The notes below the pieces were generated by a model that was not told the origin of the DNA, ran no database searches, and saw only the letters and a list, made by a program, of their open reading frames with translations. A stretch of 51,807 bases of DNA from the NCBI GenBank assembly GCA_020355105.1, contig CP070658.1, positions 1,790,688 to 1,842,494 on the forward strand, in the 5' to 3' direction. A program made the position numbers and the translations under genes. The DNA is from Candidatus Thorarchaeota archaeon (GTDB lineage: Archaea; Asgardarchaeota; Thorarchaeia; Thorarchaeales; Thorarchaeaceae). Within the stretch, counting starts at the first letter, position 1; every line of letters begins with the position of its first letter. Below are positions 1 to 51,807 of the stretch, piece after piece.

Positions 1-288
1 AGCCAAATACCTCAGAAAGCCTCCGGCCGAGCTGCCGATGTCAAGAGCTAGCGTAGCTGAAGTGACAACGTTTCCTATTGAGTCATCAATCCGTTTTAGT
101 TTCATGTATCCGACAGGTGTGTCCAGTGATTCCTTTGAAACGGTCACAGATTCTGACCCCCTGATCTGTTTCGAGGGTTTTGCCAGTTCGCCGTTGACCT
201 TGACGTGACCTGCTCGAATCGCACGTTTTGCAGCTTGACGAGATGAGAAGTGACCTTGTTCTACCAACCAGATGTCAAGCCTTGACAT
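1..288 (-). CDS. TlyA/FtsJ-like RNA methyltransferase, N-terminal part (gene runs off the left edge)
   Basis: My translation of revcomp 288->1 gives MSRLDIWLVEQGHFSSRQAAKRAIRAGHVKVNGELAKPSKQI (S4-like RNA-binding motif), then LALDIGSSAGGFLRYLA (SAM-binding glycine motif). It is absent from the ORF track because it is open at the window edge. Confidence 0.6.
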   Translation of the reverse strand, partial: MSRLDIWLVEQGHFSSRQAAKRAIRAGHVKVNGELAKPSKQIRGSESVTVSKESLDTPVGYMKLKRIDDSIGNVVTSATLALDIGSSAGGFLRYLA

Positions 289-1048
289 TGTACCTCTCTC
301 CAACCTCTTCCGGGATGAACAGATGCATTGGTACCCCTTTCAGTTTTGGACCAATTGCGGCAAGAATGCCTGATGCATGAGTGCTCCTTTTACACCTTAG
401 GGAGAACTCGAAGTGGCCGAGCCTCTCTATTCTATAGATGTCCTCAGCATGGCCAGATTTTCTTAGTGCATTCTCAATGAGTTCCTTAGTGCATCCCAAG
501 ACGAGCAGCCGTTGATGGTCGTCCTTGACCCATCTGTTGATTCGCTCAAGAGTTGACTCTGCAAGCTCTCCTGTAATCTTGCGATTGGCTGAGTCCAATT
601 CTGTGATGTGTACCTCCACTGGAAGATGATCTACCAGCACCAGAGAGCTTGAGATTGTTCTCAGTGATGACTTGTGCATTGATAGCTGACTTCGAAGACT
701 GTGAAGTGGAACTAGCACATCCACCTTGGGTGGTCCCAGTATTCCAATGTCACAGTACAATCCGTACCCCACCTTTCCGACATCGACTAGTTGACCGTTG
801 AATATCGAATCGGTGGAAAGCGCGCCAAACTTAGAAACACTTCCATATCGTTGCTTCAGTACGTTGCCGACAAACTCCTCGTCCTCACCCTCAATGTCAA
901 TCGTTATGTGACCCCTCTTGTCCGTTCCGAGCTTGACAACAGATGCACTCAGCTCTCTGACTATCTCAGCGGCATCTGTTCTTACGTGCTTGAGTATTTG
1001 TCCACGATAGGATCCATATGCACTAGGGTATAGAACGAGATGCTTCAA
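275..1048 (-). CDS. Conserved archaeal protein of unknown function (possibly DUF2110-like, with an S1/OB-like GQLVDVGKVGYGLYCDIG motif)
   Basis: 257-aa ORF in tandem with tfe and overlapping the upstream gene by 14 nt. The family assignment is from memory of archaeal tfe neighbourhoods and was not searched. Confidence 0.5.
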   Translation of the reverse strand: MKHLVLYPSAYGSYRGQILKHVRTDAAEIVRELSASVVKLGTDKRGHITIDIEGEDEEFVGNVLKQRYGSVSKFGALSTDSIFNGQLVDVGKVGYGLYCDIGILGPPKVDVLVPLHSLRSQLSMHKSSLRTISSSLVLVDHLPVEVHITELDSANRKITGELAESTLERINRWVKDDHQRLLVLGCTKELIENALRKSGHAEDIYRIERLGHFEFSLRCKRSTHASGILAAIGPKLKGVPMHLFIPEEVGERYNVKA

Positions 1049-1117
1049 CAGTCTGCCTCTCGATGGATGCTGTGCTTCGCGTGCTAAGTAGGTTTCCTTA
1101 GCTAGGTTATTGCGTGC

Positions 1118-1645
1118 CTATGATGTGGAGGTGGCCGAAAGGTCAGCTTTCAGTTCTTCCACTCTCTTGCGGAGGAAACTGATAGCCTTCGTGTTGTCTA
1201 CATACTCCAACTGCTCATTGCAGTTTGGACAGCGGAATGAGAGGTTCATGGCCTCTTCAAAAGGAACCGGTGAGGAATCACGGCTTACGCAGGCATACAG
1301 GTCATTGTTGCTCTCATGCTCAAGTCTCTGTTCAAGGAGATTCAGAACCAGTCGTTTCTTGCGATTGACGAGGGCTTGTGCTTTCTTCGGGTCTATCTTC
1401 CAGTAGTATAGGAACCAACCAGTGTTGGTATCTCGGATTCTTCGGTACGAGGCCAAGTGATTGTCGTGGAGTTTGTACAGGATTCTTCGGACTATGTTCA
1501 GTTTCAGATCGGTCTTGGTGGCAATCTCCTCATCTGTGGTTTCCTCTGCATTGACAAGAACTGTTGCGATGTCCACTCCTTCTTTGCCTGCTATCTCCTC
1601 GACTACAAGGCGGAAAAGGTCATGGTTGATGTTCGCATGTACCAT
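1118..1645 (-). CDS. tfe: Transcription factor E (TFE alpha)
   Basis: N-terminal winged helix (EEIATKTDLKLNIVRRILYKLHDNHLASYRR.RD..TGW..YYW) followed by a zinc-ribbon region (CPNCNEQ). Confidence 0.9.
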   Translation of the reverse strand: MVHANINHDLFRLVVEEIAGKEGVDIATVLVNAEETTDEEIATKTDLKLNIVRRILYKLHDNHLASYRRIRDTNTGWFLYYWKIDPKKAQALVNRKKRLVLNLLEQRLEHESNNDLYACVSRDSSPVPFEEAMNLSFRCPNCNEQLEYVDNTKAISFLRKRVEELKADLSATSTS

Positions 1646-1788
1646 TTTGAAGTAATCACCTGAGCGTATCCGGAAGCTGGTCAGTCCACTGATTTATAAC
1701 GTAACCAAAAGCCCTGCATTTGAGAACTTGCACTTACTACACTATTATTACCTAAGAGAGTATATATTCACTTCGTTTGGACACTTTC

Positions 1789-2352
1789 TCAATCTGACTT
1801 CTGCGACTTCTTTCGCTTCACAACGACTCGGTCTCCCAATGTAGGTCCGCCGCGAGATACTCCTTTGCTGGTCCGAATTGGAGTAGAGCTAATTGGTTCC
1901 AGAAGTGAAATGTCAAGCTCTCTTTCTAGGCCTCTAATCGTCTTCCCAGTGGGTTTCAGTCGTCCAGCCTCTATTGATTGGAGAGTCGAAACCCGCTCAC
2001 CTACCTTCTGAGCAAGCTCCTCCTGACTTAGCTGTTTCTTCTGCCTGGCTTTCCGGATGATACTTGCATAGTCCTCGATGAGGATCATATCTTCTAAACG
2101 TGTTCCAGTTGTTGCACGAGGTTTCGGTCTGCGGGACGTGGCTCGTCGAGGAACTTGCGGAGCTGGTCTTCTAGGCTCGCCAACCCAAGAAGGGCGTACG
2201 CTGGGTGTTGGAGAGCCCCTTTGGTCCATGCCTGACGGTGCCCGTCCGAATCTCGCGGCGCATTGGGGACAGACGTTCATTCTAGCTCCTTCAATCTCGA
2301 CGTTTCGTCCGTGACCCTTCATGTTTCGGCCGCATAACTCACAGCTAGGCAC
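1789..2352 (-). CDS. mbf1: Multiprotein bridging factor 1 (MBF1) family regulator
   Basis: N-terminal zinc ribbon (CELCG...CPQC) and C-terminal Cro/C1-type HTH (IRKARQKKQLSQEELAQKVGERVSTLQSIEAGR). A long P/R-rich linker separates them. Confidence 0.85.
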   Translation of the reverse strand: MPSCELCGRNMKGHGRNVEIEGARMNVCPQCAARFGRAPSGMDQRGSPTPSVRPSWVGEPRRPAPQVPRRATSRRPKPRATTGTRLEDMILIEDYASIIRKARQKKQLSQEELAQKVGERVSTLQSIEAGRLKPTGKTIRGLERELDISLLEPISSTPIRTSKGVSRGGPTLGDRVVVKRKKSQKSD

Positions 2353-2480
2353 AAAGCATCCCTCTTCAGTGTCACTCTGAGCCGGTAGTGTTGATAAAAG
2401 TTGCCGACTGGCACAGAATCGTTGGGCCTCAAAGGAATCCTTAAATCATTAGTAGAGGATGGGGTTTCGAGGTGCAGTGA

Positions 2481-3680
2481 TTGCCAGGGACTGCTGATGC
2501 AAAGAAAGACAGCATCGATGATTCTACCTACACTGAAACCTATACTAGACATCTGGAACGTCGTCTTCGTGCACTCGAGACAGAGAAACAGATACTCCAA
2601 GCTGAACGGTCTAGACTTGAGAAGGAAACTCAGACTCTGAGAACTGAACTCGAGAAGCTGAGGCAGTCTCCGCTTATTACAGCAACAGTCATCGAGATAC
2701 TTGATGATGGAAGAGCGGTTGTGAAAAGCTCCACAGGTCCGAATTTCGTTGTGCATATCTCTTCATCCATTCCCAAAGATAAGCTGCAACCTGGCATGAG
2801 AGTTGCCCTCAATCAAAGATCCTTTGCAGTAACACAGGAATTGCCACCACCAAGAGATCCGATGATCAGAGCAATGGAGATTGAAGAGGCTCCTGATGTT
2901 TCATATGCCGACATCGGTGGCCTCAAGGAGCAGCTTCGTGAGATAAAGGAAACAGTGGAATTGCCACTCCTGAAACCTGATCTATTCGAGCAAGTTGGCA
3001 TCGAACCTCCCAAGGGCGTCTTGCTAACCGGCTTCCCAGGTACAGGAAAGACCCTGTGCGCAAGAGCTGTGGCTCATGAAACGAATGCGACTTTTATCAG
3101 GGTCATTGGTTCTGAGTTGGTTCAGAAGTTCATTGGTGAAGGAGCCAGACTTGTAAGGGAAATCTTCTTGCTTGCCAAGGAGAAGGCACCAGCTATCGTC
3201 TTTGTTGACGAGCTTGATGCGGTAGGCTCACACAGACTAGACATAGCTACCTCAGGTGACAGAGAGGTTCAGCGTACACTGATGCAACTGCTCAGTGAAC
3301 TAGACGGTTTCGAGAATCGTGGACAGGTGGCTGTCCTTGGAGCTACCAACAGACCAGATATCTTGGACCCAGCTCTTCTGAGACCAGGGCGCTTTGATCG
3401 GATAATCGACTTTCCTGTCCCTGATGAGGAGAGTCGAAAGGAGATTTTCAAGATTCATACGCGCGGAATGAATGTCGATTCTGAGCTCGACTATGATAGG
3501 CTGGTATCTGCAACGTCAGAACTAACAGGTGCTGCCATCAAGGTAATCTGTATTGAGGCAGGCATGTTTGCCATCCGCGATAACAGAACCCGTGTGGTAC
3601 AAGAGGACTTCACCAAGGCTGTTTCGAAGATTCGGGATCGAGGTAAGGGCGATGGTGCACCAAGTACCCTTTATGCCTAG
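2481..3680 (+). CDS. pan: Proteasome-activating nucleotidase (PAN, AAA+ ATPase)
   Basis: Coiled-coil N-terminus, OB region, Walker A GFPGTGKTL, Walker B IVFVDELD, and the GRFDR motif. The protein ends in LYA (HbYX-type tail). Confidence 0.95.
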   Translation: MPGTADAKKDSIDDSTYTETYTRHLERRLRALETEKQILQAERSRLEKETQTLRTELEKLRQSPLITATVIEILDDGRAVVKSSTGPNFVVHISSSIPKDKLQPGMRVALNQRSFAVTQELPPPRDPMIRAMEIEEAPDVSYADIGGLKEQLREIKETVELPLLKPDLFEQVGIEPPKGVLLTGFPGTGKTLCARAVAHETNATFIRVIGSELVQKFIGEGARLVREIFLLAKEKAPAIVFVDELDAVGSHRLDIATSGDREVQRTLMQLLSELDGFENRGQVAVLGATNRPDILDPALLRPGRFDRIIDFPVPDEESRKEIFKIHTRGMNVDSELDYDRLVSATSELTGAAIKVICIEAGMFAIRDNRTRVVQEDFTKAVSKIRDRGKGDGAPSTLYA

Positions 3681-3689
3681 TACGCCGTC

Positions 3690-3698
3690 TGTAATACA
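3690..3698. repeat. TGTAWTACA palindrome copy 1 (CTGTAATACAG)
   Basis: Lies between the pan stop and the trm5 start. Confidence 0.6.
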
Positions 3699-3721
3699 GC
3701 TATTGCGCCTCGTGAGTTGTC

Positions 3722-4549
3722 ATGAGATATAGGGAGTTCCTTAGGAGCAGACTGAAAGGTCGAATTTTGTCCGATATTCCGCTTCCCCGTGGTTTTCATC
3801 TCGTAGGACATGTTGCCCTACTACACGCTGATTCTAGGATGCATCCTTATCTGGAACTGGTGGGAGAAACCACTCTTCAGTACGACTCGCGGATTGCCTC
3901 AGTTGCAGTGAGAGTGGGAGCCACATCAGGAGTCATGAGAGTACCTAATTATACTGTCGTTGCTGGCGAGAGTCAGACAACTACAACACACATTGAGGAT
4001 GGGGTTCAGTTTAGACTAGATCCCACGCGCATAACCTTCTCAGGTGGAAACAAGACAGAAAGACTTCGCATGGGATCTGTAGTCAAACCTGGAGAGCGTG
4101 TTCTTGACATGTTCGCCTGTGTAGGTCAGTTTGCCTTGCATATGGCAAAGAACAGAGAAACAAGAGTACAGGCAATCGAGTTGAACCCAGATGCGTACGA
4201 GTTTCTTGTTTCCAGTGTTCGACTTAATGGTTTTCAAGACACAGTTGAACCAATCCTTGGTGACTGTCGAGAGTTTCATCCGGTGCGCGAGGTCAATCGA
4301 GTCGTAATGGGGTATCTACATGATACGCATCATTTCCTTCCGTACGCTTTGAAAGCACTAGTAGCTGAAGGAGGAACTGTCCACATGCATATCGCTGTGC
4401 CAGAAAGAGAGTTAGAACAACTTACCCACGCGGTCAAGGGACTGTGTTCGGAACAGCAATTCTCGCCCAGCGTTTCGATACGTCGGATTAAGATGTATGC
4501 GCCCGGCATTCAGCATTTTGTCTTTGATATCGAATTGGCAGAGCTCTAG
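3722..4549 (+). CDS. Trm5/Tyw2-family tRNA (m1G37) methyltransferase
   Basis: Contains GHVALL, F.LD.....FSGGN..ER.R and the SAM motif VLDMFACVGQFAL, typical of the Met-10+/Trm5 family. Confidence 0.85.
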   Translation: MRYREFLRSRLKGRILSDIPLPRGFHLVGHVALLHADSRMHPYLELVGETTLQYDSRIASVAVRVGATSGVMRVPNYTVVAGESQTTTTHIEDGVQFRLDPTRITFSGGNKTERLRMGSVVKPGERVLDMFACVGQFALHMAKNRETRVQAIELNPDAYEFLVSSVRLNGFQDTVEPILGDCREFHPVREVNRVVMGYLHDTHHFLPYALKALVAEGGTVHMHIAVPERELEQLTHAVKGLCSEQQFSPSVSIRRIKMYAPGIQHFVFDIELAEL

Positions 4550-4600
4550 GGAAGTAACTCACAGAGCGCAACCATTTTATCCCTGTCGCAGGGTATCAGG

Positions 4601-5026
4601 ATGGAAGAACCTCATTCAACTCGGGTGGGATTCATGAGTCGTAGACGCGGTATGTCACCAAGAGCAATTGCTCGAATGATGAAACAGATGGGAATAGAAC
4701 AGAAGGATGTTAGTGGCGTAACAGAGGTGATATTCCGCTTCGAAGACAAGGAGTGGTTAATCACCGACCCTCAGGTTGTGATGATCAAGCAGGCGGGCAG
4801 CGAATCATTCCAAGTATCAGGTACCAAATCAGAAAGGGGACTGACCACGGGAACGGATGTTTCAGAGGGAATGGACCCGGAACCTCAGAAAGAGCTTGAG
4901 ATACCCATGGAAGACGCTGCACTTGTGGCCAGTCAGACTGGTGTTGATATCGAAACTGCGAAGGAGGCACTGAGGAGTAGCGAAGGTGACTTGGCGGCCG
5001 CAATCCTGAAGCTAAGGCAGACGTAG
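4601..5026 (+). CDS. nac: Nascent polypeptide-associated complex protein (NAC domain + C-terminal UBA)
   Basis: Contains MSPRAIARMMKQMGI, a NAC beta-barrel region and the UBA-like tail DIETAKEALRSSEGDLAAAILKL. The true start may be the internal ATG at ~4634, which is preceded by GGGTGGG. Confidence 0.85.
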   Translation: MEEPHSTRVGFMSRRRGMSPRAIARMMKQMGIEQKDVSGVTEVIFRFEDKEWLITDPQVVMIKQAGSESFQVSGTKSERGLTTGTDVSEGMDPEPQKELEIPMEDAALVASQTGVDIETAKEALRSSEGDLAAAILKLRQT

Positions 5027-5035
5027 TGTAATACA
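5027..5035. repeat. TGTAWTACA palindrome copy 2
   Basis: Lies in the convergent spacer between nac and atpD. Confidence 0.6.
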
Positions 5036-5056
5036 AATAATACACGCATTCAAACA

Positions 5057-5695
5057 CTACTCTGATTCCATCCGTTCCTTTAGAAACTTGAGTCTGAAGA
5101 AGTCCTCACGCTCTCTTTCTTCCAGGGCTTGCTTCACGTATCTTGCAGTGGCATCAAGTCGGGGGATTACTATTGTTTCAAGGGCTGACACTCGCCTCTT
5201 GGTACGTTCGACTTCAATCGCAAGTCTCTTGACTGTAGAGTCGATTTCAGCAAGACGCACCACTGCGTTTAGAGCGTCCTTGAACTTGGATGCCATCACG
5301 TCAAGCTGAACACTCGAATCTGGCAAAGAGTACGGGAGTTCTGGTACGTGTTGCTCAACTGATAGAACGGGAACTAGGACACCCATCATTGACCGCGTGG
5401 AGATTCTCAAGTCTGCCAGAACTCTGCTTGCGTTGGCAAACTCCACTACTTCTGAAGGCCCCATTATCATCTTCGTCTTTGTCAACGCAGAGAATGCTTC
5501 TGACAGAGCGGTTTCAACCTTCTCGCGAGTTTCTTTCACCTCAGCAAGGACGTTGAAGAGCTCCATGATTAGAGAGTCACGCTTCTCCTTCAATAGATCA
5601 TGACCTCGTTCAGCCAGTCTCATCCGATTCTTCAATCGGAGGAGTTCCATCCTTGTTGTCTTGGTTCCTGGTAGAATCTTACTCATGTCAATCAC
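5057..5695 (-). CDS. atpD: A/V-type ATP synthase subunit D
   Basis: Contains TRMELLRLKNR..LAERGHDLLKEKRD.L and the long coiled-coil pattern typical of subunit D. No other ATP synthase genes lie nearby. Confidence 0.9.
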   Translation of the reverse strand: MIDMSKILPGTKTTRMELLRLKNRMRLAERGHDLLKEKRDSLIMELFNVLAEVKETREKVETALSEAFSALTKTKMIMGPSEVVEFANASRVLADLRISTRSMMGVLVPVLSVEQHVPELPYSLPDSSVQLDVMASKFKDALNAVVRLAEIDSTVKRLAIEVERTKRRVSALETIVIPRLDATARYVKQALEEREREDFFRLKFLKERMESE

Positions 5696-5770
5696 ACTGA
5701 AGGGCTGAATCTGAGATTCGGATGTGGAGTCGTGTCACATCATGAGTTCCTAAAACTCTTGTGATGAGCA

Positions 5771-6118
5771 TCATGCAAAAGTCACTACCAGTGCACTTAC
5801 GAGTACTATGAAAGCGCAGACAATGAGCCAGTCACGAAGATACTTGCTGACAAGCCTAGGTCGGTCATTAATCTGTCCGGTCACAATGAGTGTCATGAAG
5901 GAGATGGATAGAAAGGCAAATGGAAGAGCGACTGTCGGGCTAGTGAGTGGTGTGTCGGTGATCAAGATGATTGCGGACAGTGCACCAAAGATGAGAAAGC
6001 TGAGTATAGTCAACGAATTCAATATGTGTCGGATCCGATCAACATCCATCAGAAGCTGCTCCTTTCTTCTTGACCGGCCATTCCCGGGCTTGTCCCCTCG
6101 CTGCTGTATCCTGTTCAA
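5771..6118 (-). CDS. Small integral membrane protein (hypothetical)
   Basis: ORF with 3-4 hydrophobic segments. The start is uncertain; an internal Met lies at ~6049. Confidence 0.4.
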   Translation of the reverse strand: MNRIQQRGDKPGNGRSRRKEQLLMDVDRIRHILNSLTILSFLIFGALSAIILITDTPLTSPTVALPFAFLSISFMTLIVTGQINDRPRLVSKYLRDWLIVCAFIVLVSALVVTFA

Positions 6119-6204
6119 AAAGGTTGTGTCTCAGTGACAGACATGAATCAGCTTTGGCGAACTCACCGGACCACTTATTAGGAGTGTGAGGTCCAGCAGG
6201 CAAT

Positions 6205-6213
6205 TGTATTACA
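6205..6213. repeat. TGTAWTACA palindrome copy 3 (TTGTATTACAA)
   Basis: Lies 33 nt upstream of the P-loop ATPase start. Confidence 0.6.
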
Positions 6214-6245
6214 AGCAGTACATGTGATACCACGGGGTACACATC

Positions 6246-7220
6246 ATGACAATTGCGATTCACGAGAGTGCATTGATTCGTCACTTCAATACTCGCAAGG
6301 AAGTCTTGCGTGCATGGGAAGAACGAATCGGTGCTCGCTTCTCTCCTTTTCGCGGCTACAAGATGCCAGACTCTCGGTTGTATATTGAGTGGCCAGAGTT
6401 TCTAGATCAGCTGGTGGACTTGATTCTCACCAATGAGCGCCACATCTTTCTCAGGGGCCCGGTTGGTTCTGGGAAGAGTACGTTGATGTTGCTTGCGTTG
6501 AGAGACCTGCCGACCTTGGCAGACCGCAGGGGAAACAAGTTTGTAACTGGTTATGTTGGAATGACAGGGCTCTACGAGAAACAGATGGCCGCGGCTATTT
6601 CCGACTCTCTGAGAATCAAGTACCGGAGGTCATGGGAGTCGAGCCAGATTGTAGAAGCTGTTGCTCAAGAGTCTGTCAGAAGGTACATCCAGGAGAACTC
6701 CCGCACTGCGCTTTTTCTCGAGGATGTTGCAGACAATCAAGAGTCAGCATTCCATAAACTGCGATACTTGGCAGACCTTCCAACACAGGAGATGAAGAGT
6801 GATTATCCGGATGTGCTTGATGAACCCATTATCACATTGATAATGTCTGGAACTGCCATCTATTGGAATGCAATGCTTTCCTTCCTTCCGCAGATTGCAG
6901 ACCGAACTGAGCCCCTTGATGTTCCTCCGTTCGATGACCAGAAGGCAAAGGAGTTCATTGGGAGAAGGATTTACTATGCACAGGGACGCATAGACAGCTT
7001 CAATCCTGACAACTTCGAGATATACCCATTTGATGATGCCGCCGTTGAAATCATCAACGAAGCTGCAAAGGGTAATCCACGTGATATCCGAATGTTGTCA
7101 CGGGGATGCCAACAGGTAGCGGCAGAGAACTTCAGGCGGAGGGATAACCCAGAGGTGGATAGAGAGATTGCCAGACTAGTTTCAGAGGCATATGCTGAAT
7201 TGCTTAGAGAGGTGCGTTAG
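6246..7220 (+). CDS. P-loop NTPase of the AAA_22/ExeA/ORC-like type, function unknown
   Basis: Walker A GPVGSGKST, Walker B-like ALFLEDV, and a C-terminal GNPRDIRML motif resembling ExeA/TniB-type ATPases. Confidence 0.6.
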   Translation: MTIAIHESALIRHFNTRKEVLRAWEERIGARFSPFRGYKMPDSRLYIEWPEFLDQLVDLILTNERHIFLRGPVGSGKSTLMLLALRDLPTLADRRGNKFVTGYVGMTGLYEKQMAAAISDSLRIKYRRSWESSQIVEAVAQESVRRYIQENSRTALFLEDVADNQESAFHKLRYLADLPTQEMKSDYPDVLDEPIITLIMSGTAIYWNAMLSFLPQIADRTEPLDVPPFDDQKAKEFIGRRIYYAQGRIDSFNPDNFEIYPFDDAAVEIINEAAKGNPRDIRMLSRGCQQVAAENFRRRDNPEVDREIARLVSEAYAELLREVR

Positions 7221-7222
7221 GT

Positions 7223-7510
7223 TTGAGTGTTCTTAAGAAGTATCGAGATTCTGAAGAAGATAGGGATGCAAGACCATCTGCTGTGGAAAGACACAGAGTA
7301 TCGGAGTCCATGAGTAGACCTGTAGTGGCGGTGCCCAATAAGGAACGGAAGAGTCCAATCGTGTCGTTCTCATTTACGACTGAGCTTAGGTCCTGCCTCC
7401 AGAATGTAAGAAACGAGAAAGCGATCAATCTGAGTATGTGGGTTGAACGGAAGTTACGCCAAGCCCTGTCTGATGAATTTCCAGACATAGCTGATAAGTA
7501 CCTCGACTAG
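7223..7510 (+). CDS. Ribbon-helix-helix (CopG/Arc-like) DNA-binding protein candidate
   Basis: TTG start 2 nt after the ATPase stop. The C-terminal IVSFSFTTELRSCLQNVRNEKAINLSMWVERKLRQAL fits a strand-helix-helix pattern. Confidence 0.5.
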   Translation: MSVLKKYRDSEEDRDARPSAVERHRVSESMSRPVVAVPNKERKSPIVSFSFTTELRSCLQNVRNEKAINLSMWVERKLRQALSDEFPDIADKYLD

Positions 7511-7544
7511 TGATACCATATGCCTCGAATCTGAACTTCTCCTT

Positions 7545-7553
7545 TGTAATACA
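7545..7553. repeat. TGTAWTACA palindrome copy 4 (TTGTAATACAG)
   Basis: Lies in the convergent spacer between the RHH gene and acdA. Confidence 0.6.
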
Positions 7554-7574
7554 GATGACGTATGAGATAGATCT

Positions 7575-8975
7575 CTATGTGAGTTTACTACCTCTGCGCA
7601 TCTCCGCATACTCGGCCACACGTGCCATGCAAAGAATTGCCATAGATGGATCATCATAGCACGGAAAACGGTTCATCTCAAGCAGATCTTTTCCGGGTTT
7701 TCCAACATCTGCGGCCAGCCATACTCCAACCACTGGTTTACCCTGATTTGCGGTGCGAATGCCCTCCAGAGTTCCTGCAGCATGTTCGGTCTGTGTCATT
7801 CCTGCAAATGTTGGAACTCCACAAATGACTAACAACATGTCGATATTCGAATCCTTCAGCACTAGTTCAGTGCTGACACGATACTCTCTTCGTCCGCCGC
7901 TGGCAACTACGTCTATGGGATTCTCAGTTGATCCAATTGGGGACAGAATCTGACGAAGCTCTTGTCTAGTTTCTTCCTCAAGGGGAGGGATGTTGAAACC
8001 TAGTTCAGTGGCCGCGTCCGTTGCAAGAACTCCGGCACCGCCTGTATTACTAATAATACCTATATTACGACCTGCTGGTAGTGGCTGATAGTCAAAAAGC
8101 TTGCACACTTCGAGTAGACTATCCAGAGTTGGAGCAGTGACACAGCGTGCTTGGCGAACCATGCCATCAAATACTTTCGTTGAACCGGCGATGGATCCGG
8201 TATGTGACAGGGTGGCCTTTCCGCCGGCTTCGCTTCTCCCGCCTTTCAGCACAACAACTGGCTTCTTGCTTGCCGCATTATGAAGTGACGTGAAGAAAGC
8301 CCTGCCTTGATCAACACCCTCAACATATACTGCAATCACTGTCGTTTTCGAGTCATTGCCCAGGTAGTCGATTACTTCAGAGAACTGAACATCAGCGGCA
8401 TTCCCTAGACTCGCAAATTTGCTAATCCCGATTCTTTTAGTCCGAGTTGTGTAGATGATTATTCCGCCTAGTGCACCGCTTTGAGACACTAGGGCAATGT
8501 TGCCTCGTTCTGGCATCATGGTGAAGGTGCCATTGAATAGCCTGGTATTCGAAACACCAACACAGTTTGGCCCTATGATTCTTACACCAGCTTCTCTAGC
8601 TGCGGTCACAAGCGCCTCTTCAAGCTCGGCGCCTTCCGCACCGATTTCGCTGAAGCCACCTGATATTATCACCGCCGTCCTAGCCCCAGCATTCCGCGCT
8701 TCCGCCATTAGACCTGAGCAGTACTTGGCTGCAACGGCCACTATGACAAGATCGACGGGTTCTGGTAGACTTCCCAGATTAGGATACGCTTTGACTCCAA
8801 GTACGTGATTCCTGTTTCGTGTCACTGGATATACCTCAACCTGGGATGTCAGGAGATTCATCAGGATTGAATTGCCCAGCTTACGATAGTCGGAAGAAGC
8901 TCCGACCAAGGCTACTCGCTCGGGATTGAAGAATAGGTCAATCTCGTGGAATCTATCCACCTGCGAGTCAGTCAT
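7575..8975 (-). CDS. acdA: Acetyl-CoA synthetase (ADP-forming), alpha subunit / CoA-binding protein
   Basis: Contains FNPERVALVGAS...LG, VDLVIVAV, IISGGFSE.G, RIIGPNCVG and the phospho-His region LSHTGS. Confidence 0.85.
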   Translation of the reverse strand: MTDSQVDRFHEIDLFFNPERVALVGASSDYRKLGNSILMNLLTSQVEVYPVTRNRNHVLGVKAYPNLGSLPEPVDLVIVAVAAKYCSGLMAEARNAGARTAVIISGGFSEIGAEGAELEEALVTAAREAGVRIIGPNCVGVSNTRLFNGTFTMMPERGNIALVSQSGALGGIIIYTTRTKRIGISKFASLGNAADVQFSEVIDYLGNDSKTTVIAVYVEGVDQGRAFFTSLHNAASKKPVVVLKGGRSEAGGKATLSHTGSIAGSTKVFDGMVRQARCVTAPTLDSLLEVCKLFDYQPLPAGRNIGIISNTGGAGVLATDAATELGFNIPPLEEETRQELRQILSPIGSTENPIDVVASGGRREYRVSTELVLKDSNIDMLLVICGVPTFAGMTQTEHAAGTLEGIRTANQGKPVVGVWLAADVGKPGKDLLEMNRFPCYDDPSMAILCMARVAEYAEMRRGSKLT

Positions 8976-9036
8976 GATTCTTACGCGGCCTGTAGTTGAT
9001 TTATGTCTGTCGAGAGTCTTGGCGGGGTGCTTCGTT

Positions 9037-10275
9037 TTACTTCGAAACTCGACGGAGAAAGTGCTTCAAAGGGGTCGAGTTGACACAGTCAGATTCTATT
9101 GTCCGTCTGATTGCTGGCTCAGCTTCAGGACATTTACTGAACACGTTGTCCAAGGCGTCCAAGACAGAACGGACTACCCATTCATCCTTTCGTCGACATA
9201 GAGTTTCTGCAAGTGTTAGAACAGAAGACTCGTTGTAGAAGTTTCCAAGAGAGTTGATGGCCGGTGTTACTATCCGAGAATCATCAAGCTTCACCAGCTT
9301 CTGGAAAGCCATTATTGAGTCCAAAGTGCGAATTGCGACATGAGTGTTCATGCACTCAAGCATGTAGCGATAGTCCTCACTAGATAGTGACTCCTGATAC
9401 TGGCCTACGGAGCTCTCGAGCATGGCAGTCAGATTGGGAACCGAATGTCTACTGGCAAGTGAACATAGGCCCTCTAAGTCTTGCTTGATCATGAACTGCA
9501 GAAGACTCGCATACAGAGAGTTTGACGGTGTAGGACTCTCTTGGGGAGAAGGTGATTCATCATCAGAGAGCTGGATTCCCCTTTTGATTGTCGGTGATAC
9601 TTGTATTACTGATAATACCATGTCGAGTTGATCCTCAGTAACTGATGCTTGAACTCCCAGCTCTGAGAGGGCTTTCCGGCCATAGTCTGAATGCCACAGT
9701 GATGTGACATCAATTCTGTCTTCTTGCTTCCTGAGCCTGAGGCCTGTCATCTCTTTGAGTCTGACAGACTCGATTTTTGCAACTAGCTCCTCAGATATCT
9801 GAGTGGGAAACGCCGGAAAGTCAAAGAAGAGTGTGTCGCCTGCATCAATCTGTTTCAAGGATAGCTCTTGGATATGCCTGATGAAGGACTGAGATGCCGT
9901 GACCAATGATTCTTCCTTCTCCAGTCTTCGTAGAAGGCTCACTGTGTCGGGCTTGACAGGTTCGAAGCCACTGGCCGAAAGAAGATGAAAGACCATCTCT
10001 CGGTACTTGATGGGTTCAACCTGTGTTCGTATCTTGCCGAAGCTTGCGGGGGTGACATACTCCGCGCTTGCCGCCATGATCAAGTATTGAACTACAGCGT
10101 CCCACCCTTCCTCACTCTCGACGGTCGCGACCATGTCAAGCAGGTCTCTGCTTCTTCGTTCTCCAATGGCGTCAGAGAACTGGATGACATGCTGCTCCTT
10201 CTCACTCTCAGCCGCCTTTTCTCGGAGAGCCTTTACGAACCATCTGTCATTCTTCTCGTCAGCCAAAGGTGTCAC
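9037..10275 (-). CDS. Hypothetical protein (helical, HEAT-like C-terminus)
   Basis: 412-aa ORF with a GTG start. I recognise no diagnostic motif. Confidence 0.5.
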   Translation of the reverse strand: MTPLADEKNDRWFVKALREKAAESEKEQHVIQFSDAIGERRSRDLLDMVATVESEEGWDAVVQYLIMAASAEYVTPASFGKIRTQVEPIKYREMVFHLLSASGFEPVKPDTVSLLRRLEKEESLVTASQSFIRHIQELSLKQIDAGDTLFFDFPAFPTQISEELVAKIESVRLKEMTGLRLRKQEDRIDVTSLWHSDYGRKALSELGVQASVTEDQLDMVLSVIQVSPTIKRGIQLSDDESPSPQESPTPSNSLYASLLQFMIKQDLEGLCSLASRHSVPNLTAMLESSVGQYQESLSSEDYRYMLECMNTHVAIRTLDSIMAFQKLVKLDDSRIVTPAINSLGNFYNESSVLTLAETLCRRKDEWVVRSVLDALDNVFSKCPEAEPAIRRTIESDCVNSTPLKHFLRRVSK

Positions 10276-10337
10276 CTGGACAGCTAGTTAGAACCCAATG
10301 AAACCGATAAGACTTGTTTGTGAGTCTTCGTATTGTT

Positions 10338-10346
10338 TGTATTACA
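10338..10346. repeat. TGTAWTACA palindrome copy 5
   Basis: Lies in the spacer between the minus-strand genes 10353-10913 and 9037-10275. Confidence 0.6.
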
Positions 10347-10352
10347 GAATGA

Positions 10353-10913
10353 TTAGCCCCGCTCCGTCATAGGCTTACGTCTTGAGAGCTCGGATTTGAG
10401 AGCCATTGACGAGGTGAGTTCTTCTAGTGCAGAGAGTATAGTTTCCTCAACCAAGCGGTAGCTCTCCATGTCCTCCTTTGAAAGCGTCTTCTTACCAGAG
10501 AGTACTTCGCGAACCCTCCTATAGTCGCCTATCCTTGATGCTATCTCCTCGAAAGGACGGAAAAGGGTGAGATCAAACAGACCAAGGTAAGCTAGGAGAA
10601 GCATTGTATAGAAACAGCGTGTCACATTCCTTCTTGCCTGCCTAAGAGTTCGATTGAATGAACCTCGAGTGACACCACTCTTTCTGCTTCCTGACCTCGA
10701 CCTAAATGTGGCTTTGTCGTCATATGGAACATGGTCACCATATTCCCCCTCTACAACAAGATCGATCAGAAGAGTTTCAAGCTGCACTGTAGTCAGGACT
10801 GACTGGTCAAGTAAGGCCTTCAATATCGGTTCTTTCAAGACTTGACGAGTAGAGCTAGCAAGTCGCTTGATTGAAGCCCCGTCTTTTTGTGAACCGGATT
10901 CTGTCGGGTTCAT
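10353..10913 (-). CDS. Hypothetical protein with a possible sigma-70 region-4/LuxR-like HTH
   Basis: LTTVQLETLL...GVTRGSFNRTLRQARRNV resembles the LT..Q...L / S.gtv...l.rAr..l HTH signature, with a large insert. Confidence 0.45.
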   Translation of the reverse strand: MNPTESGSQKDGASIKRLASSTRQVLKEPILKALLDQSVLTTVQLETLLIDLVVEGEYGDHVPYDDKATFRSRSGSRKSGVTRGSFNRTLRQARRNVTRCFYTMLLLAYLGLFDLTLFRPFEEIASRIGDYRRVREVLSGKKTLSKEDMESYRLVEETILSALEELTSSMALKSELSRRKPMTERG

Positions 10914-11120
10914 TCTATGATTCCTCCAAGGTCCTGCATGAGATTGAATCCGTTAGATTGGCGCTCTTTGGAGAAGCCCTCATAACTCCGGAAATCGCCC
11001 AAGGAGCGTTATGAGGATTCTTTCCTTTGAGAGGGCGCGGAGGTGCTGTACGGATACAATTCTGTATACACGACAATGTAATAGGTGGCTTAAATGCTCT
11101 CCTAGGGGGAAAAGCGGGGA

Positions 11121-11534
11121 TTATCTCGATCGAAGTTTCCATTGTGCCTCAGGTGACATCAAAACGAATCCCAGAATCAGGTTGCCACGGATCTCGTCAA
11201 ACTTGAAGACCCCAAACACATGCCTACTCTTCATGGTTTCCCATTCTACACGGCCCCTCATGAGGTAATGCTGAAAGATAGCGCGACACCGTTTTCGGAC
11301 GTTTGTGAATAGGTTCCTGTATCGTTTGCGTTGTGACGGTCTTATTCCCCACCTCTCAAGGATGAATCTGTTCGCAAGACTGTTACTCGAGATGAGAATT
11401 GAGTTTTGCTTCTTCTTGAGTTTGGATGCTGAATCGAGAAGTATGTTTCTGAAACAATCAGGAACGGTAGCGAGAATGGACGGTGTCACATGGGGCTCGA
11501 AGAGCCTAGGTGGGATATCGTCAAAGGCGTGCAA
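11121..11534 (-). CDS. Hypothetical protein (weak)
   Basis: 137-aa ORF with a TTG start. It carries an RKRYRNLFTNVRKRCRAIF segment loosely similar to the ORF at 10353-10913. Confidence 0.3.
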   Translation of the reverse strand: MHAFDDIPPRLFEPHVTPSILATVPDCFRNILLDSASKLKKKQNSILISSNSLANRFILERWGIRPSQRKRYRNLFTNVRKRCRAIFQHYLMRGRVEWETMKSRHVFGVFKFDEIRGNLILGFVLMSPEAQWKLRSR

Positions 11535-11631
11535 GTTGATTCACTGATTTGTCGGCCAGTTCTGCTTAAGAGGTCCTATACAGTCCAGTCTTTTCCACGG
11601 TACCTGGTACCATGAAACATGAGCTTGGCAC

Positions 11632-14031
11632 GTGCTAGTTCATTGGATTAATATTGAGAGTCAACACGGGACACGACGGGGCCTAGACTCCTTGAAACAG
11701 AGAGCCGACATTCACGTGAAGGGTATAGTTCAAGGAGTGGGATTCAGGCCTTTCGTCTATCGGCTGGCTTGTGATTTATCCCTGGTAGGATACGTTCTGA
11801 ATCTTGGTGATGCCGGGGTTCGCATAGTAGTTGAAGGAGAACGTGAGGATATCGACAGACTAATCGAACAGCTTCGTACGAGCCCTCCATCAATCTCACG
11901 AGTTGACTACGTGGATGTTGCGTGGGACAAGTTCAGTGACGCCTTCAGCTCGTTCTCAATCGAGAAGTCCTCCCAAGTTAGAGCTTCGCATTCAGCACCA
12001 CAATTGCCACCGGACGTAGTCATATGTGATGATTGCATCACAGAGATGAGGAATCCGGAATCCAGGTGGTACTTGTATCCGTTCACTTCCTGTGCTGCAT
12101 GTGGACCGAGATTCTCTACCATCACAGACCTTCCATACGACCGTCCAAACACCACAATGATAGACTTCCCTCTCTGTGATACTTGTAATACGGGTTATAC
12201 AAGCCCCTTGGATCGAAGGTATCATGCACAGACAACAGCATGTCAGGACTGCGGCCCAAGCTATAGACTGCTAGACTCTTCCGGCGACGCTGTAATAGAG
12301 AAGGATCCGATTGAACATACTTCACGACTCTTAGAGAAAGGAGCAATAGTCGCAATCCAAGGAATTGGGGGAACACATCTTGTCACAAAGACAAGTGACT
12401 CAGATCCGATCCGGGTTCTCAGAGAGAGAAAAAGAAGAATTCAACGTCCCTTTGCAATTATGGTACGAGATCAGCTCTCTTTGAACAAGTTTGCAGCTTT
12501 CACAGAAAGCGAGTTTCAGTTCCTGAAGTCCTGGCGCCGGCCAATAGTGCTCGTGAAGAAACGCTCACTGAGTGAGAATGTCCCAGTTGCAGCACTGGAT
12601 AAAATCTCACCAGGATTGGACACAGTAGGAGTCATGCTTCCGTATGCCCCACTACATCATCTCTTGTTCGACAACCTTGATGAGATTGCATTAGTAATGA
12701 CCAGTGCCAACCCCACTGGAATGCCCATGTTCATAGACCCTGATACTATCACTAGTGAGCTCAAGGGTATTGCAGACTACTTCCTTCTCCATGACCGACG
12801 AATCCACCAGAGGGTTGATGATTCTGTGGTCAAATTCGTGACCGAAGAGAACCCTGTGTTCATTAGGCGAAGCAGAGGGTGGGTACCCGAACCTTTGCCA
12901 GTAGAAGGAATCTCTTCCGACCTGAACTTCCTTGGGGTTGGACCTGAGGAGAAGTCAGTAGGAGCGGTCTTGAAGTCAGGAAATGTATACCTAACTCAGT
13001 ATATCGGGGATACTGACCGAGTTGAGAACATCAAATTCCTGGAGAACGCCATCAGACACCTGATGCACTTACTTGGAGTAACGAGTCCTGACGGCATAGC
13101 CTGTGACTTGCATCCCGAGTTTCTGAGCACTGAGCTGGCAGAGAGATTGTCCGATAAGATGAAGATTCCATTAGTTCGTGTCCAACATCATCATGCGCAC
13201 CTAGCAAGTATCATTGCAGATTCCAAACTCAATCCCGATACTCGTATTGTTTGTATTACAGCGGATGGGTATGGGTACGCACCTGACGGAAATGGTTGGG
13301 GAGGTGATGTGCTCGTCGGAGATATGCGTGACTTCTCTAGAGAAGGTGGTCTGACTACTAAGAAGTATCCAGGAGGAGATCTTTCAGCAAGGTTTGCCGC
13401 ACGATCCCTTGTTGGGATATTGGGTGATTCGATGCAGGTGGAAGACATTGCAGACCTTGCATCGGGTTCTTACCTATCTAGGAACAGCAGTGCGACCGAG
13501 AAGTCGCTTTCACTTCTCTTCGACGCTAGAAGACGAGAAGTAAACTTGCTCAGGAGTACAAGCACAGGAAGGTTTCTGGATGCTGTCGCATTGGTATTGG
13601 GAATTTGTTCTGAGAACTCATACGATGCTGAGTGTCCGATGAAACTCGAAGCTGTAGCTCGAAAAACGGATATCTCTATGGACAGGACCTACCTTTCAAC
13701 AGATGGCACTCTTGAATTGGATACTACTGAGTCACTAATGCAGGTACTCAATCTCAAGAAGCAGGGTGCTTCAGTTCCTGAGATTGCATATTCAGCACAA
13801 CACCATGTAGGAACGGCACTTGCAGAGATAGCATGCAAGACTGCTGAGAATGAAGGGCTGGTTTATGTAGGATTCTCGGGAGGCGTTGCCTTGAATCGAA
13901 TTATCACAAGGGCAGTCATCGATGAGATTCAAGCTCATGGACTACAGCCACTCATTCACAGGCAAACTCCCCCTGGAGATGGAGGCATATCTGCTGGACA
14001 AGTCCTTGTCTGCAATGCTCATCTACAATAG
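11632..14031 (+). CDS. hypF: [NiFe]-hydrogenase maturation carbamoyltransferase HypF
   Basis: Acylphosphatase motif VQGVGFRPFV, two CxxC...CxxC zinc-finger pairs, a YrdC-like region, and a Kae1-like C-terminus (ITADGYGYAPDGNGWGGDVL). Confidence 0.95.
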   Translation: MLVHWINIESQHGTRRGLDSLKQRADIHVKGIVQGVGFRPFVYRLACDLSLVGYVLNLGDAGVRIVVEGEREDIDRLIEQLRTSPPSISRVDYVDVAWDKFSDAFSSFSIEKSSQVRASHSAPQLPPDVVICDDCITEMRNPESRWYLYPFTSCAACGPRFSTITDLPYDRPNTTMIDFPLCDTCNTGYTSPLDRRYHAQTTACQDCGPSYRLLDSSGDAVIEKDPIEHTSRLLEKGAIVAIQGIGGTHLVTKTSDSDPIRVLRERKRRIQRPFAIMVRDQLSLNKFAAFTESEFQFLKSWRRPIVLVKKRSLSENVPVAALDKISPGLDTVGVMLPYAPLHHLLFDNLDEIALVMTSANPTGMPMFIDPDTITSELKGIADYFLLHDRRIHQRVDDSVVKFVTEENPVFIRRSRGWVPEPLPVEGISSDLNFLGVGPEEKSVGAVLKSGNVYLTQYIGDTDRVENIKFLENAIRHLMHLLGVTSPDGIACDLHPEFLSTELAERLSDKMKIPLVRVQHHHAHLASIIADSKLNPDTRIVCITADGYGYAPDGNGWGGDVLVGDMRDFSREGGLTTKKYPGGDLSARFAARSLVGILGDSMQVEDIADLASGSYLSRNSSATEKSLSLLFDARRREVNLLRSTSTGRFLDAVALVLGICSENSYDAECPMKLEAVARKTDISMDRTYLSTDGTLELDTTESLMQVLNLKKQGASVPEIAYSAQHHVGTALAEIACKTAENEGLVYVGFSGGVALNRIITRAVIDEIQAHGLQPLIHRQTPPGDGGISAGQVLVCNAHLQ
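13252..13260. repeat. TGTAWTACA palindrome copy 6 (inside the hypF coding sequence)
   Basis: Part of a 20-nt exact repeat shared with the copy 5 region. Confidence 0.5.
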
Positions 14032-14060
14032 CAGCCTAAGTTACATGCTTGGAAGGGATC

Positions 14061-14681
14061 TCACATCAGCTCTTGAACAGTAGACATTCCGAGCTCGAGC
14101 GCTTTGATATTGGTTGATTCGTACTTCTTTGGAAATGCTGAACGTACTGCCTTGACAGCTGTATCCTTGTCTATTGGTGTCACTCCTGTCCCAAGGATTC
14201 CACCGAGCATGACCATGTTGAGAGCCATAGAACTTCCTGCTTGTTTTGCAAGTTCCATTGCATCAATCTCCATGATGCAGTCTGTGAACTTCTTCATGGA
14301 TTTGGTGATCTCTTCATGTGGTGGGTATTCTGCCTTACCCATGGAAACGGCTACTGGATATTGGACATGCGAGCTCATCAGAACGCATCCGTTCTCTGCA
14401 ACGATATGAATCTCCCTTAGTGTTTCAATCGGCTCGAAGCCAACGAGTAGATGAGCAGAACCTGGATCCACAATCGGTCCTCGTGCGTCATCTCCAATCC
14501 TGACTGTGCACATCACATGTCCGCCCCGCTGGGCCATTCCATGAATCTCGCCGACACGTACATTGTAATCTGCAGCTAGTGCGGCCTTGGCGAGTATCTC
14601 AGCCAAAGTCAGGACACCTTGACCTCCAACACCAGCAATGGCTACGGTGATTGTATTACTATTATTACCGGACATTCTCAT
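14061..14681 (-). CDS. iorB: Indolepyruvate:ferredoxin oxidoreductase beta subunit
   Basis: Contains IAGVGGQGVLT...GEIHGMAQRGG. The start is placed at the ATG that forms an ATGA overlap with the iorA stop and is preceded by GGAGGA. Confidence 0.9.
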   Translation of the reverse strand: MRMSGNNSNTITVAIAGVGGQGVLTLAEILAKAALAADYNVRVGEIHGMAQRGGHVMCTVRIGDDARGPIVDPGSAHLLVGFEPIETLREIHIVAENGCVLMSSHVQYPVAVSMGKAEYPPHEEITKSMKKFTDCIMEIDAMELAKQAGSSMALNMVMLGGILGTGVTPIDKDTAVKAVRSAFPKKYESTNIKALELGMSTVQELM

Positions 14682-16570
14682 GCATCCTCCTGCTTGATTG
14701 CTCCTTGAGGACAAACGTCTGTGCAGGTTCCACAGAGATTACACAGGGTTTCTTCAATCACAGCCTTCTCAGTTTCAGATTCAAGATACATGGCAGGACA
14801 AGACAGTCGATTCAGGCACCGTTTGCATGCATTGCACAGTTCGGAGTCCACATAGTACTTCGGCGGGTATTCTCCCGTCCTGCGTCGTTCGGCTGCCGTT
14901 AGAAGGGCACAGGGTGCCACCGACACCATTACTGCTGGGGCCTGATTCTCTCGTACCCAAGTTACCATCTCTCGGACATCAGCTACTAACTTTGCCATCG
15001 GGCCGAATGGATCTACGGACTTCACGTATTCCACGCCAAGTCCCTTGCAAGCCTCTGCTATGTCCAGAGGAGGCACCTCTTCCCGCATTCCTGTGACCCC
15101 TGTTCCAGGGTGGGGCTGATGGCCAGTCATTGCAGTGGTTCGATTGTCAAGTACAACTAAACTGATTGGATGTCTATTATACACTGCATTGGCTATCCCA
15201 GGAAGTCCGGATGCGAAGAAGGTGCTATCACCTATCGTAGCCACGACATCCTGGTCTGTTACGCGAGCTATGCCACATGCGGTGGTAATCGATGAACCCA
15301 TGTCAAATAGGATATCGGCCGTTTCCAGAGGAGGTGCAATGCTCAGAGTGTAGCAACCTATATCTGAGGGGTATATTGCCTTGCCACGCGTGGCTGATCT
15401 GATGGCATAGTAAGTGGCTCTGTGGGGACAACCTGCACAGAGTAGCGGAGGTCTTGGGGGTAGTTCTGGAAGCTCCTTCACCTTCTTGTCTATGGCCGTC
15501 CAGTTGATACTCGTACTACGACCAGTCACTTTCGACAGAGCTTCAATTACAATGCGCGGACTGTATTCGTAAGTACGTGTAAAGTATCCTTGTTCCTTTC
15601 CCAGAACCTCGACGTCAATCTCCTTCAATTGAGCAATGCGTCGCGCATGTGTTTCTAGGAAGGGCTCGAGCTCTTCAACTACAATGGTCTTCTTGTGACG
15701 TTTCAGGAAATTGGCGATTGTCTTCTCAGGTACCGGATGTGTCATGCCAAGTTTCAGAACCTCTGCGTCCAGTTCCAGTGTAGTGAGAGCTTCAAGCACA
15801 TAGTTGTATGACACACCGCTCGTGATGATTCCAAGTTCTCCCTTGCCATGAAGGAAGTTCAAAGACGTTAACTCGGATATCTTCGCAGCTTTCTTCATTA
15901 GCTCCAGAAGTATCGGATGTCGCTTCTTTGCTACTGCAGGAACTGGTACAAACCGATACGGCTCCTTCTCGAACTCGACTGTGTCCGGTCTTTCTCTGAT
16001 TCTTCCAAAGTCGACCGGAGCTCTAGTATGATTCACGCGTGTGGTAGTCCTGAGAAGTACAGGTAGTTCGAGCTTCTCTGAGATTTCGTAGGCCTCCAGT
16101 AGGATTGACTTAGCCTCAGCTGGGTCAGCCGGTTCAACCATTGGCATGTTTCCCATTAGAGCATAGTATCTACTGTCATTCTCATTCTGAGAGCTCCACA
16201 TGCTTGGATCATCAGCAACCACTATTACCATACCAGCACGTACGCCAGTGTATGCAAGTGAAAAGAACGGGTCGGCAGCGACGTTCAGACCTGGTCCCTT
16301 GCAGACCATCATGGATCTCACACCTGCCACAGCGGCGGCTCCTGCTACTTCAAGTGCCACCTTCTCGTTAGCACTGAACTCGAAATAGAAGTTGGGGATG
16401 TGAGGTGCCATGAAGGTGAGATTGTTACCTATCTCACTACTTGGAGTACCAGGATATAATGCAACGAGCCGAACTCCGGCCTCAAGGACTCCCCGTGCAA
16501 TAGCCTCATTTGCCAAGAGTAGAACTCTCTTACCGATGGTGTCTTCTAGCAATTCCTCAGCCTTTGTCAA
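14678..16570 (-). CDS. iorA: Indolepyruvate:ferredoxin oxidoreductase alpha subunit
   Basis: Contains LLANEAIARGVLEAGV, the TPP-binding region GDSTFF.SG, and a C-terminal 2x[4Fe-4S] pattern (C..C..C...CP twice). The start is placed at TTG 16570, which follows GGAGG by 9 nt. The ORF track extends to a GTG at 16687. Confidence 0.9.
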   Translation of the reverse strand: MTKAEELLEDTIGKRVLLLANEAIARGVLEAGVRLVALYPGTPSSEIGNNLTFMAPHIPNFYFEFSANEKVALEVAGAAAVAGVRSMMVCKGPGLNVAADPFFSLAYTGVRAGMVIVVADDPSMWSSQNENDSRYYALMGNMPMVEPADPAEAKSILLEAYEISEKLELPVLLRTTTRVNHTRAPVDFGRIRERPDTVEFEKEPYRFVPVPAVAKKRHPILLELMKKAAKISELTSLNFLHGKGELGIITSGVSYNYVLEALTTLELDAEVLKLGMTHPVPEKTIANFLKRHKKTIVVEELEPFLETHARRIAQLKEIDVEVLGKEQGYFTRTYEYSPRIVIEALSKVTGRSTSINWTAIDKKVKELPELPPRPPLLCAGCPHRATYYAIRSATRGKAIYPSDIGCYTLSIAPPLETADILFDMGSSITTACGIARVTDQDVVATIGDSTFFASGLPGIANAVYNRHPISLVVLDNRTTAMTGHQPHPGTGVTGMREEVPPLDIAEACKGLGVEYVKSVDPFGPMAKLVADVREMVTWVRENQAPAVMVSVAPCALLTAAERRRTGEYPPKYYVDSELCNACKRCLNRLSCPAMYLESETEKAVIEETLCNLCGTCTDVCPQGAIKQEDA

Positions 16571-16693
16571 GTATCTAGCCTCCGATCTCTCCAAGACATG
16601 TAGGACAAATCGACCGAAGAGAGTATCGTGTATCAACCTTGTGGTATTGGAAAACGTAGTGATTCTGATTATAGACCAATGAAACACAAATTC

Positions 16694-16702
16694 TGTATTA
16701 CA
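16694..16702. repeat. TGTAWTACA palindrome copy 7
   Basis: Lies upstream of iorA, 32 nt from the first origin-flanking palindrome. Confidence 0.6.
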
Positions 16703-16733
16703 ATTATTACCACACGCGGATGCCTTTACTATA

Positions 16734-16749
16734 GAACACGTGTTCTAAT
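16734..16749. repeat. GAACACGTGTTCTAAT (first 12 nt are a perfect palindrome), copy 1
   Basis: Exact 16-mer, identical to 16960-16975. Confidence 0.9.
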
Positions 16750-16785
16750 CATGCCCCAGTCATACTCAGATATTATGGGACAACA

Positions 16786-16806
16786 CCCCTTCATTTCCAC
16801 TGGAAC
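16786..16806 (-). promoter_or_regulatory. Origin recognition box (ORB) a
   Basis: The reverse complement reads GTTCCAGTGGAAATGAAGGGG, giving the dyad TCCAGTGGA, GGAAA and a G-string. Confidence 0.8.
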
Positions 16807-16925
16807 TGATCTATGGTGTTTTCACGGCGGGTACTACCAATACCATAAAAAATGGAGATAAACCACAGCTTACGAAACAGCTATTTATACTTTCCGACAT
16901 CGAAACGTATCGCCAATCAAATGAA
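16807..16925. other. A/T-rich spacer between the inverted ORBs (candidate duplex unwinding element)
   Basis: Contains ATAAAAAATGGAGATAAA and CTATTTATACTTT, plus three GAAAC half-site-like pentamers. Confidence 0.55.
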
Positions 16926-16946
16926 TTTCTACTGGAAACGAAGGGG
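16926..16946 (+). promoter_or_regulatory. Origin recognition box (ORB) b
   Basis: Reads TTTCTACTGGAAACGAAGGGG. It matches ORB a at 17 of 21 positions and is inverted relative to it. Confidence 0.75.
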
Positions 16947-16959
16947 TTATGTTGTTTTG

Positions 16960-16975
16960 GAACACGTGTTCTAAT
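16960..16975. repeat. GAACACGTGTTCTAAT, copy 2
   Basis: Exact 16-mer repeat of 16734-16749. Confidence 0.9.
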
Positions 16976-17393
16976 ACTCCGGTAATTCGCCCAGGACTTC
17001 GTAGACGCGGAGAACCAGAATGTCTGTGTAGGAGAAGAAGAGCTGATCGAACAACGACTTGAAGGTACTGGGCACAAGAATCGCTGAATCCGCTACTGCC
17101 TCAGCCCCCTCGCACTGATCAATAAGTCCTGGCTTCTTCTTTTGGCGAATTCCACTCTTTGTCTTCCAAGAGTACACATACCCGTGAAGCTCTTTCGTGA
17201 AACAAACTCTCCGAGCATTAGTCTGGCGCGCACGCTTGCAGTCATAGATGTAGAGGAAACTCGGTGCCAACTCAATCGACCATAGTTGGAACACATGTTC
17301 TGATTCTTTAGACTGAGTAATACCTGAATAAAGGATGGAAAGGTTAAAGCGTACGAAGAATTCCACACGGCGTGCCTCGAAGCATCGATTCAC
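16971..17393 (-). CDS. Hypothetical protein adjacent to the origin (weak call, start uncertain)
   Basis: The ORF track gives 16971..17483, but that overlaps the 17415 (+) gene. An in-frame GTG lies at 17393. I recognise no motif. Confidence 0.3.
   Translation of the reverse strand: MNRCFEARRVEFFVRFNLSILYSGITQSKESEHVFQLWSIELAPSFLYIYDCKRARQTNARRVCFTKELHGYVYSWKTKSGIRQKKKPGLIDQCEGAEAVADSAILVPSTFKSLFDQLFFSYTDILVLRVYEVLGELPEY
17289..17300. repeat. GAACACATGTTC, one-mismatch third copy of the palindrome
   Basis: Read directly. It lies 115 nt upstream of the LKR start codon. Confidence 0.6.
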
Positions 17394-17414
17394 AAACGAG
17401 GCGGGAGAGATCGC

Positions 17415-18716
17415 ATGAACACCATCGGTCTGCGCAGAGAAGAGAAACCCTTCGAAACGAGAGTGCCTGTTGTACCTGATCACCTAAGGAAACTCTCCGA
17501 AACACATCAGATTCGATTTGTGGTCGAACCAAGTGACCAACGAGCGTTTGGTCCAGAGGAGTTCACCAAAGTCGGAGCTGAAATGAAATCGTTGAAGGGC
17601 AACAACATCCCGGTGATTCTTGGCATTAAGGAGATGCCTGTCGATTTCTTCGAGAAAGACATAGTCTATGTGTTCTTCAGTCACACAATCAAGGGCCAGA
17701 AGTACAACATGCCGATGCTTAAGAGAATCCTCGATGTAGGTGCTACACTAATAGACTACGAGCGGGTCATTGATGAAAAGGGTAGAAGACTGATCTTCTT
17801 TGGAAACTGGGCGGGGATGGCTGGAGTATCTAATACCCTTAGAGTCCTAGGAGAGCGGCTAGAGTCCAAGGGTGTCAAACCAAATCCTTTCGCAGGGATG
17901 AAACACACGCTACAGTGTAGAAGCCTTGCCGAGTTAAAACAGGAATTTCAAGCTCTAGGGAGTCGAATATCCGAACAAGGACTACCGAATCACCTAGTCC
18001 CCTTTGTCGTTGGTTTTGCGGGATATGGCAACGTTTCACGTGGTGCACAGGAGATGTTTGATCTCCTTCCGCATGTACAGATTGAGCCCGAGGGGATTCC
18101 CGATATCTCAGAGCCGAAAGACAATGTCCTCTACAAGTGTGTCTTCAAGGAGGAACATATGGTCGAACCCAAGGATTCCGCGGCAGATTTCGATCTTCAG
18201 GACTACTACAAGACCGGGTCGACCAAATATAGAGGAGTCTTTGAGAAGTACGTTCCTCATCTAGCAGTGATTCTCAACTGCATCTACTGGTCACACAAAT
18301 ACCCTCGACTTGTTACCAAGAAGTTCATTAAGAAGCATTGGCTCGCCGACAATCGAAGACTCCAGGTAGTTGGTGACATCTCGTGTGATGTGGAGGGGGC
18401 TATCCAGTTTACAGTTCGAACGACCACCCCTGGAGATCCGGCCTTTACCTACATCGTTCACCAAGATAGTGCAGAACTAGGGGTCAAAGGTGATGGCCCA
18501 GTCGTAATGGCTGTTGACAATCTCCCATGTGAATTGCCACGCGAATCATCTACCTCCTTTAGCGAAACGCTTTTGGACTACATACCTGCGCTAGCGAAAG
18601 CAGACTTCACAGTACCGTTCCAACAACTCAATCTTCCCAAAGAGCTGAAGGACGCTGTAATTGTCTACCAGGGAGAACTCACGGAGAAGTACACGTACCT
18701 CAAGGAATACTTGTGA
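17415..18716 (+). CDS. Lysine-ketoglutarate reductase (saccharopine dehydrogenase, L-lysine-forming), homologous to the N-terminal half of eukaryotic AASS
   Basis: Several blocks closely parallel human AASS: VFFSHTIKGQKYNMPMLKRIL, LIDYERV.D..G.R..FFGNWAGMAG, GYGNVSRGAQ, GDISCDVEGAIQF, AVDNLPCELP. Confidence 0.8.
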   Translation: MNTIGLRREEKPFETRVPVVPDHLRKLSETHQIRFVVEPSDQRAFGPEEFTKVGAEMKSLKGNNIPVILGIKEMPVDFFEKDIVYVFFSHTIKGQKYNMPMLKRILDVGATLIDYERVIDEKGRRLIFFGNWAGMAGVSNTLRVLGERLESKGVKPNPFAGMKHTLQCRSLAELKQEFQALGSRISEQGLPNHLVPFVVGFAGYGNVSRGAQEMFDLLPHVQIEPEGIPDISEPKDNVLYKCVFKEEHMVEPKDSAADFDLQDYYKTGSTKYRGVFEKYVPHLAVILNCIYWSHKYPRLVTKKFIKKHWLADNRRLQVVGDISCDVEGAIQFTVRTTTPGDPAFTYIVHQDSAELGVKGDGPVVMAVDNLPCELPRESSTSFSETLLDYIPALAKADFTVPFQQLNLPKELKDAVIVYQGELTEKYTYLKEYL

Positions 18717-18726
18717 CGGAGCGAGA

Positions 18727-20049
18727 ATGACAATGAAGAAAGTGCTTTGTTTGGGTGCAGGCTTAGTTGCCCGTCCCTATGTCCATTACCTCAGTGACCG
18801 CGGTTTTCATGTAAAGGTTGCAAGCAGAACCAAGAGTAAAGCAGACCGCCTTGTCGAAGGCTGCAAGAACACTGAAACTGTGACCTTCAACATAAAGACC
18901 GATGATGACCTTCTTGACAAGCTGATTGCAGAAGCTGACCTAGCATGTTCCCTTCTTCCATACACCTTCCATGTGAAAGCAGCAAAGATTGCGATTGAAC
19001 ACGCAACTCCTTTCTGCACGACATCGTACATCTCACCAGAGATGAAGGAACTAGACAAGGCGGCCAGATCTGCCGGAATTCCAATTCTCAACGAATGTGG
19101 CGTTGACCCTGGGATAGATCACATGAGTGCTATGAAGATTATAGATCATGTTCACAATCACGATGGGAAGATTAGGAGTTTCACATCCTTCACTGGAGGT
19201 CTCCCTGCTCCCGAAGCCAATGACAATCCCTTTGGATACAAACTCTCTTGGAGTCCTAGAGGAGTCCTGTTGGCAGGTCGTAATGACGCTCATTTCCTCC
19301 GTGACGGGAAAGAAGTCAAGATTCCAGGAGCTGAACTCTTTGACAATTACAAGATAATGGAAGTTCCTGGAATAGGCAAGTTTGAGGGTTATCCTAATCG
19401 TGACAGCATGTCATTCATCGATACATATGGAATCCCGGAAACAGAAACCATGTTGAGAGGGACTTTCAGAAATCTTGGCTGGTGTGGCACACTCAAGAAA
19501 ATCGCCGACCTTGGTCTTCTATCTCTTGACGAACAGAGTTTTGACGGAATGACTTTCGCTGATATGATGTACAATCTAGTCAATGACAAAGAAGCAGCCC
19601 TTCGTGAAGCGGTTTCGGGCAAAATCGGACTCAAGAGCGACGACCCAGTGATTTCACGACTTGAGTGGCTTGGACTCTTCAGTAACCAGCAGATTCCAGA
19701 TGGCATTAACACACATCTGGATGCCCTCTGCAATCTGTTCGAACAGAAGCTGCAATACGCTCCTAGTGAGAGGGACATGATAGTGATGCATCACGAGTTC
19801 ATAGCTGAATACCCGGACAGGAAGGAGAAGATTACATCCACAATGATTGACTTTGGTATACCGAATGGCGACAGTTCAATGTCTAGAACCGTTGCACTGC
19901 CGGTAGCCATAGCAAGCAGAATGATTCTTGATGGATCTATGAATCTTGTCGGAGTTCACCGACCAGTGATGCCAGACGTGTATGAGCCGATTCTCAATGA
20001 GCTCGAGAATCTAGATATCAAGCTGGAGGACCGTGTAACGCCACTCTGA
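18727..20049 (+). CDS. Saccharopine dehydrogenase (L-glutamate-forming), homologous to the C-terminal half of AASS
   Basis: Start at MTMKKVLCLGAGLVARP (Rossmann GxGxxA). Also contains SLLPY, TSYISPEMKELD, GVDPGIDHM, GGLPAPE.NDNPFGYK.SWSPRGVL, EGYPNRDS and RDMIVM. Confidence 0.85.
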   Translation: MTMKKVLCLGAGLVARPYVHYLSDRGFHVKVASRTKSKADRLVEGCKNTETVTFNIKTDDDLLDKLIAEADLACSLLPYTFHVKAAKIAIEHATPFCTTSYISPEMKELDKAARSAGIPILNECGVDPGIDHMSAMKIIDHVHNHDGKIRSFTSFTGGLPAPEANDNPFGYKLSWSPRGVLLAGRNDAHFLRDGKEVKIPGAELFDNYKIMEVPGIGKFEGYPNRDSMSFIDTYGIPETETMLRGTFRNLGWCGTLKKIADLGLLSLDEQSFDGMTFADMMYNLVNDKEAALREAVSGKIGLKSDDPVISRLEWLGLFSNQQIPDGINTHLDALCNLFEQKLQYAPSERDMIVMHHEFIAEYPDRKEKITSTMIDFGIPNGDSSMSRTVALPVAIASRMILDGSMNLVGVHRPVMPDVYEPILNELENLDIKLEDRVTPL

Positions 20050-20088
20050 TTTGATATACCAGACTGCTACATACGAGGTGTACTGAGC

Positions 20089-20745
20089 CTACTTACCCAC
20101 ATGCAATTGAATGGAAGCAAGAATCTCTTCTGCTCGTTCAGCTTCCTTCTGGACATCCGGAACTTCTGTCTTGAGCCGATATGTGTACCCCGAGCGATTC
20201 CCGTATCTCTCGAGATGTCCCTTTCCATCATTCCACATTCGAGCTAGGTAGGTGGAAGCAGTGCTTTTAGGCAAATCATCATTGAATGTAGCTTGATAGA
20301 TTTCAGCAACATCCAAGGATGAGAACTTGCCATGCTTGAAAGAGGCATAGATCACTATGTGCATCTTCTCGTAGCTACTCATAGACTCGTAGCTAATCTC
20401 CTCAATCTCAGTATCCACGACTTCTTCGCGGTCTGGTGCAAATGAATACCCTGTACTAGTTTCCAAGAAGACTTTGAACTTCTCAAACATCTCCTCAATG
20501 CTGCCACCCTCCACTTGGAAACTAGACTCTTCTCTCTTTGACTCGTCACGCACCACGATTCTGAAATCAAATGGCTCCTCAGTGAGTGCAAGGATCCTCC
20601 GAAACCTAGTCAATGCCTCGTCAGGTTTGACATACTTGCACTGAAAGACTTCTCTTAACCCGGGACCGGAGTTATACGTGAACTCGTACAGATACCCCGT
20701 TCTATCTTCGGCTTTCAAAGTCTTCACCTTGACTACATCTGACAT
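20089..20745 (-). CDS. Hypothetical protein with a C-terminal winged-helix-like domain
   Basis: Start placed at the ATG of MSDVVKVKT. The ORF track's TTG-initiated 57-aa extension seems unlikely. The C-terminal FSSLDVAEIYQ...STASTYLARMW.DGKGHLERYG..SGYTYRL fits a wHTH pattern. Confidence 0.5.
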   Translation of the reverse strand: MSDVVKVKTLKAEDRTGYLYEFTYNSGPGLREVFQCKYVKPDEALTRFRRILALTEEPFDFRIVVRDESKREESSFQVEGGSIEEMFEKFKVFLETSTGYSFAPDREEVVDTEIEEISYESMSSYEKMHIVIYASFKHGKFSSLDVAEIYQATFNDDLPKSTASTYLARMWNDGKGHLERYGNRSGYTYRLKTEVPDVQKEAERAEEILASIQLHVGK

Positions 20746-21042
20746 CCATTCAGACTTTTGTATAAGACTGTGTTCACAACAGCCTACCAGATTTCGGCAA
20801 ATAAGTGTGAGTATGTGAATTACCAATACCAAGATAACAGCTACATAATGCGTCTGTGGGCATTCAGAACACGTCCTACATGGGAAGAGTGTGCTGGCAG
20901 CTTGTAAGCGCCCCAAACTCGAAAAAAAGGTTTATGAACGCCCAGAATCGAAAAAAGGGACCATTGTCCATTTCTTCTGCTATTCACTAGACTATGTAGT
21001 TTGTGAACAATCCAAAGGGTATTTCATATCTCTTGTTATCCC

Positions 21043-21063
21043 GTTCCACTGGAAACCAAGGGG
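21043..21063 (+). promoter_or_regulatory. ORB-like element c (isolated)
   Basis: Reads GTTCCACTGGAAACCAAGGGG and matches ORB a at 18 of 21 positions. Confidence 0.65.
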
Positions 21064-21225
21064 TAGCTTCATTCACATCATAATAGACCTTTATGAGCCC
21101 TTCTTAGACTGCATACGGTGATATGGGGTCTTTTCTGTAGGGACTGTTCACAGAAAGGGCGCCATTCACAGAGAAGGACTGTGAAATGTTGTAAATACCG
21201 TGAATCTGTTGACTAGATTTTAGGG

Positions 21226-22236
21226 TCAGATGACTGGTACAAGGTAGTCCAAGTAGTCCTCTCCAAGCACGAGTTGGTAGAAGCTTTCTTTCTTGGCAAC
21301 GTTGCATACTAATTCTAAGCGTCCTCTCGCCTCAACCCACGCATTCCTATGAACATGCTCAGTGAAACGGCCGCGATAGCTAACGAGTCTAGACAGGTCT
21401 GGCAGCTCTTCACACTGAACATGATACGTACATGGAGTGAATATCGAAGCAGAATTGTCAGTCACCACGCACTTCACCACCCGGGTGCCTTCACACTCGA
21501 ATGTGAGATCATCGTAGCCGTATCCTATCTCATCTGGTAGCTTGACTGCTCTGATAAAGAAGTCAATTGAATCATACAACCCCTGCAGGACTTTCTTAGC
21601 TTCTATCTCCTCTAACACGGATCTCCATCTACTATGTGCTTTCCATCTGAAGTCCAGATGTTTCTCAAGACTTTCACCATGGTATCGTTCGATTCCAGGG
21701 AGAGAGCCATCTCTCAGTACAGAATGAACTCTCCTTGCTGGACGCGATCCATAGACAACAAGGTCAATGTCCGATTGAGAGGTACCGAGTCCAACAAGCT
21801 GAGAACCAGTGAGCCCAATCTCTGACCACTCTATGTCTGCATTGTCAACTATGGTCTGAGCAAGAGACCGGGATGCTTCTTCAAGAGCCGTCAAGTGCAG
21901 TCCTAAGTCACGAAGCTGGCGCAGTCCCTCAATAGGACTTAGCACATAGGATATACAATCATTCGGAACAGCCTGGAGAACTCGTCCACGTTTCTCATCA
22001 TTCCAGAGATACTGCGGGTGCTTCTCACGAAGGTACTTCTCACGTTTGTCAAGATCGTATATTTTCGAGAATCGTGATCCATCTCTTGATTGGCGGTTTC
22101 CACTTTCATCTGGAATGTATCTTAGGTAGGCAATCAGCCGGTCCACCGGTTGAATGACCCCTTTCACTTCAAATACAAGGCCTTCACTGGTCACAACGAA
22201 GTATCCCTCAACAGGTTGGGAAGTCAGGGAGTTCAC
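21226..22236 (-). CDS. Pol-beta-superfamily nucleotidyltransferase with a C-terminal OB-like domain (COG1665-like)
   Basis: Contains the GLTGSQLVGLGTSQSDIDLVVYG motif (G-S...D-x-D). The C-terminal beta-rich region resembles the TiaS-type OB fold. Confidence 0.55.
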   Translation of the reverse strand: MNSLTSQPVEGYFVVTSEGLVFEVKGVIQPVDRLIAYLRYIPDESGNRQSRDGSRFSKIYDLDKREKYLREKHPQYLWNDEKRGRVLQAVPNDCISYVLSPIEGLRQLRDLGLHLTALEEASRSLAQTIVDNADIEWSEIGLTGSQLVGLGTSQSDIDLVVYGSRPARRVHSVLRDGSLPGIERYHGESLEKHLDFRWKAHSRWRSVLEEIEAKKVLQGLYDSIDFFIRAVKLPDEIGYGYDDLTFECEGTRVVKCVVTDNSASIFTPCTYHVQCEELPDLSRLVSYRGRFTEHVHRNAWVEARGRLELVCNVAKKESFYQLVLGEDYLDYLVPVI

Positions 22237-22292
22237 GGGAATACAGGCACAAGGCCAACAATTAAAGAGACCCCCTCGAATAGCATTGCACC

Positions 22293-23507
22293 ATGACTGC
22301 CACGTTGGAAGTGAAGTCTGACTTCAGCATCTTCGAAACCGAGCCTCAACTCGCATACTTTGACTCTGCAAGTACGTGTCTAGTCCCAAAGGTTGCTGTC
22401 AATGCAACCACTGAGTTTCTCGAAAGGACAGTAGCATCAGCCCGACGCGGTGCCCATCATCTTACAGTGAAGGCAAGCAGTATGGTCGAGCATGTCCGCA
22501 ATTCGCTTGCCGATTACTTTCAGACTGACAGGCCACAGGTTTCCTTTCAGAAGTCCATTCCTTCTGCAGTTGCATCATTAGCCTATGGTCTTGACTGGAG
22601 AGCCTCCAAACGAAAGAAGTTGGTCATTGCTCAGAGCGAAGAGCACTCTGTGATGGTCGCGCTTCTCAGAGCAGCCCAGGTGTTGGAACTTGAAGTGCAG
22701 TTGGTTCCAGTCAATCAGGAAGGAGTCTTAGACCTCACCGCCCTTGAAGAGGCTGTAGACGACAAGACTGGAATTGTTGCTGCCAACCACGTGGCCATAG
22801 GAATCGGAACGAGAAACCCCATTGGAAAAATCGCAGAGATATCACACGATGAAGGTGCACTGCTACTCACGGATGCCACTCAGTCAGTAGGAGTTTCAGA
22901 GGTGATACCGGCGAATCTTGGGGCAGACATTGTCCTCTGTTCTGCCAACGTGGGACTTCTGGCACCACCCGGTCTTGCTATCCAGTGGACTTCTGATTCG
23001 ATAGGAGAAACCCATCGACCAGGAATACTTGGAGGCTCGGCGGTCGCAGATGTCATGCATGGGTCTTTCGAGGTTGCTCTGCACCCGGACAAGTTCGAGT
23101 CAGGAATATTGAATGTGCCCGCAATTGCTGGTCTGGGAGCATCGCTGGAATATCTCCGGAGTCTACAATCTCAAAATCTCATCAAACACATGAATCATAT
23201 CTCGCACCATCTGGCAAATCGTCTGAGCGAAATGGAAACTCTAACTCTCTACGGCAATCTAGACAGTACAAACACAATCTTGGGGTTCAACGTCGGAGCA
23301 GAGGATGGTATGAACTGCCATGAGGTTGCCCTATTCCTCGATGATCAAAACATCGCAGTAAGGAGCGGGCTTGTATGTGCTCATCCGCTCGTTAAGCCGT
23401 TATCCGAGGAAGGCCTCATTCAGGTATCCCTTCATGTGTATAACTCAACTGAGGATATTGATCGACTTGCAGACTCACTTCAAACCATCATTAGAGACCT
23501 TCTTTGA
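22293..23507 (+). CDS. Class V aminotransferase / SufS-CsdA-like cysteine desulfurase homolog, apparently lacking the PLP lysine
   Basis: Contains YFDSAST, LLTDATQSVG and VRSGLVCAHPL (Cys retained). The position of the SGHK motif reads CSANVG instead. Confidence 0.75.
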   Translation: MTATLEVKSDFSIFETEPQLAYFDSASTCLVPKVAVNATTEFLERTVASARRGAHHLTVKASSMVEHVRNSLADYFQTDRPQVSFQKSIPSAVASLAYGLDWRASKRKKLVIAQSEEHSVMVALLRAAQVLELEVQLVPVNQEGVLDLTALEEAVDDKTGIVAANHVAIGIGTRNPIGKIAEISHDEGALLLTDATQSVGVSEVIPANLGADIVLCSANVGLLAPPGLAIQWTSDSIGETHRPGILGGSAVADVMHGSFEVALHPDKFESGILNVPAIAGLGASLEYLRSLQSQNLIKHMNHISHHLANRLSEMETLTLYGNLDSTNTILGFNVGAEDGMNCHEVALFLDDQNIAVRSGLVCAHPLVKPLSEEGLIQVSLHVYNSTEDIDRLADSLQTIIRDLL

Positions 23508-23510
23508 GTA

Positions 23511-23768
23511 CTAGCCCATAACGAAGGCGGGAGGGTATGTCACAAAGTACTGAACGATGACTGCAAGAAGTATTCCACTCAGCACCAACCCCTTCCCTCT
23601 CTTGGAATTAACCTCAGTGAACCAAAGGATGGCTCCAATGAGGACCACAATTGCTGCAGATACTCTTCCAATGAATATTAGAAACTCCCAAATCTCAGCA
23701 AAGTATGCCGCTATGAGATTAGCGAAGTCTGCTAGGGGACCAAGAAGAACCAGCCACATTGGTTTCAC
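23511..23768 (-). CDS. Small membrane protein (hypothetical)
   Basis: 85-aa ORF with 2-3 hydrophobic helices. Confidence 0.4.
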   Translation of the reverse strand: MKPMWLVLLGPLADFANLIAAYFAEIWEFLIFIGRVSAAIVVLIGAILWFTEVNSKRGKGLVLSGILLAVIVQYFVTYPPAFVMG

Positions 23769-23805
23769 ATATTAGTTGTATCCTCTAGGTTCAGATATAA
23801 AGTCC

Positions 23806-25629
23806 CTAGAGAACCGTGACCGATTTCGCCAGATTACGCGGCTTATCAGGATCGAAACCCTTCCTCCGTGCCATGTAGTAACTGAACAGCTGAAGCGGTA
23901 TCACATAGGGTATGGTTGAGAACTCAGGTTCAATTCCTTCAGGGATAGTGAACCAATGATTGGAGAAACCCTTGAGTTCTTCATCATCCTTAGCAATTAC
24001 GGAGATAATCGATGCCCCACGTGCCTTCATCTCCATTATGTTACCAACGATTCTCCATCTAGTTTCATCTCTGGGTACCACAAAGATCACAGGATACTCG
24101 TCATGTACAAGTGCTATGGGTCCATGCTTTGACTGTCCTGCAGAATAGGCCTCAGCATGATTGTAGGATATCTCCTTGAGCTTGAGAGCGCCCTCTTCAG
24201 CAGTGGCTTGGGATACGCCTCTGCCCAAGAAGAGCAGACTTGGTTTGTCATAGAGAAGTCCGGCCAATCGCCGGGCCTTCTCCTCATTCCTAGAGATGAC
24301 CTCGGACACAATTTCAGGTAGTTTCTCAAGAGATTGTCGTTTCTTCTCAAGCATCTCGTTATCCACAAAACCAGTAAGTTCACCAAGTGCCAGTGCCAAC
24401 TGAGCCAGGGCAGTCAACTGTACCATGAACGTCTTTGTGGCAGCTACTCCTATCTCTGGTCCTGCCTGAGTGAAGATTGAGTGATCCGCCATGCGCGTAA
24501 TGGAGCTACCAATGACGTTCGTGATAGCTACTACCTTCACACCAAACGACTTCGCATGCTTCACTGCCATTATCGTGTCGGTTGTTTCTCCGGACTGCGT
24601 GATTGCAATCACAAGATCATCTTTGGATAGTGAATTGTAGACGGTATCAGGAAAGTCACTGGCAAGCTCAAAAATGGGCAGGACGCCCGCAAGTGAGGCG
24701 AACATATGCCTCCCTGCCATGGCAGCATGACCAGAAGTCCCCATAGCTAGAAAGTAGACATTCCTTGCCTCATGGATGAACTTGGCTGCTTCCTGGATGA
24801 CTTCCGGTCGAATTCTAAGCGTGTTTCTAACTGCTTCGGGCTGTTCGTGTATTTCCTTCAGCATGAAATGTGGGAAGCCACCTTTCTGGGCTTGATCCGC
24901 AGTCCAGCTTACCTTGATGGTTTCTCTCTCTACCTCTGACCCATCAGACAACTTTCGAATCTCTGCTCCTCCGGCGGTCAAGGTCGCCACTTCACCATCC
25001 AGAAGCAGAATCATGTCATTAGTCATCGGCAAGAATGCCGGGATGTCTGAAGATACATACGTCGCTCCTTCTCTTCTTCCAATCACAAGTGGATTACCAT
25101 CACGTGTGCATACAATCTTGCCATCGTCTCTTGATGTCATGGCGACTATTGCATAGGTTCCTTCAATCCGACGGGTGACTTCTGTGACAGCATTATCAAG
25201 GGTTAGCCCTTCAGAAACATAGTCCTCAATCATGTGAGGAATCACTTCGGTGTCTGTGTCAGAGCTGAACTCATGCCCCTTTGATTTCAGCTCCTTTCTG
25301 AGTTCAAGAAAGTTGTCAATGACCCCATTATGAACTACTGCAATCTCGTTCTTGCAGTCAAAGTGAGGATGTGCGTTATACATGGATGGTATTCCATGAG
25401 TGGCCCAACGAGTGTGTCCAATCCCTATGCAGCCAGGAATCTCATCGAGGTTGAGTTTCTTGTGTACTTCTTCGATCCTTCCCTTGTCCTTCTTCATGTG
25501 GAGTTGACCATTGGATATGGTTGTCACGCCGACTGAGTCGTAACCTCGGTACTCTAGTCTCTTGAGTGCTTGATGCAGGAATGATGCAACTTCACCACGT
25601 CTTTGAACGACGCCTATGATTCCGCACAT
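23806..25629 (-). CDS. glmS: Glutamine--fructose-6-phosphate aminotransferase
   Basis: N-terminal MCGIIG (Ntn Cys), two SIS domains, and the C-terminal KPRNLAKSVTV. Confidence 0.95.
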   Translation of the reverse strand: MCGIIGVVQRRGEVASFLHQALKRLEYRGYDSVGVTTISNGQLHMKKDKGRIEEVHKKLNLDEIPGCIGIGHTRWATHGIPSMYNAHPHFDCKNEIAVVHNGVIDNFLELRKELKSKGHEFSSDTDTEVIPHMIEDYVSEGLTLDNAVTEVTRRIEGTYAIVAMTSRDDGKIVCTRDGNPLVIGRREGATYVSSDIPAFLPMTNDMILLLDGEVATLTAGGAEIRKLSDGSEVERETIKVSWTADQAQKGGFPHFMLKEIHEQPEAVRNTLRIRPEVIQEAAKFIHEARNVYFLAMGTSGHAAMAGRHMFASLAGVLPIFELASDFPDTVYNSLSKDDLVIAITQSGETTDTIMAVKHAKSFGVKVVAITNVIGSSITRMADHSIFTQAGPEIGVAATKTFMVQLTALAQLALALGELTGFVDNEMLEKKRQSLEKLPEIVSEVISRNEEKARRLAGLLYDKPSLLFLGRGVSQATAEEGALKLKEISYNHAEAYSAGQSKHGPIALVHDEYPVIFVVPRDETRWRIVGNIMEMKARGASIISVIAKDDEELKGFSNHWFTIPEGIEPEFSTIPYVIPLQLFSYYMARRKGFDPDKPRNLAKSVTVL

Positions 25630-25716
25630 GTATTCTAAGGACTCCTAGTTCTGCATATAGGTAAGCCACATTGGGAAGTATTCACAAAAAGGGTTTTGTG
25701 TTCAGTCAGGACTGTA

Positions 25717-26028
25717 CTAACCCGTAAGTTCAATCTCGATATAGACAGAATCCGGAATCCGTACTCGCATAATCTGCCTAATCGCTCTCTCATCTGCATC
25801 AATATCGATAAGTCGTTTGTGAACTCGCATCTCCCACTTGTCCCAAGACTCGGAACCCTGACCGCATGGAGTCTTTCGTGTGGGAATGACCATTCTTCTT
25901 GTAGGTAGAGGTATTGGACCAGACATACGGACTCCTGTCTTGCGGGTGATACGCTTGATCTGAGTACAGACACCATCAAGATGTTCGGTGCTTGTACTTG
26001 ACAGTCTAATCCGTGCTTTCTGAGTCAT
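25717..26028 (-). CDS. rps10: 30S ribosomal protein S10 (uS10)
   Basis: Contains [10 protein letters not shown]......LD.VC.QI, GPIPLPT, and R.I.I. The start is taken at the internal Met. Confidence 0.9.
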
Positions 26029-26168
26029 AGCCAAGTCCACTCCGTAGGCAGGCTGGACATCGCAACGGAATTAGATTCGGATAAAAAGGTTGTCTTATGT
26101 GTTGACCTGAGAAGATCTGACAACATCAAAGGCAATGTCCATAAGGCAGCACAATACAACGCGAATGA

Positions 26169-26972
26169 GTGTCAGACTTGAATAACCTCGCGATTGTGAA
26201 ACTGGGAGGATCGGTCATAACCCACAAAGAATCTTCCCCGCCAACAGTTAACAAGGACAACCTATACCGCATTGCTCGTGAACTGGGAAGTCACGATGGT
26301 GAGCTCATTGTTGTACTTGGAGGAGGTGCTCACGGCCACCAAGCGGCTCACAAGCATGGTTTCGGAAAGAGTTCAACAACCAGAGAAATCCTGCTGGAAG
26401 GAGTTTCTCCAATCCGTCATAGCATGACAGTTCTCTCTCTTGAGATTGAGCAGGTCCTGAACGGTGAAGGAGTCCAAGCGGTCGTACTGCCTCCATTCAC
26501 CATGGCGACACTCCAGAACCGGAAGATTGCAGATTTTCCAACCGAGATGATTCAGAGATCGCTCGACTCAGGGCTGGTTGCGCTGACACATGGTGACGTC
26601 TGCTTCGACAACATACTTGGTGCTTCCATTCTAAGCGGAGACACAATCGCAGTGTATCTTGCAAAAGAAATGAAGGCAAAGGCACTCTATATTGGGACCG
26701 ATGTGGATGGAGTCCTTGAGGACGATCCCCGAATCAATCCCAATACCAAACATATCGAAGTCCTTGATACTTCTACATGGGATGCGATTGTTGCAAAGAC
26801 CGGACCCTCATCAGCTACTGATGTGACTGGAGGAATGAAGAAGAAACTCGATGAAATCTCCATACTGGCTGGACTAGGCATCGATATTGCTATCTTCAAC
26901 CTCGGTGTTTCCAACCGTCTTTCTTCATTACTCTCTGGAACTTCTACCTTGTGTACGAGAATCCAAATCTAG
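26169..26972 (+). CDS. ipk: Isopentenyl phosphate kinase (amino-acid kinase fold)
   Basis: Contains IVKLGGSVIT.K, VLGGGAHGH..A, HGDV, SGD and GTDVDGV...DP, then TGGM..K. Confidence 0.85.
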   Translation: MSDLNNLAIVKLGGSVITHKESSPPTVNKDNLYRIARELGSHDGELIVVLGGGAHGHQAAHKHGFGKSSTTREILLEGVSPIRHSMTVLSLEIEQVLNGEGVQAVVLPPFTMATLQNRKIADFPTEMIQRSLDSGLVALTHGDVCFDNILGASILSGDTIAVYLAKEMKAKALYIGTDVDGVLEDDPRINPNTKHIEVLDTSTWDAIVAKTGPSSATDVTGGMKKKLDEISILAGLGIDIAIFNLGVSNRLSSLLSGTSTLCTRIQI

Positions 26973-27012
26973 GCGCAGAAAGACCGCTTCAACTCCTGTT
27001 CCGTATAGTCTA

Positions 27013-30000
27013 CTAACCAGCGGCGGCTGTGACGGAGAGGTATTCGGAGAAGTCATACAGCTTGACGTTCTCTGGCATCACCATGTCCTCTTCTAGGTAT
27101 TCCGCAGCAGTCAACACCCCGATTATTCGGGTTGACTTGCATGTTCTGCATGCCATTTCGTTGTGGATATGAAGCAGGGTATTCAGCTGTTGTTGGTTTG
27201 GGAATATGACATACGAAACATCATTGTTACACAGATCGAAGTATCCGTGATTCCGTTCGACTTCATTTCCCCGTCCGTTAAGATCCTTCTCCAGAGCGTC
27301 TATGACCGAATCCTTGAATTCTTTCAACATGGCAGAGTTCACAATCCAAAGCCCTTCATGCAGACTCACAAATCCAGGTTTCTCACCTACGCGCAGAGCT
27401 ATGAGGACCTCATCGGCCAGCAATTCTGTCAGTGCACGCGTCCCCTCGTCAACACCAAGTGGAGTTGAGCTCCCCTTGACAGACTGCATTGCAGTTGTTT
27501 CAATGAACTCCAACAAGATGTCCCATTCTATCTTGCCATCTGACAAATCCACGAAATCTTGAATCAGCTGAAACCACAGACGCATCTGAATAGCACGATT
27601 TGTCGCTGATCCGATATCATGCATCGCTCCAATCAAGCCTACCTGTTGAGTTTCAGAAACGTCATCATCGAGCTTCGCCTGTTCAGATAATGAGGCCGAT
27701 TCAGAACTCGAAGGTGTCCGGGGGAGCAGACCCTCAATCATCGCATCCAGTGAGCTCGGAAAGGCCGACACGACTGTCACCGTATCAAAGTCCTCCGAGC
27801 CACTCATAATCTCTCTTAGCTTCGCAGCTGCTACACTCCCCCTCACAATCAAGATAAGCTCAGCTACATTATTACCCAAACCTGTCATGTATTCACGAGT
27901 TTTGTCCAGCATTGATTCCATAGATGATGCTTTCACGTGTTCAGGTAGTATCAGAATCGCTTTGTCCTCAATCAGAATCCCAGACCCATCATCTATGTCT
28001 TCTTCCCGAGTGATTCCGAAAAGCTCCAGTCTTTCTATGATGTAGCCAGTAATTGCATCCTTTACTGCCTGCAGGCCTCGGCCTGGTAATGTGAACACAA
28101 AACCTCCGGGAACTAGGGAAAGGGCCTCTCTATCAACAGTTCCCAAGGATACCAAATCTCGAATGACCTCATGGATGTCTTCTTCCTCCATTCTTGTATC
28201 AATAGACCCAAGAAGCTTTTGTATCTCTGTCTGAGTGGCCAAGTTCCTTGATGCAAGAAACGCTACGACATGCGATCCCAACTCTCCCAATCTATCAAAC
28301 ACGGCACCTGCAGGCTCTTCCAAATCTGTTTCTTCTGATACAACAATAGCTGTATCTTCGTAGTGCGTTCGTTCCGTCAAGTCAAGTGACTCTCTACTCA
28401 GTACCTTCTCGTGTGACTCTGCAATAAAGGGCCAAGTAGCTAGCTCAAAGGTTTCAATGCCAGGCATGACGATGAGTGCTCTCCCACGCTTCATTGTTCT
28501 CAGATACTTCTCCTGACCACCGTCCAGGGACATGAATCTTGCACCCACAATGCTATCATATGGGAGACGAAATGTCACCTTTGTAGCAGTGTTCGCAAGT
28601 ATGTTGGAGGAAACATTGGGTCTTGTTGAAACAACGATGACCCCCTGTCCGGTTGCTCTCTGAAGCATAACCATAGACTCACCTGTAGTCACATCTGCGG
28701 CTGAATGTCTAGCATAGCTCTCTGGTACAAGATTGCTGGCTTCTTCGAGTACAACCACATGATGGAGACCGGGTCTGATGCCTCTTTGGAGTGCATAGTC
28801 GAAGATACGTTTTGCAATTAGGTTGTACAACAGTCTAGCGGCCTCCATGCCGCCAGTTCTTGCTACGTACTGAAGATCAAGAATCACACGTTTGTCCATC
28901 AACTCGGAGATTCTCACTGCATTAGGCCCACCACCGAGTATCGAACCTAGTGGTTCCCGTGAGAGTATCTCCAGACGATTCGTTAATGCATCCCGAGTCA
29001 TCCCTCCAATTCGATCGTTGCCTGCCAATTCGGAGATTGCCTCAAGGAGACTCTGAACCGAGCGTCCTTTCTCCTGCCTCTCTGCAACTCTGAGAACCGC
29101 CTCCCGCAGGAGCCTTTCCATTGCCGGGGATAATTCCGAGGCGGGTCCTCTCTCAGTAAGTACTTCTCTTAGTATCGTGAAGGTCGTATGAGCGTGCCTC
29201 TCAAGAGAGTCAACCTCAGAATCCATGAAGTCTATCACAAACGACGAATCGATTCCAGGTCGTAGTACAAGTATCTCTTCATCACATTCGTCCAAGAGGT
29301 CCACATAATCGGACCCTTTGATATCAAAGACCCACCAAGGCGTTTTCGACTTTCTACTCAATTCCGCCATAAGGTGTTTGACGAGAGTCGTCTTTCCAGT
29401 ACCTGTTGCTCCAAGGACAGCTACATGTTCTCGCAACCATTCCGTCCTGAGCCCGACGATGTTCAAACGTCGACCACCAAAGACGGCCTGACCGATTCTC
29501 AATTCATTGTCTACGAATTCCTTGGCAGGTACTGGGAAGTCAGGAATCTGAGAAGCAGCTATCACTGGCAACTGCTGGACAGGTGTATTGACAAAGGCCA
29601 CTAACCTACTAACATGAGTTCTCTGTCGTGTGATGTGCCGACGCAGAAGCATTCTCAAGGCAGTCTTCCTTCCAATTGCCTTTCTCTTCAAACGGATGTT
29701 GTCATCATCGCCCCATATTGAGTGAACAAGTCCAACAATCCGTTCCTGAATCTCTCGCATGCGTACTGAGGTATCAGACTTCATCAAGATGTGGACAGTC
29801 GTGTCAAACCAACCGGCACTGCTTCGAATCTCTTCATAATGCTGTACAAGTTTCCTTTTCTTAGACTGATCAGCCAGCGAGTCTTCTTTCCGTTTCTCTC
29901 TCTCACGAATCGTGCTCCACTGCCTCTCCATTCTCCTCTGTTCTCTTCCTGGTCTAGCTCTTGAGAAGACACAGGAGAAGACCACGTCACATCCTTGTTT

Positions 30001-30786
30001 CAAGGCTGTTGAGATGAATGTACCCACTTGAGAACTCTCTGCCAAGGGTAGGACACGCGGCTCTCCCGTGAGCATCATCAAGCCGTTTCTATCCGCTTCA
30101 AAAGAAAGGCCAGAATCACTATCGAACTCGGCATCAATCAGTCCCAGTGAGGCCTCTCTAAGCTCATCACCTTTGAGTTGATGTAGTTCAATATTGCTCA
30201 AGGAGGCCAAGAGAATTGCCTCCGTCCGAGTAGCTTCTCTCCTCAACAACTCACCAATCTCATCAATCGCCCTACCTGATGCAGTAATGAAGATGCGCAG
30301 ATAGGGCTCACCATTCAAGACCCCCGCCTCGTAAGTCATATTCACGCGCCCATCCATTCCGGTACGCAGTGCCAGCAAGAAGCTCGTGTCGTATTCAGGA
30401 CGTTCATTCTCTCCTGTACGGACGGAGCCCGGGACAGAAGTGATGTCCAGGCAGCATACCGCAACCACATGCTGGTGCAGGCGCAGCACGAGTAGGTCAT
30501 TGACAATCTCCATTAGAGTCTGTTCTGATAGCAGCTTCCGTGTCAGCACAAGACAACCCATAGACAGAGGCATTCCACAGACAAAGACCTCCACCAGAAA
30601 CTTGGACGGAATCGGCACAGAATCCACCAAGCCAGCCAGAGGGAGTATATACACAAGAAGGAGATAGAGTGCACAGCACACAACTCCCAGAATCCAAGTC
30701 AATTCTATCCCACGCCATAGTCTTGGATGCATCTCCCAATGAGCTGCATCTCTCGTGTCTTCCTTGTGCAGCCTCTCACTAGACAT
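27013..30786 (-). CDS. Membrane-anchored FtsK/HerA/VirB4-superfamily ATPase (DUF87-like core) with large N- and C-terminal extensions
   Basis: Two N-terminal hydrophobic helices; Walker A VLGATGTGKTT; Walker B HHVVVLEEASNL; VIVVSTRPN...ANT.TKV.FRL as in HerA/DUF87. The ~470-aa C-terminal extension includes a wHTH-like stretch. Confidence 0.75.
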   Translation of the reverse strand: MSSERLHKEDTRDAAHWEMHPRLWRGIELTWILGVVCCALYLLLVYILPLAGLVDSVPIPSKFLVEVFVCGMPLSMGCLVLTRKLLSEQTLMEIVNDLLVLRLHQHVVAVCCLDITSVPGSVRTGENERPEYDTSFLLALRTGMDGRVNMTYEAGVLNGEPYLRIFITASGRAIDEIGELLRREATRTEAILLASLSNIELHQLKGDELREASLGLIDAEFDSDSGLSFEADRNGLMMLTGEPRVLPLAESSQVGTFISTALKQGCDVVFSCVFSRARPGREQRRMERQWSTIREREKRKEDSLADQSKKRKLVQHYEEIRSSAGWFDTTVHILMKSDTSVRMREIQERIVGLVHSIWGDDDNIRLKRKAIGRKTALRMLLRRHITRQRTHVSRLVAFVNTPVQQLPVIAASQIPDFPVPAKEFVDNELRIGQAVFGGRRLNIVGLRTEWLREHVAVLGATGTGKTTLVKHLMAELSRKSKTPWWVFDIKGSDYVDLLDECDEEILVLRPGIDSSFVIDFMDSEVDSLERHAHTTFTILREVLTERGPASELSPAMERLLREAVLRVAERQEKGRSVQSLLEAISELAGNDRIGGMTRDALTNRLEILSREPLGSILGGGPNAVRISELMDKRVILDLQYVARTGGMEAARLLYNLIAKRIFDYALQRGIRPGLHHVVVLEEASNLVPESYARHSAADVTTGESMVMLQRATGQGVIVVSTRPNVSSNILANTATKVTFRLPYDSIVGARFMSLDGGQEKYLRTMKRGRALIVMPGIETFELATWPFIAESHEKVLSRESLDLTERTHYEDTAIVVSEETDLEEPAGAVFDRLGELGSHVVAFLASRNLATQTEIQKLLGSIDTRMEEEDIHEVIRDLVSLGTVDREALSLVPGGFVFTLPGRGLQAVKDAITGYIIERLELFGITREEDIDDGSGILIEDKAILILPEHVKASSMESMLDKTREYMTGLGNNVAELILIVRGSVAAAKLREIMSGSEDFDTVTVVSAFPSSLDAMIEGLLPRTPSSSESASLSEQAKLDDDVSETQQVGLIGAMHDIGSATNRAIQMRLWFQLIQDFVDLSDGKIEWDILLEFIETTAMQSVKGSSTPLGVDEGTRALTELLADEVLIALRVGEKPGFVSLHEGLWIVNSAMLKEFKDSVIDALEKDLNGRGNEVERNHGYFDLCNNDVSYVIFPNQQQLNTLLHIHNEMACRTCKSTRIIGVLTAAEYLEEDMVMPENVKLYDFSEYLSVTAAAG

Positions 30787-31042
30787 TCATTATCACCATA
30801 TCCGAGGGCAAGGCACGAAGCATTTCCGCTCGATTATACGTCTAGCTACTCGTATTCCTTGTTGACATATGAACTCCCCCCGATATCCATCAATGCCCAA
30901 ACTGACTAGAAATAGCCTCCTCCATCGGTAGGAGATTAAAAACCAATGAGTGGACTCATGAACAGATCAGAAACCTGTTCTTACCGCGCCGTGAGTCCAC
31001 AATCTGATAATAACGGTTCATGAAACCCGCGAAATCATTGAG

Positions 31043-33016
31043 GTGTTGCCCCTGAGGAGGCTTACTCTAGCTGTAATTCTTGCAATTACGTTGTCAATCA
31101 TCATCTCACTGGCAGATGCAGAGAATGCCGTTGCACAGGAGGATTCTATCGTACTAAGAGGAGGCCTAGTACCTATCAATGCAAGACTCCTTCAGAATGG
31201 GTCCTACGGCTATCCTGTGAGTGAGCAGCGTCTGGACTTCTATGATTGTCTGCTGAACTCGTTCATAGGCTTCTCATTTACAGACAGCGATGGCTACGCC
31301 TTGATATACTGGAACCTCACTTTCGACCACCCACTTGGTCCTACTCTGCTCAATGTGACCTTCGAAGGCAACGATACGCTTTCTCTTGCTCCATCCTGCC
31401 AATGGACAACCGTGACGGTTGTTTCGGGTACGCACATAGACCTAGAACACACTCAACAAGCCTACCACCCTGGAGACCAAATCTCATTCTTGGTTGAACT
31501 CTCCGATGATCAAAGTGAAGCTATTCCGAATGCATCGATAGCTGTCTATCATGATGATATTCTACTTGCCGAAGATTACACAAATGAAACAGGTCAAGTC
31601 ACATTCAACCTAGGCTGTAACACATCTTGGTGTTCCTTGGGCAACAACGAAATCAGAGTGGTCTATGAACCAGCTACGTCAAGATATCACAATAAATCTG
31701 AGCACTCCATTCTGGTTGAAGTACAACAGATTCTGACATCAATTGAACTGGAGGATATGAATGGGACCCAGTTTCAGCTAGACGAGTTTCTATGGCTGAA
31801 GTTGAATGTGAGTGCCGACGGCGAGGGTCTTCCTAACGCCAACCTGAGTGTCCTTTTGGACGGATACCTCATTTCGAGTACCACAACTGACCCATTTGGA
31901 GTTACTGAGCATCTAATGCACATTGATCACTTGTTTGGATTGGGTCCACATAGAGTAGGAATAGAGTATGGTGGCACAGATCGTCATACGGCCGCTCATC
32001 TTGAAGTAGACATCGTGGTGACAAGCCCGGCCACGATATCTATAATGCTACCGGACTACACAATCTTTGGAGATGAATCTCAGATACAGTTGGGGATTCA
32101 TGATTCACTTGGTAGACCGATTCCAGGAGTTCATGTCACAATCCATGATGAATCCACAAATGAAACAATGGACATTCCTGTACCCCTGGGCCACACAAGC
32201 ACTGAATTCCAACATGTCTTCACAGGTCCAACCGGTATCAGAGGTCTATTGACTACAGTATCAGGGAATCCTTACCTTACAAATACAACCCAGTTATTCT
32301 CGGTGACTGTTTGGCTCAAGCCAACAATCTCGATGATCGAAACCAACATTCTCGGTTATGCGTCCCCTGGACAAAGGCTCTCATTTCGTGCCCAACTGAA
32401 CTCGAGTGGAACCAGCCTTCCAGACCGACCTGTCGATGCCCGGATAAACGAAACAGTCTTACCATCTCAAATCACTGATTCATACGGGTTCGCGAACGTA
32501 ACACTGTTCGCTCCCGAAGCCGAAGGACGATACGTCCTGGTCCTAAAGGTCAATGGCAGTTCCGTTTCGTATGAGCTTTCAGCAGTTCTTGAATATGCAC
32601 TCGTTGTGAGCAGAGTGATGCCTGTCCAAGTTGACCTGACATACTACATCATTAGCCCGGAACTCAAAGAGATTCGGGTTTATCTCATGATAAGATGTTT
32701 GAATGGCACACCATTGGATGGAGTCACACTAAACTACGAATGGCTGGACATCAGCACATCCGCAATCGCCATACAATCCGGTCTAGCCGAACTCATTCTC
32801 CCCATGCCCCCAAGTGCTGGTTTCTATAGACTTCACCATTACACAGACGGAACTCAACATCTTCATCCATCTTCGGGACATTCTCTTATTGCAATATCTG
32901 AAGCAGATGTTCAAGCGGCACAAGGCATTGGAATACTTGGTCTGGTGCTGACTCTCTGTGTTTCAGTCAGTCTTGTCGGCATTCCAGCACTATATCGGAA
33001 ACATCTAATTAGCTAG
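31043..33016 (+). CDS. Secreted, C-terminally membrane-anchored surface protein with repeated beta-rich (Ig-like) modules and many N-x-S/T sequons
   Basis: Signal-like N-terminus LTLAVILAITLSIIISLADA, repeated ...TD..G.. modules, and a C-terminal TM helix followed by a basic tail (GILGLVLTLCVSVSLVGIPALYRKH). Confidence 0.65.
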   Translation: MLPLRRLTLAVILAITLSIIISLADAENAVAQEDSIVLRGGLVPINARLLQNGSYGYPVSEQRLDFYDCLLNSFIGFSFTDSDGYALIYWNLTFDHPLGPTLLNVTFEGNDTLSLAPSCQWTTVTVVSGTHIDLEHTQQAYHPGDQISFLVELSDDQSEAIPNASIAVYHDDILLAEDYTNETGQVTFNLGCNTSWCSLGNNEIRVVYEPATSRYHNKSEHSILVEVQQILTSIELEDMNGTQFQLDEFLWLKLNVSADGEGLPNANLSVLLDGYLISSTTTDPFGVTEHLMHIDHLFGLGPHRVGIEYGGTDRHTAAHLEVDIVVTSPATISIMLPDYTIFGDESQIQLGIHDSLGRPIPGVHVTIHDESTNETMDIPVPLGHTSTEFQHVFTGPTGIRGLLTTVSGNPYLTNTTQLFSVTVWLKPTISMIETNILGYASPGQRLSFRAQLNSSGTSLPDRPVDARINETVLPSQITDSYGFANVTLFAPEAEGRYVLVLKVNGSSVSYELSAVLEYALVVSRVMPVQVDLTYYIISPELKEIRVYLMIRCLNGTPLDGVTLNYEWLDISTSAIAIQSGLAELILPMPPSAGFYRLHHYTDGTQHLHPSSGHSLIAISEADVQAAQGIGILGLVLTLCVSVSLVGIPALYRKHLIS

Positions 33017-33027
33017 AGAAATGAATC

Positions 33028-33138
33028 TGGTGCTCCGGCCGGGATTCGAACCCGGGTCGGGGGATCGAGAGTCCCCCATGCTGGGCCGGACTACACACGG
33101 CTACATCACGAGAATCTTCACGACGTATCTACCGGAGC
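33028..33138 (-). tRNA. tRNA, read as tRNA-Glu(CUC), with a ~33-nt insertion near positions 9/10 (putative non-canonical intron); CCA encoded
   Basis: Revcomp gives acceptor GCTCCGG/CCGGAGC, T-arm CCGGG-TTCGAAT-CCCGG, anticodon arm GGGGA-CTCTCGA-TCCCC and D-arm GTGT-AGTCCGGCCCA-GCAT. An extra GATACGTCGTGAAGATTCTCGTGATGTAGCCGT lies between the acceptor and the D-stem. Confidence 0.6.
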
Positions 33139-33242
33139 TAACGGGAACCAGTCCGGAGCGGGAGTGCTCCCTCAAGACCGCAAATAAGGCTTTCCCAAAG
33201 ACGGCCTCTCTGGGGCAGTTTACTGGTCATAATCGAATGGCA

Positions 33243-33443
33243 CTATGGAAAAAGACTGGTGAAACTACTCCAACTGTCCTCCAGCAGCTGCAGAAGACTT
33301 CCTATGATGTCTTGTGCCCACCCAGTAGCCTGAAGGATAACTGCGATGACTATCGATACAGTGACCACTGCGAGACCCAAGAGGAGACTCTCCTCCACCA
33401 AAGGGCCACCTGACTCATCTGCGATGAGGTCTCTCTCGTTCAT
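33243..33443 (-). CDS. Small pilin-like / VirB2- or Flp-like hydrophobic protein candidate
   Basis: 66 aa with a charged leader, then GG-PLVEE and a ~22-residue hydrophobic helix. A Glu sits at about +5 of a possible G|G cleavage site. The gene lies directly downstream of the secretion ATPase. Confidence 0.4.
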   Translation of the reverse strand: MNERDLIADESGGPLVEESLLLGLAVVTVSIVIAVILQATGWAQDIIGSLLQLLEDSWSSFTSLFP

Positions 33444-33512
33444 TGACAGTTACACCTGAACTGACATCCCCGAAACCGTATTTTAAGTGCCCCAAAAAGC
33501 TGCGACAGGAAT

Positions 33513-35210
33513 CTAGGTCCCCAAGGATTGCATTGGATGGCCTTCTCCCCATAAGCGGTCACTCAAAGAAGGATTCGACCCTGTAGATGACGAGCTCTTC
33601 TCATGCTCCAGACACGTTAGGATTGTTTCGAAGGCAGGAACATGACTTTCAAGTCCCATCCGATGTGCATGGAACATGAACGCACCATCCTGCGCCCATT
33701 TCACGGATTCAGGATTCCGCCAATCGTATAGTGTATTGAGACCAGAGAACATAAGGAACCCATCGACAACCTCTCTGCGAATCTCAACAATCTGATTCAC
33801 TCGCCGATATGACTTACCGGGTACCGGTCTTTCCATTGTGACAATGAGATCTAGCAGAGCCACATTCGTCTTCTCTATCCCGTGTCCCGAAGTCCATCGA
33901 GCCACGAGACTTGCTGCAGAATCACTATGACACGTCTGCAGTACCTTAAGTCCGGCTGCAATAGCTTGGAAGAGTGCTCTGCTGTGTTCAGCTGTCTGTA
34001 TCTCACCGAGAACAAGATAGTCGGGGGATCGATGAAGGCTCTTCACTATCTCTGAGGTCTTGTCAAACCTGGTGCTGATCTCATCAACAGGGTCGACCCG
34101 AATTCGAACTTGATGGTGATTGGTCAAGACTCTACTCTCAATCGCATCCTCGATGTATATTTTCCTCCACATTGATGGCGCACTCATATCCAGAGCGTTC
34201 AGCAAGGTCGTCTTTCCTGTGCCTGGACCTCCTGTTATGGTTATATTGAATCTGGAACCGACAGCCAATGTCAAGGCCGCGGCAGCCTTCAGGCTAAGGG
34301 TTTTGTTTAGCACCAAGTCCATAATCGAGAATGGAGATTCTTTTGCTCGTCGAATCTCCAGATTAACACCGTCGGGACTTAGTGGAGGCATGCTGATAGC
34401 TAGACGTAAATCTATGTCGTAGAGTCGAAGATTAGTCTTGAGTGAAGGATTTCTTCTGTCCAGATGTAGATTGCTTTCAGCTCTTACTAGGGTGGCCAGA
34501 CTTGCGACGTCGTCTTGGTCCAGGACAAGATTAGAAGAGCATCTCCCGAAATGTTGATGGTCAAAATAGACTGGGACTCCAGGTCGATCTACGTAGACCT
34601 CCTCCACTCCATCATCCAACAAGATTGGAAGAAACGGTCCTATCACAGATGTCCGACCAGCTACAGTATCAGCTATTCTTCCTCGTGTAGTATCGCTTAT
34701 TTCTGGCAATATCTGCTCGATTCTTGCCGAAACACACTCAGACACATGCTGAAGTCTGTCTGATAGCTCCATTCTGACGCTCGGCATGTCTTCTGTGAGC
34801 TTCTGAAGATCATCACTAAGCCTGTCTAGCAGACCAAATTCAAGGGGGCTTCTTACCAAGGGGTGAGTTCTATGGAGGATGCTGCTTTCACCAGTCCTGT
34901 CAAAGAAAAGAGAGAGATAGGGACCAATAGTATAGACATCTAGTAGATTGAAACGAGAATCAAGCAGCTGAGCATAGTCATCAATGAAGACTGTTTCCCA
35001 ATCGCCCCCCTTCCATGGCGGCCTAATCGGAACCTGTCCCTCAAGACCCCCCACATGAACCAAGTTCTTCTCTGGCTCTAGTATCACCGCTTTGGATGAA
35101 TCATCATTCATGAAAGAAACAAGCCTAGAACATGTGGACAAAGAGGAGTCTAAACACTTCTTGCACCTTTCTTCCGGACATCTGAATACAACCACACCAC
35201 ATTTCGACAT
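33513..35210 (-). CDS. Type II/IV secretion-family ATPase (VirB11/PilB/ArlI/TadA-like)
   Basis: Contains LDDGVEEVYVDRPG.PVY, Walker A GGPGTGKTT, IYIEDAIE, RSPDYLVLGEIQ..E and the His-box TCHS. There is an N-terminal Cys cluster, CPEERCKKC. Confidence 0.8.
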   Translation of the reverse strand: MSKCGVVVFRCPEERCKKCLDSSLSTCSRLVSFMNDDSSKAVILEPEKNLVHVGGLEGQVPIRPPWKGGDWETVFIDDYAQLLDSRFNLLDVYTIGPYLSLFFDRTGESSILHRTHPLVRSPLEFGLLDRLSDDLQKLTEDMPSVRMELSDRLQHVSECVSARIEQILPEISDTTRGRIADTVAGRTSVIGPFLPILLDDGVEEVYVDRPGVPVYFDHQHFGRCSSNLVLDQDDVASLATLVRAESNLHLDRRNPSLKTNLRLYDIDLRLAISMPPLSPDGVNLEIRRAKESPFSIMDLVLNKTLSLKAAAALTLAVGSRFNITITGGPGTGKTTLLNALDMSAPSMWRKIYIEDAIESRVLTNHHQVRIRVDPVDEISTRFDKTSEIVKSLHRSPDYLVLGEIQTAEHSRALFQAIAAGLKVLQTCHSDSAASLVARWTSGHGIEKTNVALLDLIVTMERPVPGKSYRRVNQIVEIRREVVDGFLMFSGLNTLYDWRNPESVKWAQDGAFMFHAHRMGLESHVPAFETILTCLEHEKSSSSTGSNPSLSDRLWGEGHPMQSLGT

Positions 35211-35264
35211 TTTCTCTCACAACTCAAACAGAATGACACATTGCAAATCGGTCAAGAACCGTGC

Positions 35265-36305
35265 CTAGGTATGCTCAGTGAGCACCACAATCTCCTTCTT
35301 CATCATCCCAAAGTGATCACGGATACTGTACTCTGCTACCTTGGTCGCGTTGGACGTGAGTTTCTGAGTGAGCACAGAGCGTCTTCCGTGTTCATCTGCA
35401 ATCAATCGGTCACTAGCATAAGCCGCAGAAACTGTGAATATGAATGGATTTCGACCACCCCTTCTCGAAGCCGGTATGGTTCCAAGAATCTCAAGCATCT
35501 TGTTTCTTAGTGCGTTCTCATAGGTTCTCAAGTCCCAACCACGAGCCCGTATCTTTCTGACGACTTTGTCACTATTCATCAACATCGAGAGAACTCTTGG
35601 CACATAATCCTCCGGACGACGAATCTGAGGAGCAATCCCTGTCAGTGATTTGAGCTTCAATGCTTCTCTGACTATAGCTCTGACATTCACTCGATGACCA
35701 CACTTCTCGAATGTGCTAGCTATCTCATCCAACGTTATCGGTGCACCATCCTTATACTCGCGAACAGCCATAAGCAAACATACTGCAATGAGTAGGATGT
35801 TGTTCGTAATCTTAGTGGACGCCTCCGTGACTATCTTCTTGTAGAGGTATGCAGTACGGTCACGCACTTGTTCACTCAGCATTAACAGCTTCGAAACATG
35901 ATTGAGTGTTCGGAGAGCCCTGTATTTTGCCTCGTTCCTACCTATCCTTACTCGTGTACTGTAGACTACTTTTAGACGCTTGAATCTCTTTTGCGATCTC
36001 GCTGATAGAGTCTGACCCTGCGCATCTTGAAAGTACTTCTCTTTATGAAAACCAATGTAGCTTCCAAGTCCATCTACAATGTGCATCCGATTACCCAAGG
36101 AAACATAGACAGTTGCATCAGGCTTGTCACTGTGCCGTTCCTCACCCATTTGATAAGTGGGCAGGACATACTCTCTGGAAATGACCAGACCGCACTCCGC
36201 ACAGACTATGTACCCTTGGTTCACCACTAGCAGTCCTGAACAGTCAGGACAAGACCACGATGAGCTCTGAATAGTCTCGAATGTTTCATCAATCAAAGAC
36301 CACAC
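35265..36305 (-). CDS. tfb: Transcription initiation factor IIB (TFB) family protein, divergent paralog
   Basis: N-terminal zinc ribbon CPDCSG...CAECG followed by two cyclin-like repeats. The B-reader/linker region is atypical and longer than usual. Confidence 0.75.
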   Translation of the reverse strand: MWSLIDETFETIQSSSWSCPDCSGLLVVNQGYIVCAECGLVISREYVLPTYQMGEERHSDKPDATVYVSLGNRMHIVDGLGSYIGFHKEKYFQDAQGQTLSARSQKRFKRLKVVYSTRVRIGRNEAKYRALRTLNHVSKLLMLSEQVRDRTAYLYKKIVTEASTKITNNILLIAVCLLMAVREYKDGAPITLDEIASTFEKCGHRVNVRAIVREALKLKSLTGIAPQIRRPEDYVPRVLSMLMNSDKVVRKIRARGWDLRTYENALRNKMLEILGTIPASRRGGRNPFIFTVSAAYASDRLIADEHGRRSVLTQKLTSNATKVAEYSIRDHFGMMKKEIVVLTEHT

Positions 36306-36511
36306 CCAAAAAGAACAGGCACATTACCGCTAACTAGATTTCAGGCAGATGCCAGTACATTCCCTAGGAAACAATGTTCGTTGAAATGGATTCTTGATAT
36401 CTCACAGTCGACGATTCTGGCCCCGACTGACAGAAAGAGGGGTCACCGTAACTATTCGGTGACTAACACGCGAGAGAATCGACCTCACATTCTAAGGTTA
36501 CGATTTTAAGG

Positions 36512-37513
36512 ATGAGGTGGAGGAAACAGACTGATACTACCATGAACAAATACGCTATTGTTCTCATTATCCTTGCCTGCGTGACGTCTATGGTACGATT
36601 CGGCCACGTCTATCCAGATAGCTATGCCTATCTCAGTTATATCGACTATTTCGATGGCATCGGAAGTTTCGAAGACGTTTCTACTCCGTTCGCATTGAGA
36701 CCTGCAATGCCCGTGGTAGTGTCACTGCTAAATGGACTACTGGACTCTTTTCTGATACTCTCCATTCTGAACTTGGGTTTCGTGTGCCTAATCAGTCTTG
36801 GACTGTTTAGGTATGTGAAGAACTACCACTTAGATGAAAGGACGGCCTTTGTCGCAGCAGCCATTTGCACCGTGTCATTCCCAGTTGCTTACTATGGTGC
36901 TGTACCTCTGGTAGACGCACTCGCCATTCTCATAATGCTGGTCGTTGTGATAGGACAGATCGAAGGGAAGGGTGATTGGTTTGCAATGACCTTCCTTCTT
37001 CTAGGAGTTATTGTGAAGGAAGTGGTTCTATTCATAGGGCTGTACTATGTGCTGAGGGAGATGGAGGAGTCGAGGGCAGAATCTGACCTAAAGACCGCCT
37101 TCTTGGTAGGAGTCAAGAAACTTTGGATACTAATACCAGCTTCTATACTCCACCTGACTCTCAGGTTTCTAATATTCGGTGGGCTGGCAAATTCACTTCA
37201 TTTCCACCTCGGCATCTTTGAGTCATCGCTGAGAATGATTCAAGTGGCAGGAGGAATCGGAATAACGTTCGTTCTGCCGATGATAATCCTCCTGATTACA
37301 ATCAGGAGAGAGAAATGCCAATCATGGGGAATAGCAAAGAGAGACGCTCTGTTAGGATTCATATCACTTCTCCCCTTGGCGTTTCTCGGTCTGTTCTTCG
37401 CCTATTTCGATGCACGATTCATATGGCCTCTGTATCTTCCACTGGTACCAATAATCGGCTGCTCAATCAAAATCCTGACTGGTCAGACTAGTCCGGATGG
37501 ACCAATCATATGA
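36512..37513 (+). CDS. Polytopic membrane protein (about 9 TM helices), possibly a GT-C-type glycosyltransferase
   Basis: Hydrophobicity pattern, with an acidic/aromatic first loop (YPDSYAYLSYIDYFD). The assignment is weak. Confidence 0.45.
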   Translation: MRWRKQTDTTMNKYAIVLIILACVTSMVRFGHVYPDSYAYLSYIDYFDGIGSFEDVSTPFALRPAMPVVVSLLNGLLDSFLILSILNLGFVCLISLGLFRYVKNYHLDERTAFVAAAICTVSFPVAYYGAVPLVDALAILIMLVVVIGQIEGKGDWFAMTFLLLGVIVKEVVLFIGLYYVLREMEESRAESDLKTAFLVGVKKLWILIPASILHLTLRFLIFGGLANSLHFHLGIFESSLRMIQVAGGIGITFVLPMIILLITIRREKCQSWGIAKRDALLGFISLLPLAFLGLFFAYFDARFIWPLYLPLVPIIGCSIKILTGQTSPDGPII

Positions 37514-37889
37514 TTGCTAGGAGAAACTTGTCCGAGTCGAACGTATTCCTCTGAGATGCGGCCGGCTTGCTGATTGTAAGAACCAGTCTTAGGCCTCCAA
37601 TTGCACCAACGACCTCCAGACCTGTATCCTCCTTGATGCGGAATACCTTTCCTTCCGCATACAGCTTCGCATTAGGACCTCTTGCAATCGGCTTAGAGTC
37701 TATCACTATGGTGACTTCATCCTTGGGATTCATTGTGTCGCAGAGAACTTCTGGAAGCTCCAAAACCACTCTGGCCCCCTCCTCCTTGCTGACCATGTTC
37801 AAGACCTTCAGTTTCCTTGTTTCAGTGTCCTCAATGGACTCAATTATGGCATTCTTCAGTCTGACCACCATAGTATTCAGACGCTCCAA
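37506..37889 (-). CDS. RNA polymerase subunit Rpo8 (RpoG / Rpb8 homolog) candidate
   Basis: VVLELPEVL....KDEVTIVIDS parallels LDINVELFPV..QDSLTVTIASS of yeast Rpb8. GAIGGLRLVL......F.SDKFLLAI parallels SFGGLLMRLEG...L...NAYLLI. Confidence 0.5.
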   Translation of the reverse strand: MERLNTMVVRLKNAIIESIEDTETRKLKVLNMVSKEEGARVVLELPEVLCDTMNPKDEVTIVIDSKPIARGPNAKLYAEGKVFRIKEDTGLEVVGAIGGLRLVLTISKPAASQRNTFDSDKFLLAII

Positions 37890-37988
37890 TTCCTCAGAAG
37901 CAGAGGGCAGTCAGTCTTGAATTAAAGTTGTCGCTGTAATCATGTGGCGTTTTTTAGGGAATACAAGCACCAAGTTGCGGTGGGCCAT

Positions 37989-40040
37989 TTGGAGAAAAGA
38001 CCACTGATTGCACTCATAGCCTCGGTTTCTGTCCTGCTATGCCTAGTCACACCAGTATCCGCATACTACTTCGAGTTTGACTACTTCGAAACGGACAAGC
38101 TTGTCTACGAGGTCGGAGAAACAATCAATATGGTCGCCAGGTTGATAGCAGATTTCAGCCCTCAAGGATGGTGCTACGTTTCCTTTGGTGTCACAACCGA
38201 TTTAGGGCCGGTGTTTGGCAACAGCTACTTCATTCCTTCATCCACCGAAGCGCGACTCTTCAACTCATCCTACACAATAGTACCTGAAGACACCTCTCCA
38301 GGTTCTGGAGGCACAGAGGCATACGTGATATTCACCGTTGAAATCTATGACTCATACTCACAGGGGGACGGTGATACAGTCCAGATAAACATCACAAGAG
38401 GATCTGTACAAGTGAGTTCGCTTTCACCACTAAGCTTAGAATTCGATGATAATACGACCCTAGTCTTCAAGGTCACCTCTGTACACAATGATATCATTAC
38501 TTACGCAGATTCACCCGTAACAGTTACACTACTCGACTCCTTCATGGCTCAACTGTTCCAAGAACACACCACAACCTCTTCAGATGGTATGGTTGACCTC
38601 AATTGGAACTCTTCAATGGCATCTCCTGGCGACTACACTCTAACGCTATCGAGCAATGGAACTGAGGATTTCCTTCCGTTCTCACAGTCGTTTCCAGTCG
38701 CGATAACACAACCTTCTTCCAATCTGACAGTGGTTAGCGCGCCAGTGTCGGTATATTGTCAGACTCCTGACGGGGCTCAAGTGGAATCCATTGACATTTC
38801 TGCAGAGCAGCGAAACGAGGAAGGAGGACCCATAACCGATAGCACAATCCTGTGGGAAACCACCTTCTCGGCAGGTACCATGACTCACATCGGAAGCGGG
38901 GTCTATCACGCATCTATCTCATTTGAAACACAGCCTGGACTTTCTCACGTCAACCTCACTGCAAACAACCCTCTCTACATGACCGAGTATGAAAGCATTG
39001 GAATCCAAGTCCTACCTCGGCCTCTACAGATTACATCGACAGAGTCGGATTGGGACGCACAACGGCGAGGCAATGTATCCATTGCTGTCGATGTGAGTTC
39101 CATGTGGTTGCTCAACCAGTCTATTCCGATATTGCTCACAGACTCACAAGGACAACTCGACACGTACACTTCAGTCAATGCCAACACACAATCTGAGATT
39201 CTCCTCAACATCAAGCAAAGCGCATCTCTGGGTCCACACACATTTACAATTGAGATCGAAGACACGTCGTTTCAGCTTACGGATGCTTCCAGTTTCGAGG
39301 TGTTTGTATACGGCACAATCAATGCCCAAATTGAAATGGCTGTAGCGTACTATGCAGAAGAATTCAGCATAGCCCTGAATATGACAGATGACAATAGTCA
39401 ATCCGTGAGCATGACCAATCTCAGTCTATGGGTTGATGATTTCACGTTTCCCGCAGCCTATATCGAGAATGTAGGCACCCTATCTCCTGTGACCGTTCTT
39501 CTACCAAGCTGGGTTTCTCCAGGCTTACATGAAATGGTATTGGATGTAGAGAGTCCTTGGTGTGGAAGAACCAACGTATCAACGCAAGTAGTGGTCTGGA
39601 TGCGCACCAGCATTCTTGTCGTTGTAGGATATGACCATGAATTACCACAGATGCTAGGAACCAACCAACTTCCGCCGAGTGTTCAGACAGAACCAGTGAT
39701 TCTCTCAACGATTTCCGCCGGTTCTATCATCCGTCCTCCTCCGATCTTAGTCAACGATACAACATCCACTGAACCACCCACCGCCCGCGAAACCTCTCGA
39801 GAGAGCTGGCCCAGACTTAGTTCCGGTACCAACAACGATTCGACGGACCTCGCGAACTCTGCCAGTTCGGCATCAGGGAACGGCCAGAGCGTTCTCAACC
39901 TGAGAGACCTGATATCTACAGAGCTGTTTGTCATGACTTCCTCAACAGACCGGGACGTACACCCATACGAAACAACTCCCCAATCTGCTGATTTAGGTCC
40001 AGACAACACTACATCAGTCAGGAGCTCTCGTTCATTCTGA
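37989..40040 (+). CDS. Secreted repeat-rich surface protein 2; the 3' end is unreliable
   Basis: A TTG start gives the signal peptide MEKRPLIALIASVSVLLCLVTPVSA|YY. The protein has beta-rich modules and many N-x-S/T sequons. The last 358 nt are antisense to korA, and there is no C-terminal anchor. Confidence 0.55.
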   Translation: MEKRPLIALIASVSVLLCLVTPVSAYYFEFDYFETDKLVYEVGETINMVARLIADFSPQGWCYVSFGVTTDLGPVFGNSYFIPSSTEARLFNSSYTIVPEDTSPGSGGTEAYVIFTVEIYDSYSQGDGDTVQINITRGSVQVSSLSPLSLEFDDNTTLVFKVTSVHNDIITYADSPVTVTLLDSFMAQLFQEHTTTSSDGMVDLNWNSSMASPGDYTLTLSSNGTEDFLPFSQSFPVAITQPSSNLTVVSAPVSVYCQTPDGAQVESIDISAEQRNEEGGPITDSTILWETTFSAGTMTHIGSGVYHASISFETQPGLSHVNLTANNPLYMTEYESIGIQVLPRPLQITSTESDWDAQRRGNVSIAVDVSSMWLLNQSIPILLTDSQGQLDTYTSVNANTQSEILLNIKQSASLGPHTFTIEIEDTSFQLTDASSFEVFVYGTINAQIEMAVAYYAEEFSIALNMTDDNSQSVSMTNLSLWVDDFTFPAAYIENVGTLSPVTVLLPSWVSPGLHEMVLDVESPWCGRTNVSTQVVVWMRTSILVVVGYDHELPQMLGTNQLPPSVQTEPVILSTISAGSIIRPPPILVNDTTSTEPPTARETSRESWPRLSSGTNNDSTDLANSASSASGNGQSVLNLRDLISTELFVMTSSTDRDVHPYETTPQSADLGPDNTTSVRSSRSF

Positions 40041-40813
40041 ACCTTTCCAGTGATTCTACGAATCAGATTGTTGTGAGTTTCAGAATCAGCGGTTCTCCTG
40101 AAACCCAACTCGTCATGCGTGGACCCAGTGACTAGCAAGTCATGTCCATCGCCGAACCGAGGCATTATTGACACTCCATTGTCAATCCCGCCATAAGGTG
40201 GCTCTCCGCTTCTAGCGAAACGACGCTTCACCCCGACATCCCGGTTAGAGTCTATCATGACCCTCTCACGGGAGTGTGCCACGATTTCGTCTGATAACAA
40301 TATCACTGGATGTCTAAGCTTTTCTGATAAGAGGAATGCACGTATTGTGAGCTCATAGGTTTCTTGGGCCGAATAAGGTGCCAGCACTATACTCTCATGA
40401 TCCCCATGCGTTCCCCATCCGGCCTGCATGAAATCGCCCTGAGCTGCCTTTGTGGCTTGTCCAGTGCTAGGACCCGCTCTTTGCACGTTGGCAATTACAC
40501 AGGGGGCTTCAGTCATTATTGCATATCCGATGTTCTCCTGCATAAGGCTAAAGCCTGGCCCCGACGTTGCTGTCATTGAGAGTGCCCCTCCCCACGAAGC
40601 ACCGATGACCGCAGAGATCGCTGCTATCTCATCTTCCATCTGTAGATAGGTTCCTCCAACCCGCGGAAGTCGAGATGCCATAATCTCTGCAATCTCCGAG
40701 GCTGGTGTGATTGGATATCCAGCGAAGAATGTGCAACCTGCCGCAATTGCAGCCTCTGCACACGCCTGATTTCCCTGCCAAAAGTCTATTCTTGTGCCTT
40801 CAGGGGACATCAC
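39683..40813 (-). CDS. korA: 2-oxoacid:ferredoxin oxidoreductase alpha subunit (KorA/PorA/VorA type)
   Basis: Contains GNQACAEAAIAAGC.FFAGYPITPASEI, YLQMEDEIAAI, and GASWGG...MTATSGPGFSLM. The conserved C-terminus reads LRTLWPFP....EF......LVPELSLGQL. Confidence 0.85.
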   Translation of the reverse strand: MMSPEGTRIDFWQGNQACAEAAIAAGCTFFAGYPITPASEIAEIMASRLPRVGGTYLQMEDEIAAISAVIGASWGGALSMTATSGPGFSLMQENIGYAIMTEAPCVIANVQRAGPSTGQATKAAQGDFMQAGWGTHGDHESIVLAPYSAQETYELTIRAFLLSEKLRHPVILLSDEIVAHSRERVMIDSNRDVGVKRRFARSGEPPYGGIDNGVSIMPRFGDGHDLLVTGSTHDELGFRRTADSETHNNLIRRITGKVQNERELLTDVVLSGPKSADWGVVSYGCTSRSVEEVMTNSSVDIRSLRLRTLWPFPDAELAEFARSVESLLVPELSLGQLSREVSRAVGGSVDVVSLTKIGGGRMIEPAEIVERITGSV

Positions 40814-40944
40814 TTAACATCTCTCTAGGGAATGCGCGGTGTCCCAAGTTCAAGATAAGCATTGACATTCGACACCACCCGATTGCCATTTGACGTAAGA
40901 GAACAACGATACTCTTTTATCAAGACATCTGAGTGAGGCGTCCG

Positions 40945-41021
40945 GCGACTGTAGTCTAGCTTGGTTAGGACGGAAGCCTCCCAAGCTTCCAACCCGGGTT
41001 CAAATCCCGGCAGTCGCACCA
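40945..41021 (+). tRNA. tRNA-Gly(CCC), CCA encoded
   Basis: GCGACTG-TA-GTCT-AGCTTGGTTA-GGAC-G-GAAGC-CTCCCAA-GCTTC-CAAC-CCGGG-TTCAAAT-CCCGG-CAGTCGC-A-CCA folds as a canonical cloverleaf. Confidence 0.9.
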
Positions 41022-41243
41022 CGTCTTCAGTGAAACTTAAGGCTGAAGCTATGTCATACTTCAGCGGCGAGTGATGACTAACATGACCCCAATGAGTCCA
41101 ATAGGACGATGATATGGATCTTGAGTTAAGAACTCGCCACTATTACTTTCGGCAACCTCCCCTGCCAATGTACTTTTAATCGAACACTCCACATAACTCT
41201 TTTAAGGCTCATGGGACCAGATATCCTTGGGCTGTGATGACTC

Positions 41244-42440
41244 GTGACTCATGACTACATTGAAGATGAACTGAGTCGGCAAAGTGTATTCAAGTCTGAA
41301 CAGCTACTCTCCATAGACTATGTGCCCGAAAAGCTTCCGCATCGGGAATCGGAGCTGAAGGTCCTTGCGCAGAGCTTCAAGACACTCATTACATCTCCTG
41401 GCCGTACGAGTCAGAAGTTCATAATCGAGGGGCCCGTTGGGACCGGTAAGACTGCTGTCACTAAGCGCTTTGCAGACCAGATGATTCAAGCTGCTGAGCG
41501 GCGTGGCATAAGACTACATAAGCTCCACATCAATTGCCGTGTGAGTAAGAGCGCATACCTGGTCTACTTGAGAATACTCAAGGAGTTCAAGCCAAAGTTT
41601 CCTCGTCGAGGACACTCACCAGAAGAACTTCTTCAGATGGTCGTCGAAGTCTTGGACGAAGAAGACCGCTATCTTCTATTAATGCTGGATGAACTTGACT
41701 ACTTCATCCGTCAGCGGGGGGCCGACATACTCTATGATCTCACTAGACTCATGGACGACAGATTGAACGCCCCACAGCGTCTCTCAATAATTGGCATTGG
41801 ACGAAAGGTCTCTCTGAGCGAAGACATACTGGATTCAAGCACACTTAGCACACTTCAGCGCAACATACTTCGTTTCGAGCAGTACAGTTCCGAAGCACTC
41901 TATGACATTCTCAAAGAAAGGTCAGACATGGCATTTGAAGAGAACACGGTTATGGATGAAACACTCCAGCTGATTTGCGATATCGCTTCAGATCGAGGAG
42001 ACGCTCGTTACGCAATTGAACTTCTATGGAGAGCAGGAAAACAAGCTGACAGTATAAACTCCAGAAAGGTGATTCCAGACTACGCAAGAAAGGCCAAAGC
42101 TGACACTCATCCAGAGTTGAGAAAGGAGATATTCACCACCCTGCCGAAACAGAATAGCCTTCTTCTTCTAGCGGCCGCGCGCCAATTGAAGGAGAATCGA
42201 GGAGCCTACATCACAATGGGTGAACTGGAGGAGATGTACCAATCTGTATGCGAGGAGTACAATGAGGAACCACGAGCTCACACTCAGGTCTGGGAGTGGG
42301 TTCAGGACTTGAATTCTCATGGATTGGTTGACACAAAACGTTCAGGCGTCGGGCAGAGAGGCCAAACAACACTCATAGGGCTGTCCGATGTACCTGCGGA
42401 ATTGTTGGAGCACTACCTACTGGAGTTGCTCGGGAGATAG
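41244..42440 (+). CDS. orc1: Orc1/Cdc6 replication initiator
   Basis: Contains L..DYVPEKLPHRE.E, Walker A GPVGTGKTA, Walker B LLMLDELD, a sensor region with GDARYAIELL, and a C-terminal winged helix. Confidence 0.95.
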   Translation: MTHDYIEDELSRQSVFKSEQLLSIDYVPEKLPHRESELKVLAQSFKTLITSPGRTSQKFIIEGPVGTGKTAVTKRFADQMIQAAERRGIRLHKLHINCRVSKSAYLVYLRILKEFKPKFPRRGHSPEELLQMVVEVLDEEDRYLLLMLDELDYFIRQRGADILYDLTRLMDDRLNAPQRLSIIGIGRKVSLSEDILDSSTLSTLQRNILRFEQYSSEALYDILKERSDMAFEENTVMDETLQLICDIASDRGDARYAIELLWRAGKQADSINSRKVIPDYARKAKADTHPELRKEIFTTLPKQNSLLLLAAARQLKENRGAYITMGELEEMYQSVCEEYNEEPRAHTQVWEWVQDLNSHGLVDTKRSGVGQRGQTTLIGLSDVPAELLEHYLLELLGR

Positions 42441-42481
42441 GGGGTTTCTGACAATTACCAGCGACTCTGCAAACATATCGC

Positions 42482-42744
42482 GTGTTTCCATTGAGGAGAT
42501 ATTCTCGTCAAGAGGGAGAATCAAGATTCTGAAAGAGCTGGCCACCTCCAGTGAGTTGAACATATCAGAGCTCTGTAGGAGAGTTTCCTTGAACCATAGC
42601 TCAACCAAATCGCATCTTGAGGTGCTAATTGCATCAGGTCTCGTTGAAGAGAAGATGTTTGGAAGAATCAAGATCTATCGATATCGCATTGAAGACCATC
42701 GGGCTCGGGCACTCAGAAACCTGTTCGGCCTTTGGCAGTCATAA
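42482..42744 (+). CDS. ArsR-family winged-helix transcription regulator
   Basis: Contains IFSSRGRIKILKELA...LNISELCRRVSLNHSSTKSHLEVLIASGLVEE. A GTG start was chosen downstream of the orc1 stop. Confidence 0.6.
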
Positions 42745-42760
42745 CGGAGAGGTCGCGTGT

Positions 42761-43591
42761 TTGACTTCCTATGTTGCCCGCGTGTGCTATCTTGGAGGGA
42801 GATACCATGGGTCGCAGTATCAGCCAGGACTTGACACCATACAAAGTGAACTAATCGAGGCCGTGAGCAAATGGAGCGGGGACTCTCATTCTACTCAGAC
42901 AATTCAACTAGCGGGAAGAACAGATCGGGGCGTCCATAGCATTGGTCAGATTGTCCAAATTGTCACAGAGAAGAGTCTCGACATAGATAGGATTAACAGA
43001 CACCTCCCACGGGACATCACACTTTGGGCATATGCACCAGCCCCAAGCAACTTCCGGCCACGATTCGATGCGCTTATGCGTCATTACAGATACTACTTTG
43101 ATTCCCCCTCGTCTACCCTTGATATACCACCCATGCGTCACTCATTGCAGCTCATGCTAGGTTCTCACGACTTCCACCAGCTCGCGAAACCAGATGGAAA
43201 CCGGCCAACTACAGCAACAATCCTAAATGCGTGCCTGATTGAACACAATGGTACACTCGTGCTGGACTTATTCGGAACCAATTTCCTATGGAAACTTGTA
43301 CGAAAGACAGTGTCCTTGCTGCAGGAGATTGGAGAAGGGAAATCGAGCCCTTCTCTCATAGCTGATATTCTTGCGGGACATAGTGTGATTCCTAGTGGGA
43401 TTAGACCAGCACCACCTGAGAACCTTGTTCTGGTGGAAACTGTTATTTCACTTCGGATGAAACCCAGTGAGTTCGCCATAAAGAGAATCCACAAGCATGT
43501 TGGTGATTATCTGAAATCCCTTGATAGATTCAAGCTGACGCTTGCAGCTGTCACCAACGACTATCTCTCTAATCTAAGAAACTTCCCTTGA
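42761..43591 (+). CDS. truA: tRNA pseudouridine synthase A (TruA/Pus1 family)
   Basis: Contains YLGGRYHGSQYQ and the catalytic GRTDRGVHS. A TTG start was chosen after the ArsR stop. Confidence 0.85.
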   Translation: MTSYVARVCYLGGRYHGSQYQPGLDTIQSELIEAVSKWSGDSHSTQTIQLAGRTDRGVHSIGQIVQIVTEKSLDIDRINRHLPRDITLWAYAPAPSNFRPRFDALMRHYRYYFDSPSSTLDIPPMRHSLQLMLGSHDFHQLAKPDGNRPTTATILNACLIEHNGTLVLDLFGTNFLWKLVRKTVSLLQEIGEGKSSPSLIADILAGHSVIPSGIRPAPPENLVLVETVISLRMKPSEFAIKRIHKHVGDYLKSLDRFKLTLAAVTNDYLSNLRNFP

Positions 43592-44771
43592 CCCCCAGCC
43601 AACTGGAGAAAGTCTTTCTGAGTCCTGGACTCCGCCTCACAATCTCGGATATAGCGTTCCCGTATGTTCCAATGGCTCTATCTCTTGAAACCCCTGCAAC
43701 TGCTGATAGGGCTGCGAGAAGGTCCTTCTGCTTATCGCGTTTTCTTTTACCTTGCCACATTAACAACGGCCAAGTTGGCCTAGAGTACTGGACATTTCGA
43801 TAGGGCGTTTCTGTTCTGCTTGTAGCAATCCCAGCAGATAGGAAGTCATAGATGTATGCAAGCAGCTTCCAGTTCTGTCCTCTCATTATCCTTCCTAAGG
43901 ACAAGTCCGCCAAGGAGAGGAACTCCAGTCCGAGCTCCAATTCTTTCGGAGTCAACAAGTGGAGTTGAACGTTCTCTTCAAGCCACAACAACAGCTCTCT
44001 GTGATCAACATCCAGCTCAGAAATCACTTGTCTGGCCGCACCAGGGTCTGTCGTCATGAAGAGTCGACGAAGGACCTCTTCCACATCACGTCGAATGTCT
44101 CTGGATGACAGTATCTCTTCCGGCGAATGCTCCCCTACCAAGACAGTTTCAAGGTCAGAGATTGCTGCACGAAGGTCACCACCAGACTGTCCTATAATCT
44201 CCTCCATTTTCTCATCAGACAACTCAAGTCCCTGTGTCGCCACAATCTTTCTCAACACGTCTAGCATATGCTTGGACTCAATATGAGTAAAAGTGAACAC
44301 CTTACACTTCTTGACCAAGCTTCGTAGACGCGGACTATGAGGGTCATTTGCAGTCATCACAATTGGGTGGCCTGTTTCATCTATAATCTTCAGGATAGCA
44401 TTGACTCCGCCCCTGTCACTCGTGCCCGACAGACCATCAACTTCATCCAAGAGGATTATTCGAAGGCGTCCATCTAATGTCTGCTGAGTTGCCGCCTTCC
44501 ATACATGATTCTCAATGACGCCCTTGTTTCGTTTATCACTCGAGTTGAATTCCACTAGTTCGAGATCGTAGTCCCGGGAGAGCGCACCGATGGATGCCGT
44601 CTTTCCAACACCAGGCGGACCAATCAACAATACTGCCTTGACACTAGGTGTTCCTCTGACCCAAGACTCTATCCAGTTTCTCAGCCCCTTGACTGATACG
44701 ATGTTACCAACTATCTCCTTCAGAAACTCCGGCCTATACCTCTCAGGCCAAGGAAGCTTCTCATTCTTCAT
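43569..44771 (-). CDS. rfcL: Replication factor C large subunit
   Basis: Contains PW.ERYRP, Walker A GPPGVGKTA, and ILLDEVDG. There is a 4-nt overlap with rfcS. Confidence 0.9.
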   Translation of the reverse strand: MKNEKLPWPERYRPEFLKEIVGNIVSVKGLRNWIESWVRGTPSVKAVLLIGPPGVGKTASIGALSRDYDLELVEFNSSDKRNKGVIENHVWKAATQQTLDGRLRIILLDEVDGLSGTSDRGGVNAILKIIDETGHPIVMTANDPHSPRLRSLVKKCKVFTFTHIESKHMLDVLRKIVATQGLELSDEKMEEIIGQSGGDLRAAISDLETVLVGEHSPEEILSSRDIRRDVEEVLRRLFMTTDPGAARQVISELDVDHRELLLWLEENVQLHLLTPKELELGLEFLSLADLSLGRIMRGQNWKLLAYIYDFLSAGIATSRTETPYRNVQYSRPTWPLLMWQGKRKRDKQKDLLAALSAVAGVSRDRAIGTYGNAISEIVRRSPGLRKTFSSWLGVKGSFLD

Positions 44772-45727
44772 GGCTGACCTTGCTCCAGTCCCATATGGGC
44801 TAGAAGTGCGGATATCTGAATCTCACCACTAGCTCCTTCTCCTATTCGGAATTCAACCTCTGCACTCTTTTCCAGAATCGCCATCTTTTGTGACTCTGAA
44901 ATCTCCATTCGCAGCAGCTCTCGGTGCATCTGTCTGGCCAAATCTACGGGGGAAACTCCTTGTTGATAGACCAAACTCCTGAGGTTTTCAAGTGACGCTT
45001 CATAATCTCCTTCACTAGCAAGGTCCAACATCTCTCTGATGGCTTTTGGATTCGCCTTTCCTGCTATTGCGTAAACCACTGTTTCTGTAACCTTTTCCCC
45101 AGCCGAAGAAGCCGCCTGAAGGAGATTGATTGCAAATCTCATATCCCCCTCTGCAAGATACAAGATAGCATCCTTTCCAGTTGCATCAAGAGCTACCTTC
45201 TCCTTCTTAGCGATGAACTGGACCCTCTCTCCGATTGCATCATTGTTCAGACGGGGAAACCTGAATATTGCACATCTTGATTGGATTGGAGGAATGATTC
45301 TACTAGAGTAATTGCAGATTAGAATCATTCTACAGGACGCTGCATATGACTCCATTGTACGCCTGAGGGCATGCTGGGCATCGGATGTGAGATGATCTGC
45401 CTCGTCCAACACCAGAATCTTGAATGGGGCATCGCCAGCCGGCACGGTTCTAGCAAAGGTCTTGATCTGATTCCTAACTACGTCAATACCTCTCTCATCA
45501 CTTGCATTCAGTTCCATGAAGTTTCGTCCGAATGTATCGCCGAAGAGATCTCTGGCCAATGCCATCGCAGCAGTGGTCTTGCTCGTACCTGGTGGTCCTG
45601 CAAACAAACAATGAGGGACATTATTGGTTTCCACGAACTTTGTCAAGCTCTCAATGATAGACTCTTGTCCAATGATTCCGCCTAGAGTGGGAGGACGATA
45701 TTTCTCGGTCCAGAGCTCCATATTCAT
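44768..45727 (-). CDS. rfcS: Replication factor C small subunit
   Basis: Contains WTEKYRP, GPPGTSKTT, LDEADHLT, SRC, and RFC box VII/VIII patterns. There is no intein. Confidence 0.95.
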   Translation of the reverse strand: MNMELWTEKYRPPTLGGIIGQESIIESLTKFVETNNVPHCLFAGPPGTSKTTAAMALARDLFGDTFGRNFMELNASDERGIDVVRNQIKTFARTVPAGDAPFKILVLDEADHLTSDAQHALRRTMESYAASCRMILICNYSSRIIPPIQSRCAIFRFPRLNNDAIGERVQFIAKKEKVALDATGKDAILYLAEGDMRFAINLLQAASSAGEKVTETVVYAIAGKANPKAIREMLDLASEGDYEASLENLRSLVYQQGVSPVDLARQMHRELLRMEISESQKMAILEKSAEVEFRIGEGASGEIQISALLAHMGLEQGQP

Positions 45728-45969
45728 TCTAGTTTCCGTCCCTTTTCGTGTATTTTGAGTCTACACCTTCAGTAGATGAATGCCACGTTTCTTGTAACCT
45801 TAATAGATTCTCCGGAGCACTCGCACAAGCAATGGATCAGAAATGGTTGTAAGTCCGTACATTCAACAATCTCAAGCCAAGGAGTCCCTGAATCGAAACG
45901 TGTATGACTCTCAGACAAAGAACAATGCCTTTATGGTTTCCTAGCCATCGGGAGAAGATAGTGTGAATA

Positions 45970-46527
45970 ATGATATTTCGAGAGAGTTCTGAAGAAGCAA
46001 GGGGCCGGTTTAGAACGCTTTTCTTGAATGAAACTCGCCCATGCATCTTCCGAGAGGATGTTCCGGAAATCAGTGTTGGTGGCAAGAAGATAGGTCCATA
46101 CAAGGCCGGGGTAACAGAGGACCTACCAAACTGGGCAATAGAGATTTTGATGACACACGGATTGGCGGATTTGGATTCAAACGAAGCATACGAATTGCTC
46201 GCAAAGGCTCAGGATTACTACGAGCGTCAACGCAGAAACCCACACATACTAAAGGAATTTCCCAATGCACTTTATTCTGGATTGAGTCGAAGATTGCAAT
46301 TGATACAACGGGATAAGACCTCTCTGGACCCGGAAATACGTGACGAAATCAAGCACAGACAACGGTTTGTGCAGAAGCTGATTCAGATGCGACTGACCAG
46401 CATCATACAGGTTGCAAGGTCTGGTGCTGATCAGGACAAGCGCGAAAGAATGAGTCAAGAAGAGAGATGGTTGTGCGATGAACTCGAAATGCTACTGTCT
46501 TCTTGGCGCGAAATAGTTACAGAGTAA
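45970..46527 (+). CDS. GINS subunit (B-domain then A-domain order, Gins23-like)
   Basis: The N-terminal beta region GPYKAGVTEDLPNWAIEILMTHGLA is followed by a helical region (ER...FPNALYS...MRLTSII). The gene lies immediately upstream of mcm, as in several archaea. Confidence 0.6.
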   Translation: MIFRESSEEARGRFRTLFLNETRPCIFREDVPEISVGGKKIGPYKAGVTEDLPNWAIEILMTHGLADLDSNEAYELLAKAQDYYERQRRNPHILKEFPNALYSGLSRRLQLIQRDKTSLDPEIRDEIKHRQRFVQKLIQMRLTSIIQVARSGADQDKRERMSQEERWLCDELEMLLSSWREIVTE

Positions 46528-46745
46528 ACTGTTGGAAAAAGTGATTGGTGGACAAATCGCCTTGGTCTTAATGAAGCCATCATGTGCTCTGGCAGAGTTA
46601 AAAAGGCATACTCGTAAGAAACGAGAGCGGGTTTTAATATCCGACCCGACAAAGACATTGTGAGAGCCCGACTGAAACCCAAGTTTCAATCGGAATTGCT
46701 GAATCACAAATCTCGCAGACTAGATTTGGAGAGTTCAAAAGCATC

Positions 46746-48833
46746 ATGACAATTGAAAGAGGGTCTCCAGAGGAACTGTTCGAAGAGTTCCTGCGAACCT
46801 ACAAGGACACACATGATGAGCTGGTCTATTGGAGAAGTCTACAGAGGATATCCACTGAGGAAACCTCTCTCTCTGTGGATTTTGGGGACCTAACCAGATT
46901 CGAACCGGTCTTTATGCAGCTTGTCACCGAGGATCCCGAATCATTCTTTGAAATGGCAGACCGAGTTCTGCGGTCAGTATTGCGAACCTTGAAGAAAGAG
47001 CTAGTGGAGGATATTGGAGAAGAGCTTAGAGTCCGCCTTGTCAACTTCGCCGAGGAAGAACTGCATAAAGATATGCGCGTGAAGCTGAGGTACATACGGT
47101 CCAAACACATAGGACGCCTAATCCGTGTCGACGGCATAATGATGCGTGCGAGCGAAGTCAAACCGTTACTAGTAACTGCAACATTTCAGTGTAGACTGTG
47201 CATGACCAAGACACCCCATGAGCAGGAGGAGGGGAGATACACTGAACCCGCACAGTGTGAGATTTGTGGCAAGAAGACACCGATGAAACTGTTACTTGAG
47301 GAGTCCAAATTCACAGACTGGCAGAAGGTCAGGATACAGGAGCGCCCCGAAGAGCTACCTGCAGGACAGATGCCTCGGTCTGTGGATGTAGTACTCATGG
47401 GTGATATTGTGGACATATCACGCCCGGGTGACATGGTAAAGATTACTGGGCTTCTCAAGACGACTCCTGATTTCACACGACGCGGAGGAAGACTGGCCAC
47501 ATTTAGAGTCTTCATCGAAGCTAACTCAGTGAAGATTGCCGAGAAGGAATACGAGATGCAAGAGCTCTCTCCTGAAGATAGAGAGAAGATTGATGAGTTG
47601 TCCAAAGACCCGTTCGTTCATAAGAGAATCTTCAGATCCATTGCTCCATCGATTCAAGGCCACGACCTAGTGAAGGAGTCAATAGCTCTGCTACTCTTCG
47701 GAGGGGGTGATAGACCACTTCCTGGCGGCACCCAGATGAGAGGCCGTTCGAATATTCTTATGATTGGTGACCCTGGAACAGGTAAGAGCCAAATTCTGAA
47801 GTTCGTCGCAGGTCTCGCGTCAAGAGGCCTCTACACTTCAGGAAAGGGTACTACTGCAGCAGGACTCACTGCAGCGGTTGTTCACGAAACGGACACAGGA
47901 GCTATGACTCTCGAAGCAGGGGCCCTTGTTCTGGCAGACCAGGGCATCGCATGCATTGATGAGTTTGACAAGATGGATCCGAATGACCGCACAGCTATTC
48001 ATGAAGCAATGGAACAACATACCGTGAGTATAGCTAAGGCTGGCATTGTGGCAACATTGAATGCGCGAACCTCAATTCTCGCAGCCGCGAATCCAATACT
48101 CGGCCGATATAACATCAATGAGTCTTTGCAGAACAACACTAGGTTGCCTGTTACAATACTATCAAGGTTTGATCTTGTCTGGATAATGATTGATACCGTT
48201 GATGAAACCAAGGATAGGAAACTGGCAGAGTTCATTCTAAGAATGGTTCAGGATCAGCAGCCCCCGACAGAAGATGAGGTTTCACCGATTGATCCGAACC
48301 TTCTGAAGAAATACATAAGCCATGCCATTAGCCTAGAACTTCGTCCGGTGCTCAGTGTCGAGGCGGCTGAGGAGATAGAGAACTACTATGTTGAAACCCG
48401 GGCGAACGCACCCGCCGGCACCATCCCAATCACAGCACGTCAACTAGAATCTCTAGTCCGTTTGGCAGAGGCAAGAGCAAGAATGTCTCTGGAAGATGAG
48501 GTAAGCAAGGAGGATGCTCAAGCGGCTGTCAAACTCATGGAATCTTCACTACGTATGGTTGCAACTGACCCGATTTCAGGTCTTGTGGACTGGGACAGCG
48601 CCTACGCACCTATGGGCGCCAGACAACGAAATCTATCTGAGGTAGTTCGAAGAACAGTCCGGGAATTGGAGGACGAGGGCATGACCACAATAGATGAAGA
48701 GGAGCTAATTCAGAGAGTCACTGCAGCCACTTCTCAGGCGCGCGAGAGTATTGAAGAGGTAATCAAGAAGTTGGTGAATGAAGGAGTTCTCTATGCCCCC
48801 CGAGACGGAAAGATACGACGCGTCCAGGGCTGA
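46746..48833 (+). CDS. mcm: Minichromosome maintenance helicase MCM
   Basis: Zinc motif C..C...C..C, Walker A GDPGTGKSQ, Walker B CIDEFDKM, arginine finger SRFDL, and a C-terminal wH domain. Confidence 0.95.
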   Translation: MTIERGSPEELFEEFLRTYKDTHDELVYWRSLQRISTEETSLSVDFGDLTRFEPVFMQLVTEDPESFFEMADRVLRSVLRTLKKELVEDIGEELRVRLVNFAEEELHKDMRVKLRYIRSKHIGRLIRVDGIMMRASEVKPLLVTATFQCRLCMTKTPHEQEEGRYTEPAQCEICGKKTPMKLLLEESKFTDWQKVRIQERPEELPAGQMPRSVDVVLMGDIVDISRPGDMVKITGLLKTTPDFTRRGGRLATFRVFIEANSVKIAEKEYEMQELSPEDREKIDELSKDPFVHKRIFRSIAPSIQGHDLVKESIALLLFGGGDRPLPGGTQMRGRSNILMIGDPGTGKSQILKFVAGLASRGLYTSGKGTTAAGLTAAVVHETDTGAMTLEAGALVLADQGIACIDEFDKMDPNDRTAIHEAMEQHTVSIAKAGIVATLNARTSILAAANPILGRYNINESLQNNTRLPVTILSRFDLVWIMIDTVDETKDRKLAEFILRMVQDQQPPTEDEVSPIDPNLLKKYISHAISLELRPVLSVEAAEEIENYYVETRANAPAGTIPITARQLESLVRLAEARARMSLEDEVSKEDAQAAVKLMESSLRMVATDPISGLVDWDSAYAPMGARQRNLSEVVRRTVRELEDEGMTTIDEEELIQRVTAATSQARESIEEVIKKLVNEGVLYAPRDGKIRRVQG

Positions 48834-48851
48834 ACCTCGTCAACGACAGCA

Positions 48852-51104
48852 ATGGAGTTGAAAACAACGCAACTCGAGGACCTTCCGATTAACCAGAGAA
48901 TCATCAGGTTGCTTCAAGATGTTGGTATCTCGAGCTTCTTTCCACCTCAAGTAGAGGCCTTCAACACTAACGTACTAGACGGGGGGAACTTGGTCCTAGC
49001 GGTTCCTACCAGCGCAGGGAAGACCCTTGTAGCAGAAATCTGCATGCTGAAGACCATACTTGCCGGTCGTGGTAAGGCACTCTATCTCGTTCCATTAAGG
49101 TCACTTGCGAGGGAGAAATACTCAGACTTCAAGAAGTATGAAGGACTTGGAATGACCACTGCTATGTCAGTTGGAGACTATGACTCACCAGGGACGAGGC
49201 TGAAGGAAGCTGACATCGTAGTACTGACCACAGAGAGAGCTGACTCATTGGTACGACACAAAGCTGAATGGCTGGACGAAGTCGGTATCATCGTGGTCGA
49301 TGAAGTTCACCTGGTAAATGACCACAAGCGAGGACCAACTCTTGAGATGGTCGTTGCAAAGATGAGGCAGATCCTTCCGAGTGTTCAGATTGTCGCTCTG
49401 AGCGCTACAATCTCCAACGCAAACGAAATCTCTGAGTGGCTGAATGCTGAGCTTGTAAAGAGTACATGGAGACCGGTACCACTGAAGGAAGGTGTACTCC
49501 TCGACAGTCAGATAGCCTTCAGTGATAGCAGCAAACCACGATCGATTGTGAGAAAGAAACACGAGGCGGTCATAGATGCCATCTGCGACATTCTGGATGA
49601 AGGAGGACAGGTTCTCGTATTCGTTTCAAGTCGACGATCTACAGTTGCAGTAGCAAAGAGGGCTGCACAATCCGTGGGTTCCTATCTCAAGAAGGAAACC
49701 CAAGAGCAACTGGCAAATGTAGCGAGGAAGGTGGTTTCTAAGCCTTCTGTTCCAGAATCATCAAGGACACTAGCACGTCTAATCTCATCCGGAGTCGCAT
49801 TTCATCACGCCGGCCTTGATAATACAGAACGAGCCCTTGTTGAAGACCATTTCAAGGACAATCTACTCAAGGTGATTGTTGCCACACCCACACTTGCAGC
49901 TGGAGTGAATCTTCCTGCTAGGAGGGTAATAGTCCGTGACTACCGCAGATACGAGGCAGGTAGAGGCAACTACCCGATTCCTGTCCTTGAGTACAAGCAA
50001 ATGGCTGGTAGAGCCGGACGTCCCAAGTATGACGAGTATGGAGAGGCAGTGCTAATTGCCAAGTCCGATGAAGAGTACGACTTTCTCATGGACGAATACC
50101 TTCTGTCAGAACCTGAGAGAATCACATCGAAGCTTGCATCTCCTTCAGCACTACGTTCACACATCTTATCATCCATAGCCACCGATATGACGCGTAATCG
50201 AGAGGAAGTCGACCACCTCATAGATGAAACGCTGTTCTCATCTCAGTTTGACAGCTACGACATAGGCCACCACGTTTCTTCGGCACTCACATTCCTTGAA
50301 GAAGGAAACCTGATCCAGAGCGATGACTCCGATACTTATTCTGCTACACCGCTGGGTCATAGAACTTCAAGACTGTATATTGAACCACAAACCGCAATAC
50401 TGTTTCGAGATGCGCTCTCCAAGGCAGAGTCACTATCTGAGTTAGGTGTCTTTCATCTTGTGTGTCATTCCCCCGATCAACCAATAACCTACCTGACACG
50501 AGGAGATTTTGAAGAGTACGAGATCTTCGTTGAGGACAACCAGGACATCTTTCTAATCGATCCTCCGGAATGGGACGACCTGGATGACCATGCCAGATTT
50601 CTCGCCGAGGTCAAGACAGCTAGACTTCTTGAAGATTGGATATCCGAATTGCGTGAGAAGGACATCACCGACAGTTTCAACGTTGGCATGGGCGATGTTC
50701 ATCGATATGTACGGACTGCAGAATGGCTGGTATACTCTGCATCGGAGATTGCCAGAGTAATAGGGGTTGGCCAACACATACCAACTTTACACAATCTCCG
50801 ATTTAGACTCAAGTATGGAGTAAAACCCGAACTACTTGAGCTTGTCAGGCTGAGAGGAGTCGGGCGCATCCGCGGCAGGATGCTCTACAATCATGGATTG
50901 AAGAGCCTTGCCGACCTATATCAAGCCCCCATTGAGAGGATAGGAGCCATTCCAGCCATTGGAACGACACTGTCAGAGTCGATAAAGCGACAACTTGGTG
51001 TGGATGTCAAGCCAGGCCAAGAGCGCAGCATCGAAGCTGATGACGAAGAGTTCTCGTTCTCAATACAGACACTTCTTGAAGACTTTGAGCCGGAAGACGA
51101 CTAG
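48852..51104 (+). CDS. hel308: Hel308/Ski2-like ATP-dependent DNA helicase
   Basis: Contains PTSAGKT, DEVH, SAT and HHAGL; TPTLAAGVNLPA and QM.GRAGR. The C-terminal HhH region contains RLRGVGRIRGR. Confidence 0.9.
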   Translation: MELKTTQLEDLPINQRIIRLLQDVGISSFFPPQVEAFNTNVLDGGNLVLAVPTSAGKTLVAEICMLKTILAGRGKALYLVPLRSLAREKYSDFKKYEGLGMTTAMSVGDYDSPGTRLKEADIVVLTTERADSLVRHKAEWLDEVGIIVVDEVHLVNDHKRGPTLEMVVAKMRQILPSVQIVALSATISNANEISEWLNAELVKSTWRPVPLKEGVLLDSQIAFSDSSKPRSIVRKKHEAVIDAICDILDEGGQVLVFVSSRRSTVAVAKRAAQSVGSYLKKETQEQLANVARKVVSKPSVPESSRTLARLISSGVAFHHAGLDNTERALVEDHFKDNLLKVIVATPTLAAGVNLPARRVIVRDYRRYEAGRGNYPIPVLEYKQMAGRAGRPKYDEYGEAVLIAKSDEEYDFLMDEYLLSEPERITSKLASPSALRSHILSSIATDMTRNREEVDHLIDETLFSSQFDSYDIGHHVSSALTFLEEGNLIQSDDSDTYSATPLGHRTSRLYIEPQTAILFRDALSKAESLSELGVFHLVCHSPDQPITYLTRGDFEEYEIFVEDNQDIFLIDPPEWDDLDDHARFLAEVKTARLLEDWISELREKDITDSFNVGMGDVHRYVRTAEWLVYSASEIARVIGVGQHIPTLHNLRFRLKYGVKPELLELVRLRGVGRIRGRMLYNHGLKSLADLYQAPIERIGAIPAIGTTLSESIKRQLGVDVKPGQERSIEADDEEFSFSIQTLLEDFEPEDD

Positions 51105-51807
51105 AAGTGAATCCCTTTCAGGTTACTCTTGACTCTACTAATCAGCGACTCTGTATACTGTGTGCAGTTCTGACTCTCTGTGTGGGCGTCATCAAATTCC
51201 GTGACTTTGGAACCAGAGAGCTCCTCTACTATGTTCTGTGATCCTTTGCCCACGATATCGAGCTCATAACCTCCTTCCAAGAAGAAGGCTATTCTTCCTT
51301 TGGAGTGCTTCTTGGCAACCTCCTTGAGTCTAGAGTTCATCATTGCAAGACCCGAAGTTGTCAGTCCTAGTACCGTCAGAGGGTCACTGAAATGCCCATC
51401 AAATCCTGTTGAAACAAGTACGAACTCTGGCTCAAATGAATTACTGACCGGCTCGACCACCTCTGAGAACGCCATATCGTAGGAGGTGTCGCCTGCTCCG
51501 GGATACATTGCCAGATTGACATTATAGCCCTCACCATCCCCAGAACCAAGCTCGTCTGGGAACCCCGAGCCTGGAAAGAGAGTCCTTCCATCCTGGTGAA
51601 GTCCAATGTACAACACGTTATTGCTGGAGTAGAAGGCATTCTGGGTGCCATTTCCGTGATGAGCGTCATAGTCTACAATCAACACCCTCTCTAGCCCGTG
51701 TTGCTGAATCAGGTGTAGTGCAGCAACAGCTATGTTGTTGACAAAGCAAAAACCAAATGCTCTCTGATATTCAGCATGATGTCCTGGAGGGCGGCATAAG
51801 ACATACG
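51101..51807 (-). CDS. Histone deacetylase/acetoin-utilisation (HDAC class, AcuC/Aph-like) family protein, C-terminal part (5' end beyond the right edge)
   Basis: My translation to the window edge gives RPPGHHAEYQRAFGFCFVNN...VLIVDYDAHHGNGTQ...GFD.H..DPL...LEGGY. Confidence 0.85.
   Translation of the reverse strand, partial: YVLCRPPGHHAEYQRAFGFCFVNNIAVAALHLIQQHGLERVLIVDYDAHHGNGTQNAFYSSNNVLYIGLHQDGRTLFPGSGFPDELGSGDGEGYNVNLAMYPGAGDTSYDMAFSEVVEPVSNSFEPEFVLVSTGFDGHFSDPLTVLGLTTSGLAMMNSRLKEVAKKHSKGRIAFFLEGGYELDIVGKGSQNIVEELSGSKVTEFDDAHTESQNCTQYTESLISRVKSNLKGIHF

Follow-up and report, generated by a model that had tools for sequence, protein, structure and literature searches.

The window (the whole stretch of DNA that was analysed, 51,807 nucleotides) was searched for origin recognition boxes (ORBs), with up to three mismatches allowed. 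The degenerate ORB pattern gave three sites in the 51.8 kb, against 0.38 expected. These sites lie among palindromes, short repeated boxes, and small conserved genes, and the window also holds an Orc1 paralogue farther to the right:

16733 to 16746, no strand: PAL1, the palindrome AGAACACGTGTTCT, 39 nt beyond the ORB(-) G-string and about 46 nt upstream of the iorA ORF start
16785 to 16806, minus strand: ORB(-), GTTCCAGTGGAAATGAAGGGGT, a complete origin recognition box, G-string leftward (outward)
16807 to 16925, no strand: the A/T-rich spacer between the ORBs, 119 bp, a candidate DNA unwinding element
16926 to 16947, plus strand: ORB(+), TTTCTACTGGAAACGAAGGGGT, a full ORB with its G-string rightward (outward)
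16959 to 16972, no strand: PAL2, GGAACACGTGTTCT, 12 nt beyond the ORB(+) G-string and overlapping the stop codon of the 99-aa gene
16971 to 17270, minus strand: hyp99, about 96 to 99 aa with a TTG start, a conserved gene and part of the putative origin module
17288 to 17301, no strand: PAL3, GGAACACATGTTCT, 18 nt upstream of the hyp99 start, in the divergent promoter region of hyp99 and the LKR-like gene
17415 to 20049, plus strand: an AlaDH/LKR-like gene and a saccharopine dehydrogenase (SDH) gene, between hyp99 and the winged-helix gene
20089 to 20745, minus strand: hyp219, a 218-aa protein with a C-terminal winged helix-turn-helix domain
20773 to 21206, no strand: nine conserved RTTCAC(A)/TGTGAAY boxes, clustered to either side of ORB3
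21043 to 21064, plus strand: ORB3, GTTCCACTGGAAACCAAGGGGT, at a distance of 4.1 kb from the pair and with a G-string that points away from the winged-helix gene
41244 to 42440, plus strand: an Orc1 paralogue of the Orc1-2/Cdc6-2 class, a context gene in a replication island

A first-pass annotation of this DNA had described an inverted pair of ORBs with outward G-strings, 119 bp apart, and we could read this arrangement directly from the letters. The A/T runs that it placed within the spacer, ATAAAAAATGGAGATAAA and CTATTTATACTTT, are both present. All three boxes match the archaeal consensus CTTCCAGTGGAAACGAAAGGGGT (a TCCAnnGGAAA dyad, a short spacer, and a G-string), as had been claimed for two of them, and ORB(-) is identical at 22 of 22 positions to a published Methanomassiliicoccales ORB (PMC4153887). 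The inventory of two boxes was right for both of them and incomplete, as it missed the third ORB at 21043 to 21064 and the flanking palindromes. We found that the arms of the ORB pair are 26 nt long and 81% complementary and that a perfect 16-nt direct repeat, GAACACGTGTTCTAAT, brackets them. The A+T content is 61% in the spacer and 52% in the window as a whole. The best 90 bp of the spacer rank among the top 0.24% of the window by A+T and the top 0.4% by predicted duplex instability. The spacer also contains two conserved blocks, AAAAAATGGAGATAAA at 16845 to 16862 and TTATTTATA(Y)TTT at 16883 to 16895, the second of which reads on the minus strand as the BRE/TATA-like element GGAAAG-TATAAATA.

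The three ORBs occupy the same syntenic positions in about 45 species of Thorarchaeota, among which LKR identity falls as low as 57%; ORB(-) is syntenic in 44 related loci and ORB3 in 43. One locus (L031) was considered to lack the ORB pair, and this reading was dropped because a 100-N scaffold gap lies at that place. Alignment columns within the ORBs are 80 to 100% conserved, compared with 30 to 50% in the flanking intergenic DNA. We also found that the spacer measures 117 to 128 bp in 45 of 45 loci and is A/T-richer than its own locus in every one. Scatter of the consensus over many other sites had been named as evidence that would speak against an origin. Allowing up to two mismatches, we found no further ORB in the window, in Thorarchaeota loci totalling 560 kb, or in the 125 kb that surround six orc1 genes of Thorarchaeota. 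Across these roughly 740 kb of Thorarchaeota sequence, no non-syntenic ORB was seen at this threshold.

The 14-nt palindrome GGAACACGTGTTCT, absent from the first-pass annotation, has copies at 16733, 16959, and 17288. The first two copies coincide with the boundaries that the annotation had drawn for its finding. The columns of PAL1 are 90 to 100% conserved in an alignment of 45 sequences. We found a second context for PAL in five Thorarchaeota genomes, where it precedes a gene of the histone-deacetylase family located about 10.8 kb from orc1. This copy at one unrelated promoter sits poorly with PAL as a purely origin-specific element, and its proximity to the origin in two lineages sits poorly with PAL as a plain transcription-factor operator. 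We found no description for other origins of a conserved 12- to 14-nt palindrome (GAACAYRTGTTC) outside each ORB of a pair.

The neighbouring genes are as first reported, with iorA and iorB to the left and the AlaDH/LKR-like gene to the right. In contrast, the open reading frame that had been dismissed as weak and hypothetical is the conserved gene hyp99, with 160 homologues. Among the matches listed, those with a named source all come from Thorarchaeota or similarly labelled Asgard archaea. Searches of Pfam, NCBIfam, and PDB gave no match for hyp99, and its AlphaFold2 model (pLDDT 45) was unusable. An exact-protein look-up returned no record for the LKR-like protein.

Four genes separate ORB3 from the ORB pair. 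The RTTCAC(A)/TGTGAAY boxes around ORB3 number 9, against 1.3 expected. Within the cluster, the 27-nt block CAAATAAGTGTGAGTATGTGAATTACC at 20798 to 20824 has columns that are about 90 to 100% conserved in 44 sequences. TGTGAAY boxes accompany the winged-helix gene also in L092, L097, L124, L134, L159, and L210. The N-terminal domain of hyp219 has so far been found only in Thorarchaeota-like proteins, and the hyp219 family includes proteins of about 140 aa that lie beside ORBs and orc1 in diverse archaea. Sequence searches of Pfam, NCBIfam, and PDB gave no significant match for hyp219 itself, and comparison of the family with named families gave only weak matches of the BlaI/Penicillinase_R winged-helix type. 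The AlphaFold2 model of hyp219 (pLDDT 55) was too poor for interpretation, and a Foldseek search with it against PDB returned nothing at an E value of 0.001 or less.

We found a homologous module in L210, a low-GC relative. The order there is DP1, orc1-1, an ORB with TGTGAAT boxes, the winged-helix gene, a hyp99 homologue, an ORB pair with its spacer and flanking palindromes (PAL-ORB-spacer-ORB-PAL), iorA, and iorB. The single ORB is thus flanked by the winged-helix and Orc1-1 genes, and the hyp99 homologue (43% identity, E value of 8e-28) separates the winged-helix gene from the ORB pair. The spacer of the pair is 134 bp long and 86% A+T. The pair is flanked by a PAL equivalent with a different core, GAACATATGTTC, which stands 11 nt outside ORB(+), a placement like that of PAL2. 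The Orc1 of L210 scored 550 bits on NF001625, 379 bits against Sso Orc1-1, and 374 bits against Ape ORC1, and it carries R,R and K,R at the ORB-contact positions. By these marks it is a predicted initiator of the Orc1-1 class. Because the L210 module directly adjoins this Orc1-1-class gene, the Thorarchaeota layout appears to be a rearranged canonical oriC. Relative to L210, the Thorarchaeota locus has, by its gene order, the LKR and SDH genes within the module (they are missing from the L210 module) and orc1-1 no longer adjacent; the LKR-SDH pair is metabolic cargo inside the Thorarchaeota origin module. The PAL-ORB-DUE-ORB-PAL unit, hyp99, the winged-helix gene, the TGTGAAY boxes with their ORB, and orc1-1 make up a putative composite origin module that is conserved beyond Thorarchaeota.

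The gene at 41244 to 42440 is the sole Orc1-family gene of the window, as had been stated, and lies 24.3 kb from the ORB pair. It had been read as the displaced cognate initiator of that pair. We found that it scored 374 bits on NF001623 (cutoff, 311) and 226 bits on NF001625 (cutoff, 501) in NCBIfam. Against PDB entries it scored 195 bits with 1FNN, 157 bits with Sso Orc1-1, and 126 bits with Ape ORC1. Aligned to the ORB-contacting R,R and R,R of the Ape protein, it has T,Q and V,Q. The 41244 protein thus shows neither mark used here for the initiator class, namely NF001625 as the closest family and four winged-helix arginines. A higher score with Sso Orc1-1 than with Ape ORC2 had placed it in the initiator class; this placement was overturned by the L210 Orc1, the NCBIfam scores, the arginines, and the synteny of its island. 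The island also contains an ArsR-type HTH gene, TruA, RFC-L, RFC-S, a 185-aa ORF, MCM, and a Hel308-like helicase, and it reaches 51104.

This arrangement resembles the cdc6-2 island of Sulfolobus (RFC-s, RFC-l, Cdc6-2, Gins23, and MCM), where Cdc6-2 likewise stands with RFC and MCM genes as the 41244 gene stands beside RFC-L, RFC-S, the 185-aa ORF, and MCM. Cdc6 of P. aerophilum (1FNN), the closest structure to the 41244 protein, is also encoded next to RFC genes. Sulfolobus cdc6-2 is described as not origin-associated, whereas in the window and in four of four other genomes, 23 to 44 kb separate the Cdc6-2/RFC/MCM island from the ORB locus. Taken together, these data suggest that the 41244 Orc1 is probably not the cognate initiator of the ORB pair. 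Since the protein belongs by these comparisons to the Orc1-2 class, the EMSA or ChIP experiments proposed with it would probably test the wrong paralogue. The origin call of the first-pass annotation is well supported, and its choice of initiator is not. We found no Orc1-1-class gene in the 16 kb left of the pair, in the 35 kb right of it, or in the Thorarchaeota loci examined; a cognate initiator gene adjoins the module in L210 and not in Thorarchaeota. An adjacent orc1 gene is typical of ORB-type origins and is not strictly defining. The strong conservation of the ORBs suggests that Thorarchaeota do have an Orc1-1.

We monitored strand asymmetry across the pair using plus-strand third-codon GC skew. 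In 40 genomes its mean was +0.04 to the left and -0.13 to the right, its sign was opposite across the pair in 34 of the 40, and the right side was lower in 39 of the 40, statistics to which shared ancestry and gene-specific codon effects may contribute. The change persisted at four-fold degenerate sites with the coding-strand effect removed. In the window, the skew switched at 16.85 kb (t = -4.6), with a broad best-fit switch point (9 to 17.6 kb). The signal was weak on the left flank, of which 6 to 16 kb was covered. A second skew change lies near 45.8 kb; we found no ORB-like repeats in the 45.7- to 46.0-kb intergenic region, the local minimum of raw cumulative GC skew. The polarity at the pair (a C-rich leading strand) is like that of haloarchaea with mapped origins; were the leading strand G-rich, as in the classical polarity, this pattern would indicate a terminus. 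As a mark of an origin, the skew change at the ORB pair is suggestive only.

Conserved archaeal origins of the oriC1 type (Sulfolobus oriC1, Pyrococcus oriC, and haloarchaeal oriC1) share with this locus full ORBs with a dyad and a G-string, an inverted outward pair, an A/T-rich unwinding region, and extra ORBs nearby. Their adjacency to Orc1-1 and PolD DP1 is matched in L210. The Thorarchaeota locus differs from them in that the Orc1-1 gene is not adjacent, ORB3 is 4.1 kb away, and palindromes stand outside the pair. The minimal oriC1 of Haloarcula hispanica (oriC1m) requires both ORBs and both G-strings, and there the AAA+ domain binds the G-string; the outward polarity of the G-strings is the same as in the Thorarchaeota pair. 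"Ca. Methanomassiliicoccus intestinalis" ORB3 and ORB4 have the identical ORB sequence (GTTCCAGTGGAAATGA-AGGGGT) and also lie away from orc1 (PMC4153887). They are single boxes, whereas the Thorarchaeota locus has a complete ORB-DUE-ORB unit of conserved geometry. Sulfolobus oriC3 with WhiP and the haloarchaeal oapABC genes are further cases in which a non-Orc1 gene persists beside an origin, as hyp219 does. The hyp219 family differs from oapA to oapC, which encode a GTPase, a DUF2073 protein, and a Zn-ribbon protein, and we rejected the oap genes as relatives of the genes of the module.

We conclude that positions 16733 to 16972 are very likely the core of the Thorarchaeota chromosomal replication origin (oriC). 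We make this call because of the ORB consensus, the ORB-DUE-ORB geometry and polarity, the conservation in about 45 species, the absence of ORBs elsewhere in the DNA examined, and the homology to L210. Conservation of ORBs is no proof of an origin in use, as archaea have dormant origins. The ORBs could instead be operators through which Orc1-family proteins control iorAB, hyp99, and the winged-helix gene, or they could mark a dormant or relict origin, with replication normally starting elsewhere. Every ORB does lie in a promoter-bearing intergenic region, the spacer carries the conserved BRE/TATA-like element, and the PAL upstream of the histone-deacetylase-family gene in five genomes behaves like a transcription-factor operator. 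There are also precedents: Methanomassiliicoccales have isolated ORBs away from orc1 (PMC4153887), the non-initiator Orc1-2 of Sulfolobales is a transcription regulator, and haloarchaea have documented dormant origins and orc1 genes without ARS activity (PMC4595724). We nevertheless consider this explanation unlikely. An inverted pair whose spacer is fixed within 11 bp and A/T-rich in 45 species has the geometry of an unwinding element rather than an operator, and the L210 module adjoins orc1-1 and DP1, like mapped euryarchaeal origins. The strand-independent skew change at the pair, with its broad optimum and weak left flank, may point the same way. Moreover, the roles are not exclusive, as origin ORBs commonly overlap promoters.

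The inverted repeats with their 16-nt direct repeats also recall a miniature transposable element or a scar left by the capture of an extrachromosomal replicon; the 26-nt arms and the perfect repeats fit such an origin, and archaeal origins have been proposed to be captured extrachromosomal elements. Against this, the unit sits at one syntenic position in about 45 species, and divergence of its spacer has kept pace with that of the genome. Each genome carries one syntenic copy, and about 1.4 Mb of sequence contained no other, so the dispersed copies of a miniature inverted-repeat element are missing. The apparent direct repeats are the palindromes, which are kept in another lineage with a different core (GAACATATGTTC), and the genes between the ORBs appear to be metabolic or lineage-conserved, not plasmid or viral. 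An insertion or capture of this kind is therefore extremely improbable. A structured noncoding RNA encoded by the conserved intergenic blocks is also very unlikely. The block at 20798 to 20824 and the ORB columns, which reach 90 to 100%, are conserved strongly enough to raise that idea. Yet Rfam searches of the window and of 16500 to 21400 returned tRNA matches only, with no match in the latter segment at the gathering threshold or at E values up to 5, and the conserved units are short sequences, present in either orientation, that fit an established consensus for DNA-binding sites. We rejected the RNA reading on these two grounds.

According to the origin model, two Orc1-1-class initiator monomers would bind the two inverted ORBs, with their winged-helix domains on the TCCAnnGGAAA dyads, facing inward, and their AAA+ domains on the outward G-strings. 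The bound initiators would distort the DNA and bring MCM to the 119-bp A/T-rich spacer; this spacer would melt, and replication would fire at the ORB pair. ORB3 may be an ancestral part of the origin region, either as an auxiliary or regulatory Orc1 site or as the operator end of the module. The displaced initiator gene, the flanking palindromes, and the two embedded conserved genes are unusual features of this locus. A broader proposal, which we offer only tentatively and regard as doubtful in its entirety, is that the module predates Thorarchaeota, that the small winged-helix proteins of the hyp219 family, not recognised before as a family, are a widespread origin factor with TGTGAAY iterons around the ORB, and that hyp99 or another factor binds the GAACAYRTGTTC palindromes, both regulating or assisting Orc1-1. 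The Thorarchaeota origin would then have been uncoupled from its initiator gene and kept at its distance of 23 to 44 kb from the Cdc6-2/RFC/MCM island.

In the literature searched, we found no ORB-defined replication origin for Asgard archaea or Thorarchaeota; one Asgard origin has been proposed, in Odinarchaeum, resting on a skew minimum only. The locus described here gives Thorarchaeia a precise, conserved, and experimentally addressable candidate oriC. It also corrects an easy misassignment, as the nearby Orc1 appears to be a non-initiator paralogue. The PAL elements, the TGTGAAY boxes, and the two small conserved proteins that accompany the origin are candidate regulators of initiation. 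Judged from its sequence, the locus suggests that Thorarchaeia, relatives of eukaryotes, still use a sequence-defined origin of the ORB type.

We found an inverted pair of origin recognition boxes (ORBs) with G-strings at their outer ends on either side of a candidate unwinding element, and direct reading of the sequence bore out the first-pass annotation on this point. Two further elements had been overlooked: a third box, ORB3, in the next large intergenic region, and a 14-nt palindrome (PAL), GGAACACGTGTTCT, present in three copies. PAL1 and PAL2 lie just beyond the outer G-strings and exactly set the limits that the annotation gave to the origin.

Features of the origin locus and the replication-gene island
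16733-16746, PAL1, palindromic
16785-16806, minus strand, ORB(-), GTTCCAGTGGAAATGAAGGGGT as the reverse complement
16926-16947, plus strand, ORB(+), TTTCTACTGGAAACGAAGGGGT
16959-16972, PAL2, palindromic
16971-17270, minus strand, small conserved gene hyp99
17288-17301, PAL3, palindromic
20089-20745, minus strand, small conserved gene hyp219
20773-21206, RTTCAC(A)/TGTGAAY boxes, upstream of the winged-helix gene hyp219
21043-21064, ORB3, GTTCCACTGGAAACCAAGGGGT
41244-51104, island encoding Orc1 (probably Orc1-2/Cdc6-2 class), ArsR-type HTH, TruA, RFC-L, RFC-S, a 185-aa ORF, MCM and a Hel308-like helicase

The 119-bp spacer between the paired ORBs is 61% A+T, compared with 52% window-wide, and its best 90-bp stretch falls within the highest 0.24% of the window by A+T content and the highest 0.4% by predicted duplex instability. 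With a degenerate pattern (≤3 mismatches), three ORB sites occur in 51.8 kb where 0.38 are expected. The annotation had raised the scattering of ORBs over many non-origin sites as a point against an origin. No such sites were seen in ~740 kb of Thorarchaeota sequence; non-syntenic ORBs with ≤2 mismatches numbered zero in the window, in ~560 kb of loci retrieved with the LKR-like protein, and in 125 kb surrounding six orc1 genes of Thorarchaeota. The spacer also carries a conserved BRE/TATA-like element on the minus strand at 16883-16890 (GGAAAG-TATAAATA; consensus AAAAAA-TATAAATA), from which transcription would be predicted to run through ORB(-) toward iorA.

ORB(-) is identical at 22/22 positions to the ORB of 'Ca. 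Methanomassiliicoccus intestinalis' (GTTCCAGTGGAAATGA-AGGGGT), published in the same table as the archaeal consensus CTTCCAGTGGAAACGAAAGGGGT (PMC4153887). For Haloferax, the euryarchaeal consensus is given as GTTCCAGTGGAAAC-AAA----GGGGG (PMC1868953). In the minimal oriC1 of Haloarcula hispanica, loss of either ORB or mutation of either terminal G-string abolishes function; the mutated runs were CCCCCC (site I) and GGGGGGGG (site II), a G-rich inverted repeat is described inside both ORBs, and the G-string is reportedly recognized by the AAA+ domain (PMC3936714). Assuming that site I is the left ORB and site II the right, we took the oriC1 G-strings to lie at the outer ends, the same polarity as in the window.

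To survey conservation, we used the LKR-like protein to retrieve 48 Thorarchaeota (Asgard) MAG loci (57-92% identity). In almost all of them, the order is HypF, iorB, iorA, ORB pair, small gene, LKR, SDH (saccharopine dehydrogenase), 209-218-aa gene, ORB3, nucleotidyltransferase, aminotransferase. The inverted pair, accompanied by PAL copies, is syntenic in 44 loci and the window, and ORB3 in 43 loci and the window. The four loci without the pair lack that stretch altogether: one (L031) has a scaffold gap, and the remaining three start at LKR or slightly upstream of it. In L031, a 100-N assembly gap (1595-1694) falls exactly at the expected position of the pair. In one MAG (L016), a 451-aa cysteine-rich gene (4150-5502) is inserted between PAL2 and hyp99. 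When the 45 sequences were aligned, conservation was 80-100% in PAL and ORB columns and mostly 30-50% in the surrounding intergenic DNA. The inter-ORB distance in the 45 loci is 117-128 bp (median, 123), and the spacer is A/T-richer than its own locus in 45/45.

The first-pass annotation described a weak hypothetical ORF next to the pair. This 170-aa ORF is really a conserved ~99-aa gene, hyp99, with 160 homologues; among the matches listed, all those with a source name are labelled Thorarchaeota or another Asgard group. PAL2 overlaps the hyp99 stop codon; at the other end of the gene, 18 nt separate PAL3 from the start. Near ORB3, a 275-aa ORF is really the 218-aa protein hyp219, which is 72-83% identical across Thorarchaeota matches and has a C-terminal half with predicted winged-helix secondary structure. 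A profile search found ~100 clusters of ~140-aa proteins sharing this domain, some of which match BlaI/Penicillinase_R or HTH_45 winged-helix models; Pfam and NCBIfam hold no family for it, and structure predictions for hyp99 and hyp219 were too low in confidence for use. Around ORB3 are nine conserved boxes of the form RTTCAC(A)/TGTGAAY, where 1.3 are expected, and the columns of a nearby 27-nt block (20798-20824) are ~90-100% conserved in 44 sequences. Similar TGTGAAY boxes accompany the homologous winged-helix gene in other lineages and may be an operator or iterons of its product. We concluded that hyp99 and hyp219 are real genes and part of the origin module.

A metagenome scan found the ORB on >120 contigs spanning 24-64% GC, which makes the box pan-archaeal. 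Members of the winged-helix family were present on 11/120 ORB contigs, ~70-420 bp from the ORB and usually with TGTGAAY boxes at the gene start; on three contigs, orc1 lies on the ORB's far side from it. Control loci (~430 kb) gave one weak match to the family. Its members (~140 aa; 218 aa in Thorarchaeota) are encoded beside ORBs, often beside an Orc1-1 gene, in archaea of 33-52% GC (the window, L134, L144, L159, L207, L210, and L213), and may represent an unrecognized origin-associated factor. We also sampled in reverse, starting from four family members (P0365, P0367, P0368, and P0376). P0368 directly precedes orc1 and PolD-DP1 and has ORB-like repeats to either side; three ORBs lie upstream of P0376; and P0367 has no ORB on its 2.5-kb contig.

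P0365 belongs to locus L210 (33% GC), which runs DP1, orc1 (minus strand), one perfect ORB accompanied by eight TGTGAAT boxes, the winged-helix gene, a homologue of hyp99 (43% identity, E 8e-28), GAACATATGTTC, 21 nt, ORB(-), 134 bp at 86% A+T, ORB(+), 11 nt, GAACATATGTTC, iorA, iorB. There are three differences from Thorarchaeota: L210 has no LKR-SDH pair, its third ORB lies closer to the pair (1.2 kb, compared with 4.1 kb), and orc1 adjoins that ORB. The layout is otherwise that of Thorarchaeota, and the Thorarchaeota locus is therefore homologous to a canonical, initiator-adjacent oriC. If the L210 layout is ancestral, this one outgroup suggests that the distance from orc1 in Thorarchaeota is a derived rearrangement. 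Inverted ORB pairs with outward G-strings, 162-169 bp start to start, also occur in other uncultured archaea (L133, L087, L090, L106, L116, and L117). The L133 pair (4778-4961) lies between ferredoxin and beta-CASP nuclease genes with no orc1 within 2.6-4.7 kb, and thus origins away from orc1 may be commoner than assumed.

A 12-14-nt palindrome, GAACAYRTGTTC, flanks the ORB pair in both Thorarchaeota and L210 (positions 5851 and 6069). Among 740 kb of non-syntenic loci, PAL-like palindromes were found only on Thorarchaeota contigs, L210, and one further contig with a winged-helix gene and an ORB. A further PAL near the island precedes a histone-deacetylase-family gene in five Thorarchaeota genomes (L082-L086, ~20.8-21.0 kb), where that gene is ~10.8 kb downstream of orc1; PAL may therefore be the operator of a transcription factor that acts at the origin too.

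The origin-adjacent Orc1 of L210 scores 379 bits against Sulfolobus solfataricus Orc1-1, 374 against Aeropyrum pernix ORC1, and 550 on NCBIfam NF001625, which places it, by sequence, in the initiator class. For L134, L159, and L207, too, NF001625 is the best-scoring model of the Orc1 protein, though with scores below its 501-bit cut-off. The window Orc1 (41244) matches NF001623 instead; in the PDB, its closest match is Pyrobaculum aerophilum Cdc6 (1FNN; 195 bits, compared with 157 against Orc1-1), and it is 31% identical to L210 Orc1. Initiator Orc1s touch the ORB via two winged-helix-domain arginine pairs that non-initiator Orc1-2 lacks (PMC9738581). The aligned positions read RR and RgR in A. 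pernix ORC1, RR and KgR in L210 Orc1, and TQ and VgQ in 41244 Orc1, like 1FNN. The neighbors of 41244, conserved in six Thorarchaeota genomes, reproduce the S. solfataricus 'cdc6-2 locus' island (RFC-s, RFC-l, Cdc6-2, Gins23, MCM) and the RFC neighborhood of P. aerophilum cdc6 (PMC2643942); the 185-aa ORF has no Pfam match and is positioned like Gins23 of the Sulfolobus island. Thus 41244 probably encodes a paralogue of the Orc1-2/Cdc6-2 class, which is non-initiator in Sulfolobus and described as never origin linked (PMC5333045).

The pair and the island orc1 share one contig in 4/4 genomes checked, 24.5 kb (L003/L082), 22.9 kb (L033/L085), 23.8 kb (L038/L086), and 43.5 kb (L030/L084, island inverted) apart, compared with 24.4 kb in the window. 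Contigs of matching length carry at least eight further pairs of homologues. This linkage is a conserved neighborhood and not evidence that 41244 Orc1 serves the origin. In L084, whose island is flipped with respect to the ORB locus, third-codon skew moves toward positive values in most island genes. Neither the window nor any Thorarchaeota locus examined contained an Orc1-1-class gene; the ORBs are under strong purifying selection, and this implies that a binder of this class exists in Thorarchaeota.

Raw GC skew in the window tracks gene orientation, so we took skew at third codon positions on the plus strand. From 17 to 45 kb, a stretch of ~28 kb, genes of both orientations are C-rich on this strand (skew, ~-0.11); left of 16.7 kb, the genes' mean is ~+0.02. 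A switch model at 16.85 kb gave t = -4.6, with an optimum flat over 9-17.6 kb and a signal fading past 45.8 kb. Pooled over 40 Thorarchaeota genomes, third-codon skew was +0.04 on the left and -0.13 on the right; its sign was opposite across the pair in 34/40, the right flank was lower in 39/40, and right-flank genes of both strands agreed in sign. Four-fold degenerate sites showed a strong coding-strand preference for C, and the strand-independent term after separation was positive on the left (+0.03 to +0.08) and negative on the right (-0.07 to -0.13). This polarity, a C-rich leading strand, is the one published for haloarchaea whose origins have been mapped (PMC1868953) and the reverse of the bacterial rule. 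Given a left flank of 6-16 kb, related genomes, and possible gene-specific codon effects, the skew is suggestive of an origin but falls short of proof.

That the ORBs are purely regulatory, or that the origin is dormant, we consider improbable. A structured RNA is a very unlikely account of the locus and found no support in Rfam. Less credible still is a MITE or captured element, a reading that the syntenic, single-copy occurrence in different species contradicts. Elsewhere in the window, a weak tRNA-model match (33039-33096, minus strand; RF00005, 30.8 bits, cut-off 29) falls within an ORF (33021-33413) and was unreported by ARAGORN.

The locus has a canonical ORB-DUE-ORB origin core and, on the sequence-level tests taken together, is very probably the oriC of Thorarchaeia. 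Our literature search turned up no previous Asgard origin described from its ORBs. As a variant, this origin would have lost adjacency to the initiator gene, has palindromes bracketing its ORB pair, and carries two small conserved genes between the pair and the third ORB, one of them a winged-helix gene with its own putative iterons.

Follow-up and report, generated by a model that had tools for sequence, protein, structure and literature searches.

The interval studied here lies in core Thorarchaeota chromosome, in a window of 51.8 kb (the whole stretch of DNA analysed), and we read it, with about even confidence, as two neighbouring, separately conserved and uncharacterised membrane-associated units. 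Unit A (33243-37871, minus strand) would comprise the genes for Rpo8, a TFB paralogue and a 4-Cys T2SSE-type, presumably hexameric ATPase, followed by a separately promoted gene for a 66-aa protein. Unit B (27013-33016) would be a divergent gene pair encoding a VirB4/HerA-like ATPase with a VirB3-like transmembrane (TM) hairpin and an Ig-like, C-terminally anchored surface glycoprotein. The two units probably adjoin each other because synteny is frozen throughout this part of the Thorarchaeota chromosome. An earlier note on this DNA had described an envelope/translocation locus; every gene that it described was present where it had been placed, and the domain calls were correct. The component assignments were borne out by Pfam, Foldseek and the selection acting on the genes, but the single apparatus into which they had been joined was not, on the grounds of synteny, non-Thor loci, transcription units and rate covariation.

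The large ATPase of Unit B (27013..30786, minus strand; 1257 aa) consists of two N-terminal TM helices (hydrophobic residues 32-50 and 63-81), a pre-ATPase domain of ~330 aa and a DUF87 P-loop core, followed by ~470 aa of C-terminal extension specific to Thor. The Walker A (GATGTGKT, residues 459-466) and Walker B (VVVLEEA, residues 677-683) motifs and a match to Pfam DUF87/HerA (E 1.5e-15) confirmed the FtsK/HerA/VirB4 core read earlier from the sequence, and the two TM helices were also borne out. The scores against the NCBIfam profiles for CedD, HerA, VirB4 and CedB were all far under the cut-offs, and Pfam FtsK_SpoIIIE gave 16 bits (cut-off 24). A Foldseek search with the AF2 model returned VirB4 (TrwK) as the best match (E 1.7e-17, ~800 aligned columns), followed by SsoHerA (5e-12) and TrwB (6e-10). 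The protein is thus an ATPase of the FtsK/HerA superfamily with VirB4 as its best fold match, and no profile placed it in a family with another established role. The C-terminal extension was modelled with two winged-helix-like modules, and only weak wHTH and nuclease-like fold matches were found for it, all above E 1e-3. The ATPase may act as a hexameric membrane translocase, and DNA would be its most likely substrate, judging from the superfamily and from the pair of winged-helix-like modules that the Thor-specific tail carries.

The alignment with VirB4/TrwK extended over the pre-ATPase N-domain as well as the RecA-like domain, and the N-terminal TM hairpin may be analogous to a fused VirB3, as in VirB3-VirB4 fusions. 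However, the score with the VirB4_CagE profile was 19 bits (cut-off 643), the Walker B motif is of the HerA type (LEEA) unlike that of VirB4, and the locus has no VirB6, VirB8 or VirB2 genes. Furthermore, unlike VirB4, the gene resides on the chromosome, is inherited vertically and stands alone across the Asgard lineages, and its product carries the 470-aa C-terminal extension. HerA-NurA and the anti-phage HerA systems (SIR2-HerA and DUF4297-HerA) share the DUF87 P-loop core with the Thor ATPase, which, in contrast to HerA, is membrane-anchored and 2.5 times longer. It also lacks an adjacent NurA, Mre11, Rad50, SIR2 or other effector gene, and it is a core gene kept across a whole phylum-level clade.

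Full-length homologues of the large ATPase (49-90% identity) were restricted to Thor-type genomes, whereas the N-domain and ATPase form a pan-Asgard family with 23-33% identity to non-Thor relatives, named Baldr-, Hel-, Ran-, Hod-, Njord-, Loki-, Jord-, Odin- and Freyarchaeota. These relatives lack the C-terminal 470 aa and could be paralogues rather than orthologues. All 10 non-Thor loci examined showed housekeeping surroundings, primase/PCNA/GINS, Orc1, ribosomal and RNAP genes being among those that adjoin the homologues. No T2SSE or TFB gene lay within 10 kb in any of the 10; the independence of the units was assessed from this large-ATPase side, the listings for the T2SSE family outside Thorarchaeota being saturated and the scan patterns family-specific.

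The second product of Unit B (31043..33016, plus strand; 657 aa) is a secreted Ig-like repeat protein with a signal-like N-terminus, a TM helix at residues 629-647 and 18 N-x-S/T sequons, in agreement with the secreted, C-terminally anchored protein proposed before from a gene divergent to that of the large ATPase. Its Ig-like Pfam matches were sub-threshold. A divergent Ig-like partner was kept in one of the 10 non-Thor large-ATPase loci (L030), where a homologue of the same architecture (32% identity over 172 aa, E 1e-16) lies beside the closest non-Thor homologue of the large ATPase with otherwise different flanks. The Ig-like protein is a probable partner of the large ATPase. The divergent promoter region between the two genes (30787..31042) contains back-to-back boxes, GGGGAGTTCATATG on the ATPase side (30866-30880, minus strand) and TAGGAGATTAAAAAC on the Ig-like side, both conserved in 22 non-redundant Thor loci.

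The minus-strand string of TFB, T2SSE ATPase and 66-aa protein genes was found as the earlier note had described it. The ATPase (33513..35210, minus strand; 565 aa) matched Pfam T2SSE with E 3e-20, and its motifs GGPGTGKTT, IEDAIE, GEIQ and TCHS were invariant in 15 homologues, as was an N-terminal 4-Cys motif (C11, C16, C19 and C27). Among PDB sequences it matched AfGspE (2oap, 1e-26), FlaI and CpaF (~1e-16) and VirB11 (1.7e-5), and it is thus much nearer in sequence to the first three than to VirB11. The best NCBIfam match was the TadA family (1e-28), with all NCBIfam matches under the cut-off. Only 54 nt without a conserved promoter box separate this gene from that of the 346-aa divergent TFB/TFIIB paralogue (35265..36305, minus strand), and in one rearranged locus (L052) the pair is inverted as one unit; the two genes are probably co-transcribed. 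The TFB paralogue combines a Zn ribbon and a long conserved linker with a first cyclin repeat and, probably, a degenerate second one; its identity between Thor genomes is 65-97%, and a conserved motif (CTGAAAyyyAGTTAGG) lies upstream of the gene. It matched Pfam TFIIB (4e-6) and Zn_Ribbon_TF (3e-4), scored 63.6 bits against NCBIfam TFIIB (cut-off 384), and had human TFIIB (E 9e-4) as its sole PDB sequence match. Just upstream of the string lies a gene overlooked earlier, for a 121-aa Rpo8/RpoG-like RNA polymerase subunit (37506..37871, minus strand), which has its own TTTAATT box. Pfam RNA_pol_RpbG matched 7 of its 11 homologues (best E 5.6e-6), and the true start is Met7 of the listed 127-aa ORF, all homologues being 121 aa long.

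The 66-aa protein (33243..33443, minus strand) has a variable leader of 10-18 aa, a near-invariant core and an amphipathic C-terminal helix. The core, (G/A)GPLVEESLLLG(L/I)AVVTVSIVIAVILQATGWAQD, provides a class-III-signal-like motif (G|GPLVE), in which Glu occupies +5, and a single TM helix, so that the N-terminus is pilin-like as had been suggested. There were 36 invariant alignment columns, and a core of 33 residues was nearly invariant. In 57 unique nucleotide sequences, all codons were used at synonymous sites, which are saturated, while the amino acids were fixed; on these alignments, the ORF is a real gene under extreme purifying selection, with the conservation of a ribosomal protein in its core. 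All 374 relatives in the database were from Thor-type genomes, and one bears the IMG name 'Flp pilus assemb...'. No Pfam match (Flp_Fap and Class_IIIsignal included) and no PDB match was found, and a profile of the family retrieved no CedA1, TedC, VirB2 or pilin chain from the PDB.

A similar gene set has been reported in Thermoproteales, where Rpo8, a TFIIB homologue, a Cys-rich ATPase and a membrane protein occur together (Makarova, Koonin & Albers 2016, PMC4858521), and the association of a TFB with such an ATPase is therefore not new in kind. This enigmatic type IV filament 'subclade/subsystem 4D' comprises the arCOG05558 ATPase, the arCOG05557/13890 membrane protein, the arCOG05559 TFIIB homologue and an adjacent RPB8 (PMC4858521; bioRxiv 10.64898/2026.04.22.720090), and a transcription-related role was suggested for it by Makarova et al. 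(PMC4858521). Unit A may be the Asgard counterpart of 4D, because in each case a secretion-type ATPase has additional Cys-rich sequence at its N-terminus and shares an operon with a TFIIB homologue, next to an Rpo8/RPB8 gene. Both also have a small dedicated membrane protein, and both lack an adhesin, a recognisable pilin set and a canonical TadC. However, the Thor ATPase is 565 aa long and keeps its C-terminal region, whereas that of 4D has ~335-343 aa; the Thor membrane partner has 66 aa, one TM helix and the class-III-like motif, as opposed to 4-5 TM helices in 4D; and the Thor TFB paralogue probably retains a second cyclin repeat, unlike that of 4D. The likeness spans Asgard and TACK lineages and rests on gene content and features. 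Unit A would then derive from a type IV filament machine, in reduced form and without a platform; its ATPase would act on the 66-aa protein at the membrane, and dedicated transcriptional control or coupling would come from the TFB paralogue. Any filament that it forms is likewise presumptive.

Gene order was identical in ~50 Thor-type loci, in the series Orc1, POR-alpha, secreted protein, Rpo8, TFB-like, T2SSE ATPase, 66-aa protein, tRNA-Glu, Ig-like protein, 1257-aa ATPase, AA-kinase, S10 and GlmS. This perfect synteny spans a 17-kb block with the housekeeping genes for S10, GlmS, AA-kinase, POR and Orc1, and co-localisation within Thorarchaeota is functionally uninformative for that reason. 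The window as a whole is rich in information-processing genes (TFE, Orc1/Cdc6, RFC, MCM, Hel308 and Rpo8).

It is possible, though we think it improbable, that the VirB4-like ATPase, the VirB11/PilB-like ATPase, the small hydrophobic protein and the Ig-like surface protein form one integrated machine for DNA or protein translocation or cell contact, as the earlier note had proposed. Such a machine would be a fused analogue of the Ups pilus and Ced importer of Sulfolobales, where the TFB paralogue TFB3 controls both the type IV pilus (Ups) and the VirB4/VirD4-like DNA importer (Ced); the Thor TFB paralogue would take the part of TFB3. Ups and Ced together indeed resemble the Thor genes in having a T2SSE-type ATPase (UpsE), small pilins, membrane-bound VirB4-like (CedB) and VirD4-like (CedD) ATPases of the HerA/FtsK superfamily, and a TFB-paralogue regulator. 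The VirB4 fold of the large ATPase fits this proposal, as do weak matches to the CedB and CedD profiles, but the scores were 15 bits for CedB (cut-off 700) and 34 bits for CedD (cut-off 600). The platform UpsF and globular pilins of Ups, and the polytopic CedA and VirB2-like CedA1/A2 of Ced, are missing from the Thor block, which has no VirB6/CedA-like polytopic protein, and the pilin-chain search with the 66-aa profile and the distance of the T2SSE ATPase from VirB11 also speak against it. All five genes were together in every Thor locus with enough flank, and the two units stayed adjacent even in L052, the sole rearranged locus, so that they were never separated within Thorarchaeota. However, co-occurrence was equally perfect for S10, GlmS, AA-kinase and POR, and the adjacency, as opposed to the dispersed Ups and Ced genes of Sulfolobales, is indistinguishable from general synteny. 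A layout of a G-rich box and a TATA-like box is common to the large-ATPase and 66-aa promoters, and RGGGNNNTTHWWAWR matched these two sites and no others in the window, the pattern having been derived from them. The transcription units are nevertheless separate, with an opposite-strand gene and a tRNA in between: the 66-aa, Rpo8, large-ATPase and Ig-like genes each have their own conserved TATA-like box. In addition, the partial r of rate covariation between the large (HerA-like) ATPase and the T2SSE ATPase was 0.43, not above that of HerA-POR (0.44) or T2SSE-AAK (0.45). The synteny with housekeeping genes, the 10 of 10 non-Thor loci without T2SSE or TFB, the separate transcription units and the ordinary rate covariation leave the single apparatus unsupported, and any coupling between Units A and B would be conjectural.

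We consider it unlikely that Unit A belongs to a conventional type IV pilus of the archaeal Flp/Epd-like kind, with the genes for its TadC platform and prepilin peptidase at other places in the genome, the TFB paralogue being a commonplace pilus-locus regulator and the large ATPase unrelated. The catalytic motifs of the T2SSE ATPase are intact, and its closest profiles and structures are those of TadA, CpaF, FlaI and AfGspE. As in Tad/Flp (CpaF/TadA with Flp pilin) and archaeal Epd systems, the small partner is of Flp size and has a leader, a G|xxxxE motif, (G/A)|GPLVE here, and then a hydrophobic helix, and one homologue carries the Flp name. Among the regulators in archaeal type IV pilus loci, TFIIB homologues (arCOG01981) occur most often, and archaeal pilins are often encoded away from the ATPase/TadC pair. 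However, the ATPase and TadC are nearly always adjacent in archaea, whereas no platform or other polytopic gene accompanied the ATPase across the ~50 related loci. A Pfam scan that took in every ORF of 120 aa or more in the window found neither a T2SSF platform nor a prepilin peptidase, as had been noted from the sequence, and the locus lacks TadB/TadC, a TadV/EppA-type peptidase and minor pilins. Furthermore, the ribosomal-protein-level conservation of the 66-aa core goes far beyond that of the fast-evolving pilins, no pilin profile matched the protein, and the 4-Cys N-terminus and Rpo8 adjacency fit the non-pilus 'subsystem 4D'. A 2026 census also finds type IV filament systems largely absent from Asgard archaea.

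Equally doubtful is a reading in which both units act on the genome and not on the envelope, with the T2SSE ATPase, TFB paralogue and Rpo8 in a transcription-related process and the large ATPase as an FtsK-like, membrane-tethered pump for chromosomal DNA in segregation or division. It would agree with the role proposed for 4D by Makarova et al., the dense information-processing genes of the window, the replication, ribosomal and RNAP genes beside the non-Thor homologues, and the FtsK-like series of TM helices, motor and C-terminal winged-helix-like modules. However, the FtsK_SpoIIIE and C-terminal fold matches were below significance (see above), and both the conserved pairing with a surface Ig-like protein and the membrane-embedded nature of the 66-aa protein point to the envelope. 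We also know of no mechanism by which a T2SSE ATPase would act on transcription factors.

Two further features lie beside the genes of the preferred two units. A 333-aa polytopic membrane protein is encoded between the Rpo8 and TFB genes (36512..37513, plus strand). It was considered as a T2SSF platform or a member of the conserved unit and rejected: no Pfam match was found even at E 5, and among ~70 loci searched tblastn matched it only in L034 (85% identical), indicating an insertion limited to close relatives. The tRNA gene that had been noted in the interval was recovered at 33028-33138 (minus strand) as a partial Rfam match of 30.8 bits. ARAGORN missed it on the unspliced sequence but called tRNA-Glu(CUC) once ~31-36 nt after position 7-10 were removed in silico; the gene therefore carries a non-canonical intron of ~33 nt around positions 8-10. 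This tRNA gene is a bystander, and a tRNA occurs at the equivalent place in three other loci (L005, L016 and L019).

The interval is best read as two adjacent but separable units, a reading with about an even chance of being correct. Unit A would comprise an Rpo8 gene, an operon of a TFB paralogue and a T2SSE ATPase, and a 66-aa protein, together forming a platform-less module derived from type IV filament machinery. Unit B consists of a membrane-anchored VirB4/HerA-like ATPase of 1257 aa (the large ATPase) and a divergent 657-aa Ig-like protein. The large ATPase (27013-30786, minus strand), called as an ORF with a Pfam DUF87/HerA match, has two N-terminal hydrophobic helices (residues 32-50 and 63-81) and a DUF87/HerA core (E 1.5e-15), in agreement with the earlier note on this DNA. 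The Walker A (GATGTGKT) and Walker B (VVVLEEA) motifs were invariant among its homologues. The Ig-like protein (31043-33016), described in that note as secreted and C-terminally anchored, indeed showed a signal-like N-terminus and a C-terminal TM anchor. It contains 18 glycosylation sequons, and the matches to Ig-like domains were weak.

We compared an AF2 model of residues 91-1257 of the large ATPase (pLDDT 70) with known structures using Foldseek. The best match was R388 TrwK/VirB4 (E 1.7e-17), and with ~800 aligned columns both the N-domain and the ATPase domain aligned to it; Sulfolobus HerA and TrwB/VirD4 gave E values of 5e-12 and 6e-10, respectively. The C-terminal 428 aa, modelled separately (pLDDT 78), were predicted to form two helix-helix-helix-hairpin modules alternating with alpha/beta modules. 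For this C-terminal region Foldseek returned nothing below E 1e-3 and only weak winged-helix and nuclease-like likeness. Sequence profiles related the protein to known families far more weakly. As regards a VirB4/CedB-type ATPase of type IV secretion or Ced-Ted DNA transfer systems, VirB4 is the best fold match, but the NCBIfam profiles CedD, VirB4_CagE and CedB scored 34, 19 and 15 bits, far below the respective cut-offs of 600, 643 and 700, and a PDB sequence search with the family profile returned HerA proteins only (~5e-4).

Several other identities for the large ATPase were considered and rejected. HerA of the HerA-NurA repair complex is a soluble protein of ~500 aa encoded in an operon with NurA/Mre11/Rad50, whereas the 1257-aa protein has two TM helices and lies between an AA-kinase gene and the Ig-like gene, with no NurA/Mre11/Rad50 nearby. 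An anti-phage HerA or MADS system was ruled out because the PADLOC matches (mad8 and HerA) spanned the P-loop domain only, effector genes were lacking, and this is a vertically inherited core gene. The motor domain and gamma winged-helix domain of FtsK/SpoIIIE translocases were not recognised: Pfam FtsK_SpoIIIE scored 16.1 bits, below the cut-off of 24, and the wHTH-like modules at the C-terminus had only weak fold matches (E above 1e-3). A mobile or conjugative element was also ruled out, as tblastn against plasmids gave only generic bacterial DUF87 domains (~25% identity) and housekeeping genes flank the locus. Elsewhere the window carries genes of core function (TFE, PAN, Trm5, NAC, AtpD, HypF, POR, Orc1/Cdc6, RFC, MCM, Hel308 and HDAC), indicating core chromosome rather than a mobile element.

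When 1.84 billion representatives were searched exhaustively, 1783 proteins related to the large ATPase emerged. Full-length matches were confined to Thor-type (thorarchaeal) proteins. A second tier of 700-1440 aa covered the N-domain and the ATPase at 23-33% identity, mostly with one to seven N-terminal TM segments, and all of its named members were Asgard (Baldr-, Hel-, Ran-, Hod-, Njord-, Loki-, Jord-, Odin- and Freyarchaeota, and 'Asgardarchaeia'). The number of predicted membrane segments varied strongly across the family (0-7). We found no description of an Asgard family of large membrane-anchored VirB4/HerA-like ATPases in the searchable literature. Unit B apparently belongs to a previously undescribed pan-Asgard branch of the FtsK/HerA/VirB4 superfamily; it is a variant within that superfamily and not a new kind of system.

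Neither T2SSE nor TFB genes occurred within 10 kb of the large-ATPase homologue in any of the ten non-Thor loci inspected. The surrounding genes encode primase/PCNA/GINS, Orc1, ribosomal proteins, RNAP subunits, shikimate enzymes and the like, and remnants of an eroding gene order could be made out; the homologues were solitary, with no VirB6/CedA-like or VirB2/CedA1/TedC-like partner. The syntenic block of the Thor loci contained no conserved polytopic gene of any kind. In Ranarchaeia, a 79-aa two-TM protein (L027, 8058-8297, plus strand) is encoded directly upstream of the homologue, and in Helarchaeota the homologue seems to begin with a further polytopic stretch of ~250 aa that was not called (L028, ~9347-10000, plus strand).

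The locus of the closest non-Thor homologue (L030) retained a divergent 647-aa protein that has a signal peptide, carries numerous sequons and is anchored at its C-terminus. Its homology to the Thor Ig-like protein extends over 172 aa at 32% identity (E 1e-16), and the flanks differ. This pairing, together with the ten loci free of T2SSE and TFB genes, indicates that the conserved pair is the large ATPase with the Ig-like surface protein, not with the T2SSE ATPase. Unit B would be a pan-Asgard VirB4/HerA-like membrane translocase whose partner, in Thorarchaeota and a single further lineage, is an Ig-like surface protein. Considering the superfamily and the winged-helix-like tail, DNA is its most plausible substrate. 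These apparently Asgard-restricted ATPases occupy core-genome neighbourhoods, and a conserved membrane translocase in the closest relatives of eukaryotes, if it holds up, bears on DNA exchange and on the building of surfaces or protrusions.

The earlier note had suggested that the interval may encode a single apparatus resembling the Ups pilus and Ced DNA import, which we consider unlikely. The TFB3 precedent in Sulfolobales (Ups+Ced) favors it, as does a G-rich/TATA-like promoter layout, with GGGG-N3-TTxWWAW boxes, common to the large-ATPase and 66-aa genes; these two are the only matches in the window, and the pattern was derived from them. We set this motif aside as regulon evidence, since it is suggestive but circular. 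No independent evidence supported a single apparatus.

Co-localisation was examined in ~70 related loci gathered via the large ATPase and via the T2SSE ATPase, onto which all window proteins were mapped. Every locus with enough flank (~50, some redundant) showed the same order: Orc1, POR-alpha, secreted protein, Rpo8-like, TFB-like, T2SSE, 66-aa, Ig-like, large ATPase, AA-kinase, S10 and GlmS. The genes of the proposed apparatus thus do co-occur in related genomes, but the housekeeping genes are equally fixed in this order, so synteny inside the clade is uninformative and cannot alone define a module in Thorarchaeota. Evolutionary-rate covariation in 22 non-redundant loci failed to discriminate the two ATPases from ATPase-housekeeping pairs (partial r of 0.43 for HerA-T2SSE, 0.44 for HerA-POR and 0.45 for T2SSE-AAK). 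The only rearranged locus (L052; FWPU01007768.1, positions 1-9714) has the TFB-T2SSE pair alone turned round with respect to the 66-aa, Ig-like and large-ATPase genes, suggesting a mobile transcription unit.

The minus-strand string of TFB, T2SSE ATPase and 66-aa genes was confirmed in full. The T2SSE ATPase (33513-35210, 565 aa; Pfam T2SSE 3e-20) was closest in sequence to Archaeoglobus GspE (2oap, E 1e-26), followed by FlaI and CpaF (~1e-16), with VirB11 far behind (1.7e-5). Its Walker A/B motifs and Asp and His boxes were intact and invariant in 15 homologues, and four N-terminal cysteines (C11, C16, C19 and C27) were invariant across Thor genomes. The T2SSE-family assembly ATPase expected of a type IV filament system is therefore present. 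The TFB-like protein (35265-36305) scored 63.6 bits against NCBIfam TFIIB (cut-off 384); a PDB sequence search found no archaeal TFB, the sole match being human TFIIB (E 9e-4). Judged from these comparisons, it is a divergent paralogue, 65-97% identical across Thor genomes, and probably contains a second cyclin-like repeat (hhalign not significant). It also matched phrog_20431, a PHROG family without assigned function (E 7e-15), and TFB-like proteins of this type thus also occur in archaeal viruses. The 121-aa Rpo8-like protein is encoded just upstream of the TFB-like gene; Pfam RNA_pol_RpbG (Rpo8) matched 7 of its 11 homologues (best E 5.6e-6), and a PDB profile search with the alignment gave chance matches only.

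Comparison of upstream sequences showed a conserved TATA-like box (TTTAATT) belonging to the Rpo8 gene alone. The 66-aa gene likewise has a separate box, in which a G-rich stretch precedes TTAAAA or TTATAA, together with a GGTG Shine-Dalgarno-like motif. The TFB paralogue is preceded, ~30 nt upstream of its GTG start (window 36306-36340), by CTGAAAyyyAGTTAGG in all Thor loci inspected, including L001-L019; this is not a canonical BRE/TATA element. The 54-nt gap between the TFB and T2SSE genes held no conserved element. This layout fits a TFB-T2SSE bicistron, and the L052 inversion agrees with it; separate transcripts are predicted for the 66-aa, Ig-like and large-ATPase genes. The TFB paralogue would supply dedicated control of unit A, and the ATPase would probably act at the membrane on the 66-aa protein.

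The 66-aa protein (33243-33443, minus strand) had 374 relatives, all Thor-type among the matches listed. The alignment showed a variable 10-18-aa leader, then a near-invariant (G/A)GPLVEESLLLG(L/I)AVVTVSIVIAVILQATGWAQD, then an amphipathic helix; the invariant part is (G/A) followed by GPLVEE and the single TM helix. The 57 distinct nucleotide sequences of the gene used every codon family at each position, whereas the amino acids stayed fixed, indicating that the ORF is a real gene on which purifying selection is extreme. In these genomes it is about as conserved as ribosomal protein S10, which is unusual for pilins. On the one hand, G followed by GPLVE (Glu at +5) and the subsequent hydrophobic helix are reminiscent of a class III signal peptide in sequence, and one IMG record names a homologue Flp pilus protein. 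On the other hand, Pfam gave no pilin match, and the PDB profile search gave only chance matches, with no CedA1, TedC or VirB2 chain among them. If it holds up, ribosomal-protein-like conservation combined with a class-III-like N-terminus sets this protein apart from every known pilin and may point to a structural role in the membrane.

A Pfam scan of every window ORF of at least 120 aa found neither a T2SSF platform nor a prepilin (class III signal) peptidase in the 51.8 kb, and no extra gene lay beside the T2SSE ATPase in ~50 related loci, consistent with the earlier reading from the sequence. A reading of unit A as an ordinary pilus whose platform gene lies elsewhere in the genome seems distinctly unlikely. 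The sole polytopic protein nearby, of 333 aa with ~9 TM helices, is encoded between the Rpo8 and TFB genes (36512-37513, plus strand). It had no Pfam match even at E 5, was shared only with the closest relative (L034) and was missing from all other Thor loci, and was ruled out as a cryptic platform.

Unit A is akin, by its described features, to the Thermoproteales type IV filament variant 4D, and is not a new kind of system. In subsystem 4D, a Cys-rich secretion ATPase shares its operon with a TFIIB homologue, RPB8 is adjacent, a small dedicated membrane protein is present and pilins are absent; a non-pilus, transcription-related role has been suspected (Makarova, Koonin and Albers, 2016; PMC4858521). 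A preprint describes it as a repurposed remnant and also reports that Asgard archaea largely lack type IV filament systems (bioRxiv 10.64898/2026.04.22.720090). We compared unit A with the 4D ATPase (arCOG05558) and TFIIB homologue (arCOG05559) by described features. Both ATPases have an additional small Cys-rich N-terminal region, represented in the Thor protein by the four cysteines; both systems have a TFIIB homologue in the operon and an adjacent Rpo8, with the TFB-like gene 54 nt upstream of the ATPase and the order kept in all Thor loci. However, the 4D ATPase is ~340 aa and lacks the C-terminal domain of the 565-aa Thor protein, the 4D membrane partner has four to five TM segments compared to the single TM helix of the 66-aa protein, and the 4D TFIIB is single-cyclin, as opposed to the probable second repeat of the Thor paralogue. 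Until now, a secretion-type ATPase linked to a TFB paralogue and Rpo8 had been known only from Pyrobaculum and Thermoproteus; if it holds up, the recurrence in an Asgard class speaks for a functional or very old link. That both units act purely on the genome appears quite improbable. We also give little probability to the large ATPase serving as motor in a native Asgard system for DNA exchange or envelope translocation that, with the platform-less T2SSE ATPase, the ultra-conserved mini-pilin and the TFB paralogue, forms in Thorarchaeota a compact Ups+Ced+TFB3-like cell-contact or DNA-transfer apparatus; if true, such an apparatus would sit in the archaeal lineage closest to eukaryotes.

Among the matches listed, the named homologues of the large ATPase, the T2SSE ATPase and the 66-aa protein were all Thorarchaeota, Promethearchaeota or Sifarchaeia. 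The matches listed for the T2SSE, TFB and 66-aa families were Thor clusters, and the genome and metagenome scans used family-specific peptide patterns.

The tRNA gene of the interval is also real, though interrupted. It encodes tRNA-Glu(CUC) (33028-33138, minus strand); in the unprocessed sequence Rfam matched model positions 10-63 only and ARAGORN missed the gene, which it called once ~31-36 nt behind the acceptor stem were removed in silico. The gene is interrupted by a non-canonical intron of ~33 nt at positions 8-10, right after the acceptor stem. The orthologous tRNA of locus L016 gave a full-length Rfam match and appears intron-less.

The 698-aa secreted-protein ORF (37944-40040, plus strand) overlaps the convergent POR-alpha gene (39683-40813, minus strand) by 358 nt (39683-40040), its low-complexity C-terminal tail being read antisense to POR. 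The overlap was also seen in several related loci, and the L003 homologue is only 551 aa long and free of overlap. An ORF at 25635-25979 (minus strand), initially taken for a divergent S10 paralogue, is an alternative frame overlapping the true ribosomal protein S10 gene (25717-26040, minus strand; 97% identical to that of locus L001), and still gives tblastn matches because the underlying gene is so conserved. Genes for Orc1/Cdc6 (41244-42440), tRNA-Gly, the RFC large and small subunits, MCM and Hel308 cluster at ~41000-47000, and cumulative GC skew is lowest at ~44-46 kb, beyond which its direction changes; this region may contain a replication origin.
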